Assembly (NCBI GenBank): GCA_963833575.1
Contig: CAWHXY010000004.1
Coordinates: 576,001-640,000 of the forward strand
From: Candidatus Bathyarchaeota archaeon
GTDB taxonomy: Archaea; Thermoproteota; Bathyarchaeia; Bathyarchaeales; Bathycorpusculaceae
Direction: 5' to 3'
Length of the DNA: 64,000 bases
The position numbers were made by a program, and so were the translations under genes. Every line of letters begins with the position of its first letter. The stretch's first letter is position 1. The notes below the pieces were generated by a model. That model was given only the letters and a program-made list of their open reading frames with translations, did no database searches and had not been told where the DNA came from. This document shows, piece after piece, positions 1 through 64,000 of the stretch.

Positions 1-748
1 TAGCTTAAATATACCAATAAAACAGGGTGAAAAATGGCGAGCACTCCGAGATTTAAACGAAGATGAAAAAAGGCGGTTGTGCTCTGCATTGGCTGATCAC
101 TTGTTGTCTAAGGGGCTACATCTGGAAGTTGAGAACCTCATTGGATACATTTACGTTTTGACAAAAGAAGAACCAAACACGGCATTACGAGATGCTAGGG
201 AATTCGCCGTCGTATTGAACTCAACAGGACGTATGGACAGACCAAGTCTTGGAATAGCCATCTGTATGGGTGACCGCAAATCTGCCCTTGAGGAAGCGAA
301 TAAGATACTAGAAGAGTACCGCAAAAACATCAACAAGTACCTTGGCTGGGTCACAGAGAAGCCCGAACGAATGAGAGAACTCCAAAACATCTATGTCATA
401 TACGGCGAAAACTTCATAAACGAAAAAATCGTCGGCACCGTCTCCTCGATAGTTGTCGCAGGACTTGCTAACAACGAAAAACCACTTTTAGCATTCGCAA
501 ATGTCGAAAAAGAAAAAGCAGCCAAATTCTCGGCAAGAACAACTGCAGCAGCAATAAGCAAAGGCGTCAACCTTGGCGAAGTCATGAGGTTAGCTTCAGA
601 AGCTAATGGCGGCAAAGGAGGAGGACACAACATCGCAGCAGGTGCACAAGTTCCATTAGACAAGATTGAGGACTTCGTCAAAGACGCAGATGAACTTGTC
701 GGCAAACAATTGAGGAGAGAGAAAATTGGAAACGGCGATCACACTTGA
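1..748 (+). CDS. DHH/DHHA1 phosphoesterase (RecJ/Cdc45-like), 5'-truncated by window edge
   Basis: Frame +2 is open from base 2; DHHA1 signature GGKGGGHNIAAGA; overlaps a Pcc1 gene as in conserved archaeal synteny. Confidence 0.85.
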   Translation, partial: SLNIPIKQGEKWRALRDLNEDEKRRLCSALADHLLSKGLHLEVENLIGYIYVLTKEEPNTALRDAREFAVVLNSTGRMDRPSLGIAICMGDRKSALEEANKILEEYRKNINKYLGWVTEKPERMRELQNIYVIYGENFINEKIVGTVSSIVVAGLANNEKPLLAFANVEKEKAAKFSARTTAAAISKGVNLGEVMRLASEANGGKGGGHNIAAGAQVPLDKIEDFVKDADELVGKQLRREKIGNGDHT

Positions 749-974
749 ATACCGCGATGAAAAAACAGCCGAGGCAATTTTCAACGCCATTTCGCCAGAC
801 AACTTCAAAACTCCAGTTGGCCTAAAAGTAATAACCACAAGAGAAGACAGGAAAGTTACAACACAAATCCAATGCGAAGTAAAACTTGCAACTTTTACCG
901 CCACGATAGATGACCTACTTTTCAGCGCCTCAACTGCAGAGAAAACGCTTCAAACATTAGGTAAACTTAAATGA
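726..974 (+). CDS. pcc1: KEOPS complex Pcc1 subunit
   Basis: 82 aa with AI..AISPDN and C-terminal TFTATIDDLL typical of Pcc1; follows DHH gene. Confidence 0.8.
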   Translation: METAITLEYRDEKTAEAIFNAISPDNFKTPVGLKVITTREDRKVTTQIQCEVKLATFTATIDDLLFSASTAEKTLQTLGKLK

Positions 975-1272
975 ACATTTCTGTTTAGTCGGCCATGAAC
1001 CGAAAGAGGTTTGGTTAACCTTTAGGTTGCCTCAATTATTTTATTTTGAGAAAGACACACTTAGTGACATCGAGTGGCTGCTTTTCAGTATAGGTCTACG
1101 CCATATCTATAAGTTAGGACCAACTGCAGTGTCTGACACATCAAGAGGCAACAGAATACGTACAGAAAGAAGAAGCCAGCAATTATTTCTGTTTTCAAGC
1201 TTAAGCTCTAAATACACCGCTGTTAACTGTAAAGTAAATAAACAAGGGAAGATAACATAAAAGAAACTTGAC

Positions 1273-3096
1273 TTGGTGAATTCAGTGAAACGAGTGCACG
1301 CAATCTTCATGATAACGGTTTTCTTTTTACTAGTTTTTCTGCCGATTGTTTTTTCTTCAGCAACCGTTTCTGCCCAAAGCACCGGTTACACAATTGACAA
1401 AGTTGATCATTCGATTGAAATGATGTATTCTGGGCAAGTTGTTGTTCGAGATACAATTTATGTTTCTGGTCAAGTAACGAACGGTTTCATGATTGGATTG
1501 CCAGCAAAATATAGCGCTGACGTCCTCAAAACTGTCGCCTATGACACAAACAATGTTTACCAAGTCAATTCAGGTGTCCAATTAGGTGATCGAAGCGGAT
1601 TTTACGGGGTAGAAGTGAACTTTAACGGAAATTCCCCTAGTGTTTTTACGGTCGCATTTGTTCTATCTAACGATGTTGTTAGTTACGATTCAAACGCCGG
1701 TGCTTGTACGCTTGATTTTCCAGCTTACCCAAGCCTAGTCCAATCTGTTGCCAGCTGCAACGTAACTATTACTCTTCCAAGCGTTCCTACAACCATAGTT
1801 GTAACAAAAAACGACGGAGAAGTAGATTCAAACAATTATATTACACAAAACGTGGCAGCTTATACTTATTCTGTAGGTTCAGCAGTCGCAAAGATATCTG
1901 CGGGTACACTCCAATTAACTAACATAGATAATTTAAACCGTCAAATAACTCTCGACCCCACAGGAAAAGTCTCCGCGTCAGACAGTTATCACCTAACAAA
2001 TAACGCGACGACAACAATGACTTCCTTTATTTTGAATTTACCAATTACGGCTTCAAATATAGTTGTTAAAGATGAATTTGGAAAAATCTTAACCACAAGC
2101 ACAAGCACCTCTGCCACACGTGAACTTTTGTTGGCTAATGCTACTTTAAATACATTTATAGCAACTGGTCAATCTGCAAGTATTACAGCTAGCTATAACT
2201 TGCCAAGCGCAACCATTCAAGGATCACAATACATCCTAAATAACTTCAAGCTTTTCCCAGATTTCTATTATTATGTTGAACACGCAAGTTTAACATTTAA
2301 TCCACCTGAAGGAGCAACCATTGTAACTCCTAAACTGTCATCTCTTGACCCCTCATCAACAGTTACAAGGAGCACATTCCAAGACAGTCTTACAATAACA
2401 AAGGATTCCGTTAGCTACGTAGACTACTGTCTCCCAGGAAGCAACTCGGTGCAATTTTCATATGATTATAATCCAATTTGGGTTTCTTTCAGACCTACTT
2501 TTTGGGGTTCCCTGCTAGGAGTTATTCTATGTGTAGGCGTTGTATTCTATAGAAAAAGCAAACCAGGCGAAAAAGAACAATTAACAACTAGAACAGAAAG
2601 ATTAACCCAAAAAACGACTACAGGTACTGCTTCTCAGCAAATGGAGGAAGCTCCGCCAATAACTGGGCAACGCGTTACTTCTGAAAACCTTCGAGAGTTT
2701 TCTGAAGCTTATGAAGAGAAGAAACAATTAAACGCAGAATTGAAGTCCATGGATGCCAGAGCACAAAAAGGAAAGATTCCAAGGCGCCAATATAAAGTTC
2801 AACGAAAAGCTGTAGAGATCCGATTGGAAACATTGACAAGGAACATAAACAAACTTAAAGACGCTTTGAGAAGCTCAAGCAGTGCTTATGCAGATTTAGT
2901 TAAGCAACTTGACTCCGCCGAAGAAGATTTGTCCGATGCAGAGGAAAACATCAAAAAACTTGAATTAGGCCAAAGCAAGGGCGAAATTTCCTTGGAAACC
3001 TACAAGAAAAACATCGGAGAATACCAGAAACGCAAAGATAAAGCTGAATCGACTTTGAATGGAATTCTGCTAAGATTACGTGAAAAATCACGTTAA
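1273..3096 (+). CDS. Type I membrane protein, ribophorin-I-like (signal peptide, beta-rich ectodomain, TM, cytoplasmic coiled coil)
   Basis: N-terminal hydrophobic signal, beta-rich repeats with LP..A and PPEGA motifs, TM FWGSLLGVILCVGVVFY, long helical C-terminus. Confidence 0.6.
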   Translation: MVNSVKRVHAIFMITVFFLLVFLPIVFSSATVSAQSTGYTIDKVDHSIEMMYSGQVVVRDTIYVSGQVTNGFMIGLPAKYSADVLKTVAYDTNNVYQVNSGVQLGDRSGFYGVEVNFNGNSPSVFTVAFVLSNDVVSYDSNAGACTLDFPAYPSLVQSVASCNVTITLPSVPTTIVVTKNDGEVDSNNYITQNVAAYTYSVGSAVAKISAGTLQLTNIDNLNRQITLDPTGKVSASDSYHLTNNATTTMTSFILNLPITASNIVVKDEFGKILTTSTSTSATRELLLANATLNTFIATGQSASITASYNLPSATIQGSQYILNNFKLFPDFYYYVEHASLTFNPPEGATIVTPKLSSLDPSSTVTRSTFQDSLTITKDSVSYVDYCLPGSNSVQFSYDYNPIWVSFRPTFWGSLLGVILCVGVVFYRKSKPGEKEQLTTRTERLTQKTTTGTASQQMEEAPPITGQRVTSENLREFSEAYEEKKQLNAELKSMDARAQKGKIPRRQYKVQRKAVEIRLETLTRNINKLKDALRSSSSAYADLVKQLDSAEEDLSDAEENIKKLELGQSKGEISLETYKKNIGEYQKRKDKAESTLNGILLRLREKSR

Positions 3097-3157
3097 AAAA
3101 CCTAAACCCTTTTATTTTACTCAATAGCTTTTCAATAAAAATCAGAGGTAAACAAAA

Positions 3158-3337
3158 ATGGTAAAAATAGTTGTTGACCCCAAATGCACCGGATGCGAAA
3201 CTTGCGTAAACACTTGCCCTGTAGGCGTCTACGAAATCAAAGACGGCAAATCTCAACCGACCAAAGTCAGCGAATGTTTGGTCTGCAGAGCTTGTGAAGC
3301 ACAATGTCCTGAGGGTGCAATTCAGGTAATCGAATAA
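3158..3337 (+). CDS. 2[4Fe-4S] ferredoxin (59 aa, missed by ORF track)
   Basis: Manual translation MVKIVVDPKCTGCETCVNTCPVGVYEIKDGKSQPTKVSECLVCRACEAQCPEGAIQVIE; two CxxCxxCxxxCP motifs; GAGGT RBS. Confidence 0.93.
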   Translation: MVKIVVDPKCTGCETCVNTCPVGVYEIKDGKSQPTKVSECLVCRACEAQCPEGAIQVIE

Positions 3338-3609
3338 AATAAAATTAATTCGGATCGTGTATCTCTCTCAACTGTTGTTTGAGAGATTAATCCCTTCTTT
3401 ATTAAAAAACTAAACAAAAACTGTTAATGTTTTGGTTTTATCTAAAAAAGATTCTAATCTTCTATATTTCTTAGGAAATGCATAACTTTTGCGATTTGCT
3501 GTAATGTGGAACGGTCAGTTTTTTGTTCTTCATCAATATTTTTGATTGGAATTGATTTGGGCATATGCAGAGTATTGGTTACATTTGTTATAACAATTAT
3601 GTTGACAGT

Positions 3610-3628
3610 TACTTCGAACTTCGAAGTA
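3610..3628. promoter_or_regulatory. 9-1-9 palindrome TACTTCGAA-C-TTCGAAGTA, candidate operator
   Basis: Perfect dyad in the ferredoxin-parvulin intergenic region. Confidence 0.3.
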
Positions 3629-3827
3629 GATCAAAAACTGATACTGAACATTTTGACATTTTCATGTATTTTTTAGGCTTTGTCCGATCGCAATAAAACG
3701 GCATTATTTTCTTTTATCCACCTATTTTTTTTAAGGGTTCGCGGGATAATCAAACAAAGACATTTTGGGCCATTTTTCAGAGCCATTGTAAAGTAAAGAA
3801 TATATCCTGTCGATTAAATTCTAATTT

Positions 3828-4103
3828 ATGGCAGATAAAATTCGTTGTGCACACATACTAGTCAAAACAGAAACGGAAGCAAAAAACATCAAAGTGCGAC
3901 TTGATAAAGGTGAAAAATTCGGTGCCATCGCCAAAAACGTTTCGCTATGCCCATCCGCTAAAAATAGTGGAGACCTGGGTGCGTTTACAAGAGGTAAGAT
4001 GGTTAAAGAGTTCGAGAAAGCTGCTTTCGCACTCGAGAAGGGTCAGATTTCTGAACCTGTTAAGACAAAGTTTGGGTACCACATAATCAAACGATTAGAA
4101 TAA
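3828..4103 (+). CDS. ppiC: Parvulin-type peptidyl-prolyl isomerase
   Basis: AHILV, SLCPS..GDLG.F.RGKMVKEFEKAAF, KTKFGYHII. Confidence 0.93.
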   Translation: MADKIRCAHILVKTETEAKNIKVRLDKGEKFGAIAKNVSLCPSAKNSGDLGAFTRGKMVKEFEKAAFALEKGQISEPVKTKFGYHIIKRLE

Positions 4104-4239
4104 ATCAAGTAAATCAGTTCAAAGGCAAATGCTCTAGGAGCAACTGCCCTTTAGCATAGATTTGTTTATAAAGCAACTTTAAAGATAAAGTGCCAACAAA
4201 AATGAATAAACCAGAAGTATCATTAAACAAAAAAGTGCT

Positions 4240-4600
4240 ATGGTTTATTTGCGGAACTTTTCTTATGGCATTTTTACTCGTTACGTTTTTCATGGGAAAC
4301 GTTCGCTCGTTCGATATTCAAATCAACCTTTGGATTCCATCGATTCAATCAACCCACTCACAATTATAAACGAGGGAATTGCAGCGGCGTTTGATACGAT
4401 AAGTCTAGTGCTATTTTCTTTAGTTATTGCTGGTTATCTTTTTTTAAGAATTATGGAGCTGAAAGTTTATTGCTTCTTGGCGCTATGGGTGGAATTGCGT
4501 TGTTGGTGTCGGTTGTAAAAGAGATAGTTAAATCGCCCAGACCTTTGAACGGTTTGGTTGCTGCTGCTGGTTTTCTTATCCAAACGGTATGCGGCTGGTG
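4240..4600 (+). pseudogene. Frameshifted, truncated PAP2-family membrane phosphatase
   Basis: Switching frames gives ...LLVSVVKEIVKSPRPLNGLVAAAGF-(S)YPNG-(H)AAG, i.e. decayed KxxxxxxRP and PSGH motifs. Confidence 0.65.
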
Positions 4601-4686
4601 CAATGGCGATAAGTAGTCTCACAGTGGTCAGCAATTCGGCACTGCTAAAGTTGGCGAAGTTTAAATCAAAGAAAGTTAACGAATAA
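4591..4686 (+). pseudogene. C-terminal remnant of a P1B heavy-metal ATPase (CopA-like)
   Basis: Reads AAGAMAISSLTVVSNSALLKLAKFKSKKVNE*, the last-TM MxxSS motif of P1B-1 ATPases; lies directly upstream of a YHS gene. Confidence 0.7.
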
Positions 4687-4713
4687 GATGACAGTTGTGG
4701 AGGTGAATGTTTT

Positions 4714-4902
4714 ATGGCTAAAGATCCAGTTTGCGGCATGATGGTTGACGAGAAAAAAGCAAAATTCAAATCGGATTACAACGCCAAAACCTATTATTTC
4801 TGCGCAGCTGCATGCAAAACAACATTCGACAAAAATCCCACCAAATTTAGTGGCGCTTCAGGAAGCCCCGGCGCTCATAGCTGCGGTTGCGGAGGACACT
4901 AA
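4714..4902 (+). CDS. YHS/TRASH domain metal-binding protein
   Basis: KDPVCGM...YYFCAAACK..F; Cys/His tail; GGAGGTGA RBS. Confidence 0.9.
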   Translation: MAKDPVCGMMVDEKKAKFKSDYNAKTYYFCAAACKTTFDKNPTKFSGASGSPGAHSCGCGGH

Positions 4903-4972
4903 ATCCTCCACTAAAGCCGATAAACACCGTTTTCTTTTTTGGTTTTTCGACTCACAATTTAACCACTACTTT

Positions 4973-5617
4973 CTAAAAAGCACCTAACAACACATGTTCA
5001 GCAAACAAGTCTTCATTGAAAGCTCCGACAAACTCTACTTTCTCATTAATCACTATTTTCGGTACTCCAATGACATTGTACTTCACGGCTAAGTCTGGAA
5101 ACTCGCCTGTTTCAATTACGTCCGCTTTCACCAAATCGCTTTCTATGGCTAATTTGTGGGCGACCGCCGCAGCTGCAGGACAATGTGGGCAGGTCAAGGT
5201 GACAAAGACTTTGATTTGCACTGGAGATTTAACTTCTTTTAATATCGCCTTGGTTTTGTCTGAGAGGTCGGTTTGTCCTTTTGAAACGTTAATGATTGCT
5301 TCAATTAACGTTTGAAGTTCATACCCATAAGGTATACCGTAAATTCTTACGCCATAATCTTTTTTGCCAATTATAGCTAGAGCGGGAATCTTGTCGATAC
5401 CATATTCTTTTGCTTTATCCCCTTCAGCGACAAAATCATGGATTTCTACACTTATCTTGTCATTTAGGGGCGCTAAGTCTTGGACTAGTTGTCGTGTGTC
5501 CGAGCAATATCTACATTCAATTTCTTGAGTAAACATAACAATTTTAACAGGGTCGACTAATTTTTCATTAAAATCTTTCTTAAGCAACTCTTTTTTGTCA
5601 TCAGGAATTAAACCCAT
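4973..5617 (-). CDS. Protein disulfide oxidoreductase (two thioredoxin folds)
   Basis: CRYC and CPHC active sites, GIP.GYE motif; start placed at MGLIPDD. Confidence 0.9.
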   Translation of the reverse strand: MGLIPDDKKELLKKDFNEKLVDPVKIVMFTQEIECRYCSDTRQLVQDLAPLNDKISVEIHDFVAEGDKAKEYGIDKIPALAIIGKKDYGVRIYGIPYGYELQTLIEAIINVSKGQTDLSDKTKAILKEVKSPVQIKVFVTLTCPHCPAAAAVAHKLAIESDLVKADVIETGEFPDLAVKYNVIGVPKIVINEKVEFVGAFNEDLFAEHVLLGAF

Positions 5618-5908
5618 AAAATCAAACATCCTTACCATTCTAATTTTGATAAATCCACTAAATAAACAGATAATTGAAACATATATTGATTTTTCATTTT
5701 CCGAAAATGCCAGTTTGTTTGGGCGCTCTTTGCAGTAAATGTGCCAAAACGAATAGTAGATTCTTTCACTGTCCAACAATTTTCAAAGTAGAATTTCATT
5801 GTTGAAAAAAGGTCTTGTCTCGTCTCAAAATTCCGCAAAACACAATCAATATAAACACTTGCAAACATTGAAAATTTGATTTTTGCAATGTAATATTGGA
5901 GCGAAAAC

Positions 5909-6328
5909 TTGACGACAAAAATTTATGCAAATGCCAAGTTAATTGAAGGTTTGCAAATTCTCCTTGATGATAATGAGTCTCATAGCTATGTGGTTGACCT
6001 TGCACCTGACCTTGGAACAGGGCTTGGATCGTCATCCCTTGAACTTTGTGTAATGACCCACGCAGGTTGTTATGCTACAATCTTCCTTTTAACAGCCAAA
6101 AAAATGCGCTTAGTAATCAAGGGTTTGAAAGTCAAATTAGAAGCAGTAAAATCAGATGAAACAGGTACCATAAGCGAAGAAACCTTTGACATCAGCATTA
6201 AGACAAACGCACCGCAAGATAGAATTGATCGCGCTCATAAGTTAACGCTTGAAACTTGCCCTGTCGGAATACTTTTTGAGAAGGCAGGTGTAAAAACAAC
6301 TTATAAAGTAACAACAAGTAAGGAGTGA
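5909..6328 (+). CDS. OsmC/Ohr family protein
   Basis: D.....G.GLG...LEL....AGC and TCPVG motifs. Confidence 0.85.
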   Translation: MTTKIYANAKLIEGLQILLDDNESHSYVVDLAPDLGTGLGSSSLELCVMTHAGCYATIFLLTAKKMRLVIKGLKVKLEAVKSDETGTISEETFDISIKTNAPQDRIDRAHKLTLETCPVGILFEKAGVKTTYKVTTSKE

Positions 6329-6335
6329 AAAAATT

Positions 6336-7523
6336 ATGGTTAATGTTGTTTTGAAAGAAGGCGTAAATTGGGTTGGAGCAGTCGATTGGAACATACGTGA
6401 TTTTCACGGCTACAACACTAACAGAGGAAGCACATACAATGCTTATTTGATTAGAGACGAAAAAACTGCACTTATTGACACTGTCAAAAGTCAGTTTTGC
6501 GATGATTTAATAGCACACGTAGAGGAACTAACCACCTTTGACAAGATTGATTACATAATCGTTAACCATGTGGAAATGGACCATTCAAGCAGTTTACCAG
6601 CGATTGCAAAGCTCGCAAAAAACGCCAAGATACTTGCTTCGACCAGAGGAAAAGATGAGTTGATCAAACATTACGGCCACAACTTTGATATGGTTGAAAC
6701 GGTGAAAACTGGAGATGAGCTAAAGCTTGGAAAAAAGACGCTGCGGTTTTTGGAGGCGCCAATGCTTCATTGGCCCGACAGCATGTTCACATACGATGTT
6801 GAGGATAAAATTTTGTTGCCTAACGACGCTTTTGGTCAGCATCTTTCCAGTTCTGGACATTTTGACGATGAGGTTGACGAGCATGTCCTGATGGAAGAAG
6901 CGGCCATGTACTATGCAAACATCCTCATGCCGTTTGCACCCTTGATAACGCGCAAAATTCAGGAGATAGTTGGCATGAAACTTGAAATTGACATGATTGC
7001 ACCAAGCCACGGCATAATCTGGCGAAAGGACCCAATGAAAATCGTAAACGCCTACCTTAAATGGAGTGCAATGGAAAGCAAAAACAAAATTGTAATAGTT
7101 TTTGATACAATGTGGCATAGCACAGATACAATGGCAAGAGCCATAGCGGATGGCGTAATCAGCCAAGGCGTCGAAGTTAAGCTCTACAAACTTCGCGCTT
7201 ACAGCATTTCAGAAGCCATGACCGAAATCCTTGATTCAAAAGCAGTTCTTGTTGGTTCACCTACACTTAACAATGGAATGTTCCCAACACTGGGTCAATT
7301 CCTAACGTACGCTACAGGTTTGAAACCGAAAGGCAAACTCTGGAGCTTCTTTGGCTCTTACGGCTGGGGAGGTGGCGCAGTAAAAGGCATGGTTGAAATG
7401 GCAAAAAAAGCTGGGTTTGATGTTTTCGAGCCAGGCGTTGAAGTCAAATTCGTTCCAGACAAAGAGGATTTGAAAAAATGTTTTGATTTTGGGCAGCAAA
7501 TAGCCCAAAAAATCAAAGCCTAA
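6336..7523 (+). CDS. fprA: Flavodiiron protein (FprA)
   Basis: GSTYNAYLI, NHVEMDHS, HWPDSM, NDAFGQH, APSHG plus flavodoxin domain (FGSYGWGGGA). Confidence 0.95.
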   Translation: MVNVVLKEGVNWVGAVDWNIRDFHGYNTNRGSTYNAYLIRDEKTALIDTVKSQFCDDLIAHVEELTTFDKIDYIIVNHVEMDHSSSLPAIAKLAKNAKILASTRGKDELIKHYGHNFDMVETVKTGDELKLGKKTLRFLEAPMLHWPDSMFTYDVEDKILLPNDAFGQHLSSSGHFDDEVDEHVLMEEAAMYYANILMPFAPLITRKIQEIVGMKLEIDMIAPSHGIIWRKDPMKIVNAYLKWSAMESKNKIVIVFDTMWHSTDTMARAIADGVISQGVEVKLYKLRAYSISEAMTEILDSKAVLVGSPTLNNGMFPTLGQFLTYATGLKPKGKLWSFFGSYGWGGGAVKGMVEMAKKAGFDVFEPGVEVKFVPDKEDLKKCFDFGQQIAQKIKA

Positions 7524-7531
7524 CTTCTTTT

Positions 7532-8035
7532 TTATTGTATTTTCATGAATTTTTCTTTTGGCGTTGCACAGATTGGGCAGATGTCAGGTGTTGAGCCTTC
7601 AAAGGTGTTTCCGCAGACTGGGCACACATAATACTCCGCCTTTGCTGGCAGAGTCTTGTTTTTCAATGAATCAAGCGCTTTCTGGTACAGTGCCGCGTGA
7701 ATTTGCTCAACTTTATTTGCGTAGTCAAAGCTGACTTGTGCGGGTTTGTTTCCGTCTTTTTTGGCATCACCAATAAAGTCTGGATACATTTTCTTGAACT
7801 CGTATGTTTCGCCAGATACCGCCGTTCCAAGGTTATCAGTGGTTGATTTTACCTGGCCCATCACCCGAAGGTGATTTAGGGCATGGACTGTTTCTGCTTG
7901 AGCAGCCGCTTTAAAAAGCATGGCAATTTGTGGGAAACCTTCTTCTTCTGCCTTCTTAGCGAAAGCCAAGTACATTCTGTTAGCTTGGGATTCGCCTGCG
8001 AACGCAGCTTTTAAGTTTTCATCAGTTTTAGTCAT
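7532..8035 (-). CDS. rbr: Rubrerythrin
   Basis: AFAGESQANRMY, ETVHA, GETYE..MYP, EQIH and C-terminal CPVCG...CPIC. Confidence 0.95.
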   Translation of the reverse strand: MTKTDENLKAAFAGESQANRMYLAFAKKAEEEGFPQIAMLFKAAAQAETVHALNHLRVMGQVKSTTDNLGTAVSGETYEFKKMYPDFIGDAKKDGNKPAQVSFDYANKVEQIHAALYQKALDSLKNKTLPAKAEYYVCPVCGNTFEGSTPDICPICATPKEKFMKIQ

Positions 8036-8208
8036 TAAAAATCACTAGACAAGTGTAATTGAAAAGCAGGTAATAAGCTATACTAACGGGTACAAACAGA
8101 TGCAAAGTACGTTGAGGCTGAATTTGATATGGACCAACCTGAATTTTCTTTTAGGTAAAGTATATTAGTTGTTTTTTCCTTTGGTTTGTTTGATTTTTGG
8201 TGAATTTT

Positions 8209-8823
8209 ATGGAAAAAGTAAAATCGTTTACTCTACCTAAATTGCCGTATGACTATAATGCTCTTGCGCCATACATTTCGGAGCAGCAACTGAAACTTCA
8301 TCATGATAAGCACCATCAAGCTTATGTAAATGGTGCAAACGCGATTTTTGAAAAACTTGACAAAGCACGTAGCGAAAACACGGAAGTCGACATGAAAGCT
8401 ATGCTCAAAGAATTATCTTTCAATGTTGGTGGACACATACTGCACACTACATTCTGGGAAAACATGGCGCCCGCAGGCAAAGGCGGTGGTGGTCAACCAG
8501 GAGGAGCTGTGGCGGACATGATTAACATGGGATTTGGAAGTTTTGAACGGTTCAAAAAAGAATTCACATTGGCTGCAGCAAGCACTGAAGGTTCAGGATG
8601 GGCTGCCCTAGCTGTTCATCCATGCATTGGAAGACCTTTGATAATGCAAATCGAAAAGCACAACGTGAATGTTTACCCGTCATTTAATATTTTAATGGTT
8701 TTGGATGTTTGGGAACACGCCTACTACCTTGACTACAAGAATGAGCGGCCAAAATTCATTGAAGCTTTTTGGAACGTCGTTAACTGGGATAGAGTAAATA
8801 AAAACTTAAGCCTTGTAAAATAA
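8209..8823 (+). CDS. sod: Fe/Mn superoxide dismutase
   Basis: [25 protein letters not shown]; ATG at 8209 follows GGTGA RBS. Confidence 0.97.
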
Positions 8824-8886
8824 ACACTATAAACAACCAATTTCTTTGGTTTAGTTTTTAGTGCCTCCAGCTCTTTTTTTACTGGT

Positions 8887-9546
8887 TTACTGACCTTTTT
8901 CTATTTTTTTAAGCAAGTCGCTTTGCCTTTTGGCGTACAGTGTCGATTTACCCTTTTGAAGATAGATAGATACCGCGGCTATGCTTTTTGTTGGGTCATT
9001 TCTCATCAAGATAGAATACAGATGTACCAGTTTAATTCCAATTGGATCTTTAGAGATTTGTCCATTGGTTAATTTTAATGCAAGTGGAATAGCATCATTT
9101 ATTGAACCTCCGGCAGCAACTATTCTAATTTCATCAAATTTTGCGAGCCGCAAGAGGCTAATCGTAAGAAGACGTTCCATAGTAGCTGCCCTACTTACGC
9201 TAATTGTTTGCTCCGCAACATCTTCCATTTCACTTTCTTCTTGTCCAGCTAATTTTGTGTAGTCCAATATTGGTTTTTGAGCCAGATGCGCTGAAATTGC
9301 ATATGCCCTGCCAAGAACCGGCACTTCAAGGCTTCCGATAAATATGTCATCAACATAGACTTTGGCGATTTCCGTTGCCATGTTCATGGCTGAACAAACT
9401 GAAAACATCGCGTCGTTTATTCCCACTATGTTGATTTCGCCCGTTTCCACTATGTTAGAAATAATTTTTTCAACAATATCAGTAATTGTTAATGAAACAT
9501 CCGAAGGTTGAATTACTATGACTTTGCATTTGGATTCTTGACTCAT
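8887..9546 (-). CDS. Putative tandem (double) Alba-fold nucleic acid-binding protein
   Basis: Two repeats resembling Alba: EINIVGINDAM..AM..A...AISAHL and EIRIVAAGGSINDAI.LA...AVSIYL. Confidence 0.55.
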   Translation of the reverse strand: MSQESKCKVIVIQPSDVSLTITDIVEKIISNIVETGEINIVGINDAMFSVCSAMNMATEIAKVYVDDIFIGSLEVPVLGRAYAISAHLAQKPILDYTKLAGQEESEMEDVAEQTISVSRAATMERLLTISLLRLAKFDEIRIVAAGGSINDAIPLALKLTNGQISKDPIGIKLVHLYSILMRNDPTKSIAAVSIYLQKGKSTLYAKRQSDLLKKIEKGQ

Positions 9547-9620
9547 AGCAATGCCTTAGAAGTTATTGGAGCGTCTGCTAATATATCACTTGCCAAACTA
9601 AAACAAAAAAATCAAACCGC

Positions 9621-9935
9621 TTAGTGCGGCGTTATTTTTATCGCTGCCGCGGGACACTGCATTTCGCATGCAAGACATTGGATGCAGTCTTGTTCACGTG
9701 CCGGATCAGATTTGCGTTCAGACAGAGGGTGCCCAGGAGAGTCAGCCCAATCATATAGAGAAACTGGGCAAACATCTATGCATACTCCGTCTCCAACACA
9801 TGAATCCCAGTCTACTGCGCTCGTTGTTCCGTGGATTCCTAGTTTTTGTGGGGCTTCAACTGGTCCCCAAATTTTATGTCCATTATGTTCGCCGACAACT
9901 TGGCGTTTTGTTTGAAAATCAGGGTCAATTGGCAA
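9621..9935 (-). CDS. zfx: Zinc-containing dicluster ferredoxin (Zfx type)
   Basis: PIDPDF...VVGEHNGHKIWGPV...LGIHG N-terminal extension; CxxDxxCxxxCP and CxxCxxCxxxCP. Confidence 0.85.
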   Translation of the reverse strand: MPIDPDFQTKRQVVGEHNGHKIWGPVEAPQKLGIHGTTSAVDWDSCVGDGVCIDVCPVSLYDWADSPGHPLSERKSDPAREQDCIQCLACEMQCPAAAIKITPH

Positions 9936-10068
9936 AAAATTCACCACTAAAAATCAACGAAGCGCATAATATTAGGTTTTCTGCTAAAAAGACATCGGGT
10001 TTATTACTTATTAGTTTCAGGTGGGTACTGGCAACCACACTAAGATACATTACTTTTACTTACCCCTC

Positions 10069-10083
10069 CACTATGGCATAGTG
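10069..10083. promoter_or_regulatory. 7-1-7 palindrome CACTATG-G-CATAGTG upstream of a TATA-like TTTAAAA (about 10100)
   Basis: Perfect dyad in the divergent zfx / polB2-relic intergenic region. Confidence 0.3.
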
Positions 10084-10192
10084 TCTCTTGAAGTGACGCT
10101 TTAAAAGCTTAGACAACATCTTTCCCGTCCCTTAACATAGGGAGAACTGAGAGAATGAACAAAAAATCCATTTTCATAGGAGATGCTGTCTA

Positions 10193-10459
10193 ATGGGTAA
10201 AACAGTTGTGTCATACCGCATCGCATTAGAAGATGAAATGCGTAAATGGAATGGTTTTGCAAAAGCATTAAGAATTGAAGATAGGGAAGCCTTCGAAGCT
10301 TTAATGGATGCTTGCCGTAGCTACGCTTCAGCTGGAAGTAATGCTACGCAACCCATCATCTTTGAACCAATGGTTATTTCCATCCTACTGTCACAGCAAA
10401 AAATGATTATGCGTTTAAAGAAGACTTTAGATGCAGCCCAACACCCCAAGACTAATTAA
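10193..10459 (+). CDS. Small helical protein of the type encoded upstream of archaeal PolB2 (arCOG07300-like)
   Basis: MGKTV.SYR..LE.E..KW..F.KALR.EDRE.F..LM pattern; overlaps a PolB-like N-terminal fragment. Confidence 0.65.
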   Translation: MGKTVVSYRIALEDEMRKWNGFAKALRIEDREAFEALMDACRSYASAGSNATQPIIFEPMVISILLSQQKMIMRLKKTLDAAQHPKTN

Positions 10460-10490
10460 AGGCTGGTTATTGGACGTTTACCCCCGCTAA
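10431..10490 (+). pseudogene. 5' stub of a PolB2-like DNA polymerase
   Basis: Reads MQPNTPRLIKGWLLDVYPR*; GWLLDVYP resembles PolB N-termini; overlaps the end of the previous gene. Confidence 0.6.
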
Positions 10491-10597
10491 TGTTCATAAC
10501 AAGATTCAGATGAATTTTAGAATAAATATAATCATTATAGTCAAAGGCTAATACGAAAAACATTTTTGGACAAATACCTTAGTCTAAGGTGATTTAA

Positions 10598-11377
10598 ATG
10601 GTTCAATATCATCTACCAATCGGAATGCGATACGCAACTTTACAGGAAAGAAAGAAATTCTACACAGAAGAATTTGATCCTCAGAAAGCAGCCGAGTGGT
10701 TTAGAAGCGGGTTAAACAGGATCAAGTTTGCCGTAATTATAGGCAGACATACAAGAATTTACCCAGAAAAATACAAAGCAGACGCATCAACGACCATAAT
10801 AATTGACGAATACAAAAACTTGGAAGACATTAGGCAGCAGATAATTGAGTTTTTGCCTGAAGCGGTATATTATGACAGAAGTGTCTATAACGAAAAGGAT
10901 CAAAAAATTGGTCAAGAGCTCGCGCTTGATCTTGACCCAGAAAACATTACCTGCCCGGTCCACGGGACTTTAGCAGATAAGATGAAGCGCAATCAAGGCT
11001 TGAGCTTCTGTGAGTTAGAACTGGGAATGGTTAAACAGGAAGCAATTGGTCTCTACAAGTTTCTTGAAAATCGTTATTCCGAGATCAGGGTTGTTTATTC
11101 GGGCAGAGGTTTTCACATGCATGTTTTAGACCAACAAACCTATCAAATGAGCAAACAAGAAAGACTAGCACTTGCTCAGCAAGTAAAAGGCGCCGGGTTT
11201 CATATTGATGAATGGGTAACATCAGGAGAAATGCGTTTGATTAGGCTTCCATGGAGCCTAAACGGTTTAGTATCAAGAATTGCTTTACCACTAAAAAATG
11301 ATGAACTGGAAGGCTTCGACCCTGTCCACGACGAGCGGTGCCTACCAGAATTTCTAAAGAAAAAAGCTATTTCTTGA
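10598..11377 (+). CDS. Archaeo-eukaryotic primase, PriS-like
   Basis: ELALDLDPE (DxD), Zn knuckle CPVH...C, YSGRGFH, RLIRLPWSLN. Confidence 0.85.
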   Translation: MVQYHLPIGMRYATLQERKKFYTEEFDPQKAAEWFRSGLNRIKFAVIIGRHTRIYPEKYKADASTTIIIDEYKNLEDIRQQIIEFLPEAVYYDRSVYNEKDQKIGQELALDLDPENITCPVHGTLADKMKRNQGLSFCELELGMVKQEAIGLYKFLENRYSEIRVVYSGRGFHMHVLDQQTYQMSKQERLALAQQVKGAGFHIDEWVTSGEMRLIRLPWSLNGLVSRIALPLKNDELEGFDPVHDERCLPEFLKKKAIS

Positions 11378-11465
11378 CTTCTTTAGCTTTTTTCTCTTTT
11401 TTAGCGTAGTAAGCTTTCTTTTTCTTTTCTTCTTCAGCTTTTGTAGGTTTGACTGGTTTTGCCAT
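11367..11465 (-). CDS. 32-aa Lys-rich small protein (missed by ORF track)
   Basis: MAKPVKPTKAEEEKKKKAYYAKKEKKAKEVKK*, GGAGA RBS upstream of the ATG. Confidence 0.55.
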   Translation of the reverse strand: MAKPVKPTKAEEEKKKKAYYAKKEKKAKEVKK

Positions 11466-11579
11466 AAAAATCTCCAAATATGTTATCTCTTACTCGCATA
11501 AAAAATTTTCCAAGTCAAAAAGAAGTTGAAAAGTTTATTTGCTCTTTAATATTTCATTTATTAAAGTTGAGGTTTATTT

Positions 11580-12953
11580 GTGGAGCGCTTTGATATAATC
11601 GTTGTTGGTTCAGGCTCTGGAATGCTTATTGCTTCAGCTGCGGTTGAGCAGGGACTCAAAGTTGCGTTGGTTGAGCATGGCAAAATGGGCGGCACCTGCA
11701 TAAATGTAGGTTGCGTCCCATCCAAAATGCTCATTCACCCAGCAGACGTGATCGCTACAGTTAAAGAAGCAGGCAAAATAGGAGTCAATGCTACGGTGGA
11801 TTCGGTTGATTTCAGCAACATCATAACTAGGATGCGTGAATTAGTTGATGAGGATTCAGGTCATCAAGCGTTAGCGGTTGAAGCTACGCCAACAATAACT
11901 TGGTATAAAGAAACAGGAGAGTTCATCTCCGATTATACCATGCAGGTAGGCGCACATATTATAACTGCAGAAAAAATCTTTATAGTTTCAGGCGTACGCA
12001 CTGCAGTAACCCAAATTAAGGGCATAGACAAAATCAACTACTTAACAAGCGACACAGTTCTCGGGCTACAAACGCCGCCTAAAAGCATACTTATCATTGG
12101 CGGAGGCTATATAGGCATGGAGTACGGGCACTTCTTCTCAAGCATCGGAACAAAAACCACCATACTACAAAGGCCAGATCGTCTATTGCCTGAAGAGGAA
12201 CCAGAAATTTCTGAATTACTTAGGATCGAGATGGGGAAGCGAACGGAAATACACACAGGCTTTGAAGCGGTTGAGGCAAAACAAGAAGGACAAGCCAAAA
12301 CTCTTGTCGCTAGAAACCGCCAAGACGGCAGCCTACATGAGTTCTCAGCAGAATCAGTAATGGTGGCAACAGGCAGAGTATCCAACGCTGATATTTTAAA
12401 ACCTGAGAAAACAGGTGTGGCACTTGACGAGCACAATTTTGTAAAAGTTAATGAATATCTGGAAACCACCAAGAAAAACATTTGGGCATTCGGCGACGCT
12501 ATCGGCATCCAAATGTTCAAGCATGTTGCCAATTACGAAGCAGGCATCGCATGGCACAACTCACTTCATGATCACAAAGCTAAAATAAATTTTTCAGCTG
12601 CTCCTCATGCAGTTTTTACTCATCCGCAAATTGCCAGCGTAGGCTTAACAGAGGCGGAAGCCAAAAATCAAAAACACAAAGTTTTGGTTGGTATGGCACT
12701 TTACAAGGATACCGCTATGGGTGCAGCTATGGGGAATGTTGAGGGTTTTGTAAAAGTTCTGGTCGAAAATGAAACAGGAAAAATTCTTGGAGCGCACATA
12801 ATAGGTCCCGAAGCCTCAATTCTTATTCAAGAAATCATTAATGCCATGGTTTCAGAAAATGGAACCTTTGCACCCATTGCACAAGGCATGCATATTCACC
12901 CCGCACTATCAGAAGTAATACAAAACGCCTTCGGCAGCCTCAGACCAATATAA
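11580..12953 (+). CDS. Class I pyridine nucleotide-disulfide oxidoreductase (LpdA/mycothione-reductase-like)
   Basis: GSGSG, GGTCINVGCVPSK, GGGYIG, HIHPALSE. Confidence 0.9.
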   Translation: MERFDIIVVGSGSGMLIASAAVEQGLKVALVEHGKMGGTCINVGCVPSKMLIHPADVIATVKEAGKIGVNATVDSVDFSNIITRMRELVDEDSGHQALAVEATPTITWYKETGEFISDYTMQVGAHIITAEKIFIVSGVRTAVTQIKGIDKINYLTSDTVLGLQTPPKSILIIGGGYIGMEYGHFFSSIGTKTTILQRPDRLLPEEEPEISELLRIEMGKRTEIHTGFEAVEAKQEGQAKTLVARNRQDGSLHEFSAESVMVATGRVSNADILKPEKTGVALDEHNFVKVNEYLETTKKNIWAFGDAIGIQMFKHVANYEAGIAWHNSLHDHKAKINFSAAPHAVFTHPQIASVGLTEAEAKNQKHKVLVGMALYKDTAMGAAMGNVEGFVKVLVENETGKILGAHIIGPEASILIQEIINAMVSENGTFAPIAQGMHIHPALSEVIQNAFGSLRPI

Positions 12954-13062
12954 TTATGGACCCTTTATCGCGGAGAACTAGATGACACAATTTTATGCCC
13001 TTATCGCCAACTAAAAAGTTATATTATCCCGAAACCAAATCTTTCTAGCAGAGTGTTTTATT

Positions 13063-13347
13063 ATGAATATTCTCAAAGTTTCTGGCAAAATTAACAAACA
13101 TAAAGTTTTCGTGTATGCATTAAGCACTTGCGTTTGGTGCAAATTGACTAAACAGTTTCTAAAAGACAACGATATTCAATATGAATTTGTGGATGTTGAT
13201 TTAGCTGACGAAAAAGATAAAGAAAAAATTCACGAAACAATCCAAAACATGGGCGGTATGCTTAGCTACCCAACGATAATTGTTGATGATAAAGTTGTAA
13301 TTAACGGTTTTCGCAAAGACAAGCTTACGGAGGTACTTGAAATTTGA
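13063..13347 (+). CDS. Glutaredoxin-like protein
   Basis: LSTCVWC, SYPTII, INGF. Confidence 0.9.
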   Translation: MNILKVSGKINKHKVFVYALSTCVWCKLTKQFLKDNDIQYEFVDVDLADEKDKEKIHETIQNMGGMLSYPTIIVDDKVVINGFRKDKLTEVLEI

Positions 13348-13922
13348 TCACACTAGATCAGGTCCGCCGAAGGGCTGAGGCTGACGCTAAAACTTACGGA
13401 TACTACTTAACGCCCCAACCTGAACTTCTGCAAGGTTTTCTTGAGGGATTAAAAACAAATGAAGATCGATATGGTTATCCGTTGTGCCCTTGCAGACTTA
13501 CCTCAGGGGTATACGATTACGATAGAGACATCATTTGCCCCTGCGACTACCGAGACCCAGACGTTGCTCAATACGGCTCATGTTATTGCAGACTTTACGT
13601 TAACAAGGAAGTTTACGAAAGGAAAAACTTGCCTGATGTACCTGAGCGAAGACCAATAGAAAAACAACAAAGAGCTTATGGATCTCAATCAACAACCGCC
13701 AAACAGGCGATGCCTCAAGAAGTACCACAGACATCATCCACAACCCCATCGGCTACTTTGCAAGCGACAAAGCCACAATCAACTGTCAAAAAGAAATTAT
13801 GGTATTGCAAACAATGCGGTTATGTTGTTTATCGAGAGGATCCGCCCTACGTTTGCCCAATATGCAAAGCTAAAAAAGAAATGTTTGCTGAAATCGAAAG
13901 CACTGTTGAATTTAAAGGATAA
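13344..13922 (+). CDS. Ferredoxin:disulfide reductase (FTR catalytic domain + rubredoxin-like domain)
   Basis: CPC, CPC and CYC motifs; low-complexity linker; C-terminal CKQCG...CPIC; overlaps the Grx stop codon. Confidence 0.9.
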   Translation: MITLDQVRRRAEADAKTYGYYLTPQPELLQGFLEGLKTNEDRYGYPLCPCRLTSGVYDYDRDIICPCDYRDPDVAQYGSCYCRLYVNKEVYERKNLPDVPERRPIEKQQRAYGSQSTTAKQAMPQEVPQTSSTTPSATLQATKPQSTVKKKLWYCKQCGYVVYREDPPYVCPICKAKKEMFAEIESTVEFKG

Positions 13923-13924
13923 AT

Positions 13925-14074
13925 TTATTTCTGAATTTCAATCTCGATTTTTTTCCAGTCTTCTTTTATTCCCTTAAGAGAAGCTACAGCACCGGTTATG
14001 CTTCCGCTCATGAATTTTTCTACAAACTCGTTTAGAGGTATTTCTTTCCCATCAATTTTCAGTTTCATACTCAA
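13925..14074 (-). CDS. Small conserved hypothetical protein (resembles MobB C-terminal domain)
   Basis: LKIDGKEIPLNEFV...I.GAVASLKG; AGGTGA RBS before TTG. Confidence 0.55.
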   Translation of the reverse strand: MSMKLKIDGKEIPLNEFVEKFMSGSITGAVASLKGIKEDWKKIEIEIQK

Positions 14075-14132
14075 ACTTGTCACCTGAGAATAGTGGTTAC
14101 TTGAGCGGTAGGTAAAAGTTTTGTGCAATCTG

Positions 14133-14699
14133 TTATGTTCTTGTGAGGCTGGGTTTAACTGTGACTCTGAGCTTTGTTAAGTTCTCTTTTATCTCTGCCT
14201 TGACACCCATGGCTGTAAAGTATTCTTCAAGGAATATCCTTATGAAATCTTTCGAAATTTCAGAGACCAAAACCAATGTGTAGTCGTTTGGGGCGTTCTT
14301 TGTTAAACGGTAAAAGTTGCATATCTCTAGTCGAACCAACATTTCTTCTACTGAATGCACTTTTGTTTTTAGCTGTTCCCAATGGGCTCGAGCTACTTCT
14401 TTGTGTTCACTCCAAAACTTTTCCCGCTCTGGCGATGAAGCAATTAACCGCAGAAACATCAGCCAATGATCAACATCGATGATCACGTGTTCACCATTAA
14501 GCAACATATCACCGTAGGCAAGAATTTTTTTCTTGGTTATTGGGTCTTCAAGAGCCTTGTTTTCGTTGTAGAATTTTAAGGCACGACGCATAACTTCGCT
14601 TTGTGATACTTGTCCTTCAGTGCTTATTTTTTCCAGTAAGTCAGCTGTTGTTTTATCAAATGCCACAGTTATTCTAGTAGGATTTACCATTGTGCTCAC
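14133..14699 (-). CDS. CopG/ribbon-helix-helix transcriptional regulator with C-terminal ligand-binding-like domain
   Basis: RITVAFD...LEKIS....SQSEVMRRAL RHH pattern. Confidence 0.8.
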   Translation of the reverse strand: MSTMVNPTRITVAFDKTTADLLEKISTEGQVSQSEVMRRALKFYNENKALEDPITKKKILAYGDMLLNGEHVIIDVDHWLMFLRLIASSPEREKFWSEHKEVARAHWEQLKTKVHSVEEMLVRLEICNFYRLTKNAPNDYTLVLVSEISKDFIRIFLEEYFTAMGVKAEIKENLTKLRVTVKPSLTRT

Positions 14700-14717
14700 T
14701 TACACGAATATAACGTA

Positions 14718-14735
14718 TTTCCAAATTATTGGAAA
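14718..14735. promoter_or_regulatory. Dyad TTTCCAA-ATTA-TTGGAAA, candidate autoregulatory operator
   Basis: 7-4-7 perfect dyad between the RHH start codon and its TATA-like box. Confidence 0.4.
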
Positions 14736-14895
14736 ATATATAAACATTACGCAATAGTACTTAGATAAATATTAGCAAGTTTGAAGTAATTGATTGAATT
14801 ATTAAACAATTGTTAAGGCAGCCATTAATAGAAAGCAAACTTTTATTCCTTGCACAATTAATTCATTAATAGAGGATTCCAAGGAGAATACTAAA

Positions 14896-15555
14896 ATGAA
14901 GAGACCAGAAATTTACCTTGAACCAAAACAAAGAGGAACAAAAGTAATCGAGCTACTTGAAAAAGAGTACCCCAATGCCAAGACCGCATTAAACTACTCC
15001 AACCCGCTAGAAATACTTGTAGCCACCATGCTTTCCGCCCAAGCAACAGATGCAGTAGTCAACATAGTAACCCAAAAACTCTTCAAAAAATACCACAAAC
15101 CAGAAGATTACGCCAACGCTGACATAAAAGAATTAGAACAAGACATACATTCGACAGGTTTCTATCATAACAAAGCCAAAAACCTACAAAAATGCAGCCA
15201 ACTCCTCGTAGAAAAATTCCACTCCCAAGTGCCAAGAACAATGGATGAATTGCTGGAGCTCCCTGGAGTGGCGCGAAAAACTGCTAACATCGTGTTATAC
15301 AACGCGTATGGAACCATTGCGGGCATAGCAGTGGACACTCATGTACGCAGGCTCTCACAGCGCCTCGGGTTTTCTGAGCACGACGACCCATCAAAAATAG
15401 AGCAAGATCTAATGCAAATTACTCCAAAAGAGAAATGGATGAAACTAACTGACCTCCTAATTTTCCACGGCAGGCAAATCTGCATTGCAAGAAAACCTAA
15501 ATGCGAAGACTGCGCTTTAAACAAGTATTGTCCTTGCGATTTTGCTTTTGGCTAA
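14896..15555 (+). CDS. nth: Endonuclease III
   Basis: LSAQ, HhH LPGVARKTAN, AVDTHV, CxxxxxxCxxCxxxxxC Fe-S motif. Confidence 0.96.
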   Translation: MKRPEIYLEPKQRGTKVIELLEKEYPNAKTALNYSNPLEILVATMLSAQATDAVVNIVTQKLFKKYHKPEDYANADIKELEQDIHSTGFYHNKAKNLQKCSQLLVEKFHSQVPRTMDELLELPGVARKTANIVLYNAYGTIAGIAVDTHVRRLSQRLGFSEHDDPSKIEQDLMQITPKEKWMKLTDLLIFHGRQICIARKPKCEDCALNKYCPCDFAFG

Positions 15556-15613
15556 AAGCGCCACCCATTTATACAGGTTTGCGGTTTTTTCTATAAACAA
15601 GGATTGTTTTTTT

Positions 15614-16093
15614 ATGTCAATCAAAATTAAAGTCGGAGACAAAGCACAAGACTTCACTCTACCAGATGCAGATATGAAACCTAGGAGCTTAAACGAGTTT
15701 ATAGGTCAAAAAGTTGTTTTAGCCTTTTTTGTTGGCGCATTCACCTCAACATGTACAAAAGAGATGTGTGAATTTCGAGATTCTATGTCTCGGCTCATCG
15801 ATTTAGACACTCAAGTCATAGGAGTAAGTATAAATGACCCGTTTTCCAACAAAGGTTTTACAGAAAAAAACAGGTTACCCTTCCCTATACTAAGCGATTA
15901 CAAACGTGAAGTTATCAAAGCCTATGGACTGGAGTTACCTGATTTTGCCGGGCTTGACGGTTACACGGTTGCTAAGCGTTCAATTTTCATACTTGACAAA
16001 AATAGAATAGTACGTTATGTTTGGGTTTCAGAAAATCCATCATTAGAACCTAACTATCAAGAAATACAAACCGTTTTACAACAAATTTCTTGA
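15614..16093 (+). CDS. Peroxiredoxin (BCP/AhpE-like)
   Basis: AFTSTCTKEMC, LSD, KRSIFILD. Confidence 0.9.
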   Translation: MSIKIKVGDKAQDFTLPDADMKPRSLNEFIGQKVVLAFFVGAFTSTCTKEMCEFRDSMSRLIDLDTQVIGVSINDPFSNKGFTEKNRLPFPILSDYKREVIKAYGLELPDFAGLDGYTVAKRSIFILDKNRIVRYVWVSENPSLEPNYQEIQTVLQQIS

Positions 16094-16239
16094 GCACACT
16101 TCTACTCCAATACCATGAATCAGGCGTTGAATTAGTCAAATTCAGCTTGAAGAGACCTAAATAACTGGATTTGGAAGCGCACAAGAGTTATTAGTTTCAG
16201 TAAAAGTTATTGAGTGTTATCGTAACGGTGACTGTTTGA

Positions 16240-17109
16240 GTGTCCTTTGAAATCCAAGAGTTACCGGATGTTATCCGTGTTATTGTTCTTTTAAATCTAA
16301 GTAAAGGCGTTAAAATCAAAAAATCAACCCTTAAAAATCGTGTTGATCGCGTATGTGTCAGTTATGCCTGCATTGATATGTCTGAGTTGGATCGAGCACT
16401 CAAAGAAATGTCTATTGAAGGGCTGCTTGTCGAAAATGATGACACTGTGCAGTTGACATCCCAAGGTCAAAAGCTAGGTAAGGAGTGGGAAAGCCTTCTC
16501 TTAAAGAAGGAACCCATTATGGAAGTTGTAGCGGGCTTAGTTGATGGCTCAATTACTAGTTTAGTTGTTATTCTCTCAGCTTTCATAGCAAAATTAACCT
16601 CCAACACAACGTTCTGGGTGAATGAAAAAACAGTTATTTTTGCGGCTCTCTTAACATTGAGCGTGGTTGCCATAACTAACTTTTCAAGTTTCCTTCTTGG
16701 CGGAATCACTGAAGATTTAGCTGACATTATGACTTTGCAGAACTTGATGAATTACAGCTTGAGCGACATACCGGATAAGAAGGAGCGAGACAAGTACCTT
16801 CTGCTAGTTCAGAAGCTTTTTACACTGCTTGGAAAACAGATACATAGATCCAACCTTTATGGGGCAATAATTTCAGGGACTACAACTTTTCTTGCTGGAA
16901 TCATTCCAATAGCAACTTACTTATCTCTTCCATCTTACTACAACATTGTTGTTTCGCTTCTTGAGGTGGGAGTTATTTCAGGAGTGTTTTTGGCGCGGTA
17001 TCGATCAAAAAAGACGCGGGTAAACTGGAAAATAACACTTGCCGAAACCATAGCAATCGTCATAATTGCCACCGTTGTATCTTTGTTACTAGGTGCAGTA
17101 CCCGGTTAA
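16240..17109 (+). CDS. Winged-HTH fused to VIT1/CCC1-like membrane domain
   Basis: N-terminal wHTH (..EGLL....VQLTSQG); VAGLVDGSIT and FLAGIIP..Y patterns with about 5 TM segments. Confidence 0.6.
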   Translation: MSFEIQELPDVIRVIVLLNLSKGVKIKKSTLKNRVDRVCVSYACIDMSELDRALKEMSIEGLLVENDDTVQLTSQGQKLGKEWESLLLKKEPIMEVVAGLVDGSITSLVVILSAFIAKLTSNTTFWVNEKTVIFAALLTLSVVAITNFSSFLLGGITEDLADIMTLQNLMNYSLSDIPDKKERDKYLLLVQKLFTLLGKQIHRSNLYGAIISGTTTFLAGIIPIATYLSLPSYYNIVVSLLEVGVISGVFLARYRSKKTRVNWKITLAETIAIVIIATVVSLLLGAVPG

Positions 17110-17531
17110 GCTAAGTAACGAAGCTCAACCATCAAACATTTGTCCATGACAACAATCAAACCAGAACTTTTAGCTGTTTCAGCAGCCTGCTCATTGATTA
17201 TTCCAAGTTGCATCCAAACGACAAACGGCTTGCCATACATCTGTTTGAGCTTGACAGCCTCCTCCACTATCTGAGGTACATCTTTCGCAGGTCTAAAAAT
17301 ATCAATGATTTCAATGGTTTTCTGGATTTCAGGAGGAATATCAAGGAGGCTTTTGTAGCTTTTCTCGCCGAGAACTTGTTCAGCAAAAGGATTTACAGGT
17401 ATGATGAGGTAGCCATTTTGTTGAAGGTATGCACTGACTCTATAACTATCCGTCTCTGGTTCTTTAGATAACCCGACAACCGCGATAACTTTGTATTTGT
17501 TTAAGATTTCTTTAGTTTGATTTTCGTCCAT
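17106..17531 (-). CDS. CoA-binding protein
   Basis: IAVVGLS, IIPVNP, DIFRP, VWMQLGI, VMDKC. Confidence 0.9.
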   Translation of the reverse strand: MDENQTKEILNKYKVIAVVGLSKEPETDSYRVSAYLQQNGYLIIPVNPFAEQVLGEKSYKSLLDIPPEIQKTIEIIDIFRPAKDVPQIVEEAVKLKQMYGKPFVVWMQLGIINEQAAETAKSSGLIVVMDKCLMVELRYLA

Positions 17532-17586
17532 CTTTGTTTTGTTCCTTATTATTCTAGGTATCGCTTCTAACAAAAATCACACAAGT

Positions 17587-17623
17587 AGAAGAAGAAGTGC
17601 GCATTTTCCCTTTTTCTTCTTCT
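17587..17623. repeat. GAA/TTC-stem hairpin related to the hairpin array at 24329-24470
   Basis: AGAAGAAGAA...TTCTTCTTCT 10-bp stem; minus-strand loop ends in GCAC. Confidence 0.45.
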
Positions 17624-17662
17624 TTCAGTTTTTTTCCGAATTAAATCCTTTTGTTGCAAGAA

Positions 17663-18601
17663 TCATGGTGCTTCGCTTAGTTTTAAGTCAAAGAAATGTT
17701 CTCGACGATTGCGTATTGCAAGGAGTCTAACAACGTCGTTGATTTTTCTCTTTTGTATGTCCTTAACTAAGTCTTCAATTCCAAGAGTTTCCACATTGCC
17801 TATTTTTAAAATGGTGTCTCCTTCAGCGATGCCAGCTTCTTCTGCAGGGCTTCCCGGAGCAACTTTTGTTACCAATACCCCGTGGTCCATTAGCAACCCG
17901 TAGTACCGAGCGATCTGGAGACTTAAGCTTAAGCCCACTATTCCAATCCAAGGAGTTCTTGACTCTTTTCCGGATGTAACATCGTTGGTGCAGCTTTTGG
18001 CTGAGTTGATTGGAATGGCAAAACCAATCCCCTGCGCGTACGGAATAATGGCGGTGTTTATCGCTATTACCTTCCCGGTGACATCCACCAATGGGCCGCC
18101 ACTATTTCCAGGATTAATGGAAGCATCGGTTTGAACTAGATTCTCTATTAAGCCTCTTTCGGAGTCTATGGTCCTGTTGATGGCGCTAATTACACCTGAT
18201 GTTACGCTTGGGCCGCCTGTCAATCCGAAGGGGTTCCCAATAGCGTAGACTCTTTGTCCAACTCTTATCTTATCTGAATCGCCTAATTCTGCCGCTTGTA
18301 GATTTTTTTTGTTTGCATTAACTTTTACTACCGCTAAATCGTGGATTGCGCATGACCCAACGATTGTTCCTTCAAGAACTTCATCGTTGCCTAAGGTAAC
18401 ATTAATTTTATGTGCGCCTCCAACGACATGATTATTTGTTAGAATCAGTCCTTTCGAATCAATTATTGTACCTGACCCGATGCCTCCAACCGGCACTGCT
18501 TGGTAGAAAATATTGTGGACAATCTTTAGTGCGCTTATGTTAACCGTGCTTTTGCTTACTTTTGCAATCGTATCCAAAATAGCGTCTTCATCATATGACA
18601 A
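17663..18601 (-). CDS. htrA: HtrA/DegP-family serine protease with PDZ domain
   Basis: TNNHV, DLAV, QTDASINPGNSGGPL, C-terminal PDZ. Confidence 0.93.
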   Translation of the reverse strand: MSYDEDAILDTIAKVSKSTVNISALKIVHNIFYQAVPVGGIGSGTIIDSKGLILTNNHVVGGAHKINVTLGNDEVLEGTIVGSCAIHDLAVVKVNANKKNLQAAELGDSDKIRVGQRVYAIGNPFGLTGGPSVTSGVISAINRTIDSERGLIENLVQTDASINPGNSGGPLVDVTGKVIAINTAIIPYAQGIGFAIPINSAKSCTNDVTSGKESRTPWIGIVGLSLSLQIARYYGLLMDHGVLVTKVAPGSPAEEAGIAEGDTILKIGNVETLGIEDLVKDIQKRKINDVVRLLAIRNRREHFFDLKLSEAP

Positions 18602-18658
18602 ATCGTTTTCCTCAAAATCAGTAAAGACTTGTTTTTAATAAGTTTAGTTGCAACTAGT

Positions 18659-19045
18659 TTAGCGGCAGAATAGGCAATTTTCCGCCCATGATTGGGTCAT
18701 TTCTTTTTGACAAAATGGACACATCAAACCTTTTTCTCTGATAGCTACACAGATTTGGCAGAAGAGGTTGAGGATTTTTGTTTTGTTGTCAGGCTCTTTT
18801 ATGAGTGAAGTTACCATTTGGCTTATTAGCGCTAAAATCTCAGTTGAGCCTTCTATTGCGAGGAGACTTCCTCTTTCTCTTCCCACATATCTACTGACTG
18901 CGGATTGTGATAGTCCAAGTAGTTCTGCGGTTTGTTGTTCGTTAAGTCCATGTTTTTCGATGATTTGTCTTGCCATGATTGCCTTTACTGCTGGCAGAAC
19001 AGTTTTTACGCCCACTTCGCACGGTAGCAACAAGTTATGCACCAA
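18659..19045 (-). CDS. HTH transcriptional regulator with Cys-rich C-terminus
   Basis: PCE...VLPA; AELLGLSQSAVSRY HTH; CxxC...CxxC...CxxC. Confidence 0.85.
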   Translation of the reverse strand: MVHNLLLPCEVGVKTVLPAVKAIMARQIIEKHGLNEQQTAELLGLSQSAVSRYVGRERGSLLAIEGSTEILALISQMVTSLIKEPDNKTKILNLFCQICVAIREKGLMCPFCQKEMTQSWAENCLFCR

Positions 19046-19087
19046 TTAGTGATAAATTTGGGAGAAACTTATTTAAATATGCCGATT

Positions 19088-19123
19088 GTCATAACTTATG
19101 ACGCGCGTCATGATGGGTCATCA
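19088..19123. promoter_or_regulatory. Overlapping ATGAC/GTCAT dyads, candidate operator array
   Basis: GTCATAA-C-TTATGAC (19088-19102), ATGACGCGCGTCAT (19098-19111) and TGATG-GGT-CATCA (19111-19123) between two divergent regulators. Confidence 0.5.
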
Positions 19124-19177
19124 AACACAAAAAACCGATCGGAACAAACCATCATAATCATCGACCCGCCCTGACAC

Positions 19178-20146
19178 ATGTCAGGAAGAATAAGAAAAAT
19201 GGGCAATGTCCTAATACCAACACGAAAAACAGAAAACAAACGCGATTTAATTGGAATGCTTAAGACACTTGACTCTGAATGCATAAACTGTGCTCCAATA
19301 TCACCGCTACAATGCATAAACCGATGCCAAGTATACAAGCTAAAAAACGAACTTAGAAAACTTCGAGAAACCATGGATAATCCAAACTATATAAAAGAAC
19401 TTTTCAATGTTCTCAAAAACGAGACAAGGTTTCACATTTTGCAGGCAATCGTAAATGGTAGATATTCAGTAAGCCAATTACAACAAGAACTAAAAAAAAC
19501 AGGACATAGTCACAGTCAAGATACTATAAGTGAAGAATACTTGAGTCCCTTAATGTCAGTAGGGCTCGCCACTGAAATAAGAGAGGAGTATTACGCAACC
19601 TCTTTTGGCGGCCGCTTAACTGAATTATTAGGAGTATTTCCCGAATTTGTAGAAATGCTACCTGCCCACTCCGAATGTTATGAAGAAATGCTCTTACAAT
19701 CCTTGCTTGATGGACCAAAAACATTTGAAGAAATTGAAACTCTCATCTCCCCAAAAATTGCTTCACGAATTCTCAAACGTTTACGCTCAGTCAGCTTAAT
19801 AGAAACCCCAACGGAAAGAGACTACATATTTTTCTTTAAGTCAAAACGAGACATTAACAAAGAATCTTTGACAACAACAGAACGAAAAATCTATGAAGCA
19901 ATAGCAGACGAAGGAATCCCCGCTGGAAAACTCTCCAAAGAAACGGGACTTTCTATGAGAAGAACATACAAATACCTGAGAGGTTTGAAAGGGAAAAAAT
20001 TAGTTTTTATAAGAAAAACGCCGAAAGCTTACGGCTTAACTTGCAAAGGCGAAATGTTAGCTTCCATGCTAAAGGGACTTCAGCAAATAGTGGAAGAAAC
20101 GTGGAGTTCTTCAGAACAAGTCATGAACGAAAACGCTAACTCTTAA
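19178..20146 (+). CDS. Multi-wHTH protein with N-terminal four-Cys cluster
   Basis: CINCAPISPLQCINRC followed by ArsR-like and further wHTH repeats (YYATSFG, YGLTCKG). Confidence 0.7.
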   Translation: MSGRIRKMGNVLIPTRKTENKRDLIGMLKTLDSECINCAPISPLQCINRCQVYKLKNELRKLRETMDNPNYIKELFNVLKNETRFHILQAIVNGRYSVSQLQQELKKTGHSHSQDTISEEYLSPLMSVGLATEIREEYYATSFGGRLTELLGVFPEFVEMLPAHSECYEEMLLQSLLDGPKTFEEIETLISPKIASRILKRLRSVSLIETPTERDYIFFFKSKRDINKESLTTTERKIYEAIADEGIPAGKLSKETGLSMRRTYKYLRGLKGKKLVFIRKTPKAYGLTCKGEMLASMLKGLQQIVEETWSSSEQVMNENANS

Positions 20147-20173
20147 CCTACGTTAATCTTGTCCTTTTTTTGT

Positions 20174-20659
20174 TTATCCTCCACCAGGAGCTCCGTGGAA
20201 GGGTGCATTTTCCCAAAGAAGTTTCCACCAATCATCTTCAGTTATCGTTTCCCCTTTAACAATTATTTCCAAAACCATTTTTAGCATTTCATGATGCCTT
20301 TTTTCATCAGCCAAAATTGAATTTAATAGAAACACAACTTTTTTGTCGTCAATGGTGGGAATAATTGCTTCAAGTTTAATTATTAATTTAGATTCTATTT
20401 CAATGTGCTTTTCAATAAGAACTCTTTGTTCATCAAGATGCTCCTGAGACAACGCGGTAGACGAAGTAGTCAACAAGGTAATTGCTGACATGTAAAGCTC
20501 AGCATGCTTTATGGAATCCAACGAAACGCCTTTCAGAACCCCCTTGACCGCCGGATTCTTCATTTTACGTAATGGCTCTGCAAGAGAAGCAACTATCTCT
20601 TTTTCAACTGTCACTTGGTTTTTCAAAAACTCAAGGAGATCTTTGTCTGTTTTTGCCAT
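20174..20659 (-). CDS. Ferritin-like domain protein
   Basis: Two helix pairs with E..DSIKH and E..DEKRH ligands. Confidence 0.8.
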   Translation of the reverse strand: MAKTDKDLLEFLKNQVTVEKEIVASLAEPLRKMKNPAVKGVLKGVSLDSIKHAELYMSAITLLTTSSTALSQEHLDEQRVLIEKHIEIESKLIIKLEAIIPTIDDKKVVFLLNSILADEKRHHEMLKMVLEIIVKGETITEDDWWKLLWENAPFHGAPGGG

Positions 20660-20808
20660 AATTTCTCCCATCCGCTTAATGTTAAATCTTATTCATCAAG
20701 CTTTCGGAAATTTTTTTTCACAATAATGCCAAGATCAAGATTATTTCAATATTTTGCTCGAGCCTTAATTAAGAAAGAAAACATTAAGGAAAAACCGATC
20801 ATGGATTT

Positions 20809-21063
20809 TTACTTGATTTGCTTTTTTCGTCGCACACTAATGCCACCTTTGGGTTTAGCGCTTCTACTTCCTTTACTTTCTCCACCTTTTCGCCCTATTT
20901 CCTTAAAGAATTCAGTTCCTCGTTCTTTAGCCACTTTTTCGCCACCTTTTCTGCCGATTTCCCTAAAAAATTCTGGACCACGCTCTCGAGCTACTTTTTG
21001 CCCACCTTTTCTGCCAGCTTCTTCACGGGTTAACTTTCTTCTTTGTTCACTTTCAACTGTCAA
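20809..21063 (-). CDS. KGG-repeat general stress protein (GsiB/Em-like)
   Basis: EAGRKGG, EFFREIGRKGG repeats; GGAGGTGA RBS. Confidence 0.85.
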   Translation of the reverse strand: MTVESEQRRKLTREEAGRKGGQKVARERGPEFFREIGRKGGEKVAKERGTEFFKEIGRKGGESKGSRSAKPKGGISVRRKKQIK

Positions 21064-21227
21064 AATCATTCACCTCCAGTTTTCAATCAAGAAAAGTTAT
21101 TTTCTTAGCTTTTTAAGGACAGCTACGAATAAGCGATTTTAGCAAAAAGGTCACAAACTAAAGAAACAAGACAAGTCAGCTATCTCTTTCTGCGCCGAAA
21201 CAAAAAGAAACAAGAAAAACTCATCAG

Positions 21228-21494
21228 TTATTCTAATTTGCCTATCTCTTTGGTAATGTCAATCGGCGAAGTGTAAGTCTTATTTGGCAGCTTGTTTAAC
21301 AAGCCAATAACGTCATCAGGAGCGTCTTTGTTCTCAGCAGTATCTATTAATTTCTGCCTTTCTGCAGGAAAATGCATGCCAGCAAGATACTTTTCCACGA
21401 TCGCTGGACTTACATGCCCAGATTTTCCGCTTCTATTTGTATATTTACGTCTTGTTCCTCTAAGTCTAGTTACTTCAGTATCCTGTTTACTCGT
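21228..21494 (-). CDS. DUF2795-like protein with apparent ACG start (missed by ORF track)
   Basis: ...VSPAIVEKYLAGMHFPAERQKLIDTAENKDAPDDVIGLLNKLPNKTYTSPIDITKEIGKLE*; GGAGGTGA RBS then 6 nt then ACG. Confidence 0.75.
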   Translation of the reverse strand, partial: TSKQDTEVTRLRGTRRKYTNRSGKSGHVSPAIVEKYLAGMHFPAERQKLIDTAENKDAPDDVIGLLNKLPNKTYTSPIDITKEIGKLE

Positions 21495-21565
21495 TACCTT
21501 TCACCTCCACAAAATATTAGGCTGTTAACTTAAACAAGAAAAATCTCTCATTTTCCCTAATCCTG

Positions 21566-21739
21566 CTATTCTTCTTCGAACTCTTTTCCTTCTTGAATGA
21601 GCTTACGAACTCTTCGCCCGCCTTTGCTTCCTATTTCACTGTAAAATTCTGGACCATGAGTCATAGCTGTTTTCTCTCCACCCATTCGACCAGCCTCAGC
21701 AACAGTCATCTTGCCTTTCCTATGAGTCTCACCCACCAA
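21566..21739 (-). CDS. KGG-repeat general stress protein
   Basis: MTVAEAGRMGG..TA.THGPEFYSEIGSKGG. Confidence 0.85.
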   Translation of the reverse strand: MVGETHRKGKMTVAEAGRMGGEKTAMTHGPEFYSEIGSKGGRRVRKLIQEGKEFEEE

Positions 21740-21810
21740 AATCACCTCCAAAAAAATTCGTTATAACTATCTAACCTAACAATTTTCCTAACTTCTAGCC
21801 TGAAACATGA

Positions 21811-21846
21811 CTCTTAAACATATGTGGCTGTCTTTGCACAATAACA
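21811..21846 (-). promoter_or_regulatory. Conserved promoter A of the KGG cluster
   Basis: Matches 22625-22660 at 18/21 then 8/9 positions with identical spacing. Confidence 0.6.
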
Positions 21847-21971
21847 GAGGGCAGAGAACCTTTTGTTCAAAGAAAAATCTAAGTCAAACTAACAGCAAGA
21901 ATAGCAAAAGCCTAGAACATGGAAAATCATGAAATCCTTTTCAAATATCAAAATCAAGATTACAGCATTAC

Positions 21972-22160
21972 TTACCGTTCTTCGTATTCTTTTCCTTCTT
22001 GAATAAGCTTATGGGCCCTCTGTCCGCCCTTTGGTCCGCCGATTTTTCCACCTTTGCGACCAATTTCACTGTAAAATTCTTCTCCATGCATCTCAGCAGT
22101 TCTTAAGCCGCCCTTTCTTCCAGCTTCTGCAACAGTCATCTGACCTTTTTTCTCTGACAA
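21972..22160 (-). CDS. KGG-repeat general stress protein
   Basis: MTVAEAGRKGG..TAEMHGEEFYSEIGRKGG. Confidence 0.85.
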   Translation of the reverse strand: MSEKKGQMTVAEAGRKGGLRTAEMHGEEFYSEIGRKGGKIGGPKGGQRAHKLIQEGKEYEER

Positions 22161-22246
22161 AGTATTTCACCTCCATTAAAAAAAAGAACTCTAAAGTTAA
22201 ATTAACATAAATTTTGAATCGAGCAAAATAGGGCAGAAAGAAGATT

Positions 22247-22564
22247 TTATTCTGCTTCGCGCTCTTTACCTTCTTGAATCAGTTTTCGGACTCTTTGTCC
22301 ACCTCGGTGACCTGCTTCTTCAAGGCTTGTTTTCCCTGCAGCTGCAGTAGTGCCTTCATGTTGCTTAGCTCTCTCAGAACCACCTTTGCTTCCAATCTCA
22401 CTGTAAAATTCAGGTCCACGTTCTTGAGAAACCTTTTCGCCGCCTTTGCGACCTATTTCTTCGTAAAATTCGCGACCGTGTGTTGCCGCGGTTTTTTCGC
22501 CGCCTTTCCTTCCTGCCTCAGCAACAGTCATCTTGCCTTTTCTATTTTCATCACGCATACTCAA
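22247..22564 (-). CDS. KGG-repeat general stress protein (GsiB-like)
   Basis: Four KGG/RGG repeats, HGREFYEEIGRKGG. Confidence 0.88.
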   Translation of the reverse strand: MSMRDENRKGKMTVAEAGRKGGEKTAATHGREFYEEIGRKGGEKVSQERGPEFYSEIGSKGGSERAKQHEGTTAAAGKTSLEEAGHRGGQRVRKLIQEGKEREAE

Positions 22565-22624
22565 AACTCATTCACCTCCCATTGTAGTGCGGAAAACTAA
22601 ACATGATTAGAAGCCAAATAACCC

Positions 22625-22660
22625 CTCATAAACTTATGTGGTTGTAGCCTAACAGTAACA
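22625..22660 (-). promoter_or_regulatory. Conserved promoter B of the KGG cluster
   Basis: Diverged copy of 21811-21846 at a similar distance from the start codon. Confidence 0.6.
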
Positions 22661-22800
22661 TGGTAACTAAACATCTAAAAGGAGTCTCGAAATGAAACAG
22701 ATAAACAAACAGGTAATACATCGGAAAATAAAGATTAATCAACAGTATAAGTTAACTTAAATATCCGGAATTTGTCAACATAAATCGTTAGGTAACTTGA

Positions 22801-24279
22801 ATGAAAGTGCTTCTTGTTAATCCGCCTCAAACATTTTATCCAGGCTCAGAACAGCCGGCAGGAAATATTCCTTTGGGCTTGATGTACATTGGGGCGGTTC
22901 TTGAAGGAGCAGGTTACAAATCTGAAATATTGGATGCGTTCATGGCTGATTGTTTGTTCCAAAAAAAAGGCGAAACCATCAACGTTGGAATGCCGTTTGA
23001 TCAAATACTACAAGAAATTCGCATTCGCAAACCCGACATTGTCGGCATAGCAGGACCATTTTCGAGTCAAATAGAAAATTCAGTTAAAATAAGCGAGTTA
23101 GCCAAACAAGTTAACCCAAGTATTTTAACAGTTGTAGGCGGTCCCCACGTCACTACGGTACCGAAAGAGTTTCTTGAAGAAGCAAAAAATGTTGACGTCG
23201 CTGTAATGGGAGAAGGAGAATACGCCATGCTTGACATAGCCAAGTTTTTTGAAGGCAAAAAAGAGCTGCATGAAATTCTTGGAGTCGCCTACCGTCAAAA
23301 TGGAAAAGTGATGATAAATTCTCCCAGACCCTTCATCAGAAACTTAGATGAACTTCCATACCCTGCCTACGACTTAATCGATATGGAGAAGTATTTAACT
23401 AACAAAAAAATAGGGTACCGCAGCTTCAGAAACAGAGCAATATCGATGGTAACAAGCAGAGGATGCCCCTTTAACTGCTGTTTTTGTTCCGTTCATCTAC
23501 ATATGGGCAAGGAGTTTAGAGCCCACTCTGCAAGGTACGTTTTAAAACACATCGATTATGTTGTGGAAAAATTCAATGTCCAGAACATTTTTTTTGAGGA
23601 CGACAATCTTACCTTTGACTTAAGCAGGTTTGAAGCAATCTGTGACGGATTAATTGAGAAGAAAATTAAGATTGGTTGGGAAACACCAAACGGCGTTAGA
23701 GCAGACCGCTTAAACTTAAAGTTGCTTCAAAAAATGAAAAAATCAGGCGCCCAAAGCGTATTTTTCGGTGTAGAATCAGGCGACCAGCAAATCTTGAACA
23801 ATGTAATTTACAAGAGCCTAGACTTGGACCGAGTTGTGGAGGTCGCAAAAATTTGCAAGGACATTAAATTAAAAACCGGCGCATTTTACATTATCGGTTT
23901 TCCAGGCGAAACCAAAGAGAACATGCAGAAAACCGTTGATTTTGCTTTAAAGCTTAAACGGGATTTTGATGTTGGAATGCATCTGTTCATCGCTACTCCG
24001 TCATACGGGACGAGATTGTATGACGAATGTAAAGCTAAGGGTTACATTCGAGAAGATTTGAGTTGGAATTCTTTTGCTGAAGCACGTCAACCCAAAGGTA
24101 TGCCTCTGATTTCGACTGAAGACTTTTCCCCTCAAGAAGTCAAAGAGATAGCTGCTAAAGCGCTTGAGGAGTACAAAAAACTATCTTTATTGAACCATAT
24201 TAAAAATCCGAAAAAAGCGTTAAAGACAGCATTTGATCAACCACAACTAATTTTGAAATACATCAAAAACTTGTTATAG
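22801..24279 (+). CDS. B12-binding radical SAM protein
   Basis: PLGL.YI, VVGGPH, GEGE, TSRGCPFNCCFC, GVESG. Confidence 0.93.
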   Translation: MKVLLVNPPQTFYPGSEQPAGNIPLGLMYIGAVLEGAGYKSEILDAFMADCLFQKKGETINVGMPFDQILQEIRIRKPDIVGIAGPFSSQIENSVKISELAKQVNPSILTVVGGPHVTTVPKEFLEEAKNVDVAVMGEGEYAMLDIAKFFEGKKELHEILGVAYRQNGKVMINSPRPFIRNLDELPYPAYDLIDMEKYLTNKKIGYRSFRNRAISMVTSRGCPFNCCFCSVHLHMGKEFRAHSARYVLKHIDYVVEKFNVQNIFFEDDNLTFDLSRFEAICDGLIEKKIKIGWETPNGVRADRLNLKLLQKMKKSGAQSVFFGVESGDQQILNNVIYKSLDLDRVVEVAKICKDIKLKTGAFYIIGFPGETKENMQKTVDFALKLKRDFDVGMHLFIATPSYGTRLYDECKAKGYIREDLSWNSFAEARQPKGMPLISTEDFSPQEVKEIAAKALEEYKKLSLLNHIKNPKKALKTAFDQPQLILKYIKNLL

Positions 24280-24328
24280 GCAAGGAGTGCGGCAAAATTT
24301 TGGAGTATTCAGGCAACTCCAAACATTG

Positions 24329-24470
24329 GAAGAAGAAGAAAACTTGCGGTGTGCACACTTCTTCTTCTTTGCAAGCTTAGAAGAAGGAGGACAATCGCAG
24401 GGAGCACCGTCCTCCTTCTTCTTTCAAGAGAAGAACAACAACAGTTGCCCGTAGCACCGGGTTGTTGTTC
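24329..24470. repeat. Array of three tandem hairpins with variable stems and conserved loop motif ANTYGC-N5-GCAC
   Basis: Stems 24329-38/24358-67, 24379-92/24409-22 and 24433-42/24461-70 are perfectly complementary; a fourth 8-bp hairpin lies at 24299-24323. Confidence 0.75.
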
Positions 24471-24552
24471 GTCTTTAGATAAAAGCCCAATCGAAAAATT
24501 TAGGATAACTTGCATTTTTTGCCATACCAATTAGTTTGAAGCGGAACTGCTG

Positions 24553-24580
24553 GGATTCGCCTAAAAGTTTAATCGAATCT
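24553..24580. repeat. 28-bp 11-6-11 dyad site 1
   Basis: GGATTCGCCTA-AAAGTT-TAATCGAATCT preceded by tRNA-3'-like GCGGAACTGCTG. Confidence 0.65.
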
Positions 24581-24782
24581 TTTCTCAGAATAGCAATCAA
24601 TACGGCGGCGATCATATCTTAATTACGATGCGAATATTTATAGTCGAAGTTTACCTATCTTAGTCTGCGGAATGGAGCCGCATTGTGTAACTGGAAAGAA
24701 GGGAGACTACCAAACTCGAAGATCCCGAGAAATGGGTCTTTGCTTCTGAGCCATTCTGTATTTGTGTGCAGGTTGAAGAATT

Positions 24783-25682
24783 ATGACTGAAGGATTAAAC
24801 ACTATTATGAACAGGCCATTTGAAGTAGATAACTCAGAATACCCGTTCAAAGACAACTGGCTATCTTATCGTGATGGGTATATTCATTATCTTGATGAGG
24901 GAAAAGGACCTACTCTTCTGCTTCTTCACGGAAATCCCACGTGGTCATATATTTACAGAAATATCATCAAGGAATTGCGAGGAGAATGTCGCTTAATCGC
25001 TTTGGATTATCCGGGATTCGGGATGTCAAAAGCACCTTCCCAATATGGGTTTACACCCCAAGAATAGTCAGAGGTGGTCCTCGAATTGATCCGTCGCTTG
25101 GAATTAAAGAGCATCGTCCTTGTGGTTCAAGATTGGGGTGGACCTATCGGTATGAACTATGCAGTTCAGAACAGATCAAACCTTCGCGGACTTGTGGTAA
25201 TGAACACTTGGGCATGGCCCGCATCCTTTCTTCAAAGACTATTCTCCCTTGTTATGGGAGGATGGCCCATAGGGTACTGGCTTCAAACACACAGAAATTA
25301 CTTTGCAAAAGCAATGTTACCCGATGGGATTTTCCACAAAGAAAAGGTTACGCCTAGTTTGAGAAAAGCCTATACTGACCCATTTCCGACGGTGAACTCA
25401 AGGAAACCCACCTATATTTTCCCGGGGCAGATCCGAAAAGCGCATGCGTGGCTGGGAAAGATTGAGTCAAAACTCCCGATTCTGGGGGACCTGCCAGCAC
25501 AAATTCTCTGGGGAAATAAGAACGACCCCGGTTTCGGACCTAAAGAACTGGAAAAGTGGCAAGGATTTCTAAAGATGCATGAAACTGAGACCATTGATGA
25601 TGCTTCACACTCTGTTCAAGAGGATCGACCTGATCGGGTTGTCGCGGCTATCCGAAGAGTTCTTGAGAGAACGCACGGCTAG
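24783..25682 (+). pseudogene. Haloalkane dehalogenase-like alpha/beta hydrolase with in-frame TAG at 25065-25067
   Basis: HGNPTWSY, DYPGFG.S, VQDWGG, ASH..QED; the two ORFs are in the same frame, split by one TAG. Confidence 0.85.
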
Positions 25683-25902
25683 GTCTTATTAAAGTAGTTT
25701 GAAATGTCTCATAGCTAAGGGCACTTCTTACCGAGGTCCAGCGCACTCAATCTTCTCCAGAATCTCCCACAATTGCCGACTCCTTGACACAATATTTAGC
25801 AAACGCTAAAACTCTTTTTAATGAAAGAAATGCGAAGCAATAAAGTGAACTCTTCTAGAATGACTAATGCGCGCACTTCGTCTCGTTCAAGCTTGTATTA
25901 TG

Positions 25903-25930
25903 GGATTCGTTTAATAAAATAGGCAAATCC
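25903..25930. repeat. 28-bp 11-6-11 dyad site 2
   Basis: GGATTCGTTTA-ATAAAA-TAGGCAAATCC. Confidence 0.65.
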
Positions 25931-25975
25931 TAAATTTTCCTTGGAAAAAAGTTAAGACGGGCCCGCTGGGACTCG
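25924..25975. repeat. Diverged direct copy of the tRNA-Arg 3' end plus downstream flank (att-like)
   Basis: CAAATCC..ATTTTCC.TGG...ACGGGCCCGCTGGGACTCG versus 32359-32409 CAAATCC..ATTTTCC.TGG...ACGGGCTCGCTGGGATTTG. Confidence 0.7.
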
Positions 25976-25996
25976 CTTAATTATTTAAGCGAATCC
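25969..25996. repeat. 28-bp 11-6-11 dyad site 3
   Basis: GGACTCGCTTA-ATTATT-TAAGCGAATCC fused to the tRNA 3' relic. Confidence 0.7.
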
Positions 25997-26320
25997 TAAG
26001 TAATAAGAACAAAACTTTCTTCGTAACAAGTGAACTGTGGGGATTTGAGCCTCTGCCAGAGTGGAGATATCAACCTAAGACCCAAAATTTTGTTGGCTTT
26101 ATGTCAAACTTCTGAAATACAAATTAAAATGAATGACTACCTTGCGCGCGCCACCTTTACTGCTAGCCAGCAAGCACGTGAGACACGGAAAGAAGGAATA
26201 GATTTCGAGTGGCAATTGTTGAGCGATCATAAGTTAATTGACGTTTTACTTAACTTTTCAGAAAGAAAAATGGGGTGATTGCTGTTTTCTCTATTCAGCC
26301 TTGTTCACATAGCCATGTTG

Positions 26321-26929
26321 TTAAGTGAACCAGTACGTGTAAGTTTCCTCATTAACGGAATACAAAGGTGCTCCGGTGATCGGATTACTTACGGTTACTC
26401 CCACAGACGACTCCGTTATCATATATATTCCTCTAAGCGTCCCGCTCGTACCGAACTGCGTTGCAACAGCCGAAGTTTGTAATCCGAAGAGCATGTCTCC
26501 ATGATGTACCGTTATTCCATAGGCTGTAATGTCAGGTCCATTATAGGTGAACAAGCCAAGTCCATTAAATTTAACGAATACGATGCCATGAGTAACTCCT
26601 GCTCCTGGATAGGTCCATACACTCGGCGAAACATCGGATCCAGTGAGTGTCTCTAAATTAAGTGTAATATAGTTTGTTTCTGTGTTTGTGGTTACTCCCC
26701 CTCCCCATGGTGCTCCAAATTCCGTCCATTTTCCAGTTGCTCCCGTTTGATGCATAACATTATTACTGTCCACATAGGAGGTCCCAGGACTGGTACCAAC
26801 GCCAATTCCATACCAAGTGAAAGAGCCATGTTTTGGCGTTTGTGTACATGCCATAGCTGGTGCAGATGCAACAAACACCATAAGCAAAGCAATAGAGAAA
26901 ACTAAAATCATAGTTCTTTTTATTTTCAT
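26321..26929 (-). CDS. Secreted beta-rich hypothetical protein
   Basis: Signal peptide MKIKRTMILVFSIALLMVFVASAPAMA; Gly/Thr-rich body; GGAGGTGA RBS. Confidence 0.75.
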   Translation of the reverse strand: MKIKRTMILVFSIALLMVFVASAPAMACTQTPKHGSFTWYGIGVGTSPGTSYVDSNNVMHQTGATGKWTEFGAPWGGGVTTNTETNYITLNLETLTGSDVSPSVWTYPGAGVTHGIVFVKFNGLGLFTYNGPDITAYGITVHHGDMLFGLQTSAVATQFGTSGTLRGIYMITESSVGVTVSNPITGAPLYSVNEETYTYWFT

Positions 26930-27138
26930 CTTTTTCACCTCCACTGACATCTTTGTCTTGTTCTGTGTCTAGAAAAATAATTAATCATTTTTCTAGTAGT
27001 AAATCACTTCATAATTCGTTAAAAACCAAAAATATTAGATTATTACGACAACCACTGTCGAATGAACACATTTACGTCATTAAACAGTCTATTGCGTTAA
27101 ATAATAGTTGGTTTTACTGAATAGAGTGCAAAATAATC

Positions 27139-27507
27139 TTATTGATTTTTCTTGTTCATTATTCTGTTATCAATAATGCGTTTTATTGTTTCTTTTTCGT
27201 AGGCAACTCTTAGTTTTAAGATTTTGCCGCCCCGACCCCTTTCACCTGGAAAGAATCGAGCTTCAACTAGACCCCGACTCTCCAATTCAATCAACGCCTT
27301 TCCCCTGCGTCCTCCATAGCCATACATACTGGACCTTGACAACCTTCCTTCATTAATAATATTCATTAAAGATCTCCAACCAGCTTTTTCCTGTGCAATT
27401 CTACGTTGCATATAATCTTCGACAAAAGCTCTTACAAGACAGTCAAAGGCTTTCTGGGCAACTTCAGATTTGAACTCAAATCTATCGAATATGACCGAGG
27501 TGACCAT
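27139..27507 (-). other. Duplicated C-terminal wHTH domain of the STAND ATPase (122-aa ORF)
   Basis: Identical to the parent's C-terminal domain and carries what is probably the original KKNQ* end. Confidence 0.6.
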
Positions 27508-28111
27508 TTCTCCATTAATAGCGGAAGATACAGGTTCAACATGTATCTTTACAGGTATAATGGTGCTCGTTTTGGTCTTTCCTAACTCATCTAAATAAAC
27601 TACTTTCGGGTTAGAGTTGAAAACCCCTATTTTTCTTGTTCATTATTCTGTTATCAATAATGCGTTTTATTGTTTCTTTTTCGTAGGCAACTCTTAGTTT
27701 TAAGATTTTGCCGCCCCGACCCCTTTCACCTGGAAAGAATCGAGCTTCAACTAGACCCCGACTCTCCAATTCAATCAACGCCTTTCCCCTGCGTCCTCCA
27801 TAGCCATACATACTGGACCTTGACAACCTTCCTTCATTAATAATATTCATTAAAGATCTCCAACCAGCTTTTTCCTGTGCAATTCTACGTTGCATATAAT
27901 CTTCGACAAAAGCTCTTACAAGACAGTCAAAGGCTTTCTGGGCAACTTCAGATTTGAACTCAAATCTATCGAATATGACCGAGGTGACCATTTCTCCATT
28001 AATAGCGGAAGATACAGGTTCAACATGTATCTTTACAGGTATAATGGTGCTCGTTTTGGTCTTTCCTAACTCATCTAAATAAACTACTTTCGGGTTAGAG
28101 TTGAAAACCCC
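27145..28111. repeat. Tandem direct duplication of 483 bp (27145-27627 = 27629-28111)
   Basis: Constant offset of 484 nt; no differences seen by eye; identical translations. Confidence 0.92.
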
Positions 28112-30847
28112 AGCTTTCAATGCCTGCAAAGTAAGCTTCACAGTCACAACTTGAAAAGCGCCAATTTCCTTGTTTTTCGTCTCAATGCAAAAATTCTTGA
28201 AATCGAAATTGGGCGACAGAGCGGTAACTTTGAATCCGTCCGAAGGAATTATGCCCTCAACTTTGATGAACACGCCTGGCTTCCGTGAGGCGTTCACCAA
28301 ATCGAGACGCATCTCCAACTCTTCGCCAACCATAACTTCTTTACGAACCATCAAATGCGTTTGTAAATTAACATGGGCAAACCTTTGTTCAATTTCTTGA
28401 ACAGCATTCTGCAATTCTTCACTCTGAACCCTAGCCTCCTCAAATCGACCTTCCTTCTCAAGAGCCCAAACATAAAATGTTTTTCCATAAATTTCAGCTC
28501 CGATTGGAGTGGGTATGGTTGGCATCACAACCTCATCAAATAGTCGTTCTTTGAAACATCGGTTTGCGTCTTTCCACTCGCTTTTTCCTGTGAAAAAGAC
28601 TGCTTTGGACAGTGCTCCCTCTACAAACACGTTCTTTTGCACTTCAGCAGGCAGTTTCACGAATTTGTCAAAGTATTCTTCTGCGTGCTTCAAGTCTCCA
28701 AGTCGGGAATATATCCTAGAAAGGTTAGTATATACAATCCCTGGGGCTATGAGATTATCTGTTTTCTTTGATGCCTCCAAAGCTTTCAGACAGTAAGACA
28801 GCGCCTTTTCCCAATCGCCCATAAGCTCATATGGTCGAGCCGAAAAAGCATTTGCATAGACCAACCTGTTATACTCACCCATTTTCAATTTCTCATCAAT
28901 TTCTATAACTTTCGCAAACATCCCTAACGCTTCTTGATTAAGTCCCAAATTGCAGAAGTTTTCGCCTGCTGGCCAGTAGGCCTCCATTTGGAAACGAAAA
29001 TCACCCAGTTCCTCAAAAAGTACAATCGCGCGCAACGACTCAGCTATTCCTTCATAGGAATTGCCAAGCAGAGAATGGTACATTCCCACTCCAACCAAAG
29101 CCAATGCGAAGTCCCAATAAGAATGCTCTTCCTCAAAAATACGCAAAGCATTTGCCATGTCTTCAAGCGCAAGCTTAACATTCCCCTGCCCGAAAAAGCT
29201 GACTCTTCCTCGGTTAATTAGAACTCTTGCGTTTTCTAACCGATCGCATTCAAAATATGGTTCAGCTTTGTTGATCAGTTCCATTAATTGAGGAATATCC
29301 ATGCATTGAAAAGCAGATTCCATTGCCTTTCTTAAAGCGCGCAGCTTTGTGATGCCCGTTTCATTCTTGCCCAATTCCTCGAATGTTCTAATTGCTTCTT
29401 TGAACATGCTATTGGCGTAGTAAGCGTCTCCCAATCCCTCCCAAGCCTTTCTTCTATTTTCAGCGTTTTTAGTATTTCCGGCGAGGCTACCCAAAATATA
29501 AGTGAAGTGTTTGATGGCTTCCTCGTTGCTCCACCTCAGTAGTGCATCTCGTCCAGCGAGAAAGGAGTATTTCACCGCTTTTTCCTTATTTCCCGCTTGA
29601 GCGTAATGAAACGCCAAGTCATCAATTGAGAAACCATTCGCTTCATAGATGCCAGCTTCAATTTTCTCTGCAATCCTCGAATGGTACTCTTTTCTTAGGA
29701 GTGGAGGGATTTCCTCGTAAAGCATTTCTCGAGACTTTTCGTGACTAAACCTGCAGCAGTTTTCATCACAATGTATAATCAATGTGGTTTTTGCAGTCTC
29801 ATTTAGTGCTCTTAGAACGCTTGCATAGTCTTGTAACACTGCGGCAGCGATTAACTTGGGATCAAATTTTTCTCCCACTACAGAAGCTGCATCTAAGACT
29901 ATTCTTTGATCGGATTTCAAGGATTCTAATCTTAGCAGCATCACGTCCTTAATTTTTTTTGGAATTTCAAAGTTATCAACGCGGAGACTCCACTTACCGT
30001 TAGTTTTGATGAGTCTTCCTTGTTGATGCATCATTCTTAGAGATTCCACGACAAAAAGAGGATTGCCCATGGTATCGGTTGCTAACTTTTCCCCAAAATC
30101 TGAGAGCACTAATCCGCCTAACATGTTCTCAGCGATTCTTCGAACATCATCTTGGCTGAGGCTGGAAAGTTTAACTTCTCGGTAGAGATCCTCCCGCCCC
30201 ATTAGAAGTAGTTCTTTGGATAGTGGATTAGGATGACCTTCAATATTTACGTTGAGTCCCTCGCTTCTGAAAGTTGCTATGATGAGAATTCTCTCAGAAA
30301 CCGCTTGGCGGGCAAGATAATGAAGCAACGAAAGAGAAGCTGAATCAGCCCAGTGAAGGTCCTCCATAACTAAAATCAAGGGTTTTTTCGTTGATAAGAA
30401 CAGCAGTTCTTTAGCGATTGCCACAAACACCTGATCCTTCCATACTAGAGGAGATGTGTTTCCAAGTGTCTCGTTTGCTTCAGATTGATTTTTGATAAGC
30501 CATGATTTCATGCTTAATTGCTGATTAGCAATCGTTCCTCCATAGTGTTCATTGCTTGATATGTAAGAGTCAAAGGCTTCCATGAAGGGGAAGTAGGGAA
30601 CTGCGACGTTGCTTAGGCACCAGCCAGATAAGACAGTGACTTGCTTCTTCTTGACGATGTTTAAAAATTCTGTGGTAAGTCTGGTTTTTCCTGCGCCCGC
30701 CTCTCCAGAAATAAAAACGGTTACTCCTTTCCCTGACGAAGCCTGGGCTAAGCATCGTTTCAACTCTTCAAGCTCTTTTTCTCTTCCCACTAGAATTGGT
30801 TCAGCTAAGATTCCAGAAGTCAATTCTTGATTTTGCGCCCATTTCAA
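27611..30847 (-). CDS. STAND-like AAA ATPase with TPR repeats, Ig-like domain and C-terminal wHTH
   Basis: LVGREKEL, GEAGAGKT, MEDLHWAD, GNPLFV, FSH; TPR helices; beta-sandwich; wHTH (ELESRGLVEARFFPGERGRGG). Confidence 0.88.
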   Translation of the reverse strand: MKWAQNQELTSGILAEPILVGREKELEELKRCLAQASSGKGVTVFISGEAGAGKTRLTTEFLNIVKKKQVTVLSGWCLSNVAVPYFPFMEAFDSYISSNEHYGGTIANQQLSMKSWLIKNQSEANETLGNTSPLVWKDQVFVAIAKELLFLSTKKPLILVMEDLHWADSASLSLLHYLARQAVSERILIIATFRSEGLNVNIEGHPNPLSKELLLMGREDLYREVKLSSLSQDDVRRIAENMLGGLVLSDFGEKLATDTMGNPLFVVESLRMMHQQGRLIKTNGKWSLRVDNFEIPKKIKDVMLLRLESLKSDQRIVLDAASVVGEKFDPKLIAAAVLQDYASVLRALNETAKTTLIIHCDENCCRFSHEKSREMLYEEIPPLLRKEYHSRIAEKIEAGIYEANGFSIDDLAFHYAQAGNKEKAVKYSFLAGRDALLRWSNEEAIKHFTYILGSLAGNTKNAENRRKAWEGLGDAYYANSMFKEAIRTFEELGKNETGITKLRALRKAMESAFQCMDIPQLMELINKAEPYFECDRLENARVLINRGRVSFFGQGNVKLALEDMANALRIFEEEHSYWDFALALVGVGMYHSLLGNSYEGIAESLRAIVLFEELGDFRFQMEAYWPAGENFCNLGLNQEALGMFAKVIEIDEKLKMGEYNRLVYANAFSARPYELMGDWEKALSYCLKALEASKKTDNLIAPGIVYTNLSRIYSRLGDLKHAEEYFDKFVKLPAEVQKNVFVEGALSKAVFFTGKSEWKDANRCFKERLFDEVVMPTIPTPIGAEIYGKTFYVWALEKEGRFEEARVQSEELQNAVQEIEQRFAHVNLQTHLMVRKEVMVGEELEMRLDLVNASRKPGVFIKVEGIIPSDGFKVTALSPNFDFKNFCIETKNKEIGAFQVVTVKLTLQALKAGVFNSNPKVVYLDELGKTKTSTIIPVKIHVEPVSSAINGEMVTSVIFDRFEFKSEVAQKAFDCLVRAFVEDYMQRRIAQEKAGWRSLMNIINEGRLSRSSMYGYGGRRGKALIELESRGLVEARFFPGERGRGGKILKLRVAYEKETIKRIIDNRIMNKKNRGFQL

Positions 30848-31086
30848 ACTCTATTTTTAAGATAGTTGTAATGATATAAAAGTACTATTTCAAATTTAGG
30901 AATAAGTTAAAAAATAATTACGTCAATTCACAACACATTCATTTAAAGTCAAGTAATTTGTTTGCAAAATTCTCCTTGACAGAATCAATTATGACTTATT
31001 TGTTAACCTTCTTTATTTTTTGAGAATTAATAAAGCTCGCGCTATAACTAAAATCTAAATATTAGGAATATAAATAAGGGAAAAAC

Positions 31087-32328
31087 ATGAGTACACCACA
31101 ATCTGCTGTCAAGAAAAGGCTTAAAAGCCAATTGTTTGTGCCTGCCTTGCTTTTAGGTATGTTCTTAACATTCACATTTACAGTTTTCTTTAGTAATGCT
31201 ATGGTAAACGTAGCCTCGTCGCTAAAAGTTACTGTGGGAACAGCTAGCCAGATTTTGACCATCAGTTCTTTTGTGGGTCTTGTTGTAGGTTTTGTCATGG
31301 GCGTTTTGACAGTCCGATTCAAGCAGAAGTCATTGTTCCTGCTTGGAGTGGCACTTTTCAGCGTCGGAGCTATAGGTTGGTTTTTCGCCCCAGATTTTGC
31401 CTCTGCACTTTTCTTTAGCCTCTTTCTTGGAATTGGCACAGCAATGACTGGCACAGTTGTTTTCGCGTTAATTGGAGATTTTTTGCCTTTGGAAAAGAAG
31501 GGAATGTCAGTTGGTTTAGCTATGGCTGGTGTATTTATTGCGGACTTGGTTGTGCCTCAAGTAACGAGCGTAATTACGAATGCTGCAGGGTGGCGCGCTG
31601 TACTTTTATGGTTTATCTTTCCATTGTCCGTAGTTAGTTTGCTCTTTGGTTTTTTCATTCTTCCGTCAAAACCGCGGCAGGAACAAACTGCAAATAAGCC
31701 TCAATATTTGAAAACTTTCAAACAAATCTTGCTAAACAAATCTGCACTTGCATGTGTACTTGCAACGGCGCTTATGTGGGTCTCATTCCTAACGCCTGTT
31801 TATGCAGTATCATTTTACAGATTGTTTTTTAAGGAGACTTTGAGCATGGGCGCGATCTTTTATTCGATCGCTTCAGTAATGGGGATTATGGGTGTCATAT
31901 TTGGGGGGCGATTGATTAATCGAATCGGAAGGAAGCCCCTCACCGTCGTGACAGGTGTGATTCAGGGTGTATTCGCAGTTTTGATCGCCTTTATGCCTAA
32001 CCCATTGGCTTCTGCGGTAATGTGGATGATATCGGCTGGTTTCGCCAGTGTAACGATTACGGGTCTCACCAGTTTAGCGCTTGAACAAGTCCCAAGTTTT
32101 CGAGGCACTATGATGTCTCTAAACACATCATTTCAGAACATTGGTCTCATTGTGGGATTGGCTATAAGCAGTTTTGTGCTAAACGTTTACGCTAACAACT
32201 TTCAAATCCTGTACGCAATGTTTGGGATATGTGGTGTAGCCTCAGCCGCCGTTGTGTTCTTGTTTGCAAAAGATCCCTGCAAAAACCAATTGCCCCAGCT
32301 ACCTGATCGAAAACTAACCCAACCTTGA
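31087..32328 (+). CDS. MFS transporter
   Basis: About 12 TM segments, GWRAV, GGRLINRIGRK motif A, RGTMMSL. Confidence 0.92.
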   Translation: MSTPQSAVKKRLKSQLFVPALLLGMFLTFTFTVFFSNAMVNVASSLKVTVGTASQILTISSFVGLVVGFVMGVLTVRFKQKSLFLLGVALFSVGAIGWFFAPDFASALFFSLFLGIGTAMTGTVVFALIGDFLPLEKKGMSVGLAMAGVFIADLVVPQVTSVITNAAGWRAVLLWFIFPLSVVSLLFGFFILPSKPRQEQTANKPQYLKTFKQILLNKSALACVLATALMWVSFLTPVYAVSFYRLFFKETLSMGAIFYSIASVMGIMGVIFGGRLINRIGRKPLTVVTGVIQGVFAVLIAFMPNPLASAVMWMISAGFASVTITGLTSLALEQVPSFRGTMMSLNTSFQNIGLIVGLAISSFVLNVYANNFQILYAMFGICGVASAAVVFLFAKDPCKNQLPQLPDRKLTQP

Positions 32329-32391
32329 ACTAACGGTCGACGAATAGTTAAGACGAAACAAATCCACATTTTCCATGGGGTTAATTAAAAA

Positions 32392-32489
32392 CGGGCTCGC
32401 TGGGATTTGAACCCAGGATTTTCGGCTAACTCCCGCTTCTATGAAGCGTCCGGAGGCCGACGCCTTAATCCGTACTAGACTACGAGCCC
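32392..32489 (-). tRNA. tRNA-Arg(CCG) with 22-nt intron at 37/38 (32428-32449)
   Basis: Acceptor GGGCTCG/CGAGCCC, anticodon arm TCGGC-CTCCGG[intron]A-GCCGA, T-arm GGTTCAAATCC; intron hairpin CGCTTC/GAAGCG. Confidence 0.93.
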
Positions 32490-32534
32490 ACAGTTTACAA
32501 ATCAACATGCCTATTTAATTTAAAGCTAACTTTG

Positions 32535-33038
32535 TTATTCTTGGATTAGCTCTTCATCTATCCACCAAGCCTTCTTTTTCCCAGAACGTTCGCCAGCATA
32601 GTATTCAATTATTGATTTTCCAATTTGTTTTTTTGAATTACGCTGGATTTTTCTGAGCCTGTTGAGTATGAGCCACCTGTTGGTTTTTAGGTACTCGGCT
32701 AATTCAGGGGTCGTTGCGCTTTTGTAGTTTAATATATATTCCATTATTTTATGATCTACGTCATCGATACAGTAAGAATGTGGATTTATTTTTCCGTGCT
32801 GAAATGTGAGCAGTTCCAAATCAGCAAGGTATTTTCTGATTTGTCCAAATTCCTGCTCTATTTTCCCCATTCTCCCTTCCAACGCTAAGAGCTTGTCTGC
32901 TTTAGGTGTTTTCTGCAACTTTTCGCTTATGGCTTCTCTGATAAAAGAGCTACGATCACCTTCAGGAATACGCAACGCCATTTCTTGATAAACTGTTTCA
33001 GGAATCTTCACAGTTACAATTCTTACTTCGCTCAACAT
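32535..33038 (-). CDS. RHH + coiled coil + wHTH transcriptional regulator
   Basis: VTVKIPE...RSSFIREAI; C-terminal HTH ATTPELAEYLKTNRWLILNRL; divergent from the aldolase-fold/FBPase pair. Confidence 0.75.
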   Translation of the reverse strand: MLSEVRIVTVKIPETVYQEMALRIPEGDRSSFIREAISEKLQKTPKADKLLALEGRMGKIEQEFGQIRKYLADLELLTFQHGKINPHSYCIDDVDHKIMEYILNYKSATTPELAEYLKTNRWLILNRLRKIQRNSKKQIGKSIIEYYAGERSGKKKAWWIDEELIQE

Positions 33039-33261
33039 TGGCGCCTCAATAATCTTATGCATCGTCTTATTATTTCATAGTTTCTCTAAAATTTTTAATT
33101 TACAAAATAAATTTGTTTATTAGCTGGCGTTAGCGTAAGAGATTTTTTGGATTAAATATTTACAAATTAATTTTGAAATATCGATTGGCATTGAAATGCA
33201 TAACCGCTAGGGCAATAATATTTATGTGGGAAGCACAAAATAGAGGATACGGTGACTTAAG

Positions 33262-34179
33262 TTGATTGATTGGTCCCAAAAACAGTTATTAATTCTCGCA
33301 TTTGACCATCGAGCGTCATTTCTGGAAAAAATGTTTGAAATTAAGAATCGTCAACCCACATCTGAAGAAAAAAAGGAAATTGAAGATTACAAGAAAATCA
33401 TTTTCGAAGGCTTCAAACTTTCTGTAAAAAAGAAGGTCCCGAAAGAAATTGCGGGTTTGTTGGTAGATGAAGAGTTTGGGAGCGCCGTTCTTCGAGAAGC
33501 TAAAAAAAACGGATTAACATTTGCTATGCCTGTAGAGAAGTCCGGTCAGGATGAATTTGACTTCGATTACGGTGAGAACTACGCAAAACACATCGAAGAG
33601 TTCGACCCAACTTTTGTGAAAGTCTTGGTACGCTACAATCCTGAAGGCGATACAACTTTAAACAAAAGACAACTTCAAAGATTAAAGAAACTCAGCGATT
33701 ACTTGGCACAAAAAAAGAAACCCTTCCTCTTTGAACTTATTGTACCTGCATTACCAGCGCAATTAGCAAAACTTGGGGGATCAAAAGAAATTTACGATAC
33801 AGAGTTGAGACCAAAACTCATGGTAAGCAGCCTAAAGGAAATTCAGGCGGCAGGAGTTGAACCGTCTATTTGGAAATTAGAAGGCGTTGACAAACCTGAG
33901 GCGGCAAAAGCAGTGGTTAAACAAGCACAAAGTAATGGAAGGAAAGCCGGAGTTATAACTCTGGGTCGAGGAGAATCTAAAGAAAAAGTACAAGAATGGC
34001 TGAAAGTCGGAGCCAAAATACCGGGCATCATTGGGTTTGCCGTAGGAAGAACTATTTTCTGGCAACCATTGGCGGATTACAGAGCAGGCAAGAATAATAG
34101 AAAAGAAGCGGTGGAAAAGGTTGCCCAAAACTATATAGAGTTTACAGAGTTATGGCTAAATGAATGTAAAAGGAGCTAA
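33262..34179 (+). CDS. DUF2090 (IolC C-terminal-like, class I aldolase TIM barrel)
   Basis: LAFDHR, PVEKSG, KVLVRYNP, WKLEG, LGRG, GFAVGRTIF. Confidence 0.85.
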   Translation: MIDWSQKQLLILAFDHRASFLEKMFEIKNRQPTSEEKKEIEDYKKIIFEGFKLSVKKKVPKEIAGLLVDEEFGSAVLREAKKNGLTFAMPVEKSGQDEFDFDYGENYAKHIEEFDPTFVKVLVRYNPEGDTTLNKRQLQRLKKLSDYLAQKKKPFLFELIVPALPAQLAKLGGSKEIYDTELRPKLMVSSLKEIQAAGVEPSIWKLEGVDKPEAAKAVVKQAQSNGRKAGVITLGRGESKEKVQEWLKVGAKIPGIIGFAVGRTIFWQPLADYRAGKNNRKEAVEKVAQNYIEFTELWLNECKRS

Positions 34180-34183
34180 AAAA

Positions 34184-35167
34184 ATGACTTCACTAAGATC
34201 TTTATCCCCATCATTAACAAGAATCACTACTGCTGGAGCAGTAGGCGCAGCTCTCCACATTGGTAAAGGAGATCCAGACAAAGTTGACCAAACTGCTTTG
34301 GATTTTTCTAGAGCTGTTTTAAACCAGACTGAAGTAGATGGCGAAGTTATTTGTTGTGAGGGACCCAAAGACAACGCTCCGGCGTTCAGTTACAGAGAAA
34401 AAGTTGGCACTGGAAACGGACCTAAAGTGGAATTTGTAATCGACCAGGTTGACGGTACAACAGCAACCTCCAAGGGAAAGAAAGATGCGATTTCAGCGTT
34501 AGCGTGTGCTCCGGCAGGTTGTTTGCAAGTTCTTCCAGACGACGGATATTATTTCAAGATTGCAACCAACGGCTTATCAAGAGGAAAAATTTCACCCGAT
34601 ATGTCGATTGAAGAAATAGTACAAACCGTAGCTTCATGCAAAAAGCTGCAGCTTCCAAATTTCACGGTAATTATGCTTGAGCGCGAGAGACATGCAGACT
34701 TGCTTAAAAAACTAAGAAATATGGGCGTAAGGATTATTTTGATTACTGACGGAGATATTGCAGGTTCAATTGTTACTTGTTTACCTGATTCAGGTATTGA
34801 CTTGCTTATAGGTGCAGGAGCCGGTGCTGAAGCGACCATTGCTGCCACGGCGGTAAAATGCCTTGGCGGAACTATGCTTGTGAAAGTTTGGAAAGATAAA
34901 AAAGATGATGCGAACCGAATGAAACGGCTAAAAGCTGCTGGCGTCGATGTCGATAAAACATACAATGAAGCGGAACTAGCAAAGGGCAATGAAATGATCT
35001 TTGCAGCTTCTGGCGTAACTAAAGGCGAAATGCTTGATGGTGTACGATTTACTCCTACGGGTGCAATTGTCAAGTCTTTTTGTACTAGGCTACCAAGTGG
35101 AACCATTGAGAGATCAGAAACCATTTTGAAATTTAGCGGCCACCCAGTATATAGTCAAATAACTTAG
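34184..35167 (+). CDS. glpX: Class II fructose-1,6-bisphosphatase (GlpX family)
   Basis: CEGPKDNAP, DQVDGT, RERH, ITDGD, ASGVTKGEMLDGV. Confidence 0.88.
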   Translation: MTSLRSLSPSLTRITTAGAVGAALHIGKGDPDKVDQTALDFSRAVLNQTEVDGEVICCEGPKDNAPAFSYREKVGTGNGPKVEFVIDQVDGTTATSKGKKDAISALACAPAGCLQVLPDDGYYFKIATNGLSRGKISPDMSIEEIVQTVASCKKLQLPNFTVIMLERERHADLLKKLRNMGVRIILITDGDIAGSIVTCLPDSGIDLLIGAGAGAEATIAATAVKCLGGTMLVKVWKDKKDDANRMKRLKAAGVDVDKTYNEAELAKGNEMIFAASGVTKGEMLDGVRFTPTGAIVKSFCTRLPSGTIERSETILKFSGHPVYSQIT

Positions 35168-35325
35168 AAACAATTCATTTCTTTTTTTTCTTTTAGATTT
35201 TCCATAGGATATTTTCGGGAAAACATGGTTTTCATGTTTATAGCAATCAAAAATTGAATGAGGTTATAGCTGGGACTCTTGAATTAAGCGTTTAATTAAC
35301 GAGTCACTTCAAATTAAAACTATGC

Positions 35326-35883
35326 TTATTCAGTGGGTTGACCTGCCAACTTAGCCAAGCAAAGATATCTTTGTTCAACGATACCGAGAAGTTTTTTCCG
35401 TAAATCTTCACCAGCCAAGTTTTTCTTTTTTAGCAAACCCGTTTTTTTGGCCAATTCCGCATCACCTAGCATCTTGAACCAGGCTTCAAAGTCGCCTCGT
35501 TGCATGTGAAAGTCTACTGAGACTATGTCTGCTTTGTCGAGTTTGTGAGCGAAATCTCGCAAGTTATGTGCATGGAGGTTTAGTGGTTTTCCCACTGTGA
35601 CATAGAAATTGAATGCTCTGTCGTGAGCTGCGTAGCCGAGTATTGCTACTGCTTTCTCTTTGCTAGTTTCGGGTATGCCGAGTGCGTTCTTTCCTTTTTC
35701 AGTTATGATATATAGTCCTTTTTCAGGTGAGTTAACATAACCCATCCTTGTGAGTCCTAAAAGATGCATCATAGTTGGCGGAAACTCTTTTTTGCTTTCA
35801 CTAGCGATCTCTATAGCTTTCATTGGTTTTTCATTTAGAAGCATTGTTTCTAGTATTTCTTGTTTGACAGGTGATAAACTCAT
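35326..35883 (-). CDS. wHTH + DUF5752-like domain protein
   Basis: N-terminal wHTH (YIITEKG); C-terminal F.FY..G....A..L..F...S.DFH.QRGDFEAW. Confidence 0.7.
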   Translation of the reverse strand: MSLSPVKQEILETMLLNEKPMKAIEIASESKKEFPPTMMHLLGLTRMGYVNSPEKGLYIITEKGKNALGIPETSKEKAVAILGYAAHDRAFNFYVTVGKPLNLHAHNLRDFAHKLDKADIVSVDFHMQRGDFEAWFKMLGDAELAKKTGLLKKKNLAGEDLRKKLLGIVEQRYLCLAKLAGQPTE

Positions 35884-36042
35884 GTTGTAGGCACCTTGCC
35901 TGTAACTGACTATGCAGAAGGGTCTAATCAAACTTTGCCTTAACTTTTTATAGTCCTTCCGTTTCAAGTTTGTTTTGTTAGATTAAGTAAAGCTTTTAGT
36001 GTAGTGATTGCAAATGCTATGGTAAATCGGTGACAGGACAGA

Positions 36043-37293
36043 ATGAAACTTGCTGTTTTCGTTTATGAATATCCACCTAAAATTGTCGGTGGATTAGGAA
36101 CTTACGCTGCTGAGATAACGAGAAAGTTTGTTTTAGAAGACCACGACGTCACGGTTTTTACTATGAATGATGATCAAGGTTCTTTACCTACACGAGAAAT
36201 TTGGCGTGGAATTGAAATTCATCGTCCATTGCACCTTGACATTTCAGACTCGCTTCCAGATGTTATTGCTGAAGACATTAAGAAATGGGGCAGAGGATTA
36301 CACTTCTTCGGCAAACTTATGGTCTATAATTACTTATCAGCGGCTAAACTCATTAACGAATTAATCAAAAAAGAAGGTATGAAATACGATATTGTTGTTG
36401 CTCATGATTGGCTCTCAGCCATGGGCGGAATTACGGTTAAAAGAGAAACTGGTTTGCCATTGGCTTTTCATGTTCACTCAACTGAGAAAGGGCGAACACT
36501 AGGAAATGGCTCGGGCGTAGTTAGCAACATAGAATTGCGTGCAGGCAAAATGGCTGATATGGTTGTTACGGTATCTTATGCGATGAAAGATGAACTTATA
36601 CAGCTTGGGTTCCCAAAGGAAAAAATTCAAGTAAGCTACAATGGGGTCGACCCACAAAAGTACAATCCGCAAAACGTATCTGCTGAAGAAATTAAGCGGG
36701 TCAGAAACAAGTACGGCATCAGCGATAATGAATTAATGATTCTTTTCCTCGGCAGGCTCGTTGGAGTAAAAGGCGTTGATAAACTCATAATGGCAATGCC
36801 CCACATTGTTTCGAAAATTCCAAACGCAAAACTCGTAATTGTTGGGGTAGGCGAACTTCAAGAATACCTGACAAACCTTACTAGAACCATTCGGCTTGAC
36901 CAATACGTCAAATTCTGTTTTGACTTCATCCCAGAGGAAGAACGAATTATACATTATGCGGCATGTGACGTAGCAGTTTTTCCAAGCCACTACGAACCTT
37001 TCGGAATCGTTGCATTGGAAGCAATGAGCATGGAAAAACCAGTAGTCGTTGGCGCCGCAGGCGTTAGCGGAATGCGTGAAATAGTAATTTGCTGCGGCGA
37101 AGAACAATGCGGTTTTCATATAGATCAAAACAACCCATCAGACATAGCATGGGGAGTAATCAGCGCATTAGAAAACCCTGAAAAACGCAAGGTGCTTGGC
37201 AAAAATGGCAGAAAACGAGTTTTGGCAGAGTTTACATGGAGTAAAATAGCCAAAAAAACCATCTCACTATACGAAACAATTGCAAAAAGCTGA
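36043..37293 (+). CDS. GT4 glycosyltransferase (glycogen-synthase-like)
   Basis: EYPPKIVGGLG, HDW, HSTE, GRL..KG, EPFGIVALEAM. Confidence 0.92.
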   Translation: MKLAVFVYEYPPKIVGGLGTYAAEITRKFVLEDHDVTVFTMNDDQGSLPTREIWRGIEIHRPLHLDISDSLPDVIAEDIKKWGRGLHFFGKLMVYNYLSAAKLINELIKKEGMKYDIVVAHDWLSAMGGITVKRETGLPLAFHVHSTEKGRTLGNGSGVVSNIELRAGKMADMVVTVSYAMKDELIQLGFPKEKIQVSYNGVDPQKYNPQNVSAEEIKRVRNKYGISDNELMILFLGRLVGVKGVDKLIMAMPHIVSKIPNAKLVIVGVGELQEYLTNLTRTIRLDQYVKFCFDFIPEEERIIHYAACDVAVFPSHYEPFGIVALEAMSMEKPVVVGAAGVSGMREIVICCGEEQCGFHIDQNNPSDIAWGVISALENPEKRKVLGKNGRKRVLAEFTWSKIAKKTISLYETIAKS

Positions 37294-37921
37294 TTCAGCG
37301 CTTGATGCTCCATTGACGTATGACTTGAAGCATAGAGTCGCTCGAGAGGCGGCCACTTTGCTTTATTTTGGTGCTGAAAAAGAGTATAAACAAGCAAAAG
37401 AAAAAGCAGCAGAAACCTTAGGAACTCATTTTTTGCCCTCAAATCTTGAAGTGGCTTTGGAGCTAGATAAAATAGCTGAAGAAAATGAGGGCTCAAAAAG
37501 AAAAGAACGCTTAATTGAAATGCGAAAAGAAGCCCTGAAGATAATGAAGCTTCTAGATTCTTACAGCCCTGTTTTGATTGGGAGCGTTTGGCGGGGAACG
37601 ATAAAGCACGGGAGCGATATTGATATAGCCGTTTATGTCGATGATCCCGAAGTAATCGTTAATGCTCTCAAGGTCGAAGGTGTAAAAGTTTTGAAAACTT
37701 CTTGGACAACTGTTAACAAGCGTGGAACAACCTTAGAGTCATTTCACATTTACGGGGAAACTTCAGCTAAACATAGACTGGAAATTGTAGCTCGAAGCAA
37801 AGAAGAAGCAGGGAAGAAGAGAAAATGCGAAATATTTGACGACGAAATGAAGGGTTTAAACATCAAGGAACTCACGAAAGTTCTCGACAACAACCCTTCC
37901 CAGCAATTTATTCCCTCTTAG
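37280..37921 (+). CDS. Nucleotidyltransferase domain protein
   Basis: LIGSVWRG....SDIDI; start codon uncertain. Confidence 0.8.
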   Translation: MQKADSALDAPLTYDLKHRVAREAATLLYFGAEKEYKQAKEKAAETLGTHFLPSNLEVALELDKIAEENEGSKRKERLIEMRKEALKIMKLLDSYSPVLIGSVWRGTIKHGSDIDIAVYVDDPEVIVNALKVEGVKVLKTSWTTVNKRGTTLESFHIYGETSAKHRLEIVARSKEEAGKKRKCEIFDDEMKGLNIKELTKVLDNNPSQQFIPS

Positions 37922-38002
37922 TTCAGGGGCAATTTCTGTTTTTCTTTCAAAAAAGAAAATAAATAACCCTTACAATAATTATTTTTGTACAACTGATGAA
38001 AA

Positions 38003-38383
38003 ATGGCAATCGATAAAAAATCGCTCAAGAAAATGTTTCCACACCTCTACAATGAACTAGAAACGGGAGAGGTTAAAGTGCCTATTAATGCTGTTCGAAA
38101 AGATGCTGAAGCTATAGAAAATGCTGAATGCGAAGAAATGGATTTTGAGCCCACCGTTTTGCCTGATAAGCTTCGCCATTTTAATCCTTCCGCCGTAGAT
38201 TTTATTCGTCGATGCGATACGGAAACACAAGCTGAAGAAATAATTATGTACTTACAGAAAAAAGGTGAAATAACCAAAGAGAATGCTGATGAATTGCGGG
38301 GTCAGCTTAAACGAGATGGCGTTAGAAGCTTTGGACCCAAAAAAGAAGAGTACTATTATTTTAAAGAAAGCGGAATTTACTAA
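38003..38383 (+). CDS. DUF2095-like conserved archaeal protein
   Basis: FPHL..EL, P..VDFIRRCDT, GVRSFGPKK..YY. Confidence 0.8.
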   Translation: MAIDKKSLKKMFPHLYNELETGEVKVPINAVRKDAEAIENAECEEMDFEPTVLPDKLRHFNPSAVDFIRRCDTETQAEEIIMYLQKKGEITKENADELRGQLKRDGVRSFGPKKEEYYYFKESGIY

Positions 38384-38573
38384 TTTTGTTATGAACTAAC
38401 TTTGTAATCTGCCACCAATTGACTTAAAGCAAATGTTATCGGTTGCTTAATGTAAAGTGAAAATCTTTATCATGTGATAGGAGCTTGTTGCTTGCCAAGC
38501 GCTTTGTCCACATTTTTGTCGGAAAATTAATAAATATAGAGTCGATTGTACAGACTTAGAAAATGGTGATTTT

Positions 38574-39593
38574 ATGACTATTAAAGTAGGAATTAACGGA
38601 TTCGGAAGGATCGGAAGACTTCTCTACAGAGCAGCAATAGAAAAGAATGCAGATATTGATTTCGTAGCCATTAACGACCTTGCAGATGCAAAAACTAATG
38701 CTCACCTTCTAAAATATGACTCAGTTCACGGGCGCTTTCCAGGAACAGTTGAAGTGAAAGGAAACGACTTAGTCGTGAATGGGAAAGAACTCAAATGTCT
38801 CAGCGTTAGAGACCCTTTACAATTGCCTTGGAAAGACCTTGGAATTTACTTAGCTGTTGAAAGCACAGGTTTATTCACTAACCGTGAAGGTGCAACCAAA
38901 CACTTAACGGCAGGAGCAAAAAAAGTTCTCATTTCCGCGCCAGCAGAAAATCCAGATGCAACATTTGTTTTAGGCGTCAACGACAAAACCTACGACCCAG
39001 AAAAACACAACATTCTGAGCAACGCAAGCTGCACAACAAACGCTTTAGCACCTATCAGCAAAGTATTAACAGAAAATTTCGGTTTAGAAAAAGCACTCAT
39101 GACGACTTGCCACAGCTATACAAACGACCAGAAAATCCAAGATATAGTTCACAAGGACCCAAGACGCGCAAGAGCAGCAGCAATTAACATCATTCCAACA
39201 AGCACAGGTGCGGCTAAAGCAATTGGCTTAGTTTTGCCTAGTTGCGCCGGTAAAATGAATGGGTATTCACTACGAGTTCCGACCCCAGACGTATCTATTG
39301 TTGATTTAACCGCAATCTTAGGCAAAGAAGTTACAAAAGCTGAAATCAATGCAGCGATGAAGAAAGCGGCTGAAGGCGAGCTCAAAGGCATTCTGCAGTA
39401 CACTGAAGACCCAATCGTTAGCACTGATGTACTTCACAGCACGTATAGCAGTGTTTTCGATGCCGATTTAACCATGGTTTTAGGGGATAAAGGCAACTTC
39501 GTTAAAGTCTTCGCATGGTATGACAACGAATGGGGCTTTAGCAACCGGATGGTTGACTTTATCGAAATGGTCGGCAAAAAAGTCAAGGTTTAA
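38574..39593 (+). CDS. gap: Type I (bacterial-type) glyceraldehyde-3-phosphate dehydrogenase
   Basis: [25 protein letters not shown]. Confidence 0.97.
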
Positions 39594-39660
39594 GTCTGTT
39601 AAACAAGCTTAAATCCACCTATTCTTTTCCTTTTTTGAAATAAATTAAGAAGTGATTAAC

Positions 39661-40893
39661 ATGGCAAAGTACAAGACATTAGACGATTTTGAAGTAAAAA
39701 ACAAAGTTGTGTTAGTCAGAGTGGACTTTAACTCTGAAATTGACCCAGCAACCAAGAGAGTAACAAGCGATGTACGTATAAAAGCACATGCTGAAACAAC
39801 TCTCAAAGAATTGGCTGAAAAAGGAGCCAAAACCGTTGTGTTAGCCCATCAAGGACGTAAAGGAGACCCAGACTATACACCACTCAAAGAACATGCAGCA
39901 ATTCTTCAGAAAATCCTCAAATGCCCAGTAAAATACGTTGACGACGTATTTGGTGAAAAAGCGAAAACCGCTATCAAAAACCTTCAAGCGGGAGAAATTT
40001 TGGTTCTTGAAAACGTACGTTCATGGGATGGAGAAACCAAAAACGGCACACCAGAACAACAAAGCAAAACAGAACTTGTCCAGAATCTTGCGCTGCTTGC
40101 CGACTTGTTTGTAAATGATGCTTTCGCTGCTGCACACCGTGGACATGTTTCTATGGTTGGATTCACCGCAGTTTTGCCGAGTGCTGCAGGACGCATCATG
40201 GAACGCGAATTGAAATCGCTGAGCAAAGCGTTAGAAAAACCTGAAAAACCCTCGGTTTACGTTATGGGCGGAGCCAAAGCCGACGATAGCCTCGAAATCA
40301 GCAAGTACGTTTTGGGCAACGGTTTAGCAGATTATGTGCTTACTGGTGGTGTAACTGGTCAGTTGTTTCTTGCGGCTAAAGGCGTCGATTTGGGCAAGGG
40401 AAACATGGGTTACCTCGCAAAAAAAGAACTCACAGGTTTAATCCCCGGCATTAAGGCGTTAGAGGACCAATTTGGCGAAAAGGTTGTTGTTCCACTAGAT
40501 TTTGCCTTAGACATTAACGGCAAACGAAAAGAAATTCCAGTTAACAAACTACCAACAGAAAATTCGATTATGGACATAGGTACAAAAACCGTCGAGAAAT
40601 ACGCAAGAATTATCGCAATCGCAAAATCCATAGTTGTCAGCGGACCCATGGGAGTCTACGAAAATAAAGAATTCAACTACGGAACCAAAGGGGTCTTCGA
40701 AGCAATCGCAAACAGCAAAGCTTTCAGCCTCGCAGGTGGTGGAAATACCATCGCGGCTATCCAAGAATACGGCCTAACCAAAAAAATAGGCTACATAAGC
40801 ACCGCAGGTGGAGCACTAATCGAGTTCCTCATGGGCAAGAAACTCCCAGGCGTCGTTGCATTGGAAAACGCTGTCAAAACAAAGAAGATCTAA
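39661..40893 (+). CDS. pgk: Phosphoglycerate kinase
   Basis: RVDFN, HQGR, ENVR, NDAFAAAHR, GGAK, STAGGA. Confidence 0.97.
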   Translation: MAKYKTLDDFEVKNKVVLVRVDFNSEIDPATKRVTSDVRIKAHAETTLKELAEKGAKTVVLAHQGRKGDPDYTPLKEHAAILQKILKCPVKYVDDVFGEKAKTAIKNLQAGEILVLENVRSWDGETKNGTPEQQSKTELVQNLALLADLFVNDAFAAAHRGHVSMVGFTAVLPSAAGRIMERELKSLSKALEKPEKPSVYVMGGAKADDSLEISKYVLGNGLADYVLTGGVTGQLFLAAKGVDLGKGNMGYLAKKELTGLIPGIKALEDQFGEKVVVPLDFALDINGKRKEIPVNKLPTENSIMDIGTKTVEKYARIIAIAKSIVVSGPMGVYENKEFNYGTKGVFEAIANSKAFSLAGGGNTIAAIQEYGLTKKIGYISTAGGALIEFLMGKKLPGVVALENAVKTKKI

Positions 40894-40931
40894 TTTTTCC
40901 TTATTCTTTGTTTTTGCTAAGGGTTGACGAT

Positions 40932-41675
40932 TTAGAGTTTATTAGTAGTAATTTCAACAAAATTATCAATAATTGATTGAATACTTTTTGCTATATAGTC
41001 GGGTTTTTGTTGACTTTCAAATAGATCCTGTAATGTGTTAAATTGTGAAGGAATAAAAACTGTTTTTAATCCTGCCGCTTTAGCGCCTCTAATATCTTCA
41101 TTTGGACTGTCGCCAATAAAAACAGCTTCTTCTGCTTTGGTGTGTAAGCGGTTTAGAGCTTCTTGGAAAATCTTGCGGCTTGGTTTCCTCCAACCAGTTT
41201 CCTCTGAAACCACAACTGCGTTAAAAAATGCATTTATGCCCAGGTGTCTTAAGCTCGAGTAAATGACGGGAGCATGGGTAAAGTTTGAGATTAACCCGAC
41301 TTTGCTTTGATGCCGCGCTTGTTTGAGTAGTACCTTTGCGCCGTCTCTTAGTTCAAACGAGTCAATGTAAGCTTTGAAGAAAACGCTTAGGGCACATTTA
41401 ATTCGATAATCAGCTTCCTTCACTTCAAAACCCAAAGTACTAAGTGCTTCTGCCACCCAAACTGAATTTGTGACCTCTCTTAGCTCGTCATAACGGATTT
41501 TTCGGTACTTCTCATGAGCTTGAGCGTAAGCGGCTAAAAACCGATCTTTAGATACATTAAATCCCTCGTTAGTTAAAGCCGTATAGAGGTTTTCCATTGA
41601 AGCATTCATAGTATAGCCTTTGCAGTTGACCAAAGTGCCAATGTAATCAAAAATTACTGCTTTAGCACAAGCCAC
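40932..41675 (-). CDS. HAD-superfamily hydrolase
   Basis: FDYIGTL, ISN, RKP, IGDS..DI.GA. Confidence 0.9.
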   Translation of the reverse strand: MACAKAVIFDYIGTLVNCKGYTMNASMENLYTALTNEGFNVSKDRFLAAYAQAHEKYRKIRYDELREVTNSVWVAEALSTLGFEVKEADYRIKCALSVFFKAYIDSFELRDGAKVLLKQARHQSKVGLISNFTHAPVIYSSLRHLGINAFFNAVVVSEETGWRKPSRKIFQEALNRLHTKAEEAVFIGDSPNEDIRGAKAAGLKTVFIPSQFNTLQDLFESQQKPDYIAKSIQSIIDNFVEITTNKL

Positions 41676-41680
41676 TATGG

Positions 41681-42427
41681 TCAGCTCTTCGCTATCAGGA
41701 TAATTCTTTTAACTACTTGCCTGAGTTTTTTGGCAATGGAGGTATTGAGCAATTCTCCTTCGATACCAATGGCGCCTTCAACGCCTGGGTCATATGGGAT
41801 TTCGCCAAGATATTTTAGCCCCAGCTTTCCTGTTTCTTCTGCAATACCTTCTTCCACAGCCATTTTCATGTTTTCTATAATGCCTATAATTGGCATTTTT
41901 AGCTCACGCAAAAGGTTCACTTGCTTTTTGACTGTTTCAAAAGCTAGAAGTGAAGGTGTTGTAACTATTAGAAATTCTATGCGTTTAATGAGTCGAACTA
42001 AATCAAGAATTGCATCACCGATTCCTGGCGGCATGTCAATTACCAAAAAATCTAGCTGCCCCCACTGCGTAATTGCTAAAAGTTCGATCAGGGCGTTTGA
42101 AACGTCTCCTCCGCGTAGGGGTGCTGGGTTATCCCCGACAAAGTAAACAAGCGACATGTATTCCATACCATGGACTGTTGGGGGTATGATGCCTTTTTCT
42201 TCTTTTGGTTGCACTTTTTGTACGCCAAGGATTATGTGGGTGGATGGGCTGGTGAAGTCTAAGTCAAATAAACCTACTCTGCAGCCGTTATGAGCTAAGG
42301 TTAATGCAAGTGTGGTTGCGACCATGCTTTTTCCCACGCCGCCTTTGCCGCTTGAAACAGCGATAATTCTGGTTATTCGTGACAAACGCTCTTTGATTAC
42401 GCTTGTTCGTGGATCAACCACGTTCAT
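41681..42427 (-). CDS. Mrp/MinD-family ATPase, probable Thermococcales-type HypB
   Basis: SGKGGVGKS, DMPPG; lacks the CxxC after ENM; coupled to hypA. Confidence 0.8.
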   Translation of the reverse strand: MNVVDPRTSVIKERLSRITRIIAVSSGKGGVGKSMVATTLALTLAHNGCRVGLFDLDFTSPSTHIILGVQKVQPKEEKGIIPPTVHGMEYMSLVYFVGDNPAPLRGGDVSNALIELLAITQWGQLDFLVIDMPPGIGDAILDLVRLIKRIEFLIVTTPSLLAFETVKKQVNLLRELKMPIIGIIENMKMAVEEGIAEETGKLGLKYLGEIPYDPGVEGAIGIEGELLNTSIAKKLRQVVKRIILIAKS

Positions 42428-42822
42428 TTAGCTCCTTTTATGTTCTCAAGCCAAACGCCACGCCCGCTGACTATTTCAAAGTCAGGACTGCCACATTTAG
42501 GACACTTAATGTAAGTGTGGGCAACTTCGGGAACAAAATGAATTGCTTCAGCAGTGGCTTTATCAAGCTTTTTGATATTAAACTGCCACTTTGTTTCGCA
42601 AACGCGACATCTGAGCGTTGATTTAGCCTTCAAAATTCTGAATTTAGCATTCTTAAAATTCCCGGTTTTGATCTGCGAAAGAGCAAACCTCAAAATGGGA
42701 GGTTCAACCTGCTGAAGCTCACCAACCCTAATAGTAACTTCCGTTACTTCCTTCAAACCTTCCTGCTCAGCAACTTGCTTCGCCGATGTAAGAATAGCTT
42801 CAGCTAAAGCCCATTCATGCAT
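42424..42822 (-). CDS. hypA: Hydrogenase nickel incorporation protein HypA
   Basis: MHE, GELQ, CRVC...CPKC, GRG. Confidence 0.95.
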   Translation of the reverse strand: MHEWALAEAILTSAKQVAEQEGLKEVTEVTIRVGELQQVEPPILRFALSQIKTGNFKNAKFRILKAKSTLRCRVCETKWQFNIKKLDKATAEAIHFVPEVAHTYIKCPKCGSPDFEIVSGRGVWLENIKGAK

Positions 42823-42963
42823 AAACTAACCATGCCTTACGCATCTTTAAAAGAATATTGCAAGAATTACCTAATCCTAAACAGTATCTGCTATCCCTTT
42901 TCTAAAAAGTAGGCTATGGCTAACTTTAAATCCTTTTTCTATTGTCTGTTAACAGTGGTTCTT

Positions 42964-43527
42964 GTGGAAAAGCAATTTAAAATTCTCGCCTTCGCTGGAA
43001 GCTTGAGAAAAGGCTCCTACAATAAAGCCCTAATCCGGGCAGCCTTAGAGCTCGCGCCAGAAAATATTACGGTAGAAGTTTTTGACTTAGAAGGAATACC
43101 GCCCTTCAATCAAGATAATGTGAACAATCCCCCGACGCAGGTTGCGGAGTTTAAAGAAAAAATCAGAAACGCAGATGCACTGCTCATTGCCACCCCAGAA
43201 TACAACTTTTCTGTTCCAGGGGTGTTGAAAAACGCGATCGATTGGGCTTCAAGACCTTTACAAGGAAATCCTCTCGATGATAAACCGGTAGCCATCATGA
43301 GTGCATCAACGGGCAGGTTAGGTGGAGCTAGGGCACAATATCATTTACGGCAAACCTTTGTCTTCCTTAACATACATCCCATCAACCGACCTGAAGTCAT
43401 GCTATCTAACGCCGCTGAAAATGTTGATGCTAACGGCAAGGTAACCAATGAACAAACGCGGACACTTATCAAACAATTGATTGAGGCGTTGGTGACATGG
43501 AGTAATAGGCTAAAAGGCCAGAAGTAA
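42964..43527 (+). CDS. NAD(P)H-dependent FMN reductase (ChrR/SsuE family)
   Basis: GSLRKGSYN, TPEYN, LKNAIDWASR. Confidence 0.93.
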   Translation: MEKQFKILAFAGSLRKGSYNKALIRAALELAPENITVEVFDLEGIPPFNQDNVNNPPTQVAEFKEKIRNADALLIATPEYNFSVPGVLKNAIDWASRPLQGNPLDDKPVAIMSASTGRLGGARAQYHLRQTFVFLNIHPINRPEVMLSNAAENVDANGKVTNEQTRTLIKQLIEALVTWSNRLKGQK

Positions 43528-43613
43528 ACCAGATTAATGGTGTCTCATTTTTATTGCTTACTTTGCGAAGCCTTAAATGATGTAATGCCCACGTTAGCCA
43601 TAAGGCGTTTAGC

Positions 43614-44918
43614 ATGAGAGTCATAGCTGACCTACACATTCATGGACGTTACAGTCGAGCAACAAGCGAGCAAATGAACATACCTGAAATCGCTCGATAT
43701 TCGAAAATTAAAGGGTTAAACCTTGTGGGTACAGGCGATTTTACCCATCCACAGTGGCTTAAAGAAATCAACGAAACTTTAACGCCTGAACAAGACACAG
43801 GGCTCTTCAAATTAGCCAAAAATGCTGATTCGCCAGTTCGTTTTATGTTAACAACTGAAGTTTGCACCATCTTCGATTACATGGGCGAATCCAAAAAAAT
43901 CCATCATGTAATCCTAACGCCGAACATGGAAACAGCAATCCAAATAAATGACCGGCTTAAGAGATTTGGAAATTTAGCCTCCGATGGCAGACCAATACTA
44001 AACATGACGGCACCCCAACTTGTTGAGCAAGTGATGGCTGTCTCAACCGATAACATGATTTTTCCAGCTCACGCGTGGACTCCGTGGTTTAGCATTTTCG
44101 GCGCCTTCAGCGGCTTTAACACTGTAGAAGACTGTTACCAAGACATGACTAAACATATCTATGCCTTAGAGACCGGACTCTCTTCTGATCCTGCAATGAA
44201 TTGGCGCTTAAGCAAATTAGACAAGTTTACACTTGTTTCAAATAGCGACTGCCACAGTTTTTGGCCATGGCGCATCGGCAGAGAAGCCAACGTTTTCGAA
44301 CTTGAAAAATTCAATTATCAACAAGTAACAGATGCCATAAAAAGCAATGATGCAACCCACTTCAAGTTTACAATCGAAACTGACCCCGCCTACGGCAAGT
44401 ACCATTGGACTGGACACAGAAACTGCAAAATATCGCTTTCACCGCAAGACGCCATAAAGTTCAACAATGTTTGCCCAGTTTGCCGAAAAGAACTCACAAA
44501 AGGTGTAGAGCAACGAGTTGAAGAGCTGGCAGATCGACCTGTGAATTTCAAACGTGAAGGTGCACCTGGTTTTTTGCGGCTGCTCCCACTTTCTGAGATA
44601 ATTGCAACAGTGTTAGGTACTGATTCTCCGGCAACTCGCGCGGTTTGGAATAATTATAGTTCTTTGGTTGAAAAGTTTGGGAGTGAGTACACTGTATTAA
44701 TTGATACGCCCCAAGAAGCATTAGCCACGGTGGTTGATGCAACAATGGCACAAGCCATCATAAAGGTTAGAGACGGCACTGCCAAAGTAACACCGGGATA
44801 CGACGGCGTTTACGGGCAGCTTGTTTTGGGCATTGATGCGCCAAAAGCTAAACCCAAACCTGCACCGAGAACGGCAAAGCAGACGAATATAGGCGATTTT
44901 TTTGGAAAATTAAGTTAA
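43614..44918 (+). CDS. Endonuclease Q family (PHP domain + Zn ribbon)
   Basis: DLHIH..YSRATS, GTGDFTHP, PAHAWTPW, ETGLSSD, SNSDCHS, GKYH..GHRNC. Confidence 0.9.
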   Translation: MRVIADLHIHGRYSRATSEQMNIPEIARYSKIKGLNLVGTGDFTHPQWLKEINETLTPEQDTGLFKLAKNADSPVRFMLTTEVCTIFDYMGESKKIHHVILTPNMETAIQINDRLKRFGNLASDGRPILNMTAPQLVEQVMAVSTDNMIFPAHAWTPWFSIFGAFSGFNTVEDCYQDMTKHIYALETGLSSDPAMNWRLSKLDKFTLVSNSDCHSFWPWRIGREANVFELEKFNYQQVTDAIKSNDATHFKFTIETDPAYGKYHWTGHRNCKISLSPQDAIKFNNVCPVCRKELTKGVEQRVEELADRPVNFKREGAPGFLRLLPLSEIIATVLGTDSPATRAVWNNYSSLVEKFGSEYTVLIDTPQEALATVVDATMAQAIIKVRDGTAKVTPGYDGVYGQLVLGIDAPKAKPKPAPRTAKQTNIGDFFGKLS

Positions 44919-45000
44919 CATTCTCTATCTATCCAGAGAAACAAAACGATTTAATTCCAGAAAAATAACTAATGTTCTAATCTACAAGGATAGATCACAT

Positions 45001-46386
45001 TTGAAAGATCTTTTAACAAAAATTAACAACATAGCCATTCAAAAGTTCGGAGCCCAATACGCTGAAGCCCGAGCTCAAAAACTTTCAAAAACAATGCTCA
45101 ATCTTAAAGAAGAGCGTGTTGAAGGCGCAAAGCAAGGCATCGAGAACGGTGTCGCCATGCGCGTACTTGTTAATGGCGCTTGGGGTTTTGCATCAGTTGG
45201 CTCATTGGACGAGGAAATTTTGAGCAATGCTGTTTCGGATGCTTGCAAAATGGCTAAAATGGCTAGTTCGAAGTTGAAAACGCCGATTAAGCTTGCTAAA
45301 ACCAAAGTCGTCACTGACCGCGTCGTCTCGAAACCAAAGAAGAACCCATCAGATATCTTGATGGAGAACAAAATAAAGACTGCTTTGGATGTAAACAAGG
45401 CAAGTTTAGCCTTCGATAAGAAAATTAAAAGTTGCAACATAGATTACATGGATTTAACTGGCACAAGTTATTTTGTGAATAGTGATGGCACAAGCATAGA
45501 GCAAGATAAACTGGTCGTTTGGGCAAGAATCACTGCCTCAGCCCTAAACGAGGGCATTTTCACTTTTAGCCGAGAAGAAGTAGGTTCAACCTCAGGCTAC
45601 GATATATTTGATAAGCTATCACCAGAAGCGCTCGGTGAAAAAGTTGCAAAACTCGCGATCCAACAACTAAGCGCGAAATCGCCAAAAGGCGGAACGTTTC
45701 CAGTTGTTTTGGGTCCAAACGTTGTGGGAGTTTTCGTTCATGAAGCATTTGGGCATTTAGCTGAAGCTGATTTGGCCCTTTCAGGCGGTGTTTTAGCTGC
45801 TAATATGAAAAAGAAAATCGGCTCAGACCTAGTAACATTTTATGATGATGGCACGATTGAGGGATCTTTTGGCGCTTTCAAATACGATGATGAAGGGGTT
45901 CAGACCCAGAAAACATTGCTAATAAAAGACGGCGTTGTTGAGGGTTTGATGCACAACCGCGAAACCGCTCAAAAATTCAACGCACAACCAACCGGCAACG
46001 CCAGGGCTGAAGATTTCCGAGTGGAACCAATTATTCGAATGCGCTGCACTTACATGGCACCCAGAGATCAATCAATTGAAGAATTAATCGAAAACGTCAA
46101 ACAAGGATATTACTTTAAGAGCTTCAGAGGCGGACAAGCTAATCTTGACGGCACTTTCCAAGTTGGCATCCAAGAAGGTTACGAGATAATCAATGGTGAA
46201 ATAGGCGCTCCGGTACGTGATGCGTCAATAAGCGGCAACACACTTGAAACCTTGCATAAAGTTGACGCTGTAGGGAAGGATTTTCTGTTAGACCCAGGAA
46301 GGTGTGGAAAAGGTCAAATAGCATTCGTAGGTGATGGTGGACCTCACATCAGACTTAAGGAAGTGGTTGTTGGTGGCAGTGTTTAA
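45001..46386 (+). CDS. tldD: TldD metalloprotease
   Basis: [28 protein letters not shown]. Confidence 0.93.
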
Positions 46387-47737
46387 AAAAGATATAATGA
46401 TTAGTTTAGCTGAAAACGCAGTAAAGGTAGCGATGCAAAATGGAGCGTCTCAAGCTGAAGCTTACGTTTACGAGGGGCAAGCAACAAATATTGGCATTGA
46501 ACTTGGACAAATCAGCAAGACCAATAGAATAATAGATCGCGGCTTAGGCATCCGGGTTGCTTCAAACAAAGCCGTAGGTTTTGCTTATACGAACGTAATT
46601 GATGACCAAAACGCAGTTGAAAACGTGATTAATAGCGCTTTAGGTGCTGCAAAAGCCAGTAAGCCTGACCCCGATTGGAAGGGACTCCCACAAGCCAAAC
46701 CGTACGCCACCCTTCAGCAAACGTTCGATGATAAAATTGTTGAACTTGGCTCAGAGGAACTAGTCAATGTTGCTTCAATCATGCTTGAAGCTGCTGGACA
46801 AGTTGACAAACGAGTTTTTCCAATTGAAGGAGGAATAGGCAACGCTTACATTTCTAACGCAATTGCCAACTCAAATGGAATCACAGGTTTTGACAAAGGA
46901 ACAGTTATTGAATGCAGCATAGCAACATTAGCCAAAGAAAACAATACAGTCACCCCAGTTTGCTTTGAATTCAATGCTTCAAGAAAATACAATATTAACC
47001 CAGAATGGGTCGGAAAAGAAGCCGCAAAAATGGCTCTTTCAGCACTAAAAACTAAGTCAGTTGAAACGAAATCCACAACGCTTATCCTAACTCAGTTTGC
47101 ATTGCAAGATCTTTTTGCCTATACGCTGGTTAACGCTGTTAGAGCAGATAATGTTCAGAGAAATCAGTCGCCGTTTAAAGATAAACTTGATGAAAAAGTC
47201 GCTTCAGATAATCTGACAATTTATGATGACGGTTTATTCCCGGGTGGATTACGCACTTGGGCTTTTGACGGTGAGGGAGTGCCCCATCAGAAAACCCCAG
47301 TTATAGAAAAAGGTGAACTGCGCAATTTCCTATACGATAACTACTCCGCACAAAAAGATGGAAAAGAAAGCACAGGAAACGCATCCAGAGCAGGATACTT
47401 GTCGACGCCCAGCATTGACACAACAAACTTTCATATCATGCCCGGAAATAAAACATCCGACGAAATGCTGAGCGAAGTAGATGACGGCTTAATAATATAT
47501 TACTTGCAGGGAGCTCACAGCAGCAATCCTGTGAGCGGCGAGTTCTCGGTTGTTGCAACGCCAGCTTGGAAAATAAAGAAAGGAGAAATAGTTCACTGCA
47601 GCCGAGGTGTAATGTTGGCTGGCAACATTTTTGAGGTATTGAAAAACATCAGCTTAGTGGGCAATAATGAGCGGCAGATGGGGCAGCTGATTTCACCTTG
47701 GATTCAAGTAGAGAACGTGCGAGTTATCGGAAAATAA
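46379..47737 (+). CDS. pmbA: PmbA/TldE partner subunit (start uncertain)
   Basis: [23 protein letters not shown]; lacks HExxH. Confidence 0.9.
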
Positions 47738-48197
47738 TTCTGGTTGCTACGCCCAAAAAACTCTTAAAGTACTCGCCTTTAGGGCTACGTCCTTTTTTAC
47801 TTCTTCTTTTGTTTCTGTCACAGTACTCATCTCTAAATATCTTATGAACGTGGCTAGTCATAAGTCTTATTTCAGTTCGTTCCACTTTTACTCGGTTCTA
47901 CATTTCCACAGTTTTTTTAGTTTGCCTCTCTTTATGTTTTCAAAAGAAGTTGTGTCTATTATCGGCATTGGAGTCGTAATTAGTATGATTTGCTGTTGCT
48001 GAGCGTTCCTCTGCCTGTTCGATTATTTTCCTATTTTATTTATTCTTGAGTTTGGCTTGAGGTTTAAGACGCGGTTAATTCATGCTTCTACGGTTCCTTG
48101 CTCTTGTTTTAAAAAAACAGAATTTTTAGGTGCGAAAGATTGTAAAACGCAGATATTATAAGCTAGAAATGACTTAACTGAAAAGTGGCGAAATATA

Positions 48198-48590
48198 TTG
48201 AACTTAAAGTTCGGAAACTGGAAAAAGTTTCTGTTTAAAGCTTTAATTGTTTCAGTGTGTATAATCATAGCTAATCTGTTGCTCGTTAATTTTTATGGTT
48301 CTACAATATGGCGTTACGCGGGTTATTTTTTTGGAAATGATGTAAAAACAACTTTGAGTACCTTACTATTTATTGAAGGTGCTGTGATTTTGACGTTAGG
48401 GTTTGTTTGGCTTTCAGGTGCAATGGAGGTAAACTTCGATGGCTCTAACATTAGAACAAATATTTGGAACCGAAACCAACAATGGAGACAACGTCCAAAT
48501 GAATTAGATCAAGAGAACGCGGCAGGTAAGGTCATGATTCTTGTGGGTCTTCCAGTTTTTCTTGTTTCACTTATCCTAGTTTTTATATGA
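48198..48590 (+). CDS. Hypothetical membrane protein (3 TM)
   Basis: Three hydrophobic segments; TTG start. Confidence 0.6.
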   Translation: MNLKFGNWKKFLFKALIVSVCIIIANLLLVNFYGSTIWRYAGYFFGNDVKTTLSTLLFIEGAVILTLGFVWLSGAMEVNFDGSNIRTNIWNRNQQWRQRPNELDQENAAGKVMILVGLPVFLVSLILVFI

Positions 48591-48616
48591 AACTGATTGC
48601 CGTGCAAAAACAGAGT

Positions 48617-48689
48617 CCTTAGGTGCGAGGGGGGTGCCCTAAAGGGAGGTGTACTCGCTACCTGAGGTGCCTTTTCTATAAGGCGAGTA
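48617..48689. repeat. GC-rich nested hairpin element
   Basis: CCTTAGGT-GCGAG...CTCGC-T-ACCTGAGG stem, inner CCCT-AA-AGGG, then GCCTT-TTCTAT-AAGGC. Confidence 0.45.
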
Positions 48690-48698
48690 TCTGATGTT

Positions 48699-49904
48699 TT
48701 AAGCCCAGAAACTCTTTGAATACTCGCCTAAGACGCCTTCATATATTTGCTTGGTTTGTTGCGCAATTTTTTCCCAATCGTACTTTTCTAAAACTGTTTT
48801 GTACGCGTTTTCTCTGAGACTTTGTCTGTAGTTATCATCAAGCAACACTTTTGTTATCCCCCATGCTAGTGAATCAGGGTTATTGGGAAAAACTTTAACG
48901 CCAGTTACGTCATGGTCGATGATTTCTGATAAGCCACCTGTATCAGATGCTACTACTGGACTTTTTGCAGCCATAGCTTCCAACGCAACTATTCCGAACG
49001 GTTCAAAAAGGGAGGGCACAACGGATACGTCTGCGCATTTCTGAAGTTTAAGCAAGCTTTCTTCATCTACGAAGCCTTCGAACAAAACTTTATGCTCAAG
49101 CCCCATACTGCGAACAATGTTTAGCAGCTGCTCTTTCATATAACCGCTTCCGACAATTATGAATTTAGCATTGACTTTTTGCAAGATTTTTGGGGCAGCG
49201 TTAATTAACACATGAATGCCTTTTTCGTATACAAGTCTACCTACGTATAACACTATTTTTTCGTCTGGCAAGGCAAATTTGCTTCGGAATTCCTTCAAAC
49301 CATCTTCAGCGGTATTGTAAGATTGGGTGTTTACGCCATTAGGAACCATAACTAGCTTGTCGTCTGGAAGCCCAAATGCCCATTTAACGTGTGAAATCAT
49401 ATATTTGCTGCAACAAATTACCCGCCATGCTTCATAGGTCAACCAAGCTTCGGTCTCATGGATCATTTTTTCAGTGTTGGTATGTAATCCATCTCTTCTG
49501 CCGATTTCGGTTGAATGCATAGTTACCAAAAGGGGTTTTCGAAAAACATGTTTAAGCCCAATGCCTGCATCCGCCACAAGCCAATCGTGTGCATGGAAAA
49601 CATCAATCTTATTTCCGATTTTCCTAGTTAGAGCTGCTGTTTCTTTTTGCATATTGAGATTCATTAAGTAAACCCATGATGCAAAATCTGGTGCAGGATT
49701 TTTGTAGGAGTCAATACGGTAAACCTCGACGCCGTCGATGACTTCATGAGAAGGTGTGTTGGGAAAGTCGCAGGTAACAACGTAGACTTTTACGTCTTGT
49801 TTTACTAAGTTTTTTGATAAAAAGTAAACATGAGGTGATATTCCTCCGATAACTCTGGGTGGGTACTCCCAGGTTAGCATCATAACGGTTAAGTCATCTT
49901 TCAT
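48699..49904 (-). CDS. GT4 glycosyltransferase (glycogen-synthase-like)
   Basis: WEYPPRVIGG, HAHDW, GRLVYEKG, EPFGIVALEAM. Confidence 0.92.
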   Translation of the reverse strand: MKDDLTVMMLTWEYPPRVIGGISPHVYFLSKNLVKQDVKVYVVTCDFPNTPSHEVIDGVEVYRIDSYKNPAPDFASWVYLMNLNMQKETAALTRKIGNKIDVFHAHDWLVADAGIGLKHVFRKPLLVTMHSTEIGRRDGLHTNTEKMIHETEAWLTYEAWRVICCSKYMISHVKWAFGLPDDKLVMVPNGVNTQSYNTAEDGLKEFRSKFALPDEKIVLYVGRLVYEKGIHVLINAAPKILQKVNAKFIIVGSGYMKEQLLNIVRSMGLEHKVLFEGFVDEESLLKLQKCADVSVVPSLFEPFGIVALEAMAAKSPVVASDTGGLSEIIDHDVTGVKVFPNNPDSLAWGITKVLLDDNYRQSLRENAYKTVLEKYDWEKIAQQTKQIYEGVLGEYSKSFWA

Positions 49905-50524
49905 TTGGCTTTCATTCCACCCACGCTTTTGTAGAGTTTAAGGATATCCGTTAGCCAGGAATCTGGATCGGTTGAAATAACAACTATCTTTTCTTCAGGC
50001 ACTTTGTAAATTCGAATAACCTCGTCTCGCATCCATTCCGACTTGACGCTGATTTTCTCAGCCTCAAAGAAACCTAACCATTCAATACTTTTAATCGCCA
50101 TATTATACGAGGTATTTACTGCTTGAGATCTATGGTCTTCTAAGCTTTCAACGGAATAAACAAAAGGTATACCAAGTCCACTTTTTAATGTGACAGCTGC
50201 TGGAACAAAATGCCAATCATAGACGTCTACAAGATCAATTTGCTTGTTGGCTCCATAATAGATGTTGGCTGCCGCTCTTTCGACCTCTTGGTTTAAAGTT
50301 AAATCCCAAGTCAAAACCCCAATATGAGTTCGGACAGGGTTTGACACCCTTACAGTTTTTACCCCTGACGGCTCTAGATCTTGACCAGTTGAACGATCAT
50401 CATAAGTTACAACATTGACATCTACCTTTTTAACAGCTAGTCGATCTGAGAGGGCTTTAACATATTCCGAGAGTTTTCCTACCACTCTTGGCGGATACTC
50501 CCAGGAAAGAATAATTACACGCAT
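49901..50524 (-). CDS. GT4 N-terminal-domain-only protein
   Basis: WEYPPRVVG, DVYDW, SLE; ends before the nucleotide-sugar-binding domain; ATGA overlap with the full GT4. Confidence 0.75.
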   Translation of the reverse strand: MRVIILSWEYPPRVVGKLSEYVKALSDRLAVKKVDVNVVTYDDRSTGQDLEPSGVKTVRVSNPVRTHIGVLTWDLTLNQEVERAAANIYYGANKQIDLVDVYDWHFVPAAVTLKSGLGIPFVYSVESLEDHRSQAVNTSYNMAIKSIEWLGFFEAEKISVKSEWMRDEVIRIYKVPEEKIVVISTDPDSWLTDILKLYKSVGGMKAK

Positions 50525-50531
50525 GGTTCCA

Positions 50532-50783
50532 CTACGTGAAAAGAGAGCAGACCTTGATTATTCCTCTTGCATTAAGGTAGTAGCGTTTTTTTCCTTCATT
50601 ATCAACAAAGCTTTCAGCAAAACCCTCAGATTTATAATTATCCAAAATGCCTTCGATTTCATTTGGGTCTTTCTGCATAAGTCGGGCGACTTCTTCGCCT
50701 CTTCTTGCTAAATCAGCGGCTGTTGCACATAAGTTATGCAGGGTTTGCAAAACCTTATCGGGATAAGGAAGCTCGTCTCTCAT
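50532..50783 (-). CDS. Small wHTH-like protein
   Basis: ...SEGFAES.....KRYYLNARG wing motif. Confidence 0.6.
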   Translation of the reverse strand: MRDELPYPDKVLQTLHNLCATAADLARRGEEVARLMQKDPNEIEGILDNYKSEGFAESFVDNEGKKRYYLNARGIIKVCSLFT

Positions 50784-50845
50784 TTTTGCTGCACCGTTCT
50801 GTCAGTAAGTTACGGCACTTCCTTTATAAATGCATACTTATTTTT

Positions 50846-52393
50846 TTAGAAAAGTTGAGTTGCGTCTTGCGTTTGTTTATTGAGGGTTGCATATCGTTTT
50901 TTTGTGAAATCTACAATTGTTTCTCGCAGTTTTTCTCCTTTCTCTTTCAAACCTTTGATTTCCTTAAACTGCAATGCTAGTTTTTGGTCTTTAAGTGAGC
51001 TTTTAGCCCAGCTTTCAAAATCTCCGTTGTAGACATGAAACTCTACGGCTTCAATGGTTACGTCTTTGATTGCTCTAATGAATCCTTTAAAGCTCCAAGC
51101 CATAGTTCCCGTGTAATATTGTTTTCCGACTCCAGTGTAGAATAGGAAAGGCTCGTTGGCGGTCAAAATCATCAGTCTAAGCCTCGCTTCAAATTCGCTT
51201 AGAAGCGTTTGTGCAGCAACGAATGCGTCCATGGGAGATTCAAATGGGCTGAAGTATGAGTGAACTTCGCCTGGGCCACCTCCGGCGGTAAACATGTAGT
51301 ATAAATGGTCGCTTGTTTGAAAGTCGCGCCAAAGTCTAAGAAATTCAATATCATCAGCTTCTTTTACGAGTGGTTCCAACCGCCGAAGGGCAGTGTAGTA
51401 TGCCCATTGCATCACGTTGCCAAGCCAGCCGGTTTGATCTCTTTGTACGTCTGCCCAAGAAACCGTACCGCCTGCTTCGGGTACGTCGATTTCGTCTGTG
51501 GGTGCATGTCTGGCAACTACTTCTGATGGTGTTGCCATCTGCAAATTCTCAAATTTCAATATCTCGTCAGGAAGATGCTGCAGGAAGCTGTGAATTCCCG
51601 TTTCTGGCCAATGATGTTCTCCGAAAGTTTCGTAGTCTGGGAAAATGTTGATGCATTCGCCCTTTGTGCCCGCTAGCCAACCTGCATATTTGTCTGCCGT
51701 TAATGGCCATTCAGGCCACCATCTTGCTGAAAACCTAAAACCGATATCGTCAGTTAATTTGTAGTTGCGAAGCAAGACACGAATTTTTTTGGCACCTTTA
51801 GAGGTGTAAAGGTAATTTGGAGATTTTTCGCCTAGAATTTTCTCCACGCCTTCAGTGTAGATGCCTTTGTAGCCTAACGATTCAACAGTTTTAGCTATGG
51901 TGTTGTTATATAGAAGTTCGGTGTTCTCGAAAATATTCGGCGAATAGCCAAGCAAGTCCTTTATGGCTTGTTTATGCATTTTTATTTGTTCAATAAATTC
52001 TTCTTTGTCTGGATAAAGGCTGGAGATAGAGTGATAGTAGGTTTGGTCAAGCAGCTCTACGCATCCAGTACTGACTAGTTGCTTGAAAGTTTCAAGAAGG
52101 TCTGGATCAAACATTTCGCATTGTTCAAGGAACACGCCTGAAACGCTAAATGAAAATTTGGCTTGCTTATGATCGTGCCTGTGTTTGTCTATTGTATCAA
52201 GCAGTATCTGGTTTGAAGGAAAATAGCATTTGCGGGCAGCACGCTTGAAAATTTCTCGATCAACTTCATTGTCAAAATAGTAGTTGAACAATTCTTCTTT
52301 ATTCAGGCGTCTGAAAATTTTGCCTTCCCAAAACAGATTCCGTCTAAGCCTATGTGGCTGATGAACTTCAAAGACAAACACTACATCCGTCAT
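50846..52393 (-). CDS. GH57 alpha-amylase-like hydrolase with C-terminal DUF5752-like domain
   Basis: FEVHQP, QTYYHS, NTEL, DYETFGEH, SWAD, SDHLYY; tail FH...GDFESW. Confidence 0.92.
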   Translation of the reverse strand: MTDVVFVFEVHQPHRLRRNLFWEGKIFRRLNKEELFNYYFDNEVDREIFKRAARKCYFPSNQILLDTIDKHRHDHKQAKFSFSVSGVFLEQCEMFDPDLLETFKQLVSTGCVELLDQTYYHSISSLYPDKEEFIEQIKMHKQAIKDLLGYSPNIFENTELLYNNTIAKTVESLGYKGIYTEGVEKILGEKSPNYLYTSKGAKKIRVLLRNYKLTDDIGFRFSARWWPEWPLTADKYAGWLAGTKGECINIFPDYETFGEHHWPETGIHSFLQHLPDEILKFENLQMATPSEVVARHAPTDEIDVPEAGGTVSWADVQRDQTGWLGNVMQWAYYTALRRLEPLVKEADDIEFLRLWRDFQTSDHLYYMFTAGGGPGEVHSYFSPFESPMDAFVAAQTLLSEFEARLRLMILTANEPFLFYTGVGKQYYTGTMAWSFKGFIRAIKDVTIEAVEFHVYNGDFESWAKSSLKDQKLALQFKEIKGLKEKGEKLRETIVDFTKKRYATLNKQTQDATQLF

Positions 52394-52552
52394 AACACTT
52401 CGCCCTAGGAAGAAAATAGCAGTAGGCACATTTATTCTTAATTTGCCATTTTAGCTTAAACTATAAAAAGGAATACTGCTTAAAACTCAAAACAGTTAAC
52501 TAATTTGTCTGAATTAGAAAATTTTATATAAAGAGCAGTTGATGTCAGAGGC

Positions 52553-53209
52553 ATGGCAAATAAAAAGACACCTCAGAAAAAGTCCAATAGACGGGGAATA
52601 ATAATTGGCATAATAGTTCTAATCATAATTGTCATAGGTGCCTATGCAGTCATTCGGCAACCAGGTAGCCAGAACACAAATTCAACAAACCCAACGGCAA
52701 CTCCAACCACCTCTCCAGCAAGCAACACTAATGGAACAAAAGTTCTGTTTCAAACTACAGCGGGTAACATAACAATTCAATTATATACTGACAAACCTAT
52801 CACGACAGCCAACTTCATTAACATAGTCCAAAAAGGCTGGTATGATGGCACAACATTCCACAGAGTTATTGCTGGATTTATGATTCAAGGCGGCGCAATT
52901 AATCAGACTATTCCAACTATATCTGACGAAATAGGCACAAACAATCGCAATCTACCTTACACAATAGCGATGGCTAAAACTAGTCAGCCCAATTCGGCAA
53001 CAAGCGAATTCTTCATAAACGTTGCAGATAACGGCGCGAATAATCCTGGCTTTGATTCCACATATACAGTTTTCGGATCTGTGATCTCAGGACAAAGTGT
53101 GGTTGATGCAATAGCCAATGCGCCAGTGACCGCAAACCCCAGCATACCCGGTGAAGTGAGCACGCCAATCAATCCAGTCAGCATTATAAAAGCTACAATT
53201 ATACCTTAA
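52553..53209 (+). CDS. Membrane-anchored cyclophilin-type PPIase
   Basis: N-terminal TM, Thr/Pro linker, FHRVIAGFMIQGG, AMA, SEFFIN, VFG. Confidence 0.9.
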   Translation: MANKKTPQKKSNRRGIIIGIIVLIIIVIGAYAVIRQPGSQNTNSTNPTATPTTSPASNTNGTKVLFQTTAGNITIQLYTDKPITTANFINIVQKGWYDGTTFHRVIAGFMIQGGAINQTIPTISDEIGTNNRNLPYTIAMAKTSQPNSATSEFFINVADNGANNPGFDSTYTVFGSVISGQSVVDAIANAPVTANPSIPGEVSTPINPVSIIKATIIP

Positions 53210-53340
53210 ACAAAATTAGAAACTTGGTTCTTTATTTTTCTTCGTTTTCTAAAAAAGCATTAGAAACGCCAATTCGAAAAAATATTGTTGTCTGCAATAA
53301 CCATAATAGTCATTATTCTAATTGTTATTCGGGAAATTTT

Positions 53341-53874
53341 ATGTCAGGAAAAACAACAAATCAACCCTCAAATGCGGCATCAAATTTGTCTTCAGTGCCC
53401 AAGGAATATGTTAACGGAACAAAAGTTTTACTTCACACCAACACGGGCGACATCACAATCCAACTACGAAATGACATGCCAATAACTACGAACAACTTTA
53501 GGAGTTTAGTTCAAAAGGGAACATTCAACGGGACAATCTTCCACCGAGTTATCAAGGGCTTTATGATTCAAGGCGGCGACCCAACAGGAACAGGATACGG
53601 TGACCCATCAATACCCGACATCAAAGACGAATTCACAACTAACAACCGCAACAGCAGAGGCACCATATCAATGGCTAATGCAGGTCCAAACACAGAAAGC
53701 AGCCAATTTTTCATCAATTTAGTAAACAACAATTTCTTAGATTCCAAGCATCCAGCTTTCGGCAAAGTCATATCTGGAATGGAGGTTGTCGACGCAATCG
53801 CTAAAGTGGCAACGAATCAGAATGATAAACCAACCAAAAACGTAACGATAATTAAAGCATCAATCGTGTCTTAA
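53341..53874 (+). CDS. Cyclophilin-type PPIase; N-terminal anchor out of frame
   Basis: FHRVIKGFMIQGGDPTGTG, SMANAGPN, SQFFIN, LDSKH..FG. Confidence 0.85.
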   Translation: MSGKTTNQPSNAASNLSSVPKEYVNGTKVLLHTNTGDITIQLRNDMPITTNNFRSLVQKGTFNGTIFHRVIKGFMIQGGDPTGTGYGDPSIPDIKDEFTTNNRNSRGTISMANAGPNTESSQFFINLVNNNFLDSKHPAFGKVISGMEVVDAIAKVATNQNDKPTKNVTIIKASIVS

Positions 53875-53900
53875 ACAAAAAAAAATAAAAAGAATTCAAG

Positions 53901-54104
53901 TTACTTTTTCTTTTCTTCTTTCTCTTTTGGCTTGGAACCGATTTCAACAGCTAAAATGTTTATTTGATAGTTTTTGTCGCCAATCTGCATTTTTCCTTGA
54001 GCGTGATAACCTTTGCTTCCGGTCTTAAAATTTTTCTCGCCGCTCAAAATGAAAGATTGTTTTGCGCCTTTAAGTTGAATCGTTGCCATATCTACGTCGC
54101 TCAT
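53901..54104 (-). CDS. Small basic beta-rich hypothetical protein
   Basis: KNFKTGSKGYHAQGK...YQINILAVEIGSK; GGTGA RBS. Confidence 0.75.
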   Translation of the reverse strand: MSDVDMATIQLKGAKQSFILSGEKNFKTGSKGYHAQGKMQIGDKNYQINILAVEIGSKPKEKEEKKK

Positions 54105-54273
54105 TTTAAAGTCACCAATTGAAATTAGACAATACTTTGTGCCTTTTCACCTTTTCGCTCCACACACAACGGAAAAAACAAATGGGACTTATCTGCTATG
54201 TTACTTTGTAATCGCATAAGTTAAATACCATCATGAAATCAAAATGCAGGAAAAGAAAACTCGGATATTTTTA

Positions 54274-54654
54274 TTAATAGTGAAATTGGTGCGGTCGCCG
54301 GGATTTGAACCCGGGATCATTAGCTTGGAAGGCTAAAGTCCTAAACCAGACTAGACGACAACCGCCCTTGACATTACTTGTATTTCCAATATCTGTGCTT
54401 AATTTAAGGTTATTGCAACCATCTTGAATTGGTTTTTGAACACCTAGAAGATTACTTTGATCAGCAACAGTGTTCAATTGGTCTATGTTGGAATCTTTGC
54501 TTAGTTGGCTTTGACCCCAGTCTTTACTCTGTTGATGATAAGAAAACTTGCCTTTACCATTATCTCCCATGCCTGAATAATGTCTAACTCTGTAGTAATT
54601 GCCTAATTGCTAAAGATACCCCTCTTGTTTACAAACCTGACATATAATTCTCAT
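54274..54654 (-). pseudogene. Zn-finger-like ORF spanning tRNA-Gly, with in-frame TAG at 54610-54612
   Basis: MRIICQVCKQEGYL*QLGNYYRVRHY...SYHQQ continues in frame through the whole tRNA. Confidence 0.55.
54287..54365 (-). tRNA. tRNA-Gly(TCC), CCA encoded
   Basis: Acceptor GCGGTTG/CGACCGC-ACCA, anticodon arm TTAGC-CTTCCAA-GCTAA, T-arm CCGGGTTCAAATCCCGG. Confidence 0.95.
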
Positions 54655-54803
54655 TTTACCACATTCTTAGTTTTGGGACCTGACCAGTCAACTTAGGATT
54701 TAAAGACCATTAAAACAAAAATAGGGAGCGTTCTAAAATGGAATCCTAATGTTAAAAAATGTGTAAGACACTATCATAAATCAAGACGAATAAAAGTCAA
54801 CCT

Positions 54804-55190
54804 TTGACTTCAATCATGATGAGTTTTATGCCAGAAAGAAGGGTTCATCTAAAGTTTGACAAATATCTGATAGAACATGATATTATTGCTAATAGAGATT
54901 ATTCGATTGTTCACGATAGGATGGATAGGGATTTTCAATATCATGGGGGCTGGAATCACCAAAACTTTGACTTTTTTCATGATATTGATGGAATAAGATT
55001 TTGGATAAGAACCTGGGATCATTTGGCTTATCAAGAAACTCTGACTTATTATGTTAGAGTGGCTTTGGGGCATATAGTCTTGGATGAAATGGTGCACAAT
55101 TACGATTTTGAAGATGAATATGAGCTAATGAAATCAGCTTATAGGAGTTATGTAATGAGGGGTTTTTGCAGTTGCTACTTTAAGAAATAA
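54804..55190 (+). CDS. Hypothetical protein (His/Asp-rich, possibly metal-binding)
   Basis: MPERRVH...VHDRMD...HH-like and GHIVLD motifs. Confidence 0.6.
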   Translation: MTSIMMSFMPERRVHLKFDKYLIEHDIIANRDYSIVHDRMDRDFQYHGGWNHQNFDFFHDIDGIRFWIRTWDHLAYQETLTYYVRVALGHIVLDEMVHNYDFEDEYELMKSAYRSYVMRGFCSCYFKK

Positions 55191-55204
55191 CTCAATAGGT
55201 TTTC

Positions 55205-55345
55205 TTAAGGTTCTATTCCTGATCCACCACAATGGGGACATTGTAGTTTATGGAACTTTCCTGATCCACCACATCTGATGCATTGGGTGTCGCTATCTTC
55301 AGCATCATTTTCATCTTCAATTGTTATTATGATTCTCTTTGGCAT
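55205..55345 (-). CDS. 46-aa DnaJ-type zinc finger microprotein (missed by ORF track)
   Basis: MPKRIIITIEDENDAEDSDTQCIRCGGSGKFHKLQCPHCGGSGIEP*: two CxxCxGxG motifs. Confidence 0.75.
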   Translation of the reverse strand: MPKRIIITIEDENDAEDSDTQCIRCGGSGKFHKLQCPHCGGSGIEP

Positions 55346-55884
55346 AAAAACCCCATAACTCATTTGATTTTTATAATTTGTGTATTTCTAATCTATTATC
55401 TCCAAAATACGCTTAATCTTCTTCTCTTTTCTAAAATATGTTATAGGTCTACTTTTCGCCATAGGCAGATCTTGATTGATACATTCCATAGAGGATAGAT
55501 CATAATTAGAACTAGTACTCGTCCATTTCTTTCTTTAAGGTAAGGAATAGAACTTGTTTCTTTCTTGCAGGGCTGCTTTGTCAATGATTAGCGACAGATC
55601 ATGACTAAAACCTCTATATTCTTAGCAGATTTGCCCAAAAGACTGGCTTGATTGTGGATTTTTGACATATACTAAACATTGATCAGTTTAGAAATAGTAT
55701 CTAAAGCTGAATAGGCTAACGTTTACGTTAACCATTCCACAAGAAAAAAAGTTGATCTTCACGTAAATTCAAAAGAATTGTTATAAGTCGTTCTTCAAGA
55801 GGAACAGACTGTTCTCTGGGGAGAGTAATATGGGCGTTAAATCAATTATACTTTTAGAAGAAGAGTAAAATCACTGGTGACAAA

Positions 55885-56355
55885 ATGGGCAAGAAACTAA
55901 AAATCATTATGTCAATTATTTTTTCTTTACTTTTGTTGTCAACGATTTATTTTGCTGTTTTTGAAGCCAGTCTTAATTATGAATTAGCCCAAAAAAATTT
56001 AGAGGTAGATAGGTTGAACAATCAAGTAGTTGACCTTCAGAATCAATTGAACAATCAAAATAAACCGACTTTGGTTACAGCTCTTGGAATTTCTACTGAG
56101 CCTAGAAATAATACGGCCTATCCTCATCCCCACTTTACTATGGACGGTTTTGTTTTCAATGTTGGAACAAAAACTGCTTACAATGCGAGACTAGACATAG
56201 TTGCCTATTACAAGAATGGGCTTTTGGCTTTGAATTTTTCAATTCCTTTGGGTAATATGGAAAAGTGGCAGATCGTGCAAGTAGACAAGATTATAGCGAC
56301 CACTGACTGGATAGGCAATTACACAGTAATACCCATGTCCAACGATACTCCTTAA
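55885..56355 (+). CDS. Membrane-anchored protein with coiled coil and Ig-like C-terminus
   Basis: N-terminal TM, LNNQV.DLQNQL coil, G.VFN.G..TAYN beta domain; GGTGA RBS. Confidence 0.75.
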   Translation: MGKKLKIIMSIIFSLLLLSTIYFAVFEASLNYELAQKNLEVDRLNNQVVDLQNQLNNQNKPTLVTALGISTEPRNNTAYPHPHFTMDGFVFNVGTKTAYNARLDIVAYYKNGLLALNFSIPLGNMEKWQIVQVDKIIATTDWIGNYTVIPMSNDTP

Positions 56356-56893
56356 AACTTGCAACAAAAAAGCGACCGACAGTATCTGCCGATTAATTGG
56401 TCAAGAAGTAGTTTAAGATAGAAATTGATATTGCGTAAATTAGATCTGACTGAAAACAAAGAAGTCAGGATTTTGAAGCATCAAATCGAAAACAGATTAA
56501 AACAGATTATTATTGGTCAAAAACACGCAAGAACACGTTTGAAACGCGCAAGTAGACGTCAAAACTACGCAGACAGACGTCAAATCTCTTCACAACTTCA
56601 AAACCAAAACGCCGCCGTAATCACGCTTTCGCCAAACCCAACCCAATCCAAGCCTCTCTCAAAACGACTTAGCGCAAAAATTGAAGGAAAAGCTTCAAAA
56701 AATTCTAAATTTCAAAATCTTCTTTTCTAAAAAGCGAGGGACAAACAAGATATCAGCAAGTTCTAAGAAAAAAAACGTTTCCGCGTCATGATTTCAATTT
56801 AAATTCGAATTTCTCAGATGAAAATTAGAGTAAAGGATGGAATGGTATATCTTGAGCGAATCGCAAAGATATAGAATTAGTAAGTGTCAGAAG

Positions 56894-57175
56894 ATGGGTG
56901 TTAGTAAAGAAGCGCGTAAAGTTCCGGGCAGTCGAATGAAAATCTTAACAAAAGACGCAAAACAAATGGTTAACGGACCATACTATTGCCCAAAATGCAG
57001 AAAAGAACTCCTGCAGATTTTAGCAAATGTACATAAAAAAGAAGTGTACGCAATCTGCAAATGCGGTCTTGAATGGCAATTAACTTATGCACCTGTTTTC
57101 CAGCCGATAGATTACTACAATAAGTTTAGAGACGCTTGGAAAAAGCAAAGCTACGGAATAATCAAGCAAAAATAG
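56894..57175 (+). CDS. Elf1-like zinc-ribbon protein
   Basis: YYCPKC...AICKCG...QPIDYYNKF.D resembles the Elf1 pattern. Confidence 0.55.
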   Translation: MGVSKEARKVPGSRMKILTKDAKQMVNGPYYCPKCRKELLQILANVHKKEVYAICKCGLEWQLTYAPVFQPIDYYNKFRDAWKKQSYGIIKQK

Positions 57176-57428
57176 GGCAACAAATAAACCACAAATAATT
57201 ATCTACAAATAGACGTGCAAGTTTTTTTGCTTTAGTAACAACAACCCATGAGCGCACGTAGAATTGCTCTTGAAATTATGTGTGGTCGCTCTTCAATTAG
57301 CAATGTCGATTTACAGTTTTACTGTTTTCTTGTGCTGTTCAGCTGTTCAACAGTTCACTACTTGGTAATAATTTGGGATAAGTTTTAAACGCATAGGCAA
57401 CGACTGTTAACGAAGTTGAAGAGTCAAG

Positions 57429-58613
57429 ATGAGCAGACCGTTGCTGAGCCATAAATCAATCACATTATTGATTATCTTAGGGTTACTACTTGTTTTATCG
57501 ACACCTATTGTACATCCCTTTGAATTGGTTACTGCTCAGACTTCCGATCAATCCCAGAGTTATGTTAGAGAGTTTTCATGGGATTATGGTGGAAACCACT
57601 GGATTTGGAACCTCAGCATTCCAGTTGCCTTGTATGACGCTTACAAAGCAGTACCTGATTCTGAAAGAATTCGGAATGGTCCTGCCGGCTATGACGTGAT
57701 GGTTACAACTCAAGATAGTTACATACAAAGCCTAGCGGAAAAAATCAATGAAACCACAAATCAGCTTGGATACGGTTCATACGATAAGGTAAATTTTGTT
57801 TTAGCTTTCGTTCAGAGCATTACTTACAATTCTGACTTAAACACTACAGGATATGAAGAATATCCGAGATTTCCAGTTGAAATATTAGTTGATCAGACTG
57901 GCGATTGCGATTGCAAAGCTATACTTTTTGCCACGTTAGCCATTTCACTGGGGTACGGTGCAGTTTTTATTAACCCACCAGATCACTTAGCAGTGGGCAT
58001 ACTTGGAAATGATCTTCAAGGCACCTTTTGGACATACGAGAACAAAACATATTATTATGCAGAGACAACGGGGACAGGCTTTAAAATTGGTGATCTTCCA
58101 GACGAATTTCAAGGTAAAACTGCTTATGTTTACCCGATAGATGAAAACAACCAATACGTTTTAAATTCGCAGACAACCACCACAATTGGACCCGACCCAA
58201 CTATTTTGCCGTACCCCTTTGATACGCAAACACCAGCACCAACAGCAAACAGCGGAACAACCCCAACTAATACACCCGACATTTCTCAACCAACAATTGA
58301 ACCAGTTCAACCAATATCACTTAATTTAATTTCAGATAATCCGATTGCATTCGTAATTATAGTCATTGCCATCGGTATTTCAATCGCTGTTACAGTTAAA
58401 ACAACAACAGGTTCCAAGAAACTAAAAACCAACAGACAAACTGCAACAAATGAGTCAAGCATTATCCAATCTGAAAACCCAAATACATCAGAAAACAAGT
58501 CTGTTGAAACATCAGATCACAATGCAGAGATTGGCAAATTCTGCATTTTCTGTGGCTCTGGTAACAAATCGTTTGCATCGTACTGCGAGAAATGCGGCAA
58601 GAAAATAAGTTAG
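57429..58613 (+). CDS. Surface transglutaminase-like protein with TM and C-terminal Zn ribbon
   Basis: FVQSI.Y, YPRFP.E.L...GDCDCK, DHLAVG, YAETT; Pro/Thr linker; TM; CIFCG...CEKCG. Confidence 0.85.
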   Translation: MSRPLLSHKSITLLIILGLLLVLSTPIVHPFELVTAQTSDQSQSYVREFSWDYGGNHWIWNLSIPVALYDAYKAVPDSERIRNGPAGYDVMVTTQDSYIQSLAEKINETTNQLGYGSYDKVNFVLAFVQSITYNSDLNTTGYEEYPRFPVEILVDQTGDCDCKAILFATLAISLGYGAVFINPPDHLAVGILGNDLQGTFWTYENKTYYYAETTGTGFKIGDLPDEFQGKTAYVYPIDENNQYVLNSQTTTTIGPDPTILPYPFDTQTPAPTANSGTTPTNTPDISQPTIEPVQPISLNLISDNPIAFVIIVIAIGISIAVTVKTTTGSKKLKTNRQTATNESSIIQSENPNTSENKSVETSDHNAEIGKFCIFCGSGNKSFASYCEKCGKKIS

Positions 58614-58622
58614 GATCAAGGC

Positions 58623-59153
58623 TTAAACCGAGAGTTTATTGATGGTTTCTTCTGCAAACCTATCGATTCTAGCGCGCACGTAAACTGTAATGGCAATTTC
58701 TAGAAGAATAATAATCGAAAGAAAAGCGGCAAGTGTCTTTGTTAAATTTTCAAAAGCCTGCCCCACTTGAAAATCAATAGCGCCATTGGAAGTTATTATC
58801 CAACTCCAGAAACTAGGTTTCCTTGTGAGCATAAATCCGCTTAAGTCAATAGACATCCATAAACATAAACCGACCAATACAGCAGCCAAAATACAGCCGA
58901 CCAAAGTGATATTTTTCCAGTCTGAACTCAATCGGGACAAGCAAGTTAAATGTGTTCCAGAATCAACCGTTTCTAAATTGACTTCTACTATTTTTTTGGC
59001 TGTTTTTGGCGATGCCCCCCATAGCGATCCCTGTTTAACCAAAATCTGCTGCGGCGGCTTTTCAGAAGTTATTTTGCAGTCTTTACTTGAAAAAACAACT
59101 TTTAAGGCAGCATATGTTTTGTTAATTTCCGAGTTGACGGTTCTTTCAAGCAA
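58623..59153 (-). CDS. Hypothetical membrane protein
   Basis: Soluble N-terminal domain plus 2 TM segments. Confidence 0.7.
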   Translation of the reverse strand: MLERTVNSEINKTYAALKVVFSSKDCKITSEKPPQQILVKQGSLWGASPKTAKKIVEVNLETVDSGTHLTCLSRLSSDWKNITLVGCILAAVLVGLCLWMSIDLSGFMLTRKPSFWSWIITSNGAIDFQVGQAFENLTKTLAAFLSIIILLEIAITVYVRARIDRFAEETINKLSV

Positions 59154-59209
59154 CCGATGGCACCACTTAGTTTAACTGTTAATGCTGTCATGTGCCTAAA
59201 AAGCTTCGT

Positions 59210-59830
59210 TTAATTCCGTGGCCTGCCCTTAAATCCTCTAATCTGTCGACGCTCCTCCGCACGGTTTCGTTCCATATTTTTAATCCTAGCATAAAGCTTC
59301 GCCACCTTTGTCTTAGAAGGCATCTTTGACCTTGGTCTATGAACAGGTACAGGCGTGAAGGGCTTGTTTATCTCAAGTTTACGTCGCCCACCTTTTTTGG
59401 TTATGACATTGCGGACTTTCTTAAAAACAACATAGCCCTCTTTGAGATTCACCTCTTGCACGTCCCAACCTGACTTTAACCAAGCTTTCGCATGAGTACT
59501 AGTTGAGTTATTGCTCCACCAAGCCATGTCCCTGAAAGCATTTGTTGGCAAACTGCTTCCGATTAAGCCATCTATTCTCGCAAAAGAAAGTTTTACGATA
59601 CTTGTGAAAGCAGCTCTAAATTTTAGGTGACTTTCAAGTCCGTCATATTTGCCTTTTGAAACTGGCGCAACAACTCGTCTAGCACAATGCAAGCATAACA
59701 TTGCGTTTGGGTCACCAGTGGCAACATCAGGCACCATACAGTCCCGGCAATACAATTTTCTGCAGCGTTCACACTTACGCATATAAGCTACCCTTAGAAC
59801 TCTGCCGCATATTCCACATTCATCTTTCAA
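59210..59830 (-). CDS. 8-Cys zinc finger + DUF7662-like domain protein
   Basis: Four CxxC pairs; GKY..L..L...LSF..I..LIG..LP..A...AWWSN...AW..GW; basic tail. Confidence 0.7.
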   Translation of the reverse strand: MKDECGICGRVLRVAYMRKCERCRKLYCRDCMVPDVATGDPNAMLCLHCARRVVAPVSKGKYDGLESHLKFRAAFTSIVKLSFARIDGLIGSSLPTNAFRDMAWWSNNSTSTHAKAWLKSGWDVQEVNLKEGYVVFKKVRNVITKKGGRRKLEINKPFTPVPVHRPRSKMPSKTKVAKLYARIKNMERNRAEERRQIRGFKGRPRN

Positions 59831-59906
59831 TGAACGCCAACCTCTTTAACGAACTTAAAAGCACTCTATGTACAACCCAAGACTAAAGATATTAATTTTC
59901 ACTTTA

Positions 59907-61433
59907 TCAGGAAGGTGTTTCTGCCTCAAATTCCTCGTTTTTGCTAATTAACTGTTGCCATGAAACTCTAAGTTCTAACCAAATCAATTTGACTAGTTTT
60001 CTAGCTTCTGAATCGATGGCTACAAGTAATACTGCGTAAAATGCAAAACCTAAAATGGCCTTTGCTATTGTAGAGAGCAATGTTAAGGTTGTCGGAAGCA
60101 GCCATAGTGCAGCCCCCATAATGAAAGCAGCCAGAACGTATTTCCCTATGCTTTTCCAAGCGACAATTATGCTGATTGAACTTTTCATGTAGGCGTAAAC
60201 TCCAATGAATGTTGAAATATGTACACCAATCAGTATCGCTATTACCTCTACCGTGACTCCTACAGATCCACCAACAGGTAATTCTGTGAGGACAAAATAC
60301 GTCAATGGCAAGGCAATTGCTGCTTGAATATAGGGGACACTAAATATTTTGAAGATTTTGCTTCTAACCAGTTTTCGCATTGAAATTTGTCCTTCAGCGT
60401 CGAATGCCTCTACTCCGAAAAGGCAAGAAGTATAGAAATTATAGATCAATAATACTAAAGTGTCAATAGTTAATGCGATAAGAACAGGCCATGCAACACT
60501 ATAAGAAATGTTCAGGATTGTTAAGAACGATACGGACATAATCATTGTTATTGTAGCGAGTGGAATTGCCAACATTAACACTGTTCTAAATGACAGTCCT
60601 ACCTCTTCATTGCTACAAGACTTAGCAAGCAATTTTGGATATACCGCGAAGGCCAAAAAAGAAGAGTACCCAACGATGGTAGTGAAACTCAAAGCCGTTT
60701 GATAATAAGCCCTCGCAACTGATCCACCATACAGGAAAAGCAAGATAAGAACAAACGAGAATAATTGCGCTCCAACAGCGTTGTAAACCATTGCTGGTGA
60801 ACCCTTAAACCACTCTTTAACATACGCCCAATTTGCTTTCTCCTTAAAGAAATCAGACAAAAGAAAAACATAATACAGAACTTGAATAACTGGACCAAGA
60901 ACTAAGCCGAATATTGCACCGAGGAAAATTTGTTTAAAACCCAAAATCAAAATTAAAGCTACAACCACCTTTACAATTTCCTGAATTATGAAGCCATATC
61001 CAACTGCTTGAGGTTTAGTAGCTTGCAAAACGCTTTCAAAAACGGTAACCATGTAAGTAGTCAGGATATTCACAGCTGCAATGAAATAAATCAGCAGGTA
61101 GGTGCTTGTTCCGATGGAATTTGAAATCAGGTAAATAACGGGCAGGTAAATTATGGTTGAAATAATACCTATCGATAATTGAGTAAAGGCGCTAGTTTTT
61201 ATGGTCCCCTCTTTGCCTCTTGCCACAAATCTGGTTACCCAGAAAGGCAAAATGTTGCTGAAAAGCATAAAGTAGATGGTATAATCAAAAATGTTTGTCC
61301 AAATACCGTATTGGGGTTTAGTCATATTCCGGGTAAGTAAGATTGTATAGATAAGCCCGGTAATTACGCCTAACAATTGGGTCGAAAAAACAATGAATCC
61401 ACTATATCGAAGCCTGATTTGTTTTTTACTCAA
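59907..61433 (-). CDS. MOP-superfamily flippase / polysaccharide export protein
   Basis: 12-14 TM segments; TR.M...QYGIW N-terminal motif. Confidence 0.8.
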   Translation of the reverse strand: MSKKQIRLRYSGFIVFSTQLLGVITGLIYTILLTRNMTKPQYGIWTNIFDYTIYFMLFSNILPFWVTRFVARGKEGTIKTSAFTQLSIGIISTIIYLPVIYLISNSIGTSTYLLIYFIAAVNILTTYMVTVFESVLQATKPQAVGYGFIIQEIVKVVVALILILGFKQIFLGAIFGLVLGPVIQVLYYVFLLSDFFKEKANWAYVKEWFKGSPAMVYNAVGAQLFSFVLILLFLYGGSVARAYYQTALSFTTIVGYSSFLAFAVYPKLLAKSCSNEEVGLSFRTVLMLAIPLATITMIMSVSFLTILNISYSVAWPVLIALTIDTLVLLIYNFYTSCLFGVEAFDAEGQISMRKLVRSKIFKIFSVPYIQAAIALPLTYFVLTELPVGGSVGVTVEVIAILIGVHISTFIGVYAYMKSSISIIVAWKSIGKYVLAAFIMGAALWLLPTTLTLLSTIAKAILGFAFYAVLLVAIDSEARKLVKLIWLELRVSWQQLISKNEEFEAETPS

Positions 61434-61559
61434 TGACTATATCCTACTTTTCTTATGAGTCTGAATTGTAGTCCATTGTTGAGCTTTTAGATATACAATT
61501 TCCCAAAAGATGCCAAAGCCCCTATAACAAAAAATAAAATTTGGAAAATTTGGAAGACT

Positions 61560-63038
61560 TTACCCTTTTACAACTGCCAACGGAACAAGCCTTGCCACCT
61601 TAGTTGCGATCCCCACCTTGTCGCTAACATCGGCAACCATATCCACGTTTTTGTATGCTGGATCTGCTTCTTCAGCCAAAACTGAAGCACTTGCAGCGCG
61701 AACAACTATGCCCCGTTTTTCTAAAGCTGTCTTTATGTCTGCGCCCCAATATTGTCGTTTTGCAGCTGAGCGGCTCATCATTCTACCTGCGCCATGTGCT
61801 GTTGAACCGAAAGTTAAATCCATAGCTTTCTGTGAACCTGCCAAAACCCATGAGCTTGTTCCCATGCTGCCTGGAATGAGCACAGGTTGTCCTTCACTTC
61901 GGTAATCTGCAGGGATATCTGGGTGCCCTGGCGGAAAAGCACGAGTAGCGCCTTTGCGGTGAACCCAAACCTTCTTTTCGACTCCATCGATCTTGTGGGT
62001 TTCAACTTTAGCGATGTTGTGGGTTACGTCATAAACAAGTTTTAGACCAAAATTTTCTGCGGGTTGCTGGAAGACTTGTTGGAAACTTTGTCTTACCCAA
62101 TGCATTATTGCATGTCTATTGCAAAAAGCATAGTTGACGGCACAAGCCATGGCTTGGAAGTAATCGCGGGCTTCATTGCTTGTTCCGGGAGCACAGGCTA
62201 ATTCGCGATCAGGTAATGCTATTTTATACTTTAACACTGCATGCTCCATCACTCTTAGATAATCAGAGCAAACTTGATGACCATATCCCCTAGAGCCGCA
62301 ATGGATCATGACAGTTACTTGACCTTCGTGTGTGATTCCAAAAGCCTTGGCTGTTTTGGGATTGTAGATTTTGTCTATTTTTTGTATTTCTAAGAAGTGG
62401 TTTCCTGAACCTAAAGTACCAATTTGGGTTAAGCCTCTGCTTTTAGCGGTGTTTGAAACTTTGTCTGGGTCTGCATTAGGCATGGCACCTTGTTCTTCAC
62501 AGTGTTCTGCATCCTCTGGCCAGCCAAACCCGCGTTTTATAAGCCAAGGTACGCCTTCAATGGCTAAATGGTCTAAGTCAGCGTTGGATATTGAGAGGTC
62601 TTTTCTGCGACTTCCAAGTCCAGAAGGAACATTACGGAAAATAGTTTCAGCTAATGGTGCAAGTTTGGGTCTGATTTCCTGTTCGGTAAGCGTTGTTGCT
62701 AAAAGACGAACGCCACAATTAATATCATAACCTACTCCGCCCGGGCTGATAACGCCATCGTCATAGTCGGTTGCTGCTACACCGCCAATAGGAAAACCGT
62801 AACCTTCGTGACCATCTGGTAATGTAATAGAATGTTTGTAGATTCCAGGCAACTGACTGACGTTTGAGCATTGCCAAAGAGTCCTATCGGTCTTCATCTT
62901 ATCTAACAATGCTTCGTTAGCAAAAACCATGCCTGGAACACGCATTGCAGGCTTGTACTGCGGGATCCGCCACATGTAATCATTAATTTTTTCTAAAGGA
63001 ACTCTCTCAGGAGCCCCTCTGCTTTCACTTTCGCCCAA
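61560..63038 (-). CDS. rtcB: RNA ligase RtcB
   Basis: PDGHEGYGFPIGG, GYDINCG, GTLGSGNHFLE, HRKGAT, STAHGAGR, EEA..AYK. Confidence 0.97.
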   Translation of the reverse strand: MGESESRGAPERVPLEKINDYMWRIPQYKPAMRVPGMVFANEALLDKMKTDRTLWQCSNVSQLPGIYKHSITLPDGHEGYGFPIGGVAATDYDDGVISPGGVGYDINCGVRLLATTLTEQEIRPKLAPLAETIFRNVPSGLGSRRKDLSISNADLDHLAIEGVPWLIKRGFGWPEDAEHCEEQGAMPNADPDKVSNTAKSRGLTQIGTLGSGNHFLEIQKIDKIYNPKTAKAFGITHEGQVTVMIHCGSRGYGHQVCSDYLRVMEHAVLKYKIALPDRELACAPGTSNEARDYFQAMACAVNYAFCNRHAIMHWVRQSFQQVFQQPAENFGLKLVYDVTHNIAKVETHKIDGVEKKVWVHRKGATRAFPPGHPDIPADYRSEGQPVLIPGSMGTSSWVLAGSQKAMDLTFGSTAHGAGRMMSRSAAKRQYWGADIKTALEKRGIVVRAASASVLAEEADPAYKNVDMVADVSDKVGIATKVARLVPLAVVKG

Positions 63039-63087
63039 AAATCTTCACCGTTTCCAAACAAGAGATTAATGAGATTATAAAACTTTA

Positions 63088-63996
63088 TCAAGCTTGCTTC
63101 TGTTTTGCGTATTCCATAAACCCTTTTACGCAATTTTCCAAAACCGTTTTTGAGTAAATGCGATGAGCCTTGACGAAATCCCCAATTTTGGTCATGACTT
63201 TGTCTTCAGCAATAATTCTATCGCGTACCTTTTCTAAAGTTTGATTTTTCTTAATTCCCTCTTCGGCTATCTTTGCCCATAATTCGAGTTGTAACTTGTA
63301 GTCTTTTAGGCGCTTAACCCCATCGGCGGCTATTCCAAAATGACTATAATACAAAACAGTTGGTTCTAGACTGATTAATTTGTCGAGAGAAGCTAATGCT
63401 GACTCTAAATGGAATGGTGGCGGGGTAGTTGGAACTACAACATCGAACTCTGGAAAATATGTGCCTGCAGCATCTCCAGGAAAAACACCTCTATTAAATG
63501 ACTCGTGGTAACTCAGGTTATGTGAAGCGTGCCCAAGTGTTTCTACAACCTTTAATGTGGCGCCTTCGCCTAAATCAAATAAGCCTGCCGTAACCGGAAT
63601 TATGCGTTCTTTTTGAACTGGCTCAGGTTCACCGAAAATTTCGCTGACAAATCCTAGGACTGTTTGAGCTGATGTCCAGAGACGTTCAGGATTAATCAAG
63701 TGAGGCATGCCTCTCGGATGAACAAGCACCTTGGCGTTAGGCAACAATTTCAACAGGGTACCTGCACCACCTCCATGATCTAAATGTACATGTGTGATTG
63801 CAAGATACTGGACGTTTTCAAACGGTATGTCGAGTTCATTTAAGCCAGAAACAAGTTTAGGCACAGAAGATGTTGGACCAGACTCTACAAGAGTGATTTT
63901 AGCAGCTTTGATTACATAACTACAAATTAGGTTTTTGAACCCACCCGTTTCAAGCTCGATTTGAAAAAGGTTTTTTCCGATCTCTCGTGTATGCAA
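63088..63996 (-). CDS. Metallo-beta-lactamase fold hydrolase
   Basis: THVHLDHGGG, GHASH, GD, SHFG. Confidence 0.92.
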   Translation of the reverse strand: MHTREIGKNLFQIELETGGFKNLICSYVIKAAKITLVESGPTSSVPKLVSGLNELDIPFENVQYLAITHVHLDHGGGAGTLLKLLPNAKVLVHPRGMPHLINPERLWTSAQTVLGFVSEIFGEPEPVQKERIIPVTAGLFDLGEGATLKVVETLGHASHNLSYHESFNRGVFPGDAAGTYFPEFDVVVPTTPPPFHLESALASLDKLISLEPTVLYYSHFGIAADGVKRLKDYKLQLELWAKIAEEGIKKNQTLEKVRDRIIAEDKVMTKIGDFVKAHRIYSKTVLENCVKGFMEYAKQKQA

Positions 63997-64000
63997 ATAT

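Follow-up and report, generated by a model that had tools for sequence, protein, structure and literature searches.

What kind of element lies between a radical-SAM gene and a tRNA-Arg(CCG) gene in a Candidatus Bathyarchaeota archaeon, and how could it have come there when no recombinase is encoded beside it? Both genes lie in the window, meaning the whole stretch of 64,000 nucleotides that was analysed, and an earlier note had read the DNA between them as a gene-capture array delimited by dif-like sites and served in trans by XerA or another recombinase. That reading is partly supported: the observation itself, of dyads, tRNA fragments and modules, is confirmed, but the dyads are not dif sites. 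Positions 24541-32490 of the window are an insertion that consists of two tandem cassettes, an older one with a hydrolase pseudogene and a tRNA-adjacent one with STAND and MFS genes, and these are probably non-autonomous members of a genus-wide family inserted at the 3' ends of tRNA-Arg genes. The source genome (G000; assembly of 2.75 Mb, 94% complete) was studied within a comparison set of 120 Ca. Bathycorpusculum-like genomes (G numbers), the loci and contigs compared being given L numbers; part of the comparisons between loci was made by eye.

The insertion and its empty sites

The flanks of the insertion, namely the radical-SAM gene (22801-24279) on one side and tRNA-Arg(CCG) with its neighbour on the other, are syntenic in relatives, and synteny comparison found nothing common to relatives between 24285 and 32391. 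The gap between radical-SAM gene and tRNA ranges from 10 bp to 7.9 kb across the 45 loci that have both flanks. In the closest relative (L084), whose radical-SAM gene has 92% amino acid identity, the gap is 194 bp and holds no dyad, and the 3' end of its tRNA aligns with a short tRNA-like fragment at the left edge of the insertion (24541-24552, minus strand, GCGGAACTGCTG). Further empty sites were found at L038 and several other loci, and the tRNA-Arg(GCG) locus of G000 itself is likewise without a dyad. The tRNA-Arg(CCG) gene of the window (32391-32490, minus strand; identified by ARAGORN, with an intron and an Rfam tRNA score of 51.6 bits) is intact and is the anchor gene bearing the putative attB; on the strand of the fragments it reads GGGCTCGCTGGGATTTG. 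An Rfam scan of 20000-36000 returned only this tRNA and one chance microRNA match. The missing encoded CCA was considered as a sign of an element-derived tRNA end and dropped, as the empty-site tRNA of L084 also lacks it. The DNA to the left of the 24541-24552 fragment is native intergenic DNA.

Dyads of the window, the genome and the genus

The three 28-bp dyads first reported at 24553, 25903 and 25969 are not chance matches. The pattern given for them fits 24553-24580 (site 1), 25903-25930 (site 2) and 25969-25996 (site 3) with two, one and one mismatches, none of 100 dinucleotide shuffles gave a match, and the chance expectation for the three is 0. Only six matches at up to four mismatches occur in the 2.75 Mb genome, and five of these look real (four to five copies in G000): the three in the window, one at C4:104985, which sits 2 nt downstream of tRNA-Arg(TCT), and one at C6:287492, which adjoins a tRNA-like fragment. 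The fusion of sites 1 and 3 to degenerate tRNA 3' ends also holds, since antisense tRNA 3' fragments are joined to the left of both; the one at site 3 (25959-25968, minus strand) reads GGGCCCGCTG, and its homology may extend into the site itself (GGGACTCG), judging from the alignment. At the matching position G086:C29 has a tRNA-like end with the T-loop CGAGTCC. The proposed resemblance of the arms to a tRNA T-arm is borne out, as they have CGAATCC in common with the canonical T-loop and T-stem and are continuous with tRNA homology in some copies.

The motif scan of related genomes that the earlier note called for found the motif in 54 of the 120 genomes, with at most 22 copies each (the maximum being in G065), while a reversed-pattern control gave 0; at up to two mismatches no dyad was found in the other 66, and the IMG/VR viral contigs gave 0 matches. 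Across 55 copies the conserved form is GGATTCGCTTAA-N4-TTAAGCGAATCC. The total length of 28 bp agrees with dif and with the 11-6-11 geometry that had been proposed; conservation, however, covers 12 nt per arm and only the four central positions vary, giving 12-4-12, with the centre alleles TTAT, ACTA, AACA and TGTA dominating. Conservation of the right arm is 90% or more, and the left arm varies without compensation. In these 55 dyads the arms pair in 88.7% of cells versus 88.8% in shuffles, and double (compensatory) changes number 1 versus 1.4 expected. Because there is no covariation, the arms look like candidate protein-binding half-sites, not hairpins.

Cassette architecture

The dyads flank a core of 14-18 bp copied from the tRNA-Arg 3' end, in the order dyadA, a spacer of about 25-28 nt, core, dyadB. 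An alignment of 11 loci, from three isoacceptors, brings dyadA, spacer and tRNA end into register, and in eight of the 11 the spacer that separates dyadA from the tRNA 3' end, or from a fragment of it, is conserved. In most of the 22 loci of relatives a dyad is fused to TGGCGGGYCCG(C/A)TG; GATG-type fragments adjoin tRNA-Arg(TCT), and GCTG-type fragments adjoin the CCG or GCG gene.

In the window, the fragment at 24541-24552 is a decayed, displaced tRNA-Arg 3' end, the putative distal att core of the older cassette. It is followed by site 1, which is the dyadB of the hydrolase cassette; this copy is degenerate, has AAGT at its centre and bears a GCCTAA..AATCT signature that is specific to the cassette and recurs in G131 and G028. 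Site 2 is the dyadA of this cassette; its right arm, ATAGGCAAATCC, is cassette-specific, and identical or near-identical copies adjoin the hydrolase in G087, G131 and G028. Next come a 28-nt spacer conserved in the locus alignment (25931-25958, TAAATTTTCCTTGGAAAAAAGTTAAGAC), which holds a small palindrome, TTTTCC-TT-GGAAAA, and the tRNA-Arg 3' fragment at 25959-25968, which on sequence and alignment is the att core joining the two cassettes. Site 3 is the dyadB of the tRNA-proximal cassette and the commonest dyadB variant of the genus. A fourth, degenerate dyad with its spacer stands next to the tRNA at about 32332-32392, where a dyadA ending ..AAATCC at 32365 is followed by ACATTTTCCATGG..AAAAAC; the unit aligns with dyadA-spacer units of seven other loci and is, on that alignment, the putative tRNA-proximal end of the younger cassette.

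Palindromes in such places could have functions unrelated to recombination, as RNA or DNA hairpins (terminators or insulators behind tRNA genes) or as transcription-factor operators. DyadA does lie just downstream of tRNA genes, often with TTTT next on the tRNA sense strand, and operators typically are palindromes whose centre varies. Nonetheless, this explanation is very improbable: empty tRNA-Arg loci carry no dyads, dyads almost always accompany displaced tRNA fragments and mark the edges of variable DNA, a T-run is not consistently present at dyadB, compensatory changes are absent from the arms, and the scan of 20000-36000 gave no Rfam match for the dyads.

Cassettes measure 1.3-7.5 kb and carry one to five accessory genes of housekeeping type, not plasmid or virus genes; multi-gene cassettes are frequent, with genes in both orientations. 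The description of the locus as a tRNA-anchored array of discrete, dyad-bounded cargo modules is upheld, as are the variable cargo among relatives, the empty sites, and the occurrence of the same module at different tRNAs. The hydrolase cassette, with both dyads, is at tRNA-Arg(CCG) in G131 and at tRNA-Arg(GCG) in G028, where the flank matches the empty Arg(GCG) locus of G000. In both copies each half of each dyad keeps its unusual variants and the spacer is similar; at either tRNA locus, then, the cassette retains its outer dyadB half (GCCTAA), its outer dyadA half (ATAGGCAAATCC) and its spacer. The single-gene cassette of 1.3 kb is perhaps also present at tRNA-Pro. The swapped cargo predicted between close relatives was found at one and the same junction, where G087 has PQQ-propeller and zinc-ribbon genes and G000 the STAND and MFS genes.

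Position of the crossover

If the dyads were themselves recombination sites, like dif/pdif or integron attC, circles with one dyad would enter a resident dyad on the tRNA side by means of a host Xer-type or other tyrosine recombinase. The dif site is described as two 11-nt inverted repeats around a 6-nt spacer with cleavage points at its ends, hence 11-6-11, in a single copy per chromosome (PMC8371274), and here too 28-bp palindromes bound modules without integrases. Metagenome contig L210 has one cassette between identical 28-mers, each followed by CAGCGG, the pattern expected from a crossover in the dyad or next to it, and the dominance of few centre alleles makes exchange between same alleles conceivable. 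Solo dyads in the layout tRNA-spacer-dyad-fragment (C4:104985 of G000, G004, L112 and L120) could be empty landing pads. The 28-mer allele of L210 is a common one in the genus.

The tandem junctions speak differently. Those with two dyads keep core and spacer between them, in the window (25903-25996) as in G087 and G028, and one metagenome contig shows the same arrangement twice; such a retained fragment and spacer are not a product of exchange at dyad centres. A metagenome scan for the junction pattern gave a single contig of 5.2 kb, and this proved to be an array rather than an autonomous element. The two dyads of a cassette differ in their centres in seven of the eight cassettes compared, the cassette-specific outer halves at two tRNA loci appear, in sequence, to include no cassette/target hybrids, and no resident dyad is present at empty tRNA-Arg loci. 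Whereas dif is single-copy and expected in every genome of a lineage, the dyads are present in multiple copies and none was detected in 66 of the 120 genomes; the arms also lack the hairpin covariation expected of folded attC sites. Because tandem fragments are kept, variants travel with their cassettes, dyads are multicopy and patchy, and no XerA-grade protein was detected in the 94%-complete assembly of G000, the dif/pdif mechanism is not supported, and crossover at the dyads is quite unlikely.

The retained tRNA fragments, together with dyads that travel whole, instead point to a crossover in the tRNA core and not in the dyad centre. Cassettes would insert site-specifically into the 3' end of tRNA-Arg genes (CCG, GCG, TCT) and possibly of tRNA-Pro(GGG). 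Each would consist of dyadB, one to five accessory genes, dyadA and the spacer of about 25-28 nt, and the attachment site of its circular form would read dyadA, spacer, tRNA-derived core of 14-18 bp, dyadB. Recombination within the core would rebuild the tRNA beside spacer and dyadA, while at the other end the displaced tRNA 3' fragment would remain joined to dyadB, and a second insertion into the rebuilt tRNA would stack the new cassette on the tRNA side. The hydrolase cassette (24553-25958) would thus have entered first and the STAND/MFS cassette (25969-32392) second. A dimeric protein, whether the recombinase itself or some accessory factor, most likely binds the four CGAATCC-type half-sites and would assemble a recombination complex around the asymmetric core, with the recombinase supplied in trans. 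The solo dyads could not be made by core recombination alone, and dyad-to-dyad deletion is needed for them. Both cassettes of the window are now decaying, with site 1 and the proximal dyadA degenerate and a gene reduced to a pseudogene, and may have lost mobility.

The check for circular junctions gave no support, no circle or excision junction being present among the assembled Logan contigs, which cover the region in part (uncovered parts being uninformative); no sequencing run contained above 0.24 of the sampled words. One Logan contig links 24279 to 25958, with unknown letters in between.

Search for a recombinase

The window has both boundaries, with core repeats and dyads, and, as had been claimed, no recombinase (no PF00589 or PF00239 match), which is the composition of a non-autonomous element. 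No Phage_integrase domain was found by Pfam in 34 cargo proteins from 12 inter-dyad regions, among them all 14 listed ORFs of at least 300 aa. Likewise, tblastn of the 45 radical-SAM-to-tRNA gaps with P0001-family queries (four in-frame queries, all of one integrase family) detected no integrase. Since no recombinase is present in the window or in any module examined, one acting in trans would be needed; this part of the earlier reading is retained, and its Xer/dif mechanism with crossover at the dyad is not. XerA as the enzyme is not sustained either: three tyrosine recombinases (two of G000 and P0001 of G016) were scored with the NCBIfam XerA model, and the highest reached 68 bits against a cut-off of 220, although in an assembly 94% complete such a protein of G000 could have been missed.

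Could the cassettes instead be ordinary islands that arrived with their own integrase, had an attP that happened to carry dyads, and then lost the integrase, with nothing mobilised in trans? Bacterial integrated elements are described as decaying into att-flanked CIMEs (PMC5704250), and the copies in the window are degenerate. In G003 an island bounded by dyadB at tRNA-Arg(TCT) keeps a 128-aa C-terminal integrase remnant beside the tRNA, and in G112 an intact integrase, without close relatives, abuts tRNA-Arg(TCT), with no dyad within 7.8 kb. Such a history is nevertheless unlikely. It does not readily account for 12 inter-dyad regions and two window cassettes without an integrase, for small cassettes of housekeeping-type genes, for genomes with up to 22 dyads and no integrases adjacent to them, for viral contigs devoid of dyads in IMG/VR, or for a 1.3-kb hydrolase cassette with both dyads intact at two tRNA-Arg loci.

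Nor was a recombinase linked to the dyads through two integrase families of the genus. All 40 flanks of the commonest family (476 aa) lack a dyad, though tRNA fragments or entire tRNAs are present in them (Pro-GGG, Arg-TCT and others, by eye); none of 20 flanks of a second family (frames of 383-450 aa) has a dyad half-site; and the dyad-rich genomes G086, G088, G064 and G108 have no member of the 476-aa family at E<=1e-10. An integrase 82 nt from a dyad (G016:C6) was considered as a linked recombinase and rejected, its own att fragment being of tRNA-Pro type.

It is possible, and we put it forward tentatively, that Ca. Bathycorpusculum runs a dedicated cassette system, integron-like in function and built differently. 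In it, an unlinked recombinase would use a composite site, in which a pair of palindromes mimicking the T-arm encloses a core derived from tRNA-Arg, to capture, stack, exchange and delete integrase-less cassettes of one to five accessory genes at tRNA-Arg genes. The enzyme in such a system could be of an unrecognised kind.

Relation to known systems

Modules without their own recombinase, served by an enzyme supplied in trans, are known from pdif modules and IMEX elements. Integrons hold arrays of small recombinase-less cassettes with imperfect palindromes, and additions occur at the anchor side. The cassettes described here share with Xer/dif, IMEX and pdif the 28-bp palindromic sites, modules without a recombinase, and a proposed enzyme in trans, but differ in the 12-4-12 form, in being multicopy and missing from the matches in 66 of 120 genomes, in the tRNA core between paired dyads, and, relative to Xer/dif, in whole dyads that travel with the cassette and in the lack of a XerA-grade protein detected in the assembly. 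Like integron cassettes, they are small, recombinase-less, bounded by imperfect palindromes, and arrayed at one anchor; unlike in integrons, there is no intI/attI platform, the anchor is a tRNA gene, and a tRNA-derived core is apparently used. In contrast to attC sites, sequence rather than pairing is conserved, with no structure-preserving covariation.

Archaeal integrases are described as preferring the tRNA 3' end, which is said to have no dyad symmetry (PMC8371274), and arrays as arising by re-use of one integration site (PMC6563490). Archaeal tRNA-targeting elements (pNOB8/SSV-type and others) resemble the cassettes in tRNA 3' insertion, a rebuilt tRNA, a distal direct repeat and tandem re-use, whereas the cassettes have no integrase, measure 1.3-7.5 kb, carry accessory cellular genes, and have two 28-bp palindromes flanking the core. 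A literature search found no description of an attP-like junction with two conserved 28-bp palindromes flanking a core. The cassettes are probably a new non-autonomous variant of tRNA-targeting integrative elements. CIMEs of Firmicutes are also described as att-flanked, without integration genes, and stacked in tandem at tRNA 3' ends (PMC5704250); they are, however, described as decay products of ICEs or IMEs that are moved with the aid of a neighbouring helper, while here one att architecture is conserved family-wide, with up to 22 dyads in a genome, in archaea, and no helper was seen adjacent. The ssrA islands of Dehalococcoides are tandem, bounded by direct repeats, and have their own integrases, and we know of no report of paired palindromes flanking their core. 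They resemble the cassettes in being horizontally acquired islands that bring accessory metabolic genes to the site of a small RNA gene, ssrA (PMC3146451). The accessible part of the Bathy-6 genome paper mentions islands and lateral transfer but not tRNA cassettes (PMC11697101).

Bathyarchaeia are abundant in peat, soil and sediment, are mostly uncultured, and their gene exchange is poorly known. Because the short dyad motif marks cassette borders, it makes the mobile genes of the genus easy to map; those met here include hydrolases, transporters, STAND NTPases, PQQ propellers and sensor kinases. It also provides a defined attP-like sequence of about 94 bp and a tRNA attB for use with candidate recombinases, and it may open the way to tools for site-specific integration in a lineage without genetics. 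As to mechanism, palindromes that belong to the element and imitate the T-arm may complement the asymmetric core at the tRNA 3' end. Should the dedicated cassette system be real, tRNA-Arg genes would serve as cassette arrays and, as such, would mould the accessory gene content of a lineage abundant in peat and soil.

Cargo genes

The gene content first assigned to the modules stands, with a hydrolase between sites 1 and 2 and STAND and MFS genes between site 3 and the tRNA; only the secretion of the protein beside them is less firm. The sole cargo of the older cassette is an alpha/beta hydrolase of the haloalkane-dehalogenase-like fold family (24783-25682, plus strand; Pfam Abhydrolase_1, 1.2e-24 on the read-through translation), a pseudogene with an in-frame TAG at 25065-25067. 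Its homologues occur in ten of the 120 genomes, five of them uninterrupted and three, including that of G000, with in-frame stops; that of G084 is split, and that of G086 is partial, at a contig end.

The younger cassette carries a 209-aa protein (26321-26950, minus strand) that belongs to no Pfam family and whose signal-like N-terminal helix suggests secretion; a pseudogene fragment (27142-27744, minus strand) that copies the C-terminal 200 residues of the STAND NTPase at 85% identity with five stops; the STAND NTPase itself (AAA_16 and TPR, 1078 aa; 27611-30847, minus strand); and an MFS transporter of 413 aa (31087-32328, plus strand; Pfam MFS_1, 9.7e-38). PADLOC gave no match for the STAND NTPase, the 209-aa protein or the transporter. 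In G085, 9.9 kb between two dyads holds sensor kinases and may represent two separate loci. STAND NTPase homologues are present in 36 of the 120 genomes; homologues of the 209-aa protein stand next to STAND genes in G086:C19, G086:C200, G087:C13 and G086:C29, and in the last the homologous pair is bounded by dyads.

Dyads and their surroundings

The three 28-bp dyads described in the earlier note, at 24553, 25903 and 25969 (sites 1, 2 and 3), match its 11-6-11 pattern (GGATTCGYYTA-N6-TARRCGAATCC) with 2, 1 and 1 mismatches, respectively, and none of 100 shuffles contained any match. With up to 4 mismatches allowed, only six matches occur in the entire 2.75-Mb source genome (G000; 8 contigs, 41% G+C, 44 tRNA genes, several of them intron-bearing), and five of these look real: the three in the window, a perfect dyad at C4:104985, separated by 2 nt from the encoded CCA of the upstream tRNA-Arg(TCT), and a weaker, degenerate dyad on contig C6. 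The latter (C6:287492-287580) has an Arg(TCT)-type fragment, and after the dyad come a spacer and the truncated tRNA-like stretch GGAGCCGCTGGGACTCGAACCC, for which ARAGORN gives no prediction. What is left here appears to be an old cassette site whose tRNA has been lost or has become a pseudogene.

The motif recurs across the genus. At up to 3 mismatches the original pattern is present in 19 of 36 congeners and in 2 of 24 genomes from elsewhere in the order, outside the family, each with one 3-mismatch match; a reversed control pattern gave 0-1 matches per genome in this screen. A revised pattern with at most 2 mismatches has matches in 54 of 120 genus genomes, against a reversed control with 0 matches in all 120, and its counts go up to 22 in G065, with 16 in G087 and 11 in both G066 and G086. 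Alignment of 55 copies gives GGATTCGCTTAA-N4-TTAAGCGAATCC, in which one arm is at least 90% conserved and the other varies at positions 4, 5, 8 and 9. With a variable centre of four positions, the conserved geometry is 12-4-12 and not 11-6-11. The remark that the dyads mimic the T-arm holds, since every arm carries CGAATCC, the canonical T-loop and the start of the T-stem. No covariation between the arms was detected in pair counts on the 55 dyads: arm pairing is 88.7%, compared with 88.8% in shuffles, there is 1 double change where 1.4 are expected, and position 5 is unpaired in 18 of 39 distinct dyad sequences. For this reason the symmetry is better read as two conserved, putative half-sites, as for a dimeric DNA-binding protein, than as a selected hairpin.

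The dyads are linked to tRNA genes, as the earlier note had proposed. On the left, sites 1 and 3 are each joined to a copied tRNA 3' end in antisense orientation, and at most of 22 loci in relatives the dyad is joined on one side to an antisense tRNA-Arg 3' end, TGGC-GGGYCCG-(C/A)TG, which is followed by GGAT... Fragments of the GATG type lie near tRNA-Arg(TCT), and those of the GCTG type near tRNA-Arg(CCG) or (GCG). In this displaced 3' fragment with its joined dyad (fragment+dyadB), identity to the tRNA extends from the 3' end into the T-loop for 14-18 nt (17 nt in a CGAGTCC variant at G086:C29). Many occupied tRNA-Arg genes carry a second dyad downstream (dyadA), usually at ~23-28 nt from the tRNA, with a range from 2 nt at Arg(TCT) loci to 45 nt at locus L120. 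The conserved spacer of ~28 nt contains TTTTCC-NN-GGAAAA. An alignment of the spacer/dyadA unit at 11 loci, which include tRNA-Arg(CCG), (GCG) and (TCT) genes, takes in the window's site 2 with its spacer and the site-3 fragment, as well as a degenerate copy at ~32332-32392 adjoining the tRNA-Arg(CCG) that anchors the window locus (32391-32490, minus strand). Following the tRNA's own orientation, the general order is tRNA, spacer, dyadA, cargo, dyadB and tRNA fragment.

Insertion at the tRNA gene

Four relatives (G003, G035, G023 and G030) have syntenic flanks, with the radical-SAM gene (22801-24279) on one side and the tRNA and the gene at 32535-33062 on the other; tblastx against these four genomes gave no match between 24285 and 32391. 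Among 80 loci gathered with the radical-SAM protein, 45 have a minus-strand tRNA-Arg downstream, at a gap of 10 bp to 7.9 kb, and dyads are present in 9 of these 45 gaps. The closest relative (92% amino acid identity in the radical-SAM protein) has a 194-bp gap without a dyad, and its tRNA 3' end and flank align to the site-1 fragment and the DNA to the left of it. By this alignment, the native intergenic DNA is 24280-24540, and the insertion extends from 24541 to the tRNA. Further empty sites without dyads are found in G006 (165-bp gap) and at G000's own tRNA-Arg(GCG), so the dyads come in as part of the insertion.

Cargo and its exchange among relatives

Sites 1 and 2 bracket an alpha/beta hydrolase with an in-frame TAG, where the earlier note had placed a dehalogenase. 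Between site 3 and the tRNA lie a 209-aa protein (26321-26950), a STAND gene fragment (27142-27744), a STAND NTPase of 1078 aa with AAA_16 and TPR domains (27611-30847) and an MFS transporter; the STAND and MFS assignments of the earlier note stand, and its secreted protein corresponds to the 209-aa protein, for which a signal-like N-terminus suggests secretion. Only 10 of 120 genus genomes have the hydrolase, with 82-95% amino acid identity. It is uninterrupted in five, has in-frame stops in G000, G066 and G028, and is split over two frames in G084; the G086 copy is cut short by a contig end. Because homologues are intact in some genomes and broken in others, the TAG (25065-25067) marks a pseudogene. 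A recoding event at this codon was considered and rejected: ARAGORN found no tRNA-Pyl, five intact homologues exist, and the copies in G066, G028 and G084 are also broken.

The hydrolase cassette is found at more than one tRNA gene. G131 has the order fragment, dyadB (with the AAGT centre of site 1), hydrolase, dyadA (identical to site 2), 23-nt spacer and tRNA-Arg(CCG), a locus with the hydrolase cassette alone. In G028 the cassette adjoins tRNA-Arg(GCG), which together with its upstream flank matches the empty Arg(GCG) locus of G000, and the distal side of the cassette carries a further dyad, spacer and fragment. A less clear case is G079, where the hydrolase lies ~760 nt downstream of a tRNA-Pro(GGG) with a tRNA-Arg-like 3' end, and the far end has a shortened dyad and a decayed fragment. 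The swapped cargo anticipated by the earlier note is seen in G087: dyads identical to sites 3 and 2 form the same junction beside a 95%-identical hydrolase, but PQQ-propeller and zinc-ribbon genes take the place of the STAND/MFS genes on the tRNA side. A homologous pair of the 209-aa and STAND genes is bounded by dyadA and fragment+dyadB at G086:C29. Twelve other inter-dyad regions carry surface PKD/lactonase and NosD/PQQ proteins, ABC transporters, HxlR with FMN reductase, glycosyltransferase with FAD oxidoreductase, sensor kinases and two IS transposases. Among the assembled contigs of public runs, one run has small pieces 100% identical to the region, and peat runs have 90-95% relatives of the hydrolase cassette, as well as a fragment+site-3 unit with several different neighbouring sequences, both to its left and to its right. 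Neither a circular nor an excision junction turned up in these contigs.

Position of the crossover

The earlier note took the dyads for dif- or pdif-like crossover sites, and the arrangement of the cassettes argues against exchange inside them. Tandem junctions (window 25903-25996, G087, G028 and twice on the metagenome contig L210) retain a tRNA fragment and spacer, with one cassette's dyadB on one side and the next cassette's dyadA on the other. Exchange within the dyads would not create this core/spacer junction, which is the attP-like junction that would be expected from a second element integrating into the rebuilt tRNA. The hydrolase cassettes also carry rare variants in dyadB (outer half GCCTAA/GTCTAA, inner half ..AATCT), in the whole of dyadA (..TAAAATAGGCAAA..) and in the spacer (TAATTCTTTTGGAAA); these variants are common to the Arg(CCG) and Arg(GCG) loci, so whole dyads travel with the cassette. 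Empty target sites have no resident dyad. Taken together, these features suggest that crossover lies in the tRNA-derived core and not in the dyad. According to a review of archaeal tyrosine recombinases (PMC8371274), the tRNA 3' end, which is the target favoured in archaea, is without dyad symmetry. Element-borne palindromes flanking an asymmetric tRNA core could provide symmetry or protein-binding arms.

Two arrangements bear on the alternative. Solo dyads, in the order tRNA, spacer, dyad and fragment, occur at tRNA-Arg(TCT) of G000, in G004, and at loci L112 and L120. If the dyads were crossover sites these would be empty landing pads; recombination in the core would need a later deletion between dyadA and dyadB to produce them. 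On L210 one cassette lies between identical 28-mers, each followed by CAGCGG, as a crossover at or beside the dyad would predict. This allele is, however, among the commonest in the genus, so the identity may be due to chance, and in the other seven cassettes compared the two dyads differ in their centres.

Search for a recombinase

The window has no tyrosine or serine recombinase domain, in line with the earlier note, and a Phage_integrase domain was found in none of 34 cargo proteins scanned from the 12 other inter-dyad regions (20 of 39 ORFs from one list were submitted, including all 14 of at least 300 aa). For the service in trans by XerA that the note had suggested, none of three tyrosine recombinases scored (two of G000, whose assembly is 94% complete, and one of G016) reaches the XerA model cut-off; G000 also has no Resolvase domain. 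A tyrosine integrase family of the 476-aa type is present in 86 of 120 genus genomes, with G000 members at C7:18806-20230, C4:3595-4986 and C2:250-1584, and supplied all four queries on which a tblastn integrase screen of the 45 radical-SAM-to-tRNA gaps rests; this screen gave no integrase match. This family is absent (E<=1e-10) from several dyad-rich genomes. Inspection by eye of 40 members mostly placed a tRNA 3' fragment, or an antisense tRNA in full, within ~40-80 nt after the gene, and none of the 40 has a dyad in its flanks; a G016 member beside a dyad has its own fragment, of the tRNA-Pro(GGG) type. One member abuts tRNA-Arg(TCT) in G112. A dyadB-bounded island of G003 contains, next to tRNA-Arg(TCT), the C-terminal remnant of an integrase, the only physical integrase-dyad link seen. 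A second integrase family (frames of 383-450 aa) is abundant in dyad-rich genomes, and no dyad half-site was found in the flanks of 20 members.

The integrase elements and the dyad cassettes both use tRNAs with similar 3' ends. Members of the 476-aa type, in G000 and in relatives (L039-L078), are 55-95% identical and adjoin the 3' ends or fragments of Pro-GGG, Arg-TCT, Gln and other tRNAs. A conserved palindrome resembling AAAAnnGTACnnTTTT sits after the stop codon, ahead of the att core; the family looks like a natural series of specificity switches. At locus L023 (G016:C6, 4560-4650) a tRNA-Pro-type att fragment is followed after 22 nt by a dyad joined to a tRNA-Arg fragment, an arrangement suggesting insertion of an integrase element into a tRNA with an earlier solo-dyad scar.

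Relation to known systems

Like tRNA-targeting integrative elements, the locus has a tRNA that is rebuilt, a direct repeat at the distal end, relatives in which the site is empty, and cassettes accreted in tandem, but it encodes no integrase. The window cassettes fall within the descriptive definition of CIMEs (PMC5704250), but they belong to a conserved archaeal family with a double-palindrome att architecture and high copy number. They lack defining properties of dif sites, of pdif-type crossover modules and of integrons. On comparative sequence grounds, they are probably a variation on tRNA-targeting integrative elements in which the double-palindrome att architecture is distinctive. Full-text searches on Bathyarchaeia integrases and tRNA, archaeal attP inverted repeats, CIMEs and integrase-less archaeal elements gave no account of cassettes like these, and the pertinent main-text section of the Bathy-6 genome paper (PMC11697101) mentions islands and no tRNA cassettes.

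Other features of the window

Between the radical-SAM gene and the site-1 fragment, 24285-24480 contains a row of three strong hairpins whose stems are rich in purines (GAAGAAGAAG.../...CTTCTTCTTC). The predicted RNA fold has -73.4 kcal/mol (z = -5.0), with 0 of 200 shuffles as stable, and Rfam gave no match for this region. It is partly conserved in the closest empty-site relative (L084), and one contig of run X1 "goes back 96" within it, which suggests that the hairpin units are variable in number.

Neither PADLOC, for the 209-aa protein or the STAND NTPase, nor Pfam, for the 209-aa protein, gave a match. These two genes recur as neighbours at G086:C29, G086:C19 and G087:C13, and STAND homologues are present in 36 of 120 genus genomes; the two genes may work as a unit, perhaps in defence or sensing. 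The fragment at 27142-27744 shares 85% identity with the last ~200 residues of the neighbouring STAND NTPase, has 5 stops, and is a local partial duplication of that gene, of which a 122-aa ORF at 27139-27507 forms part.
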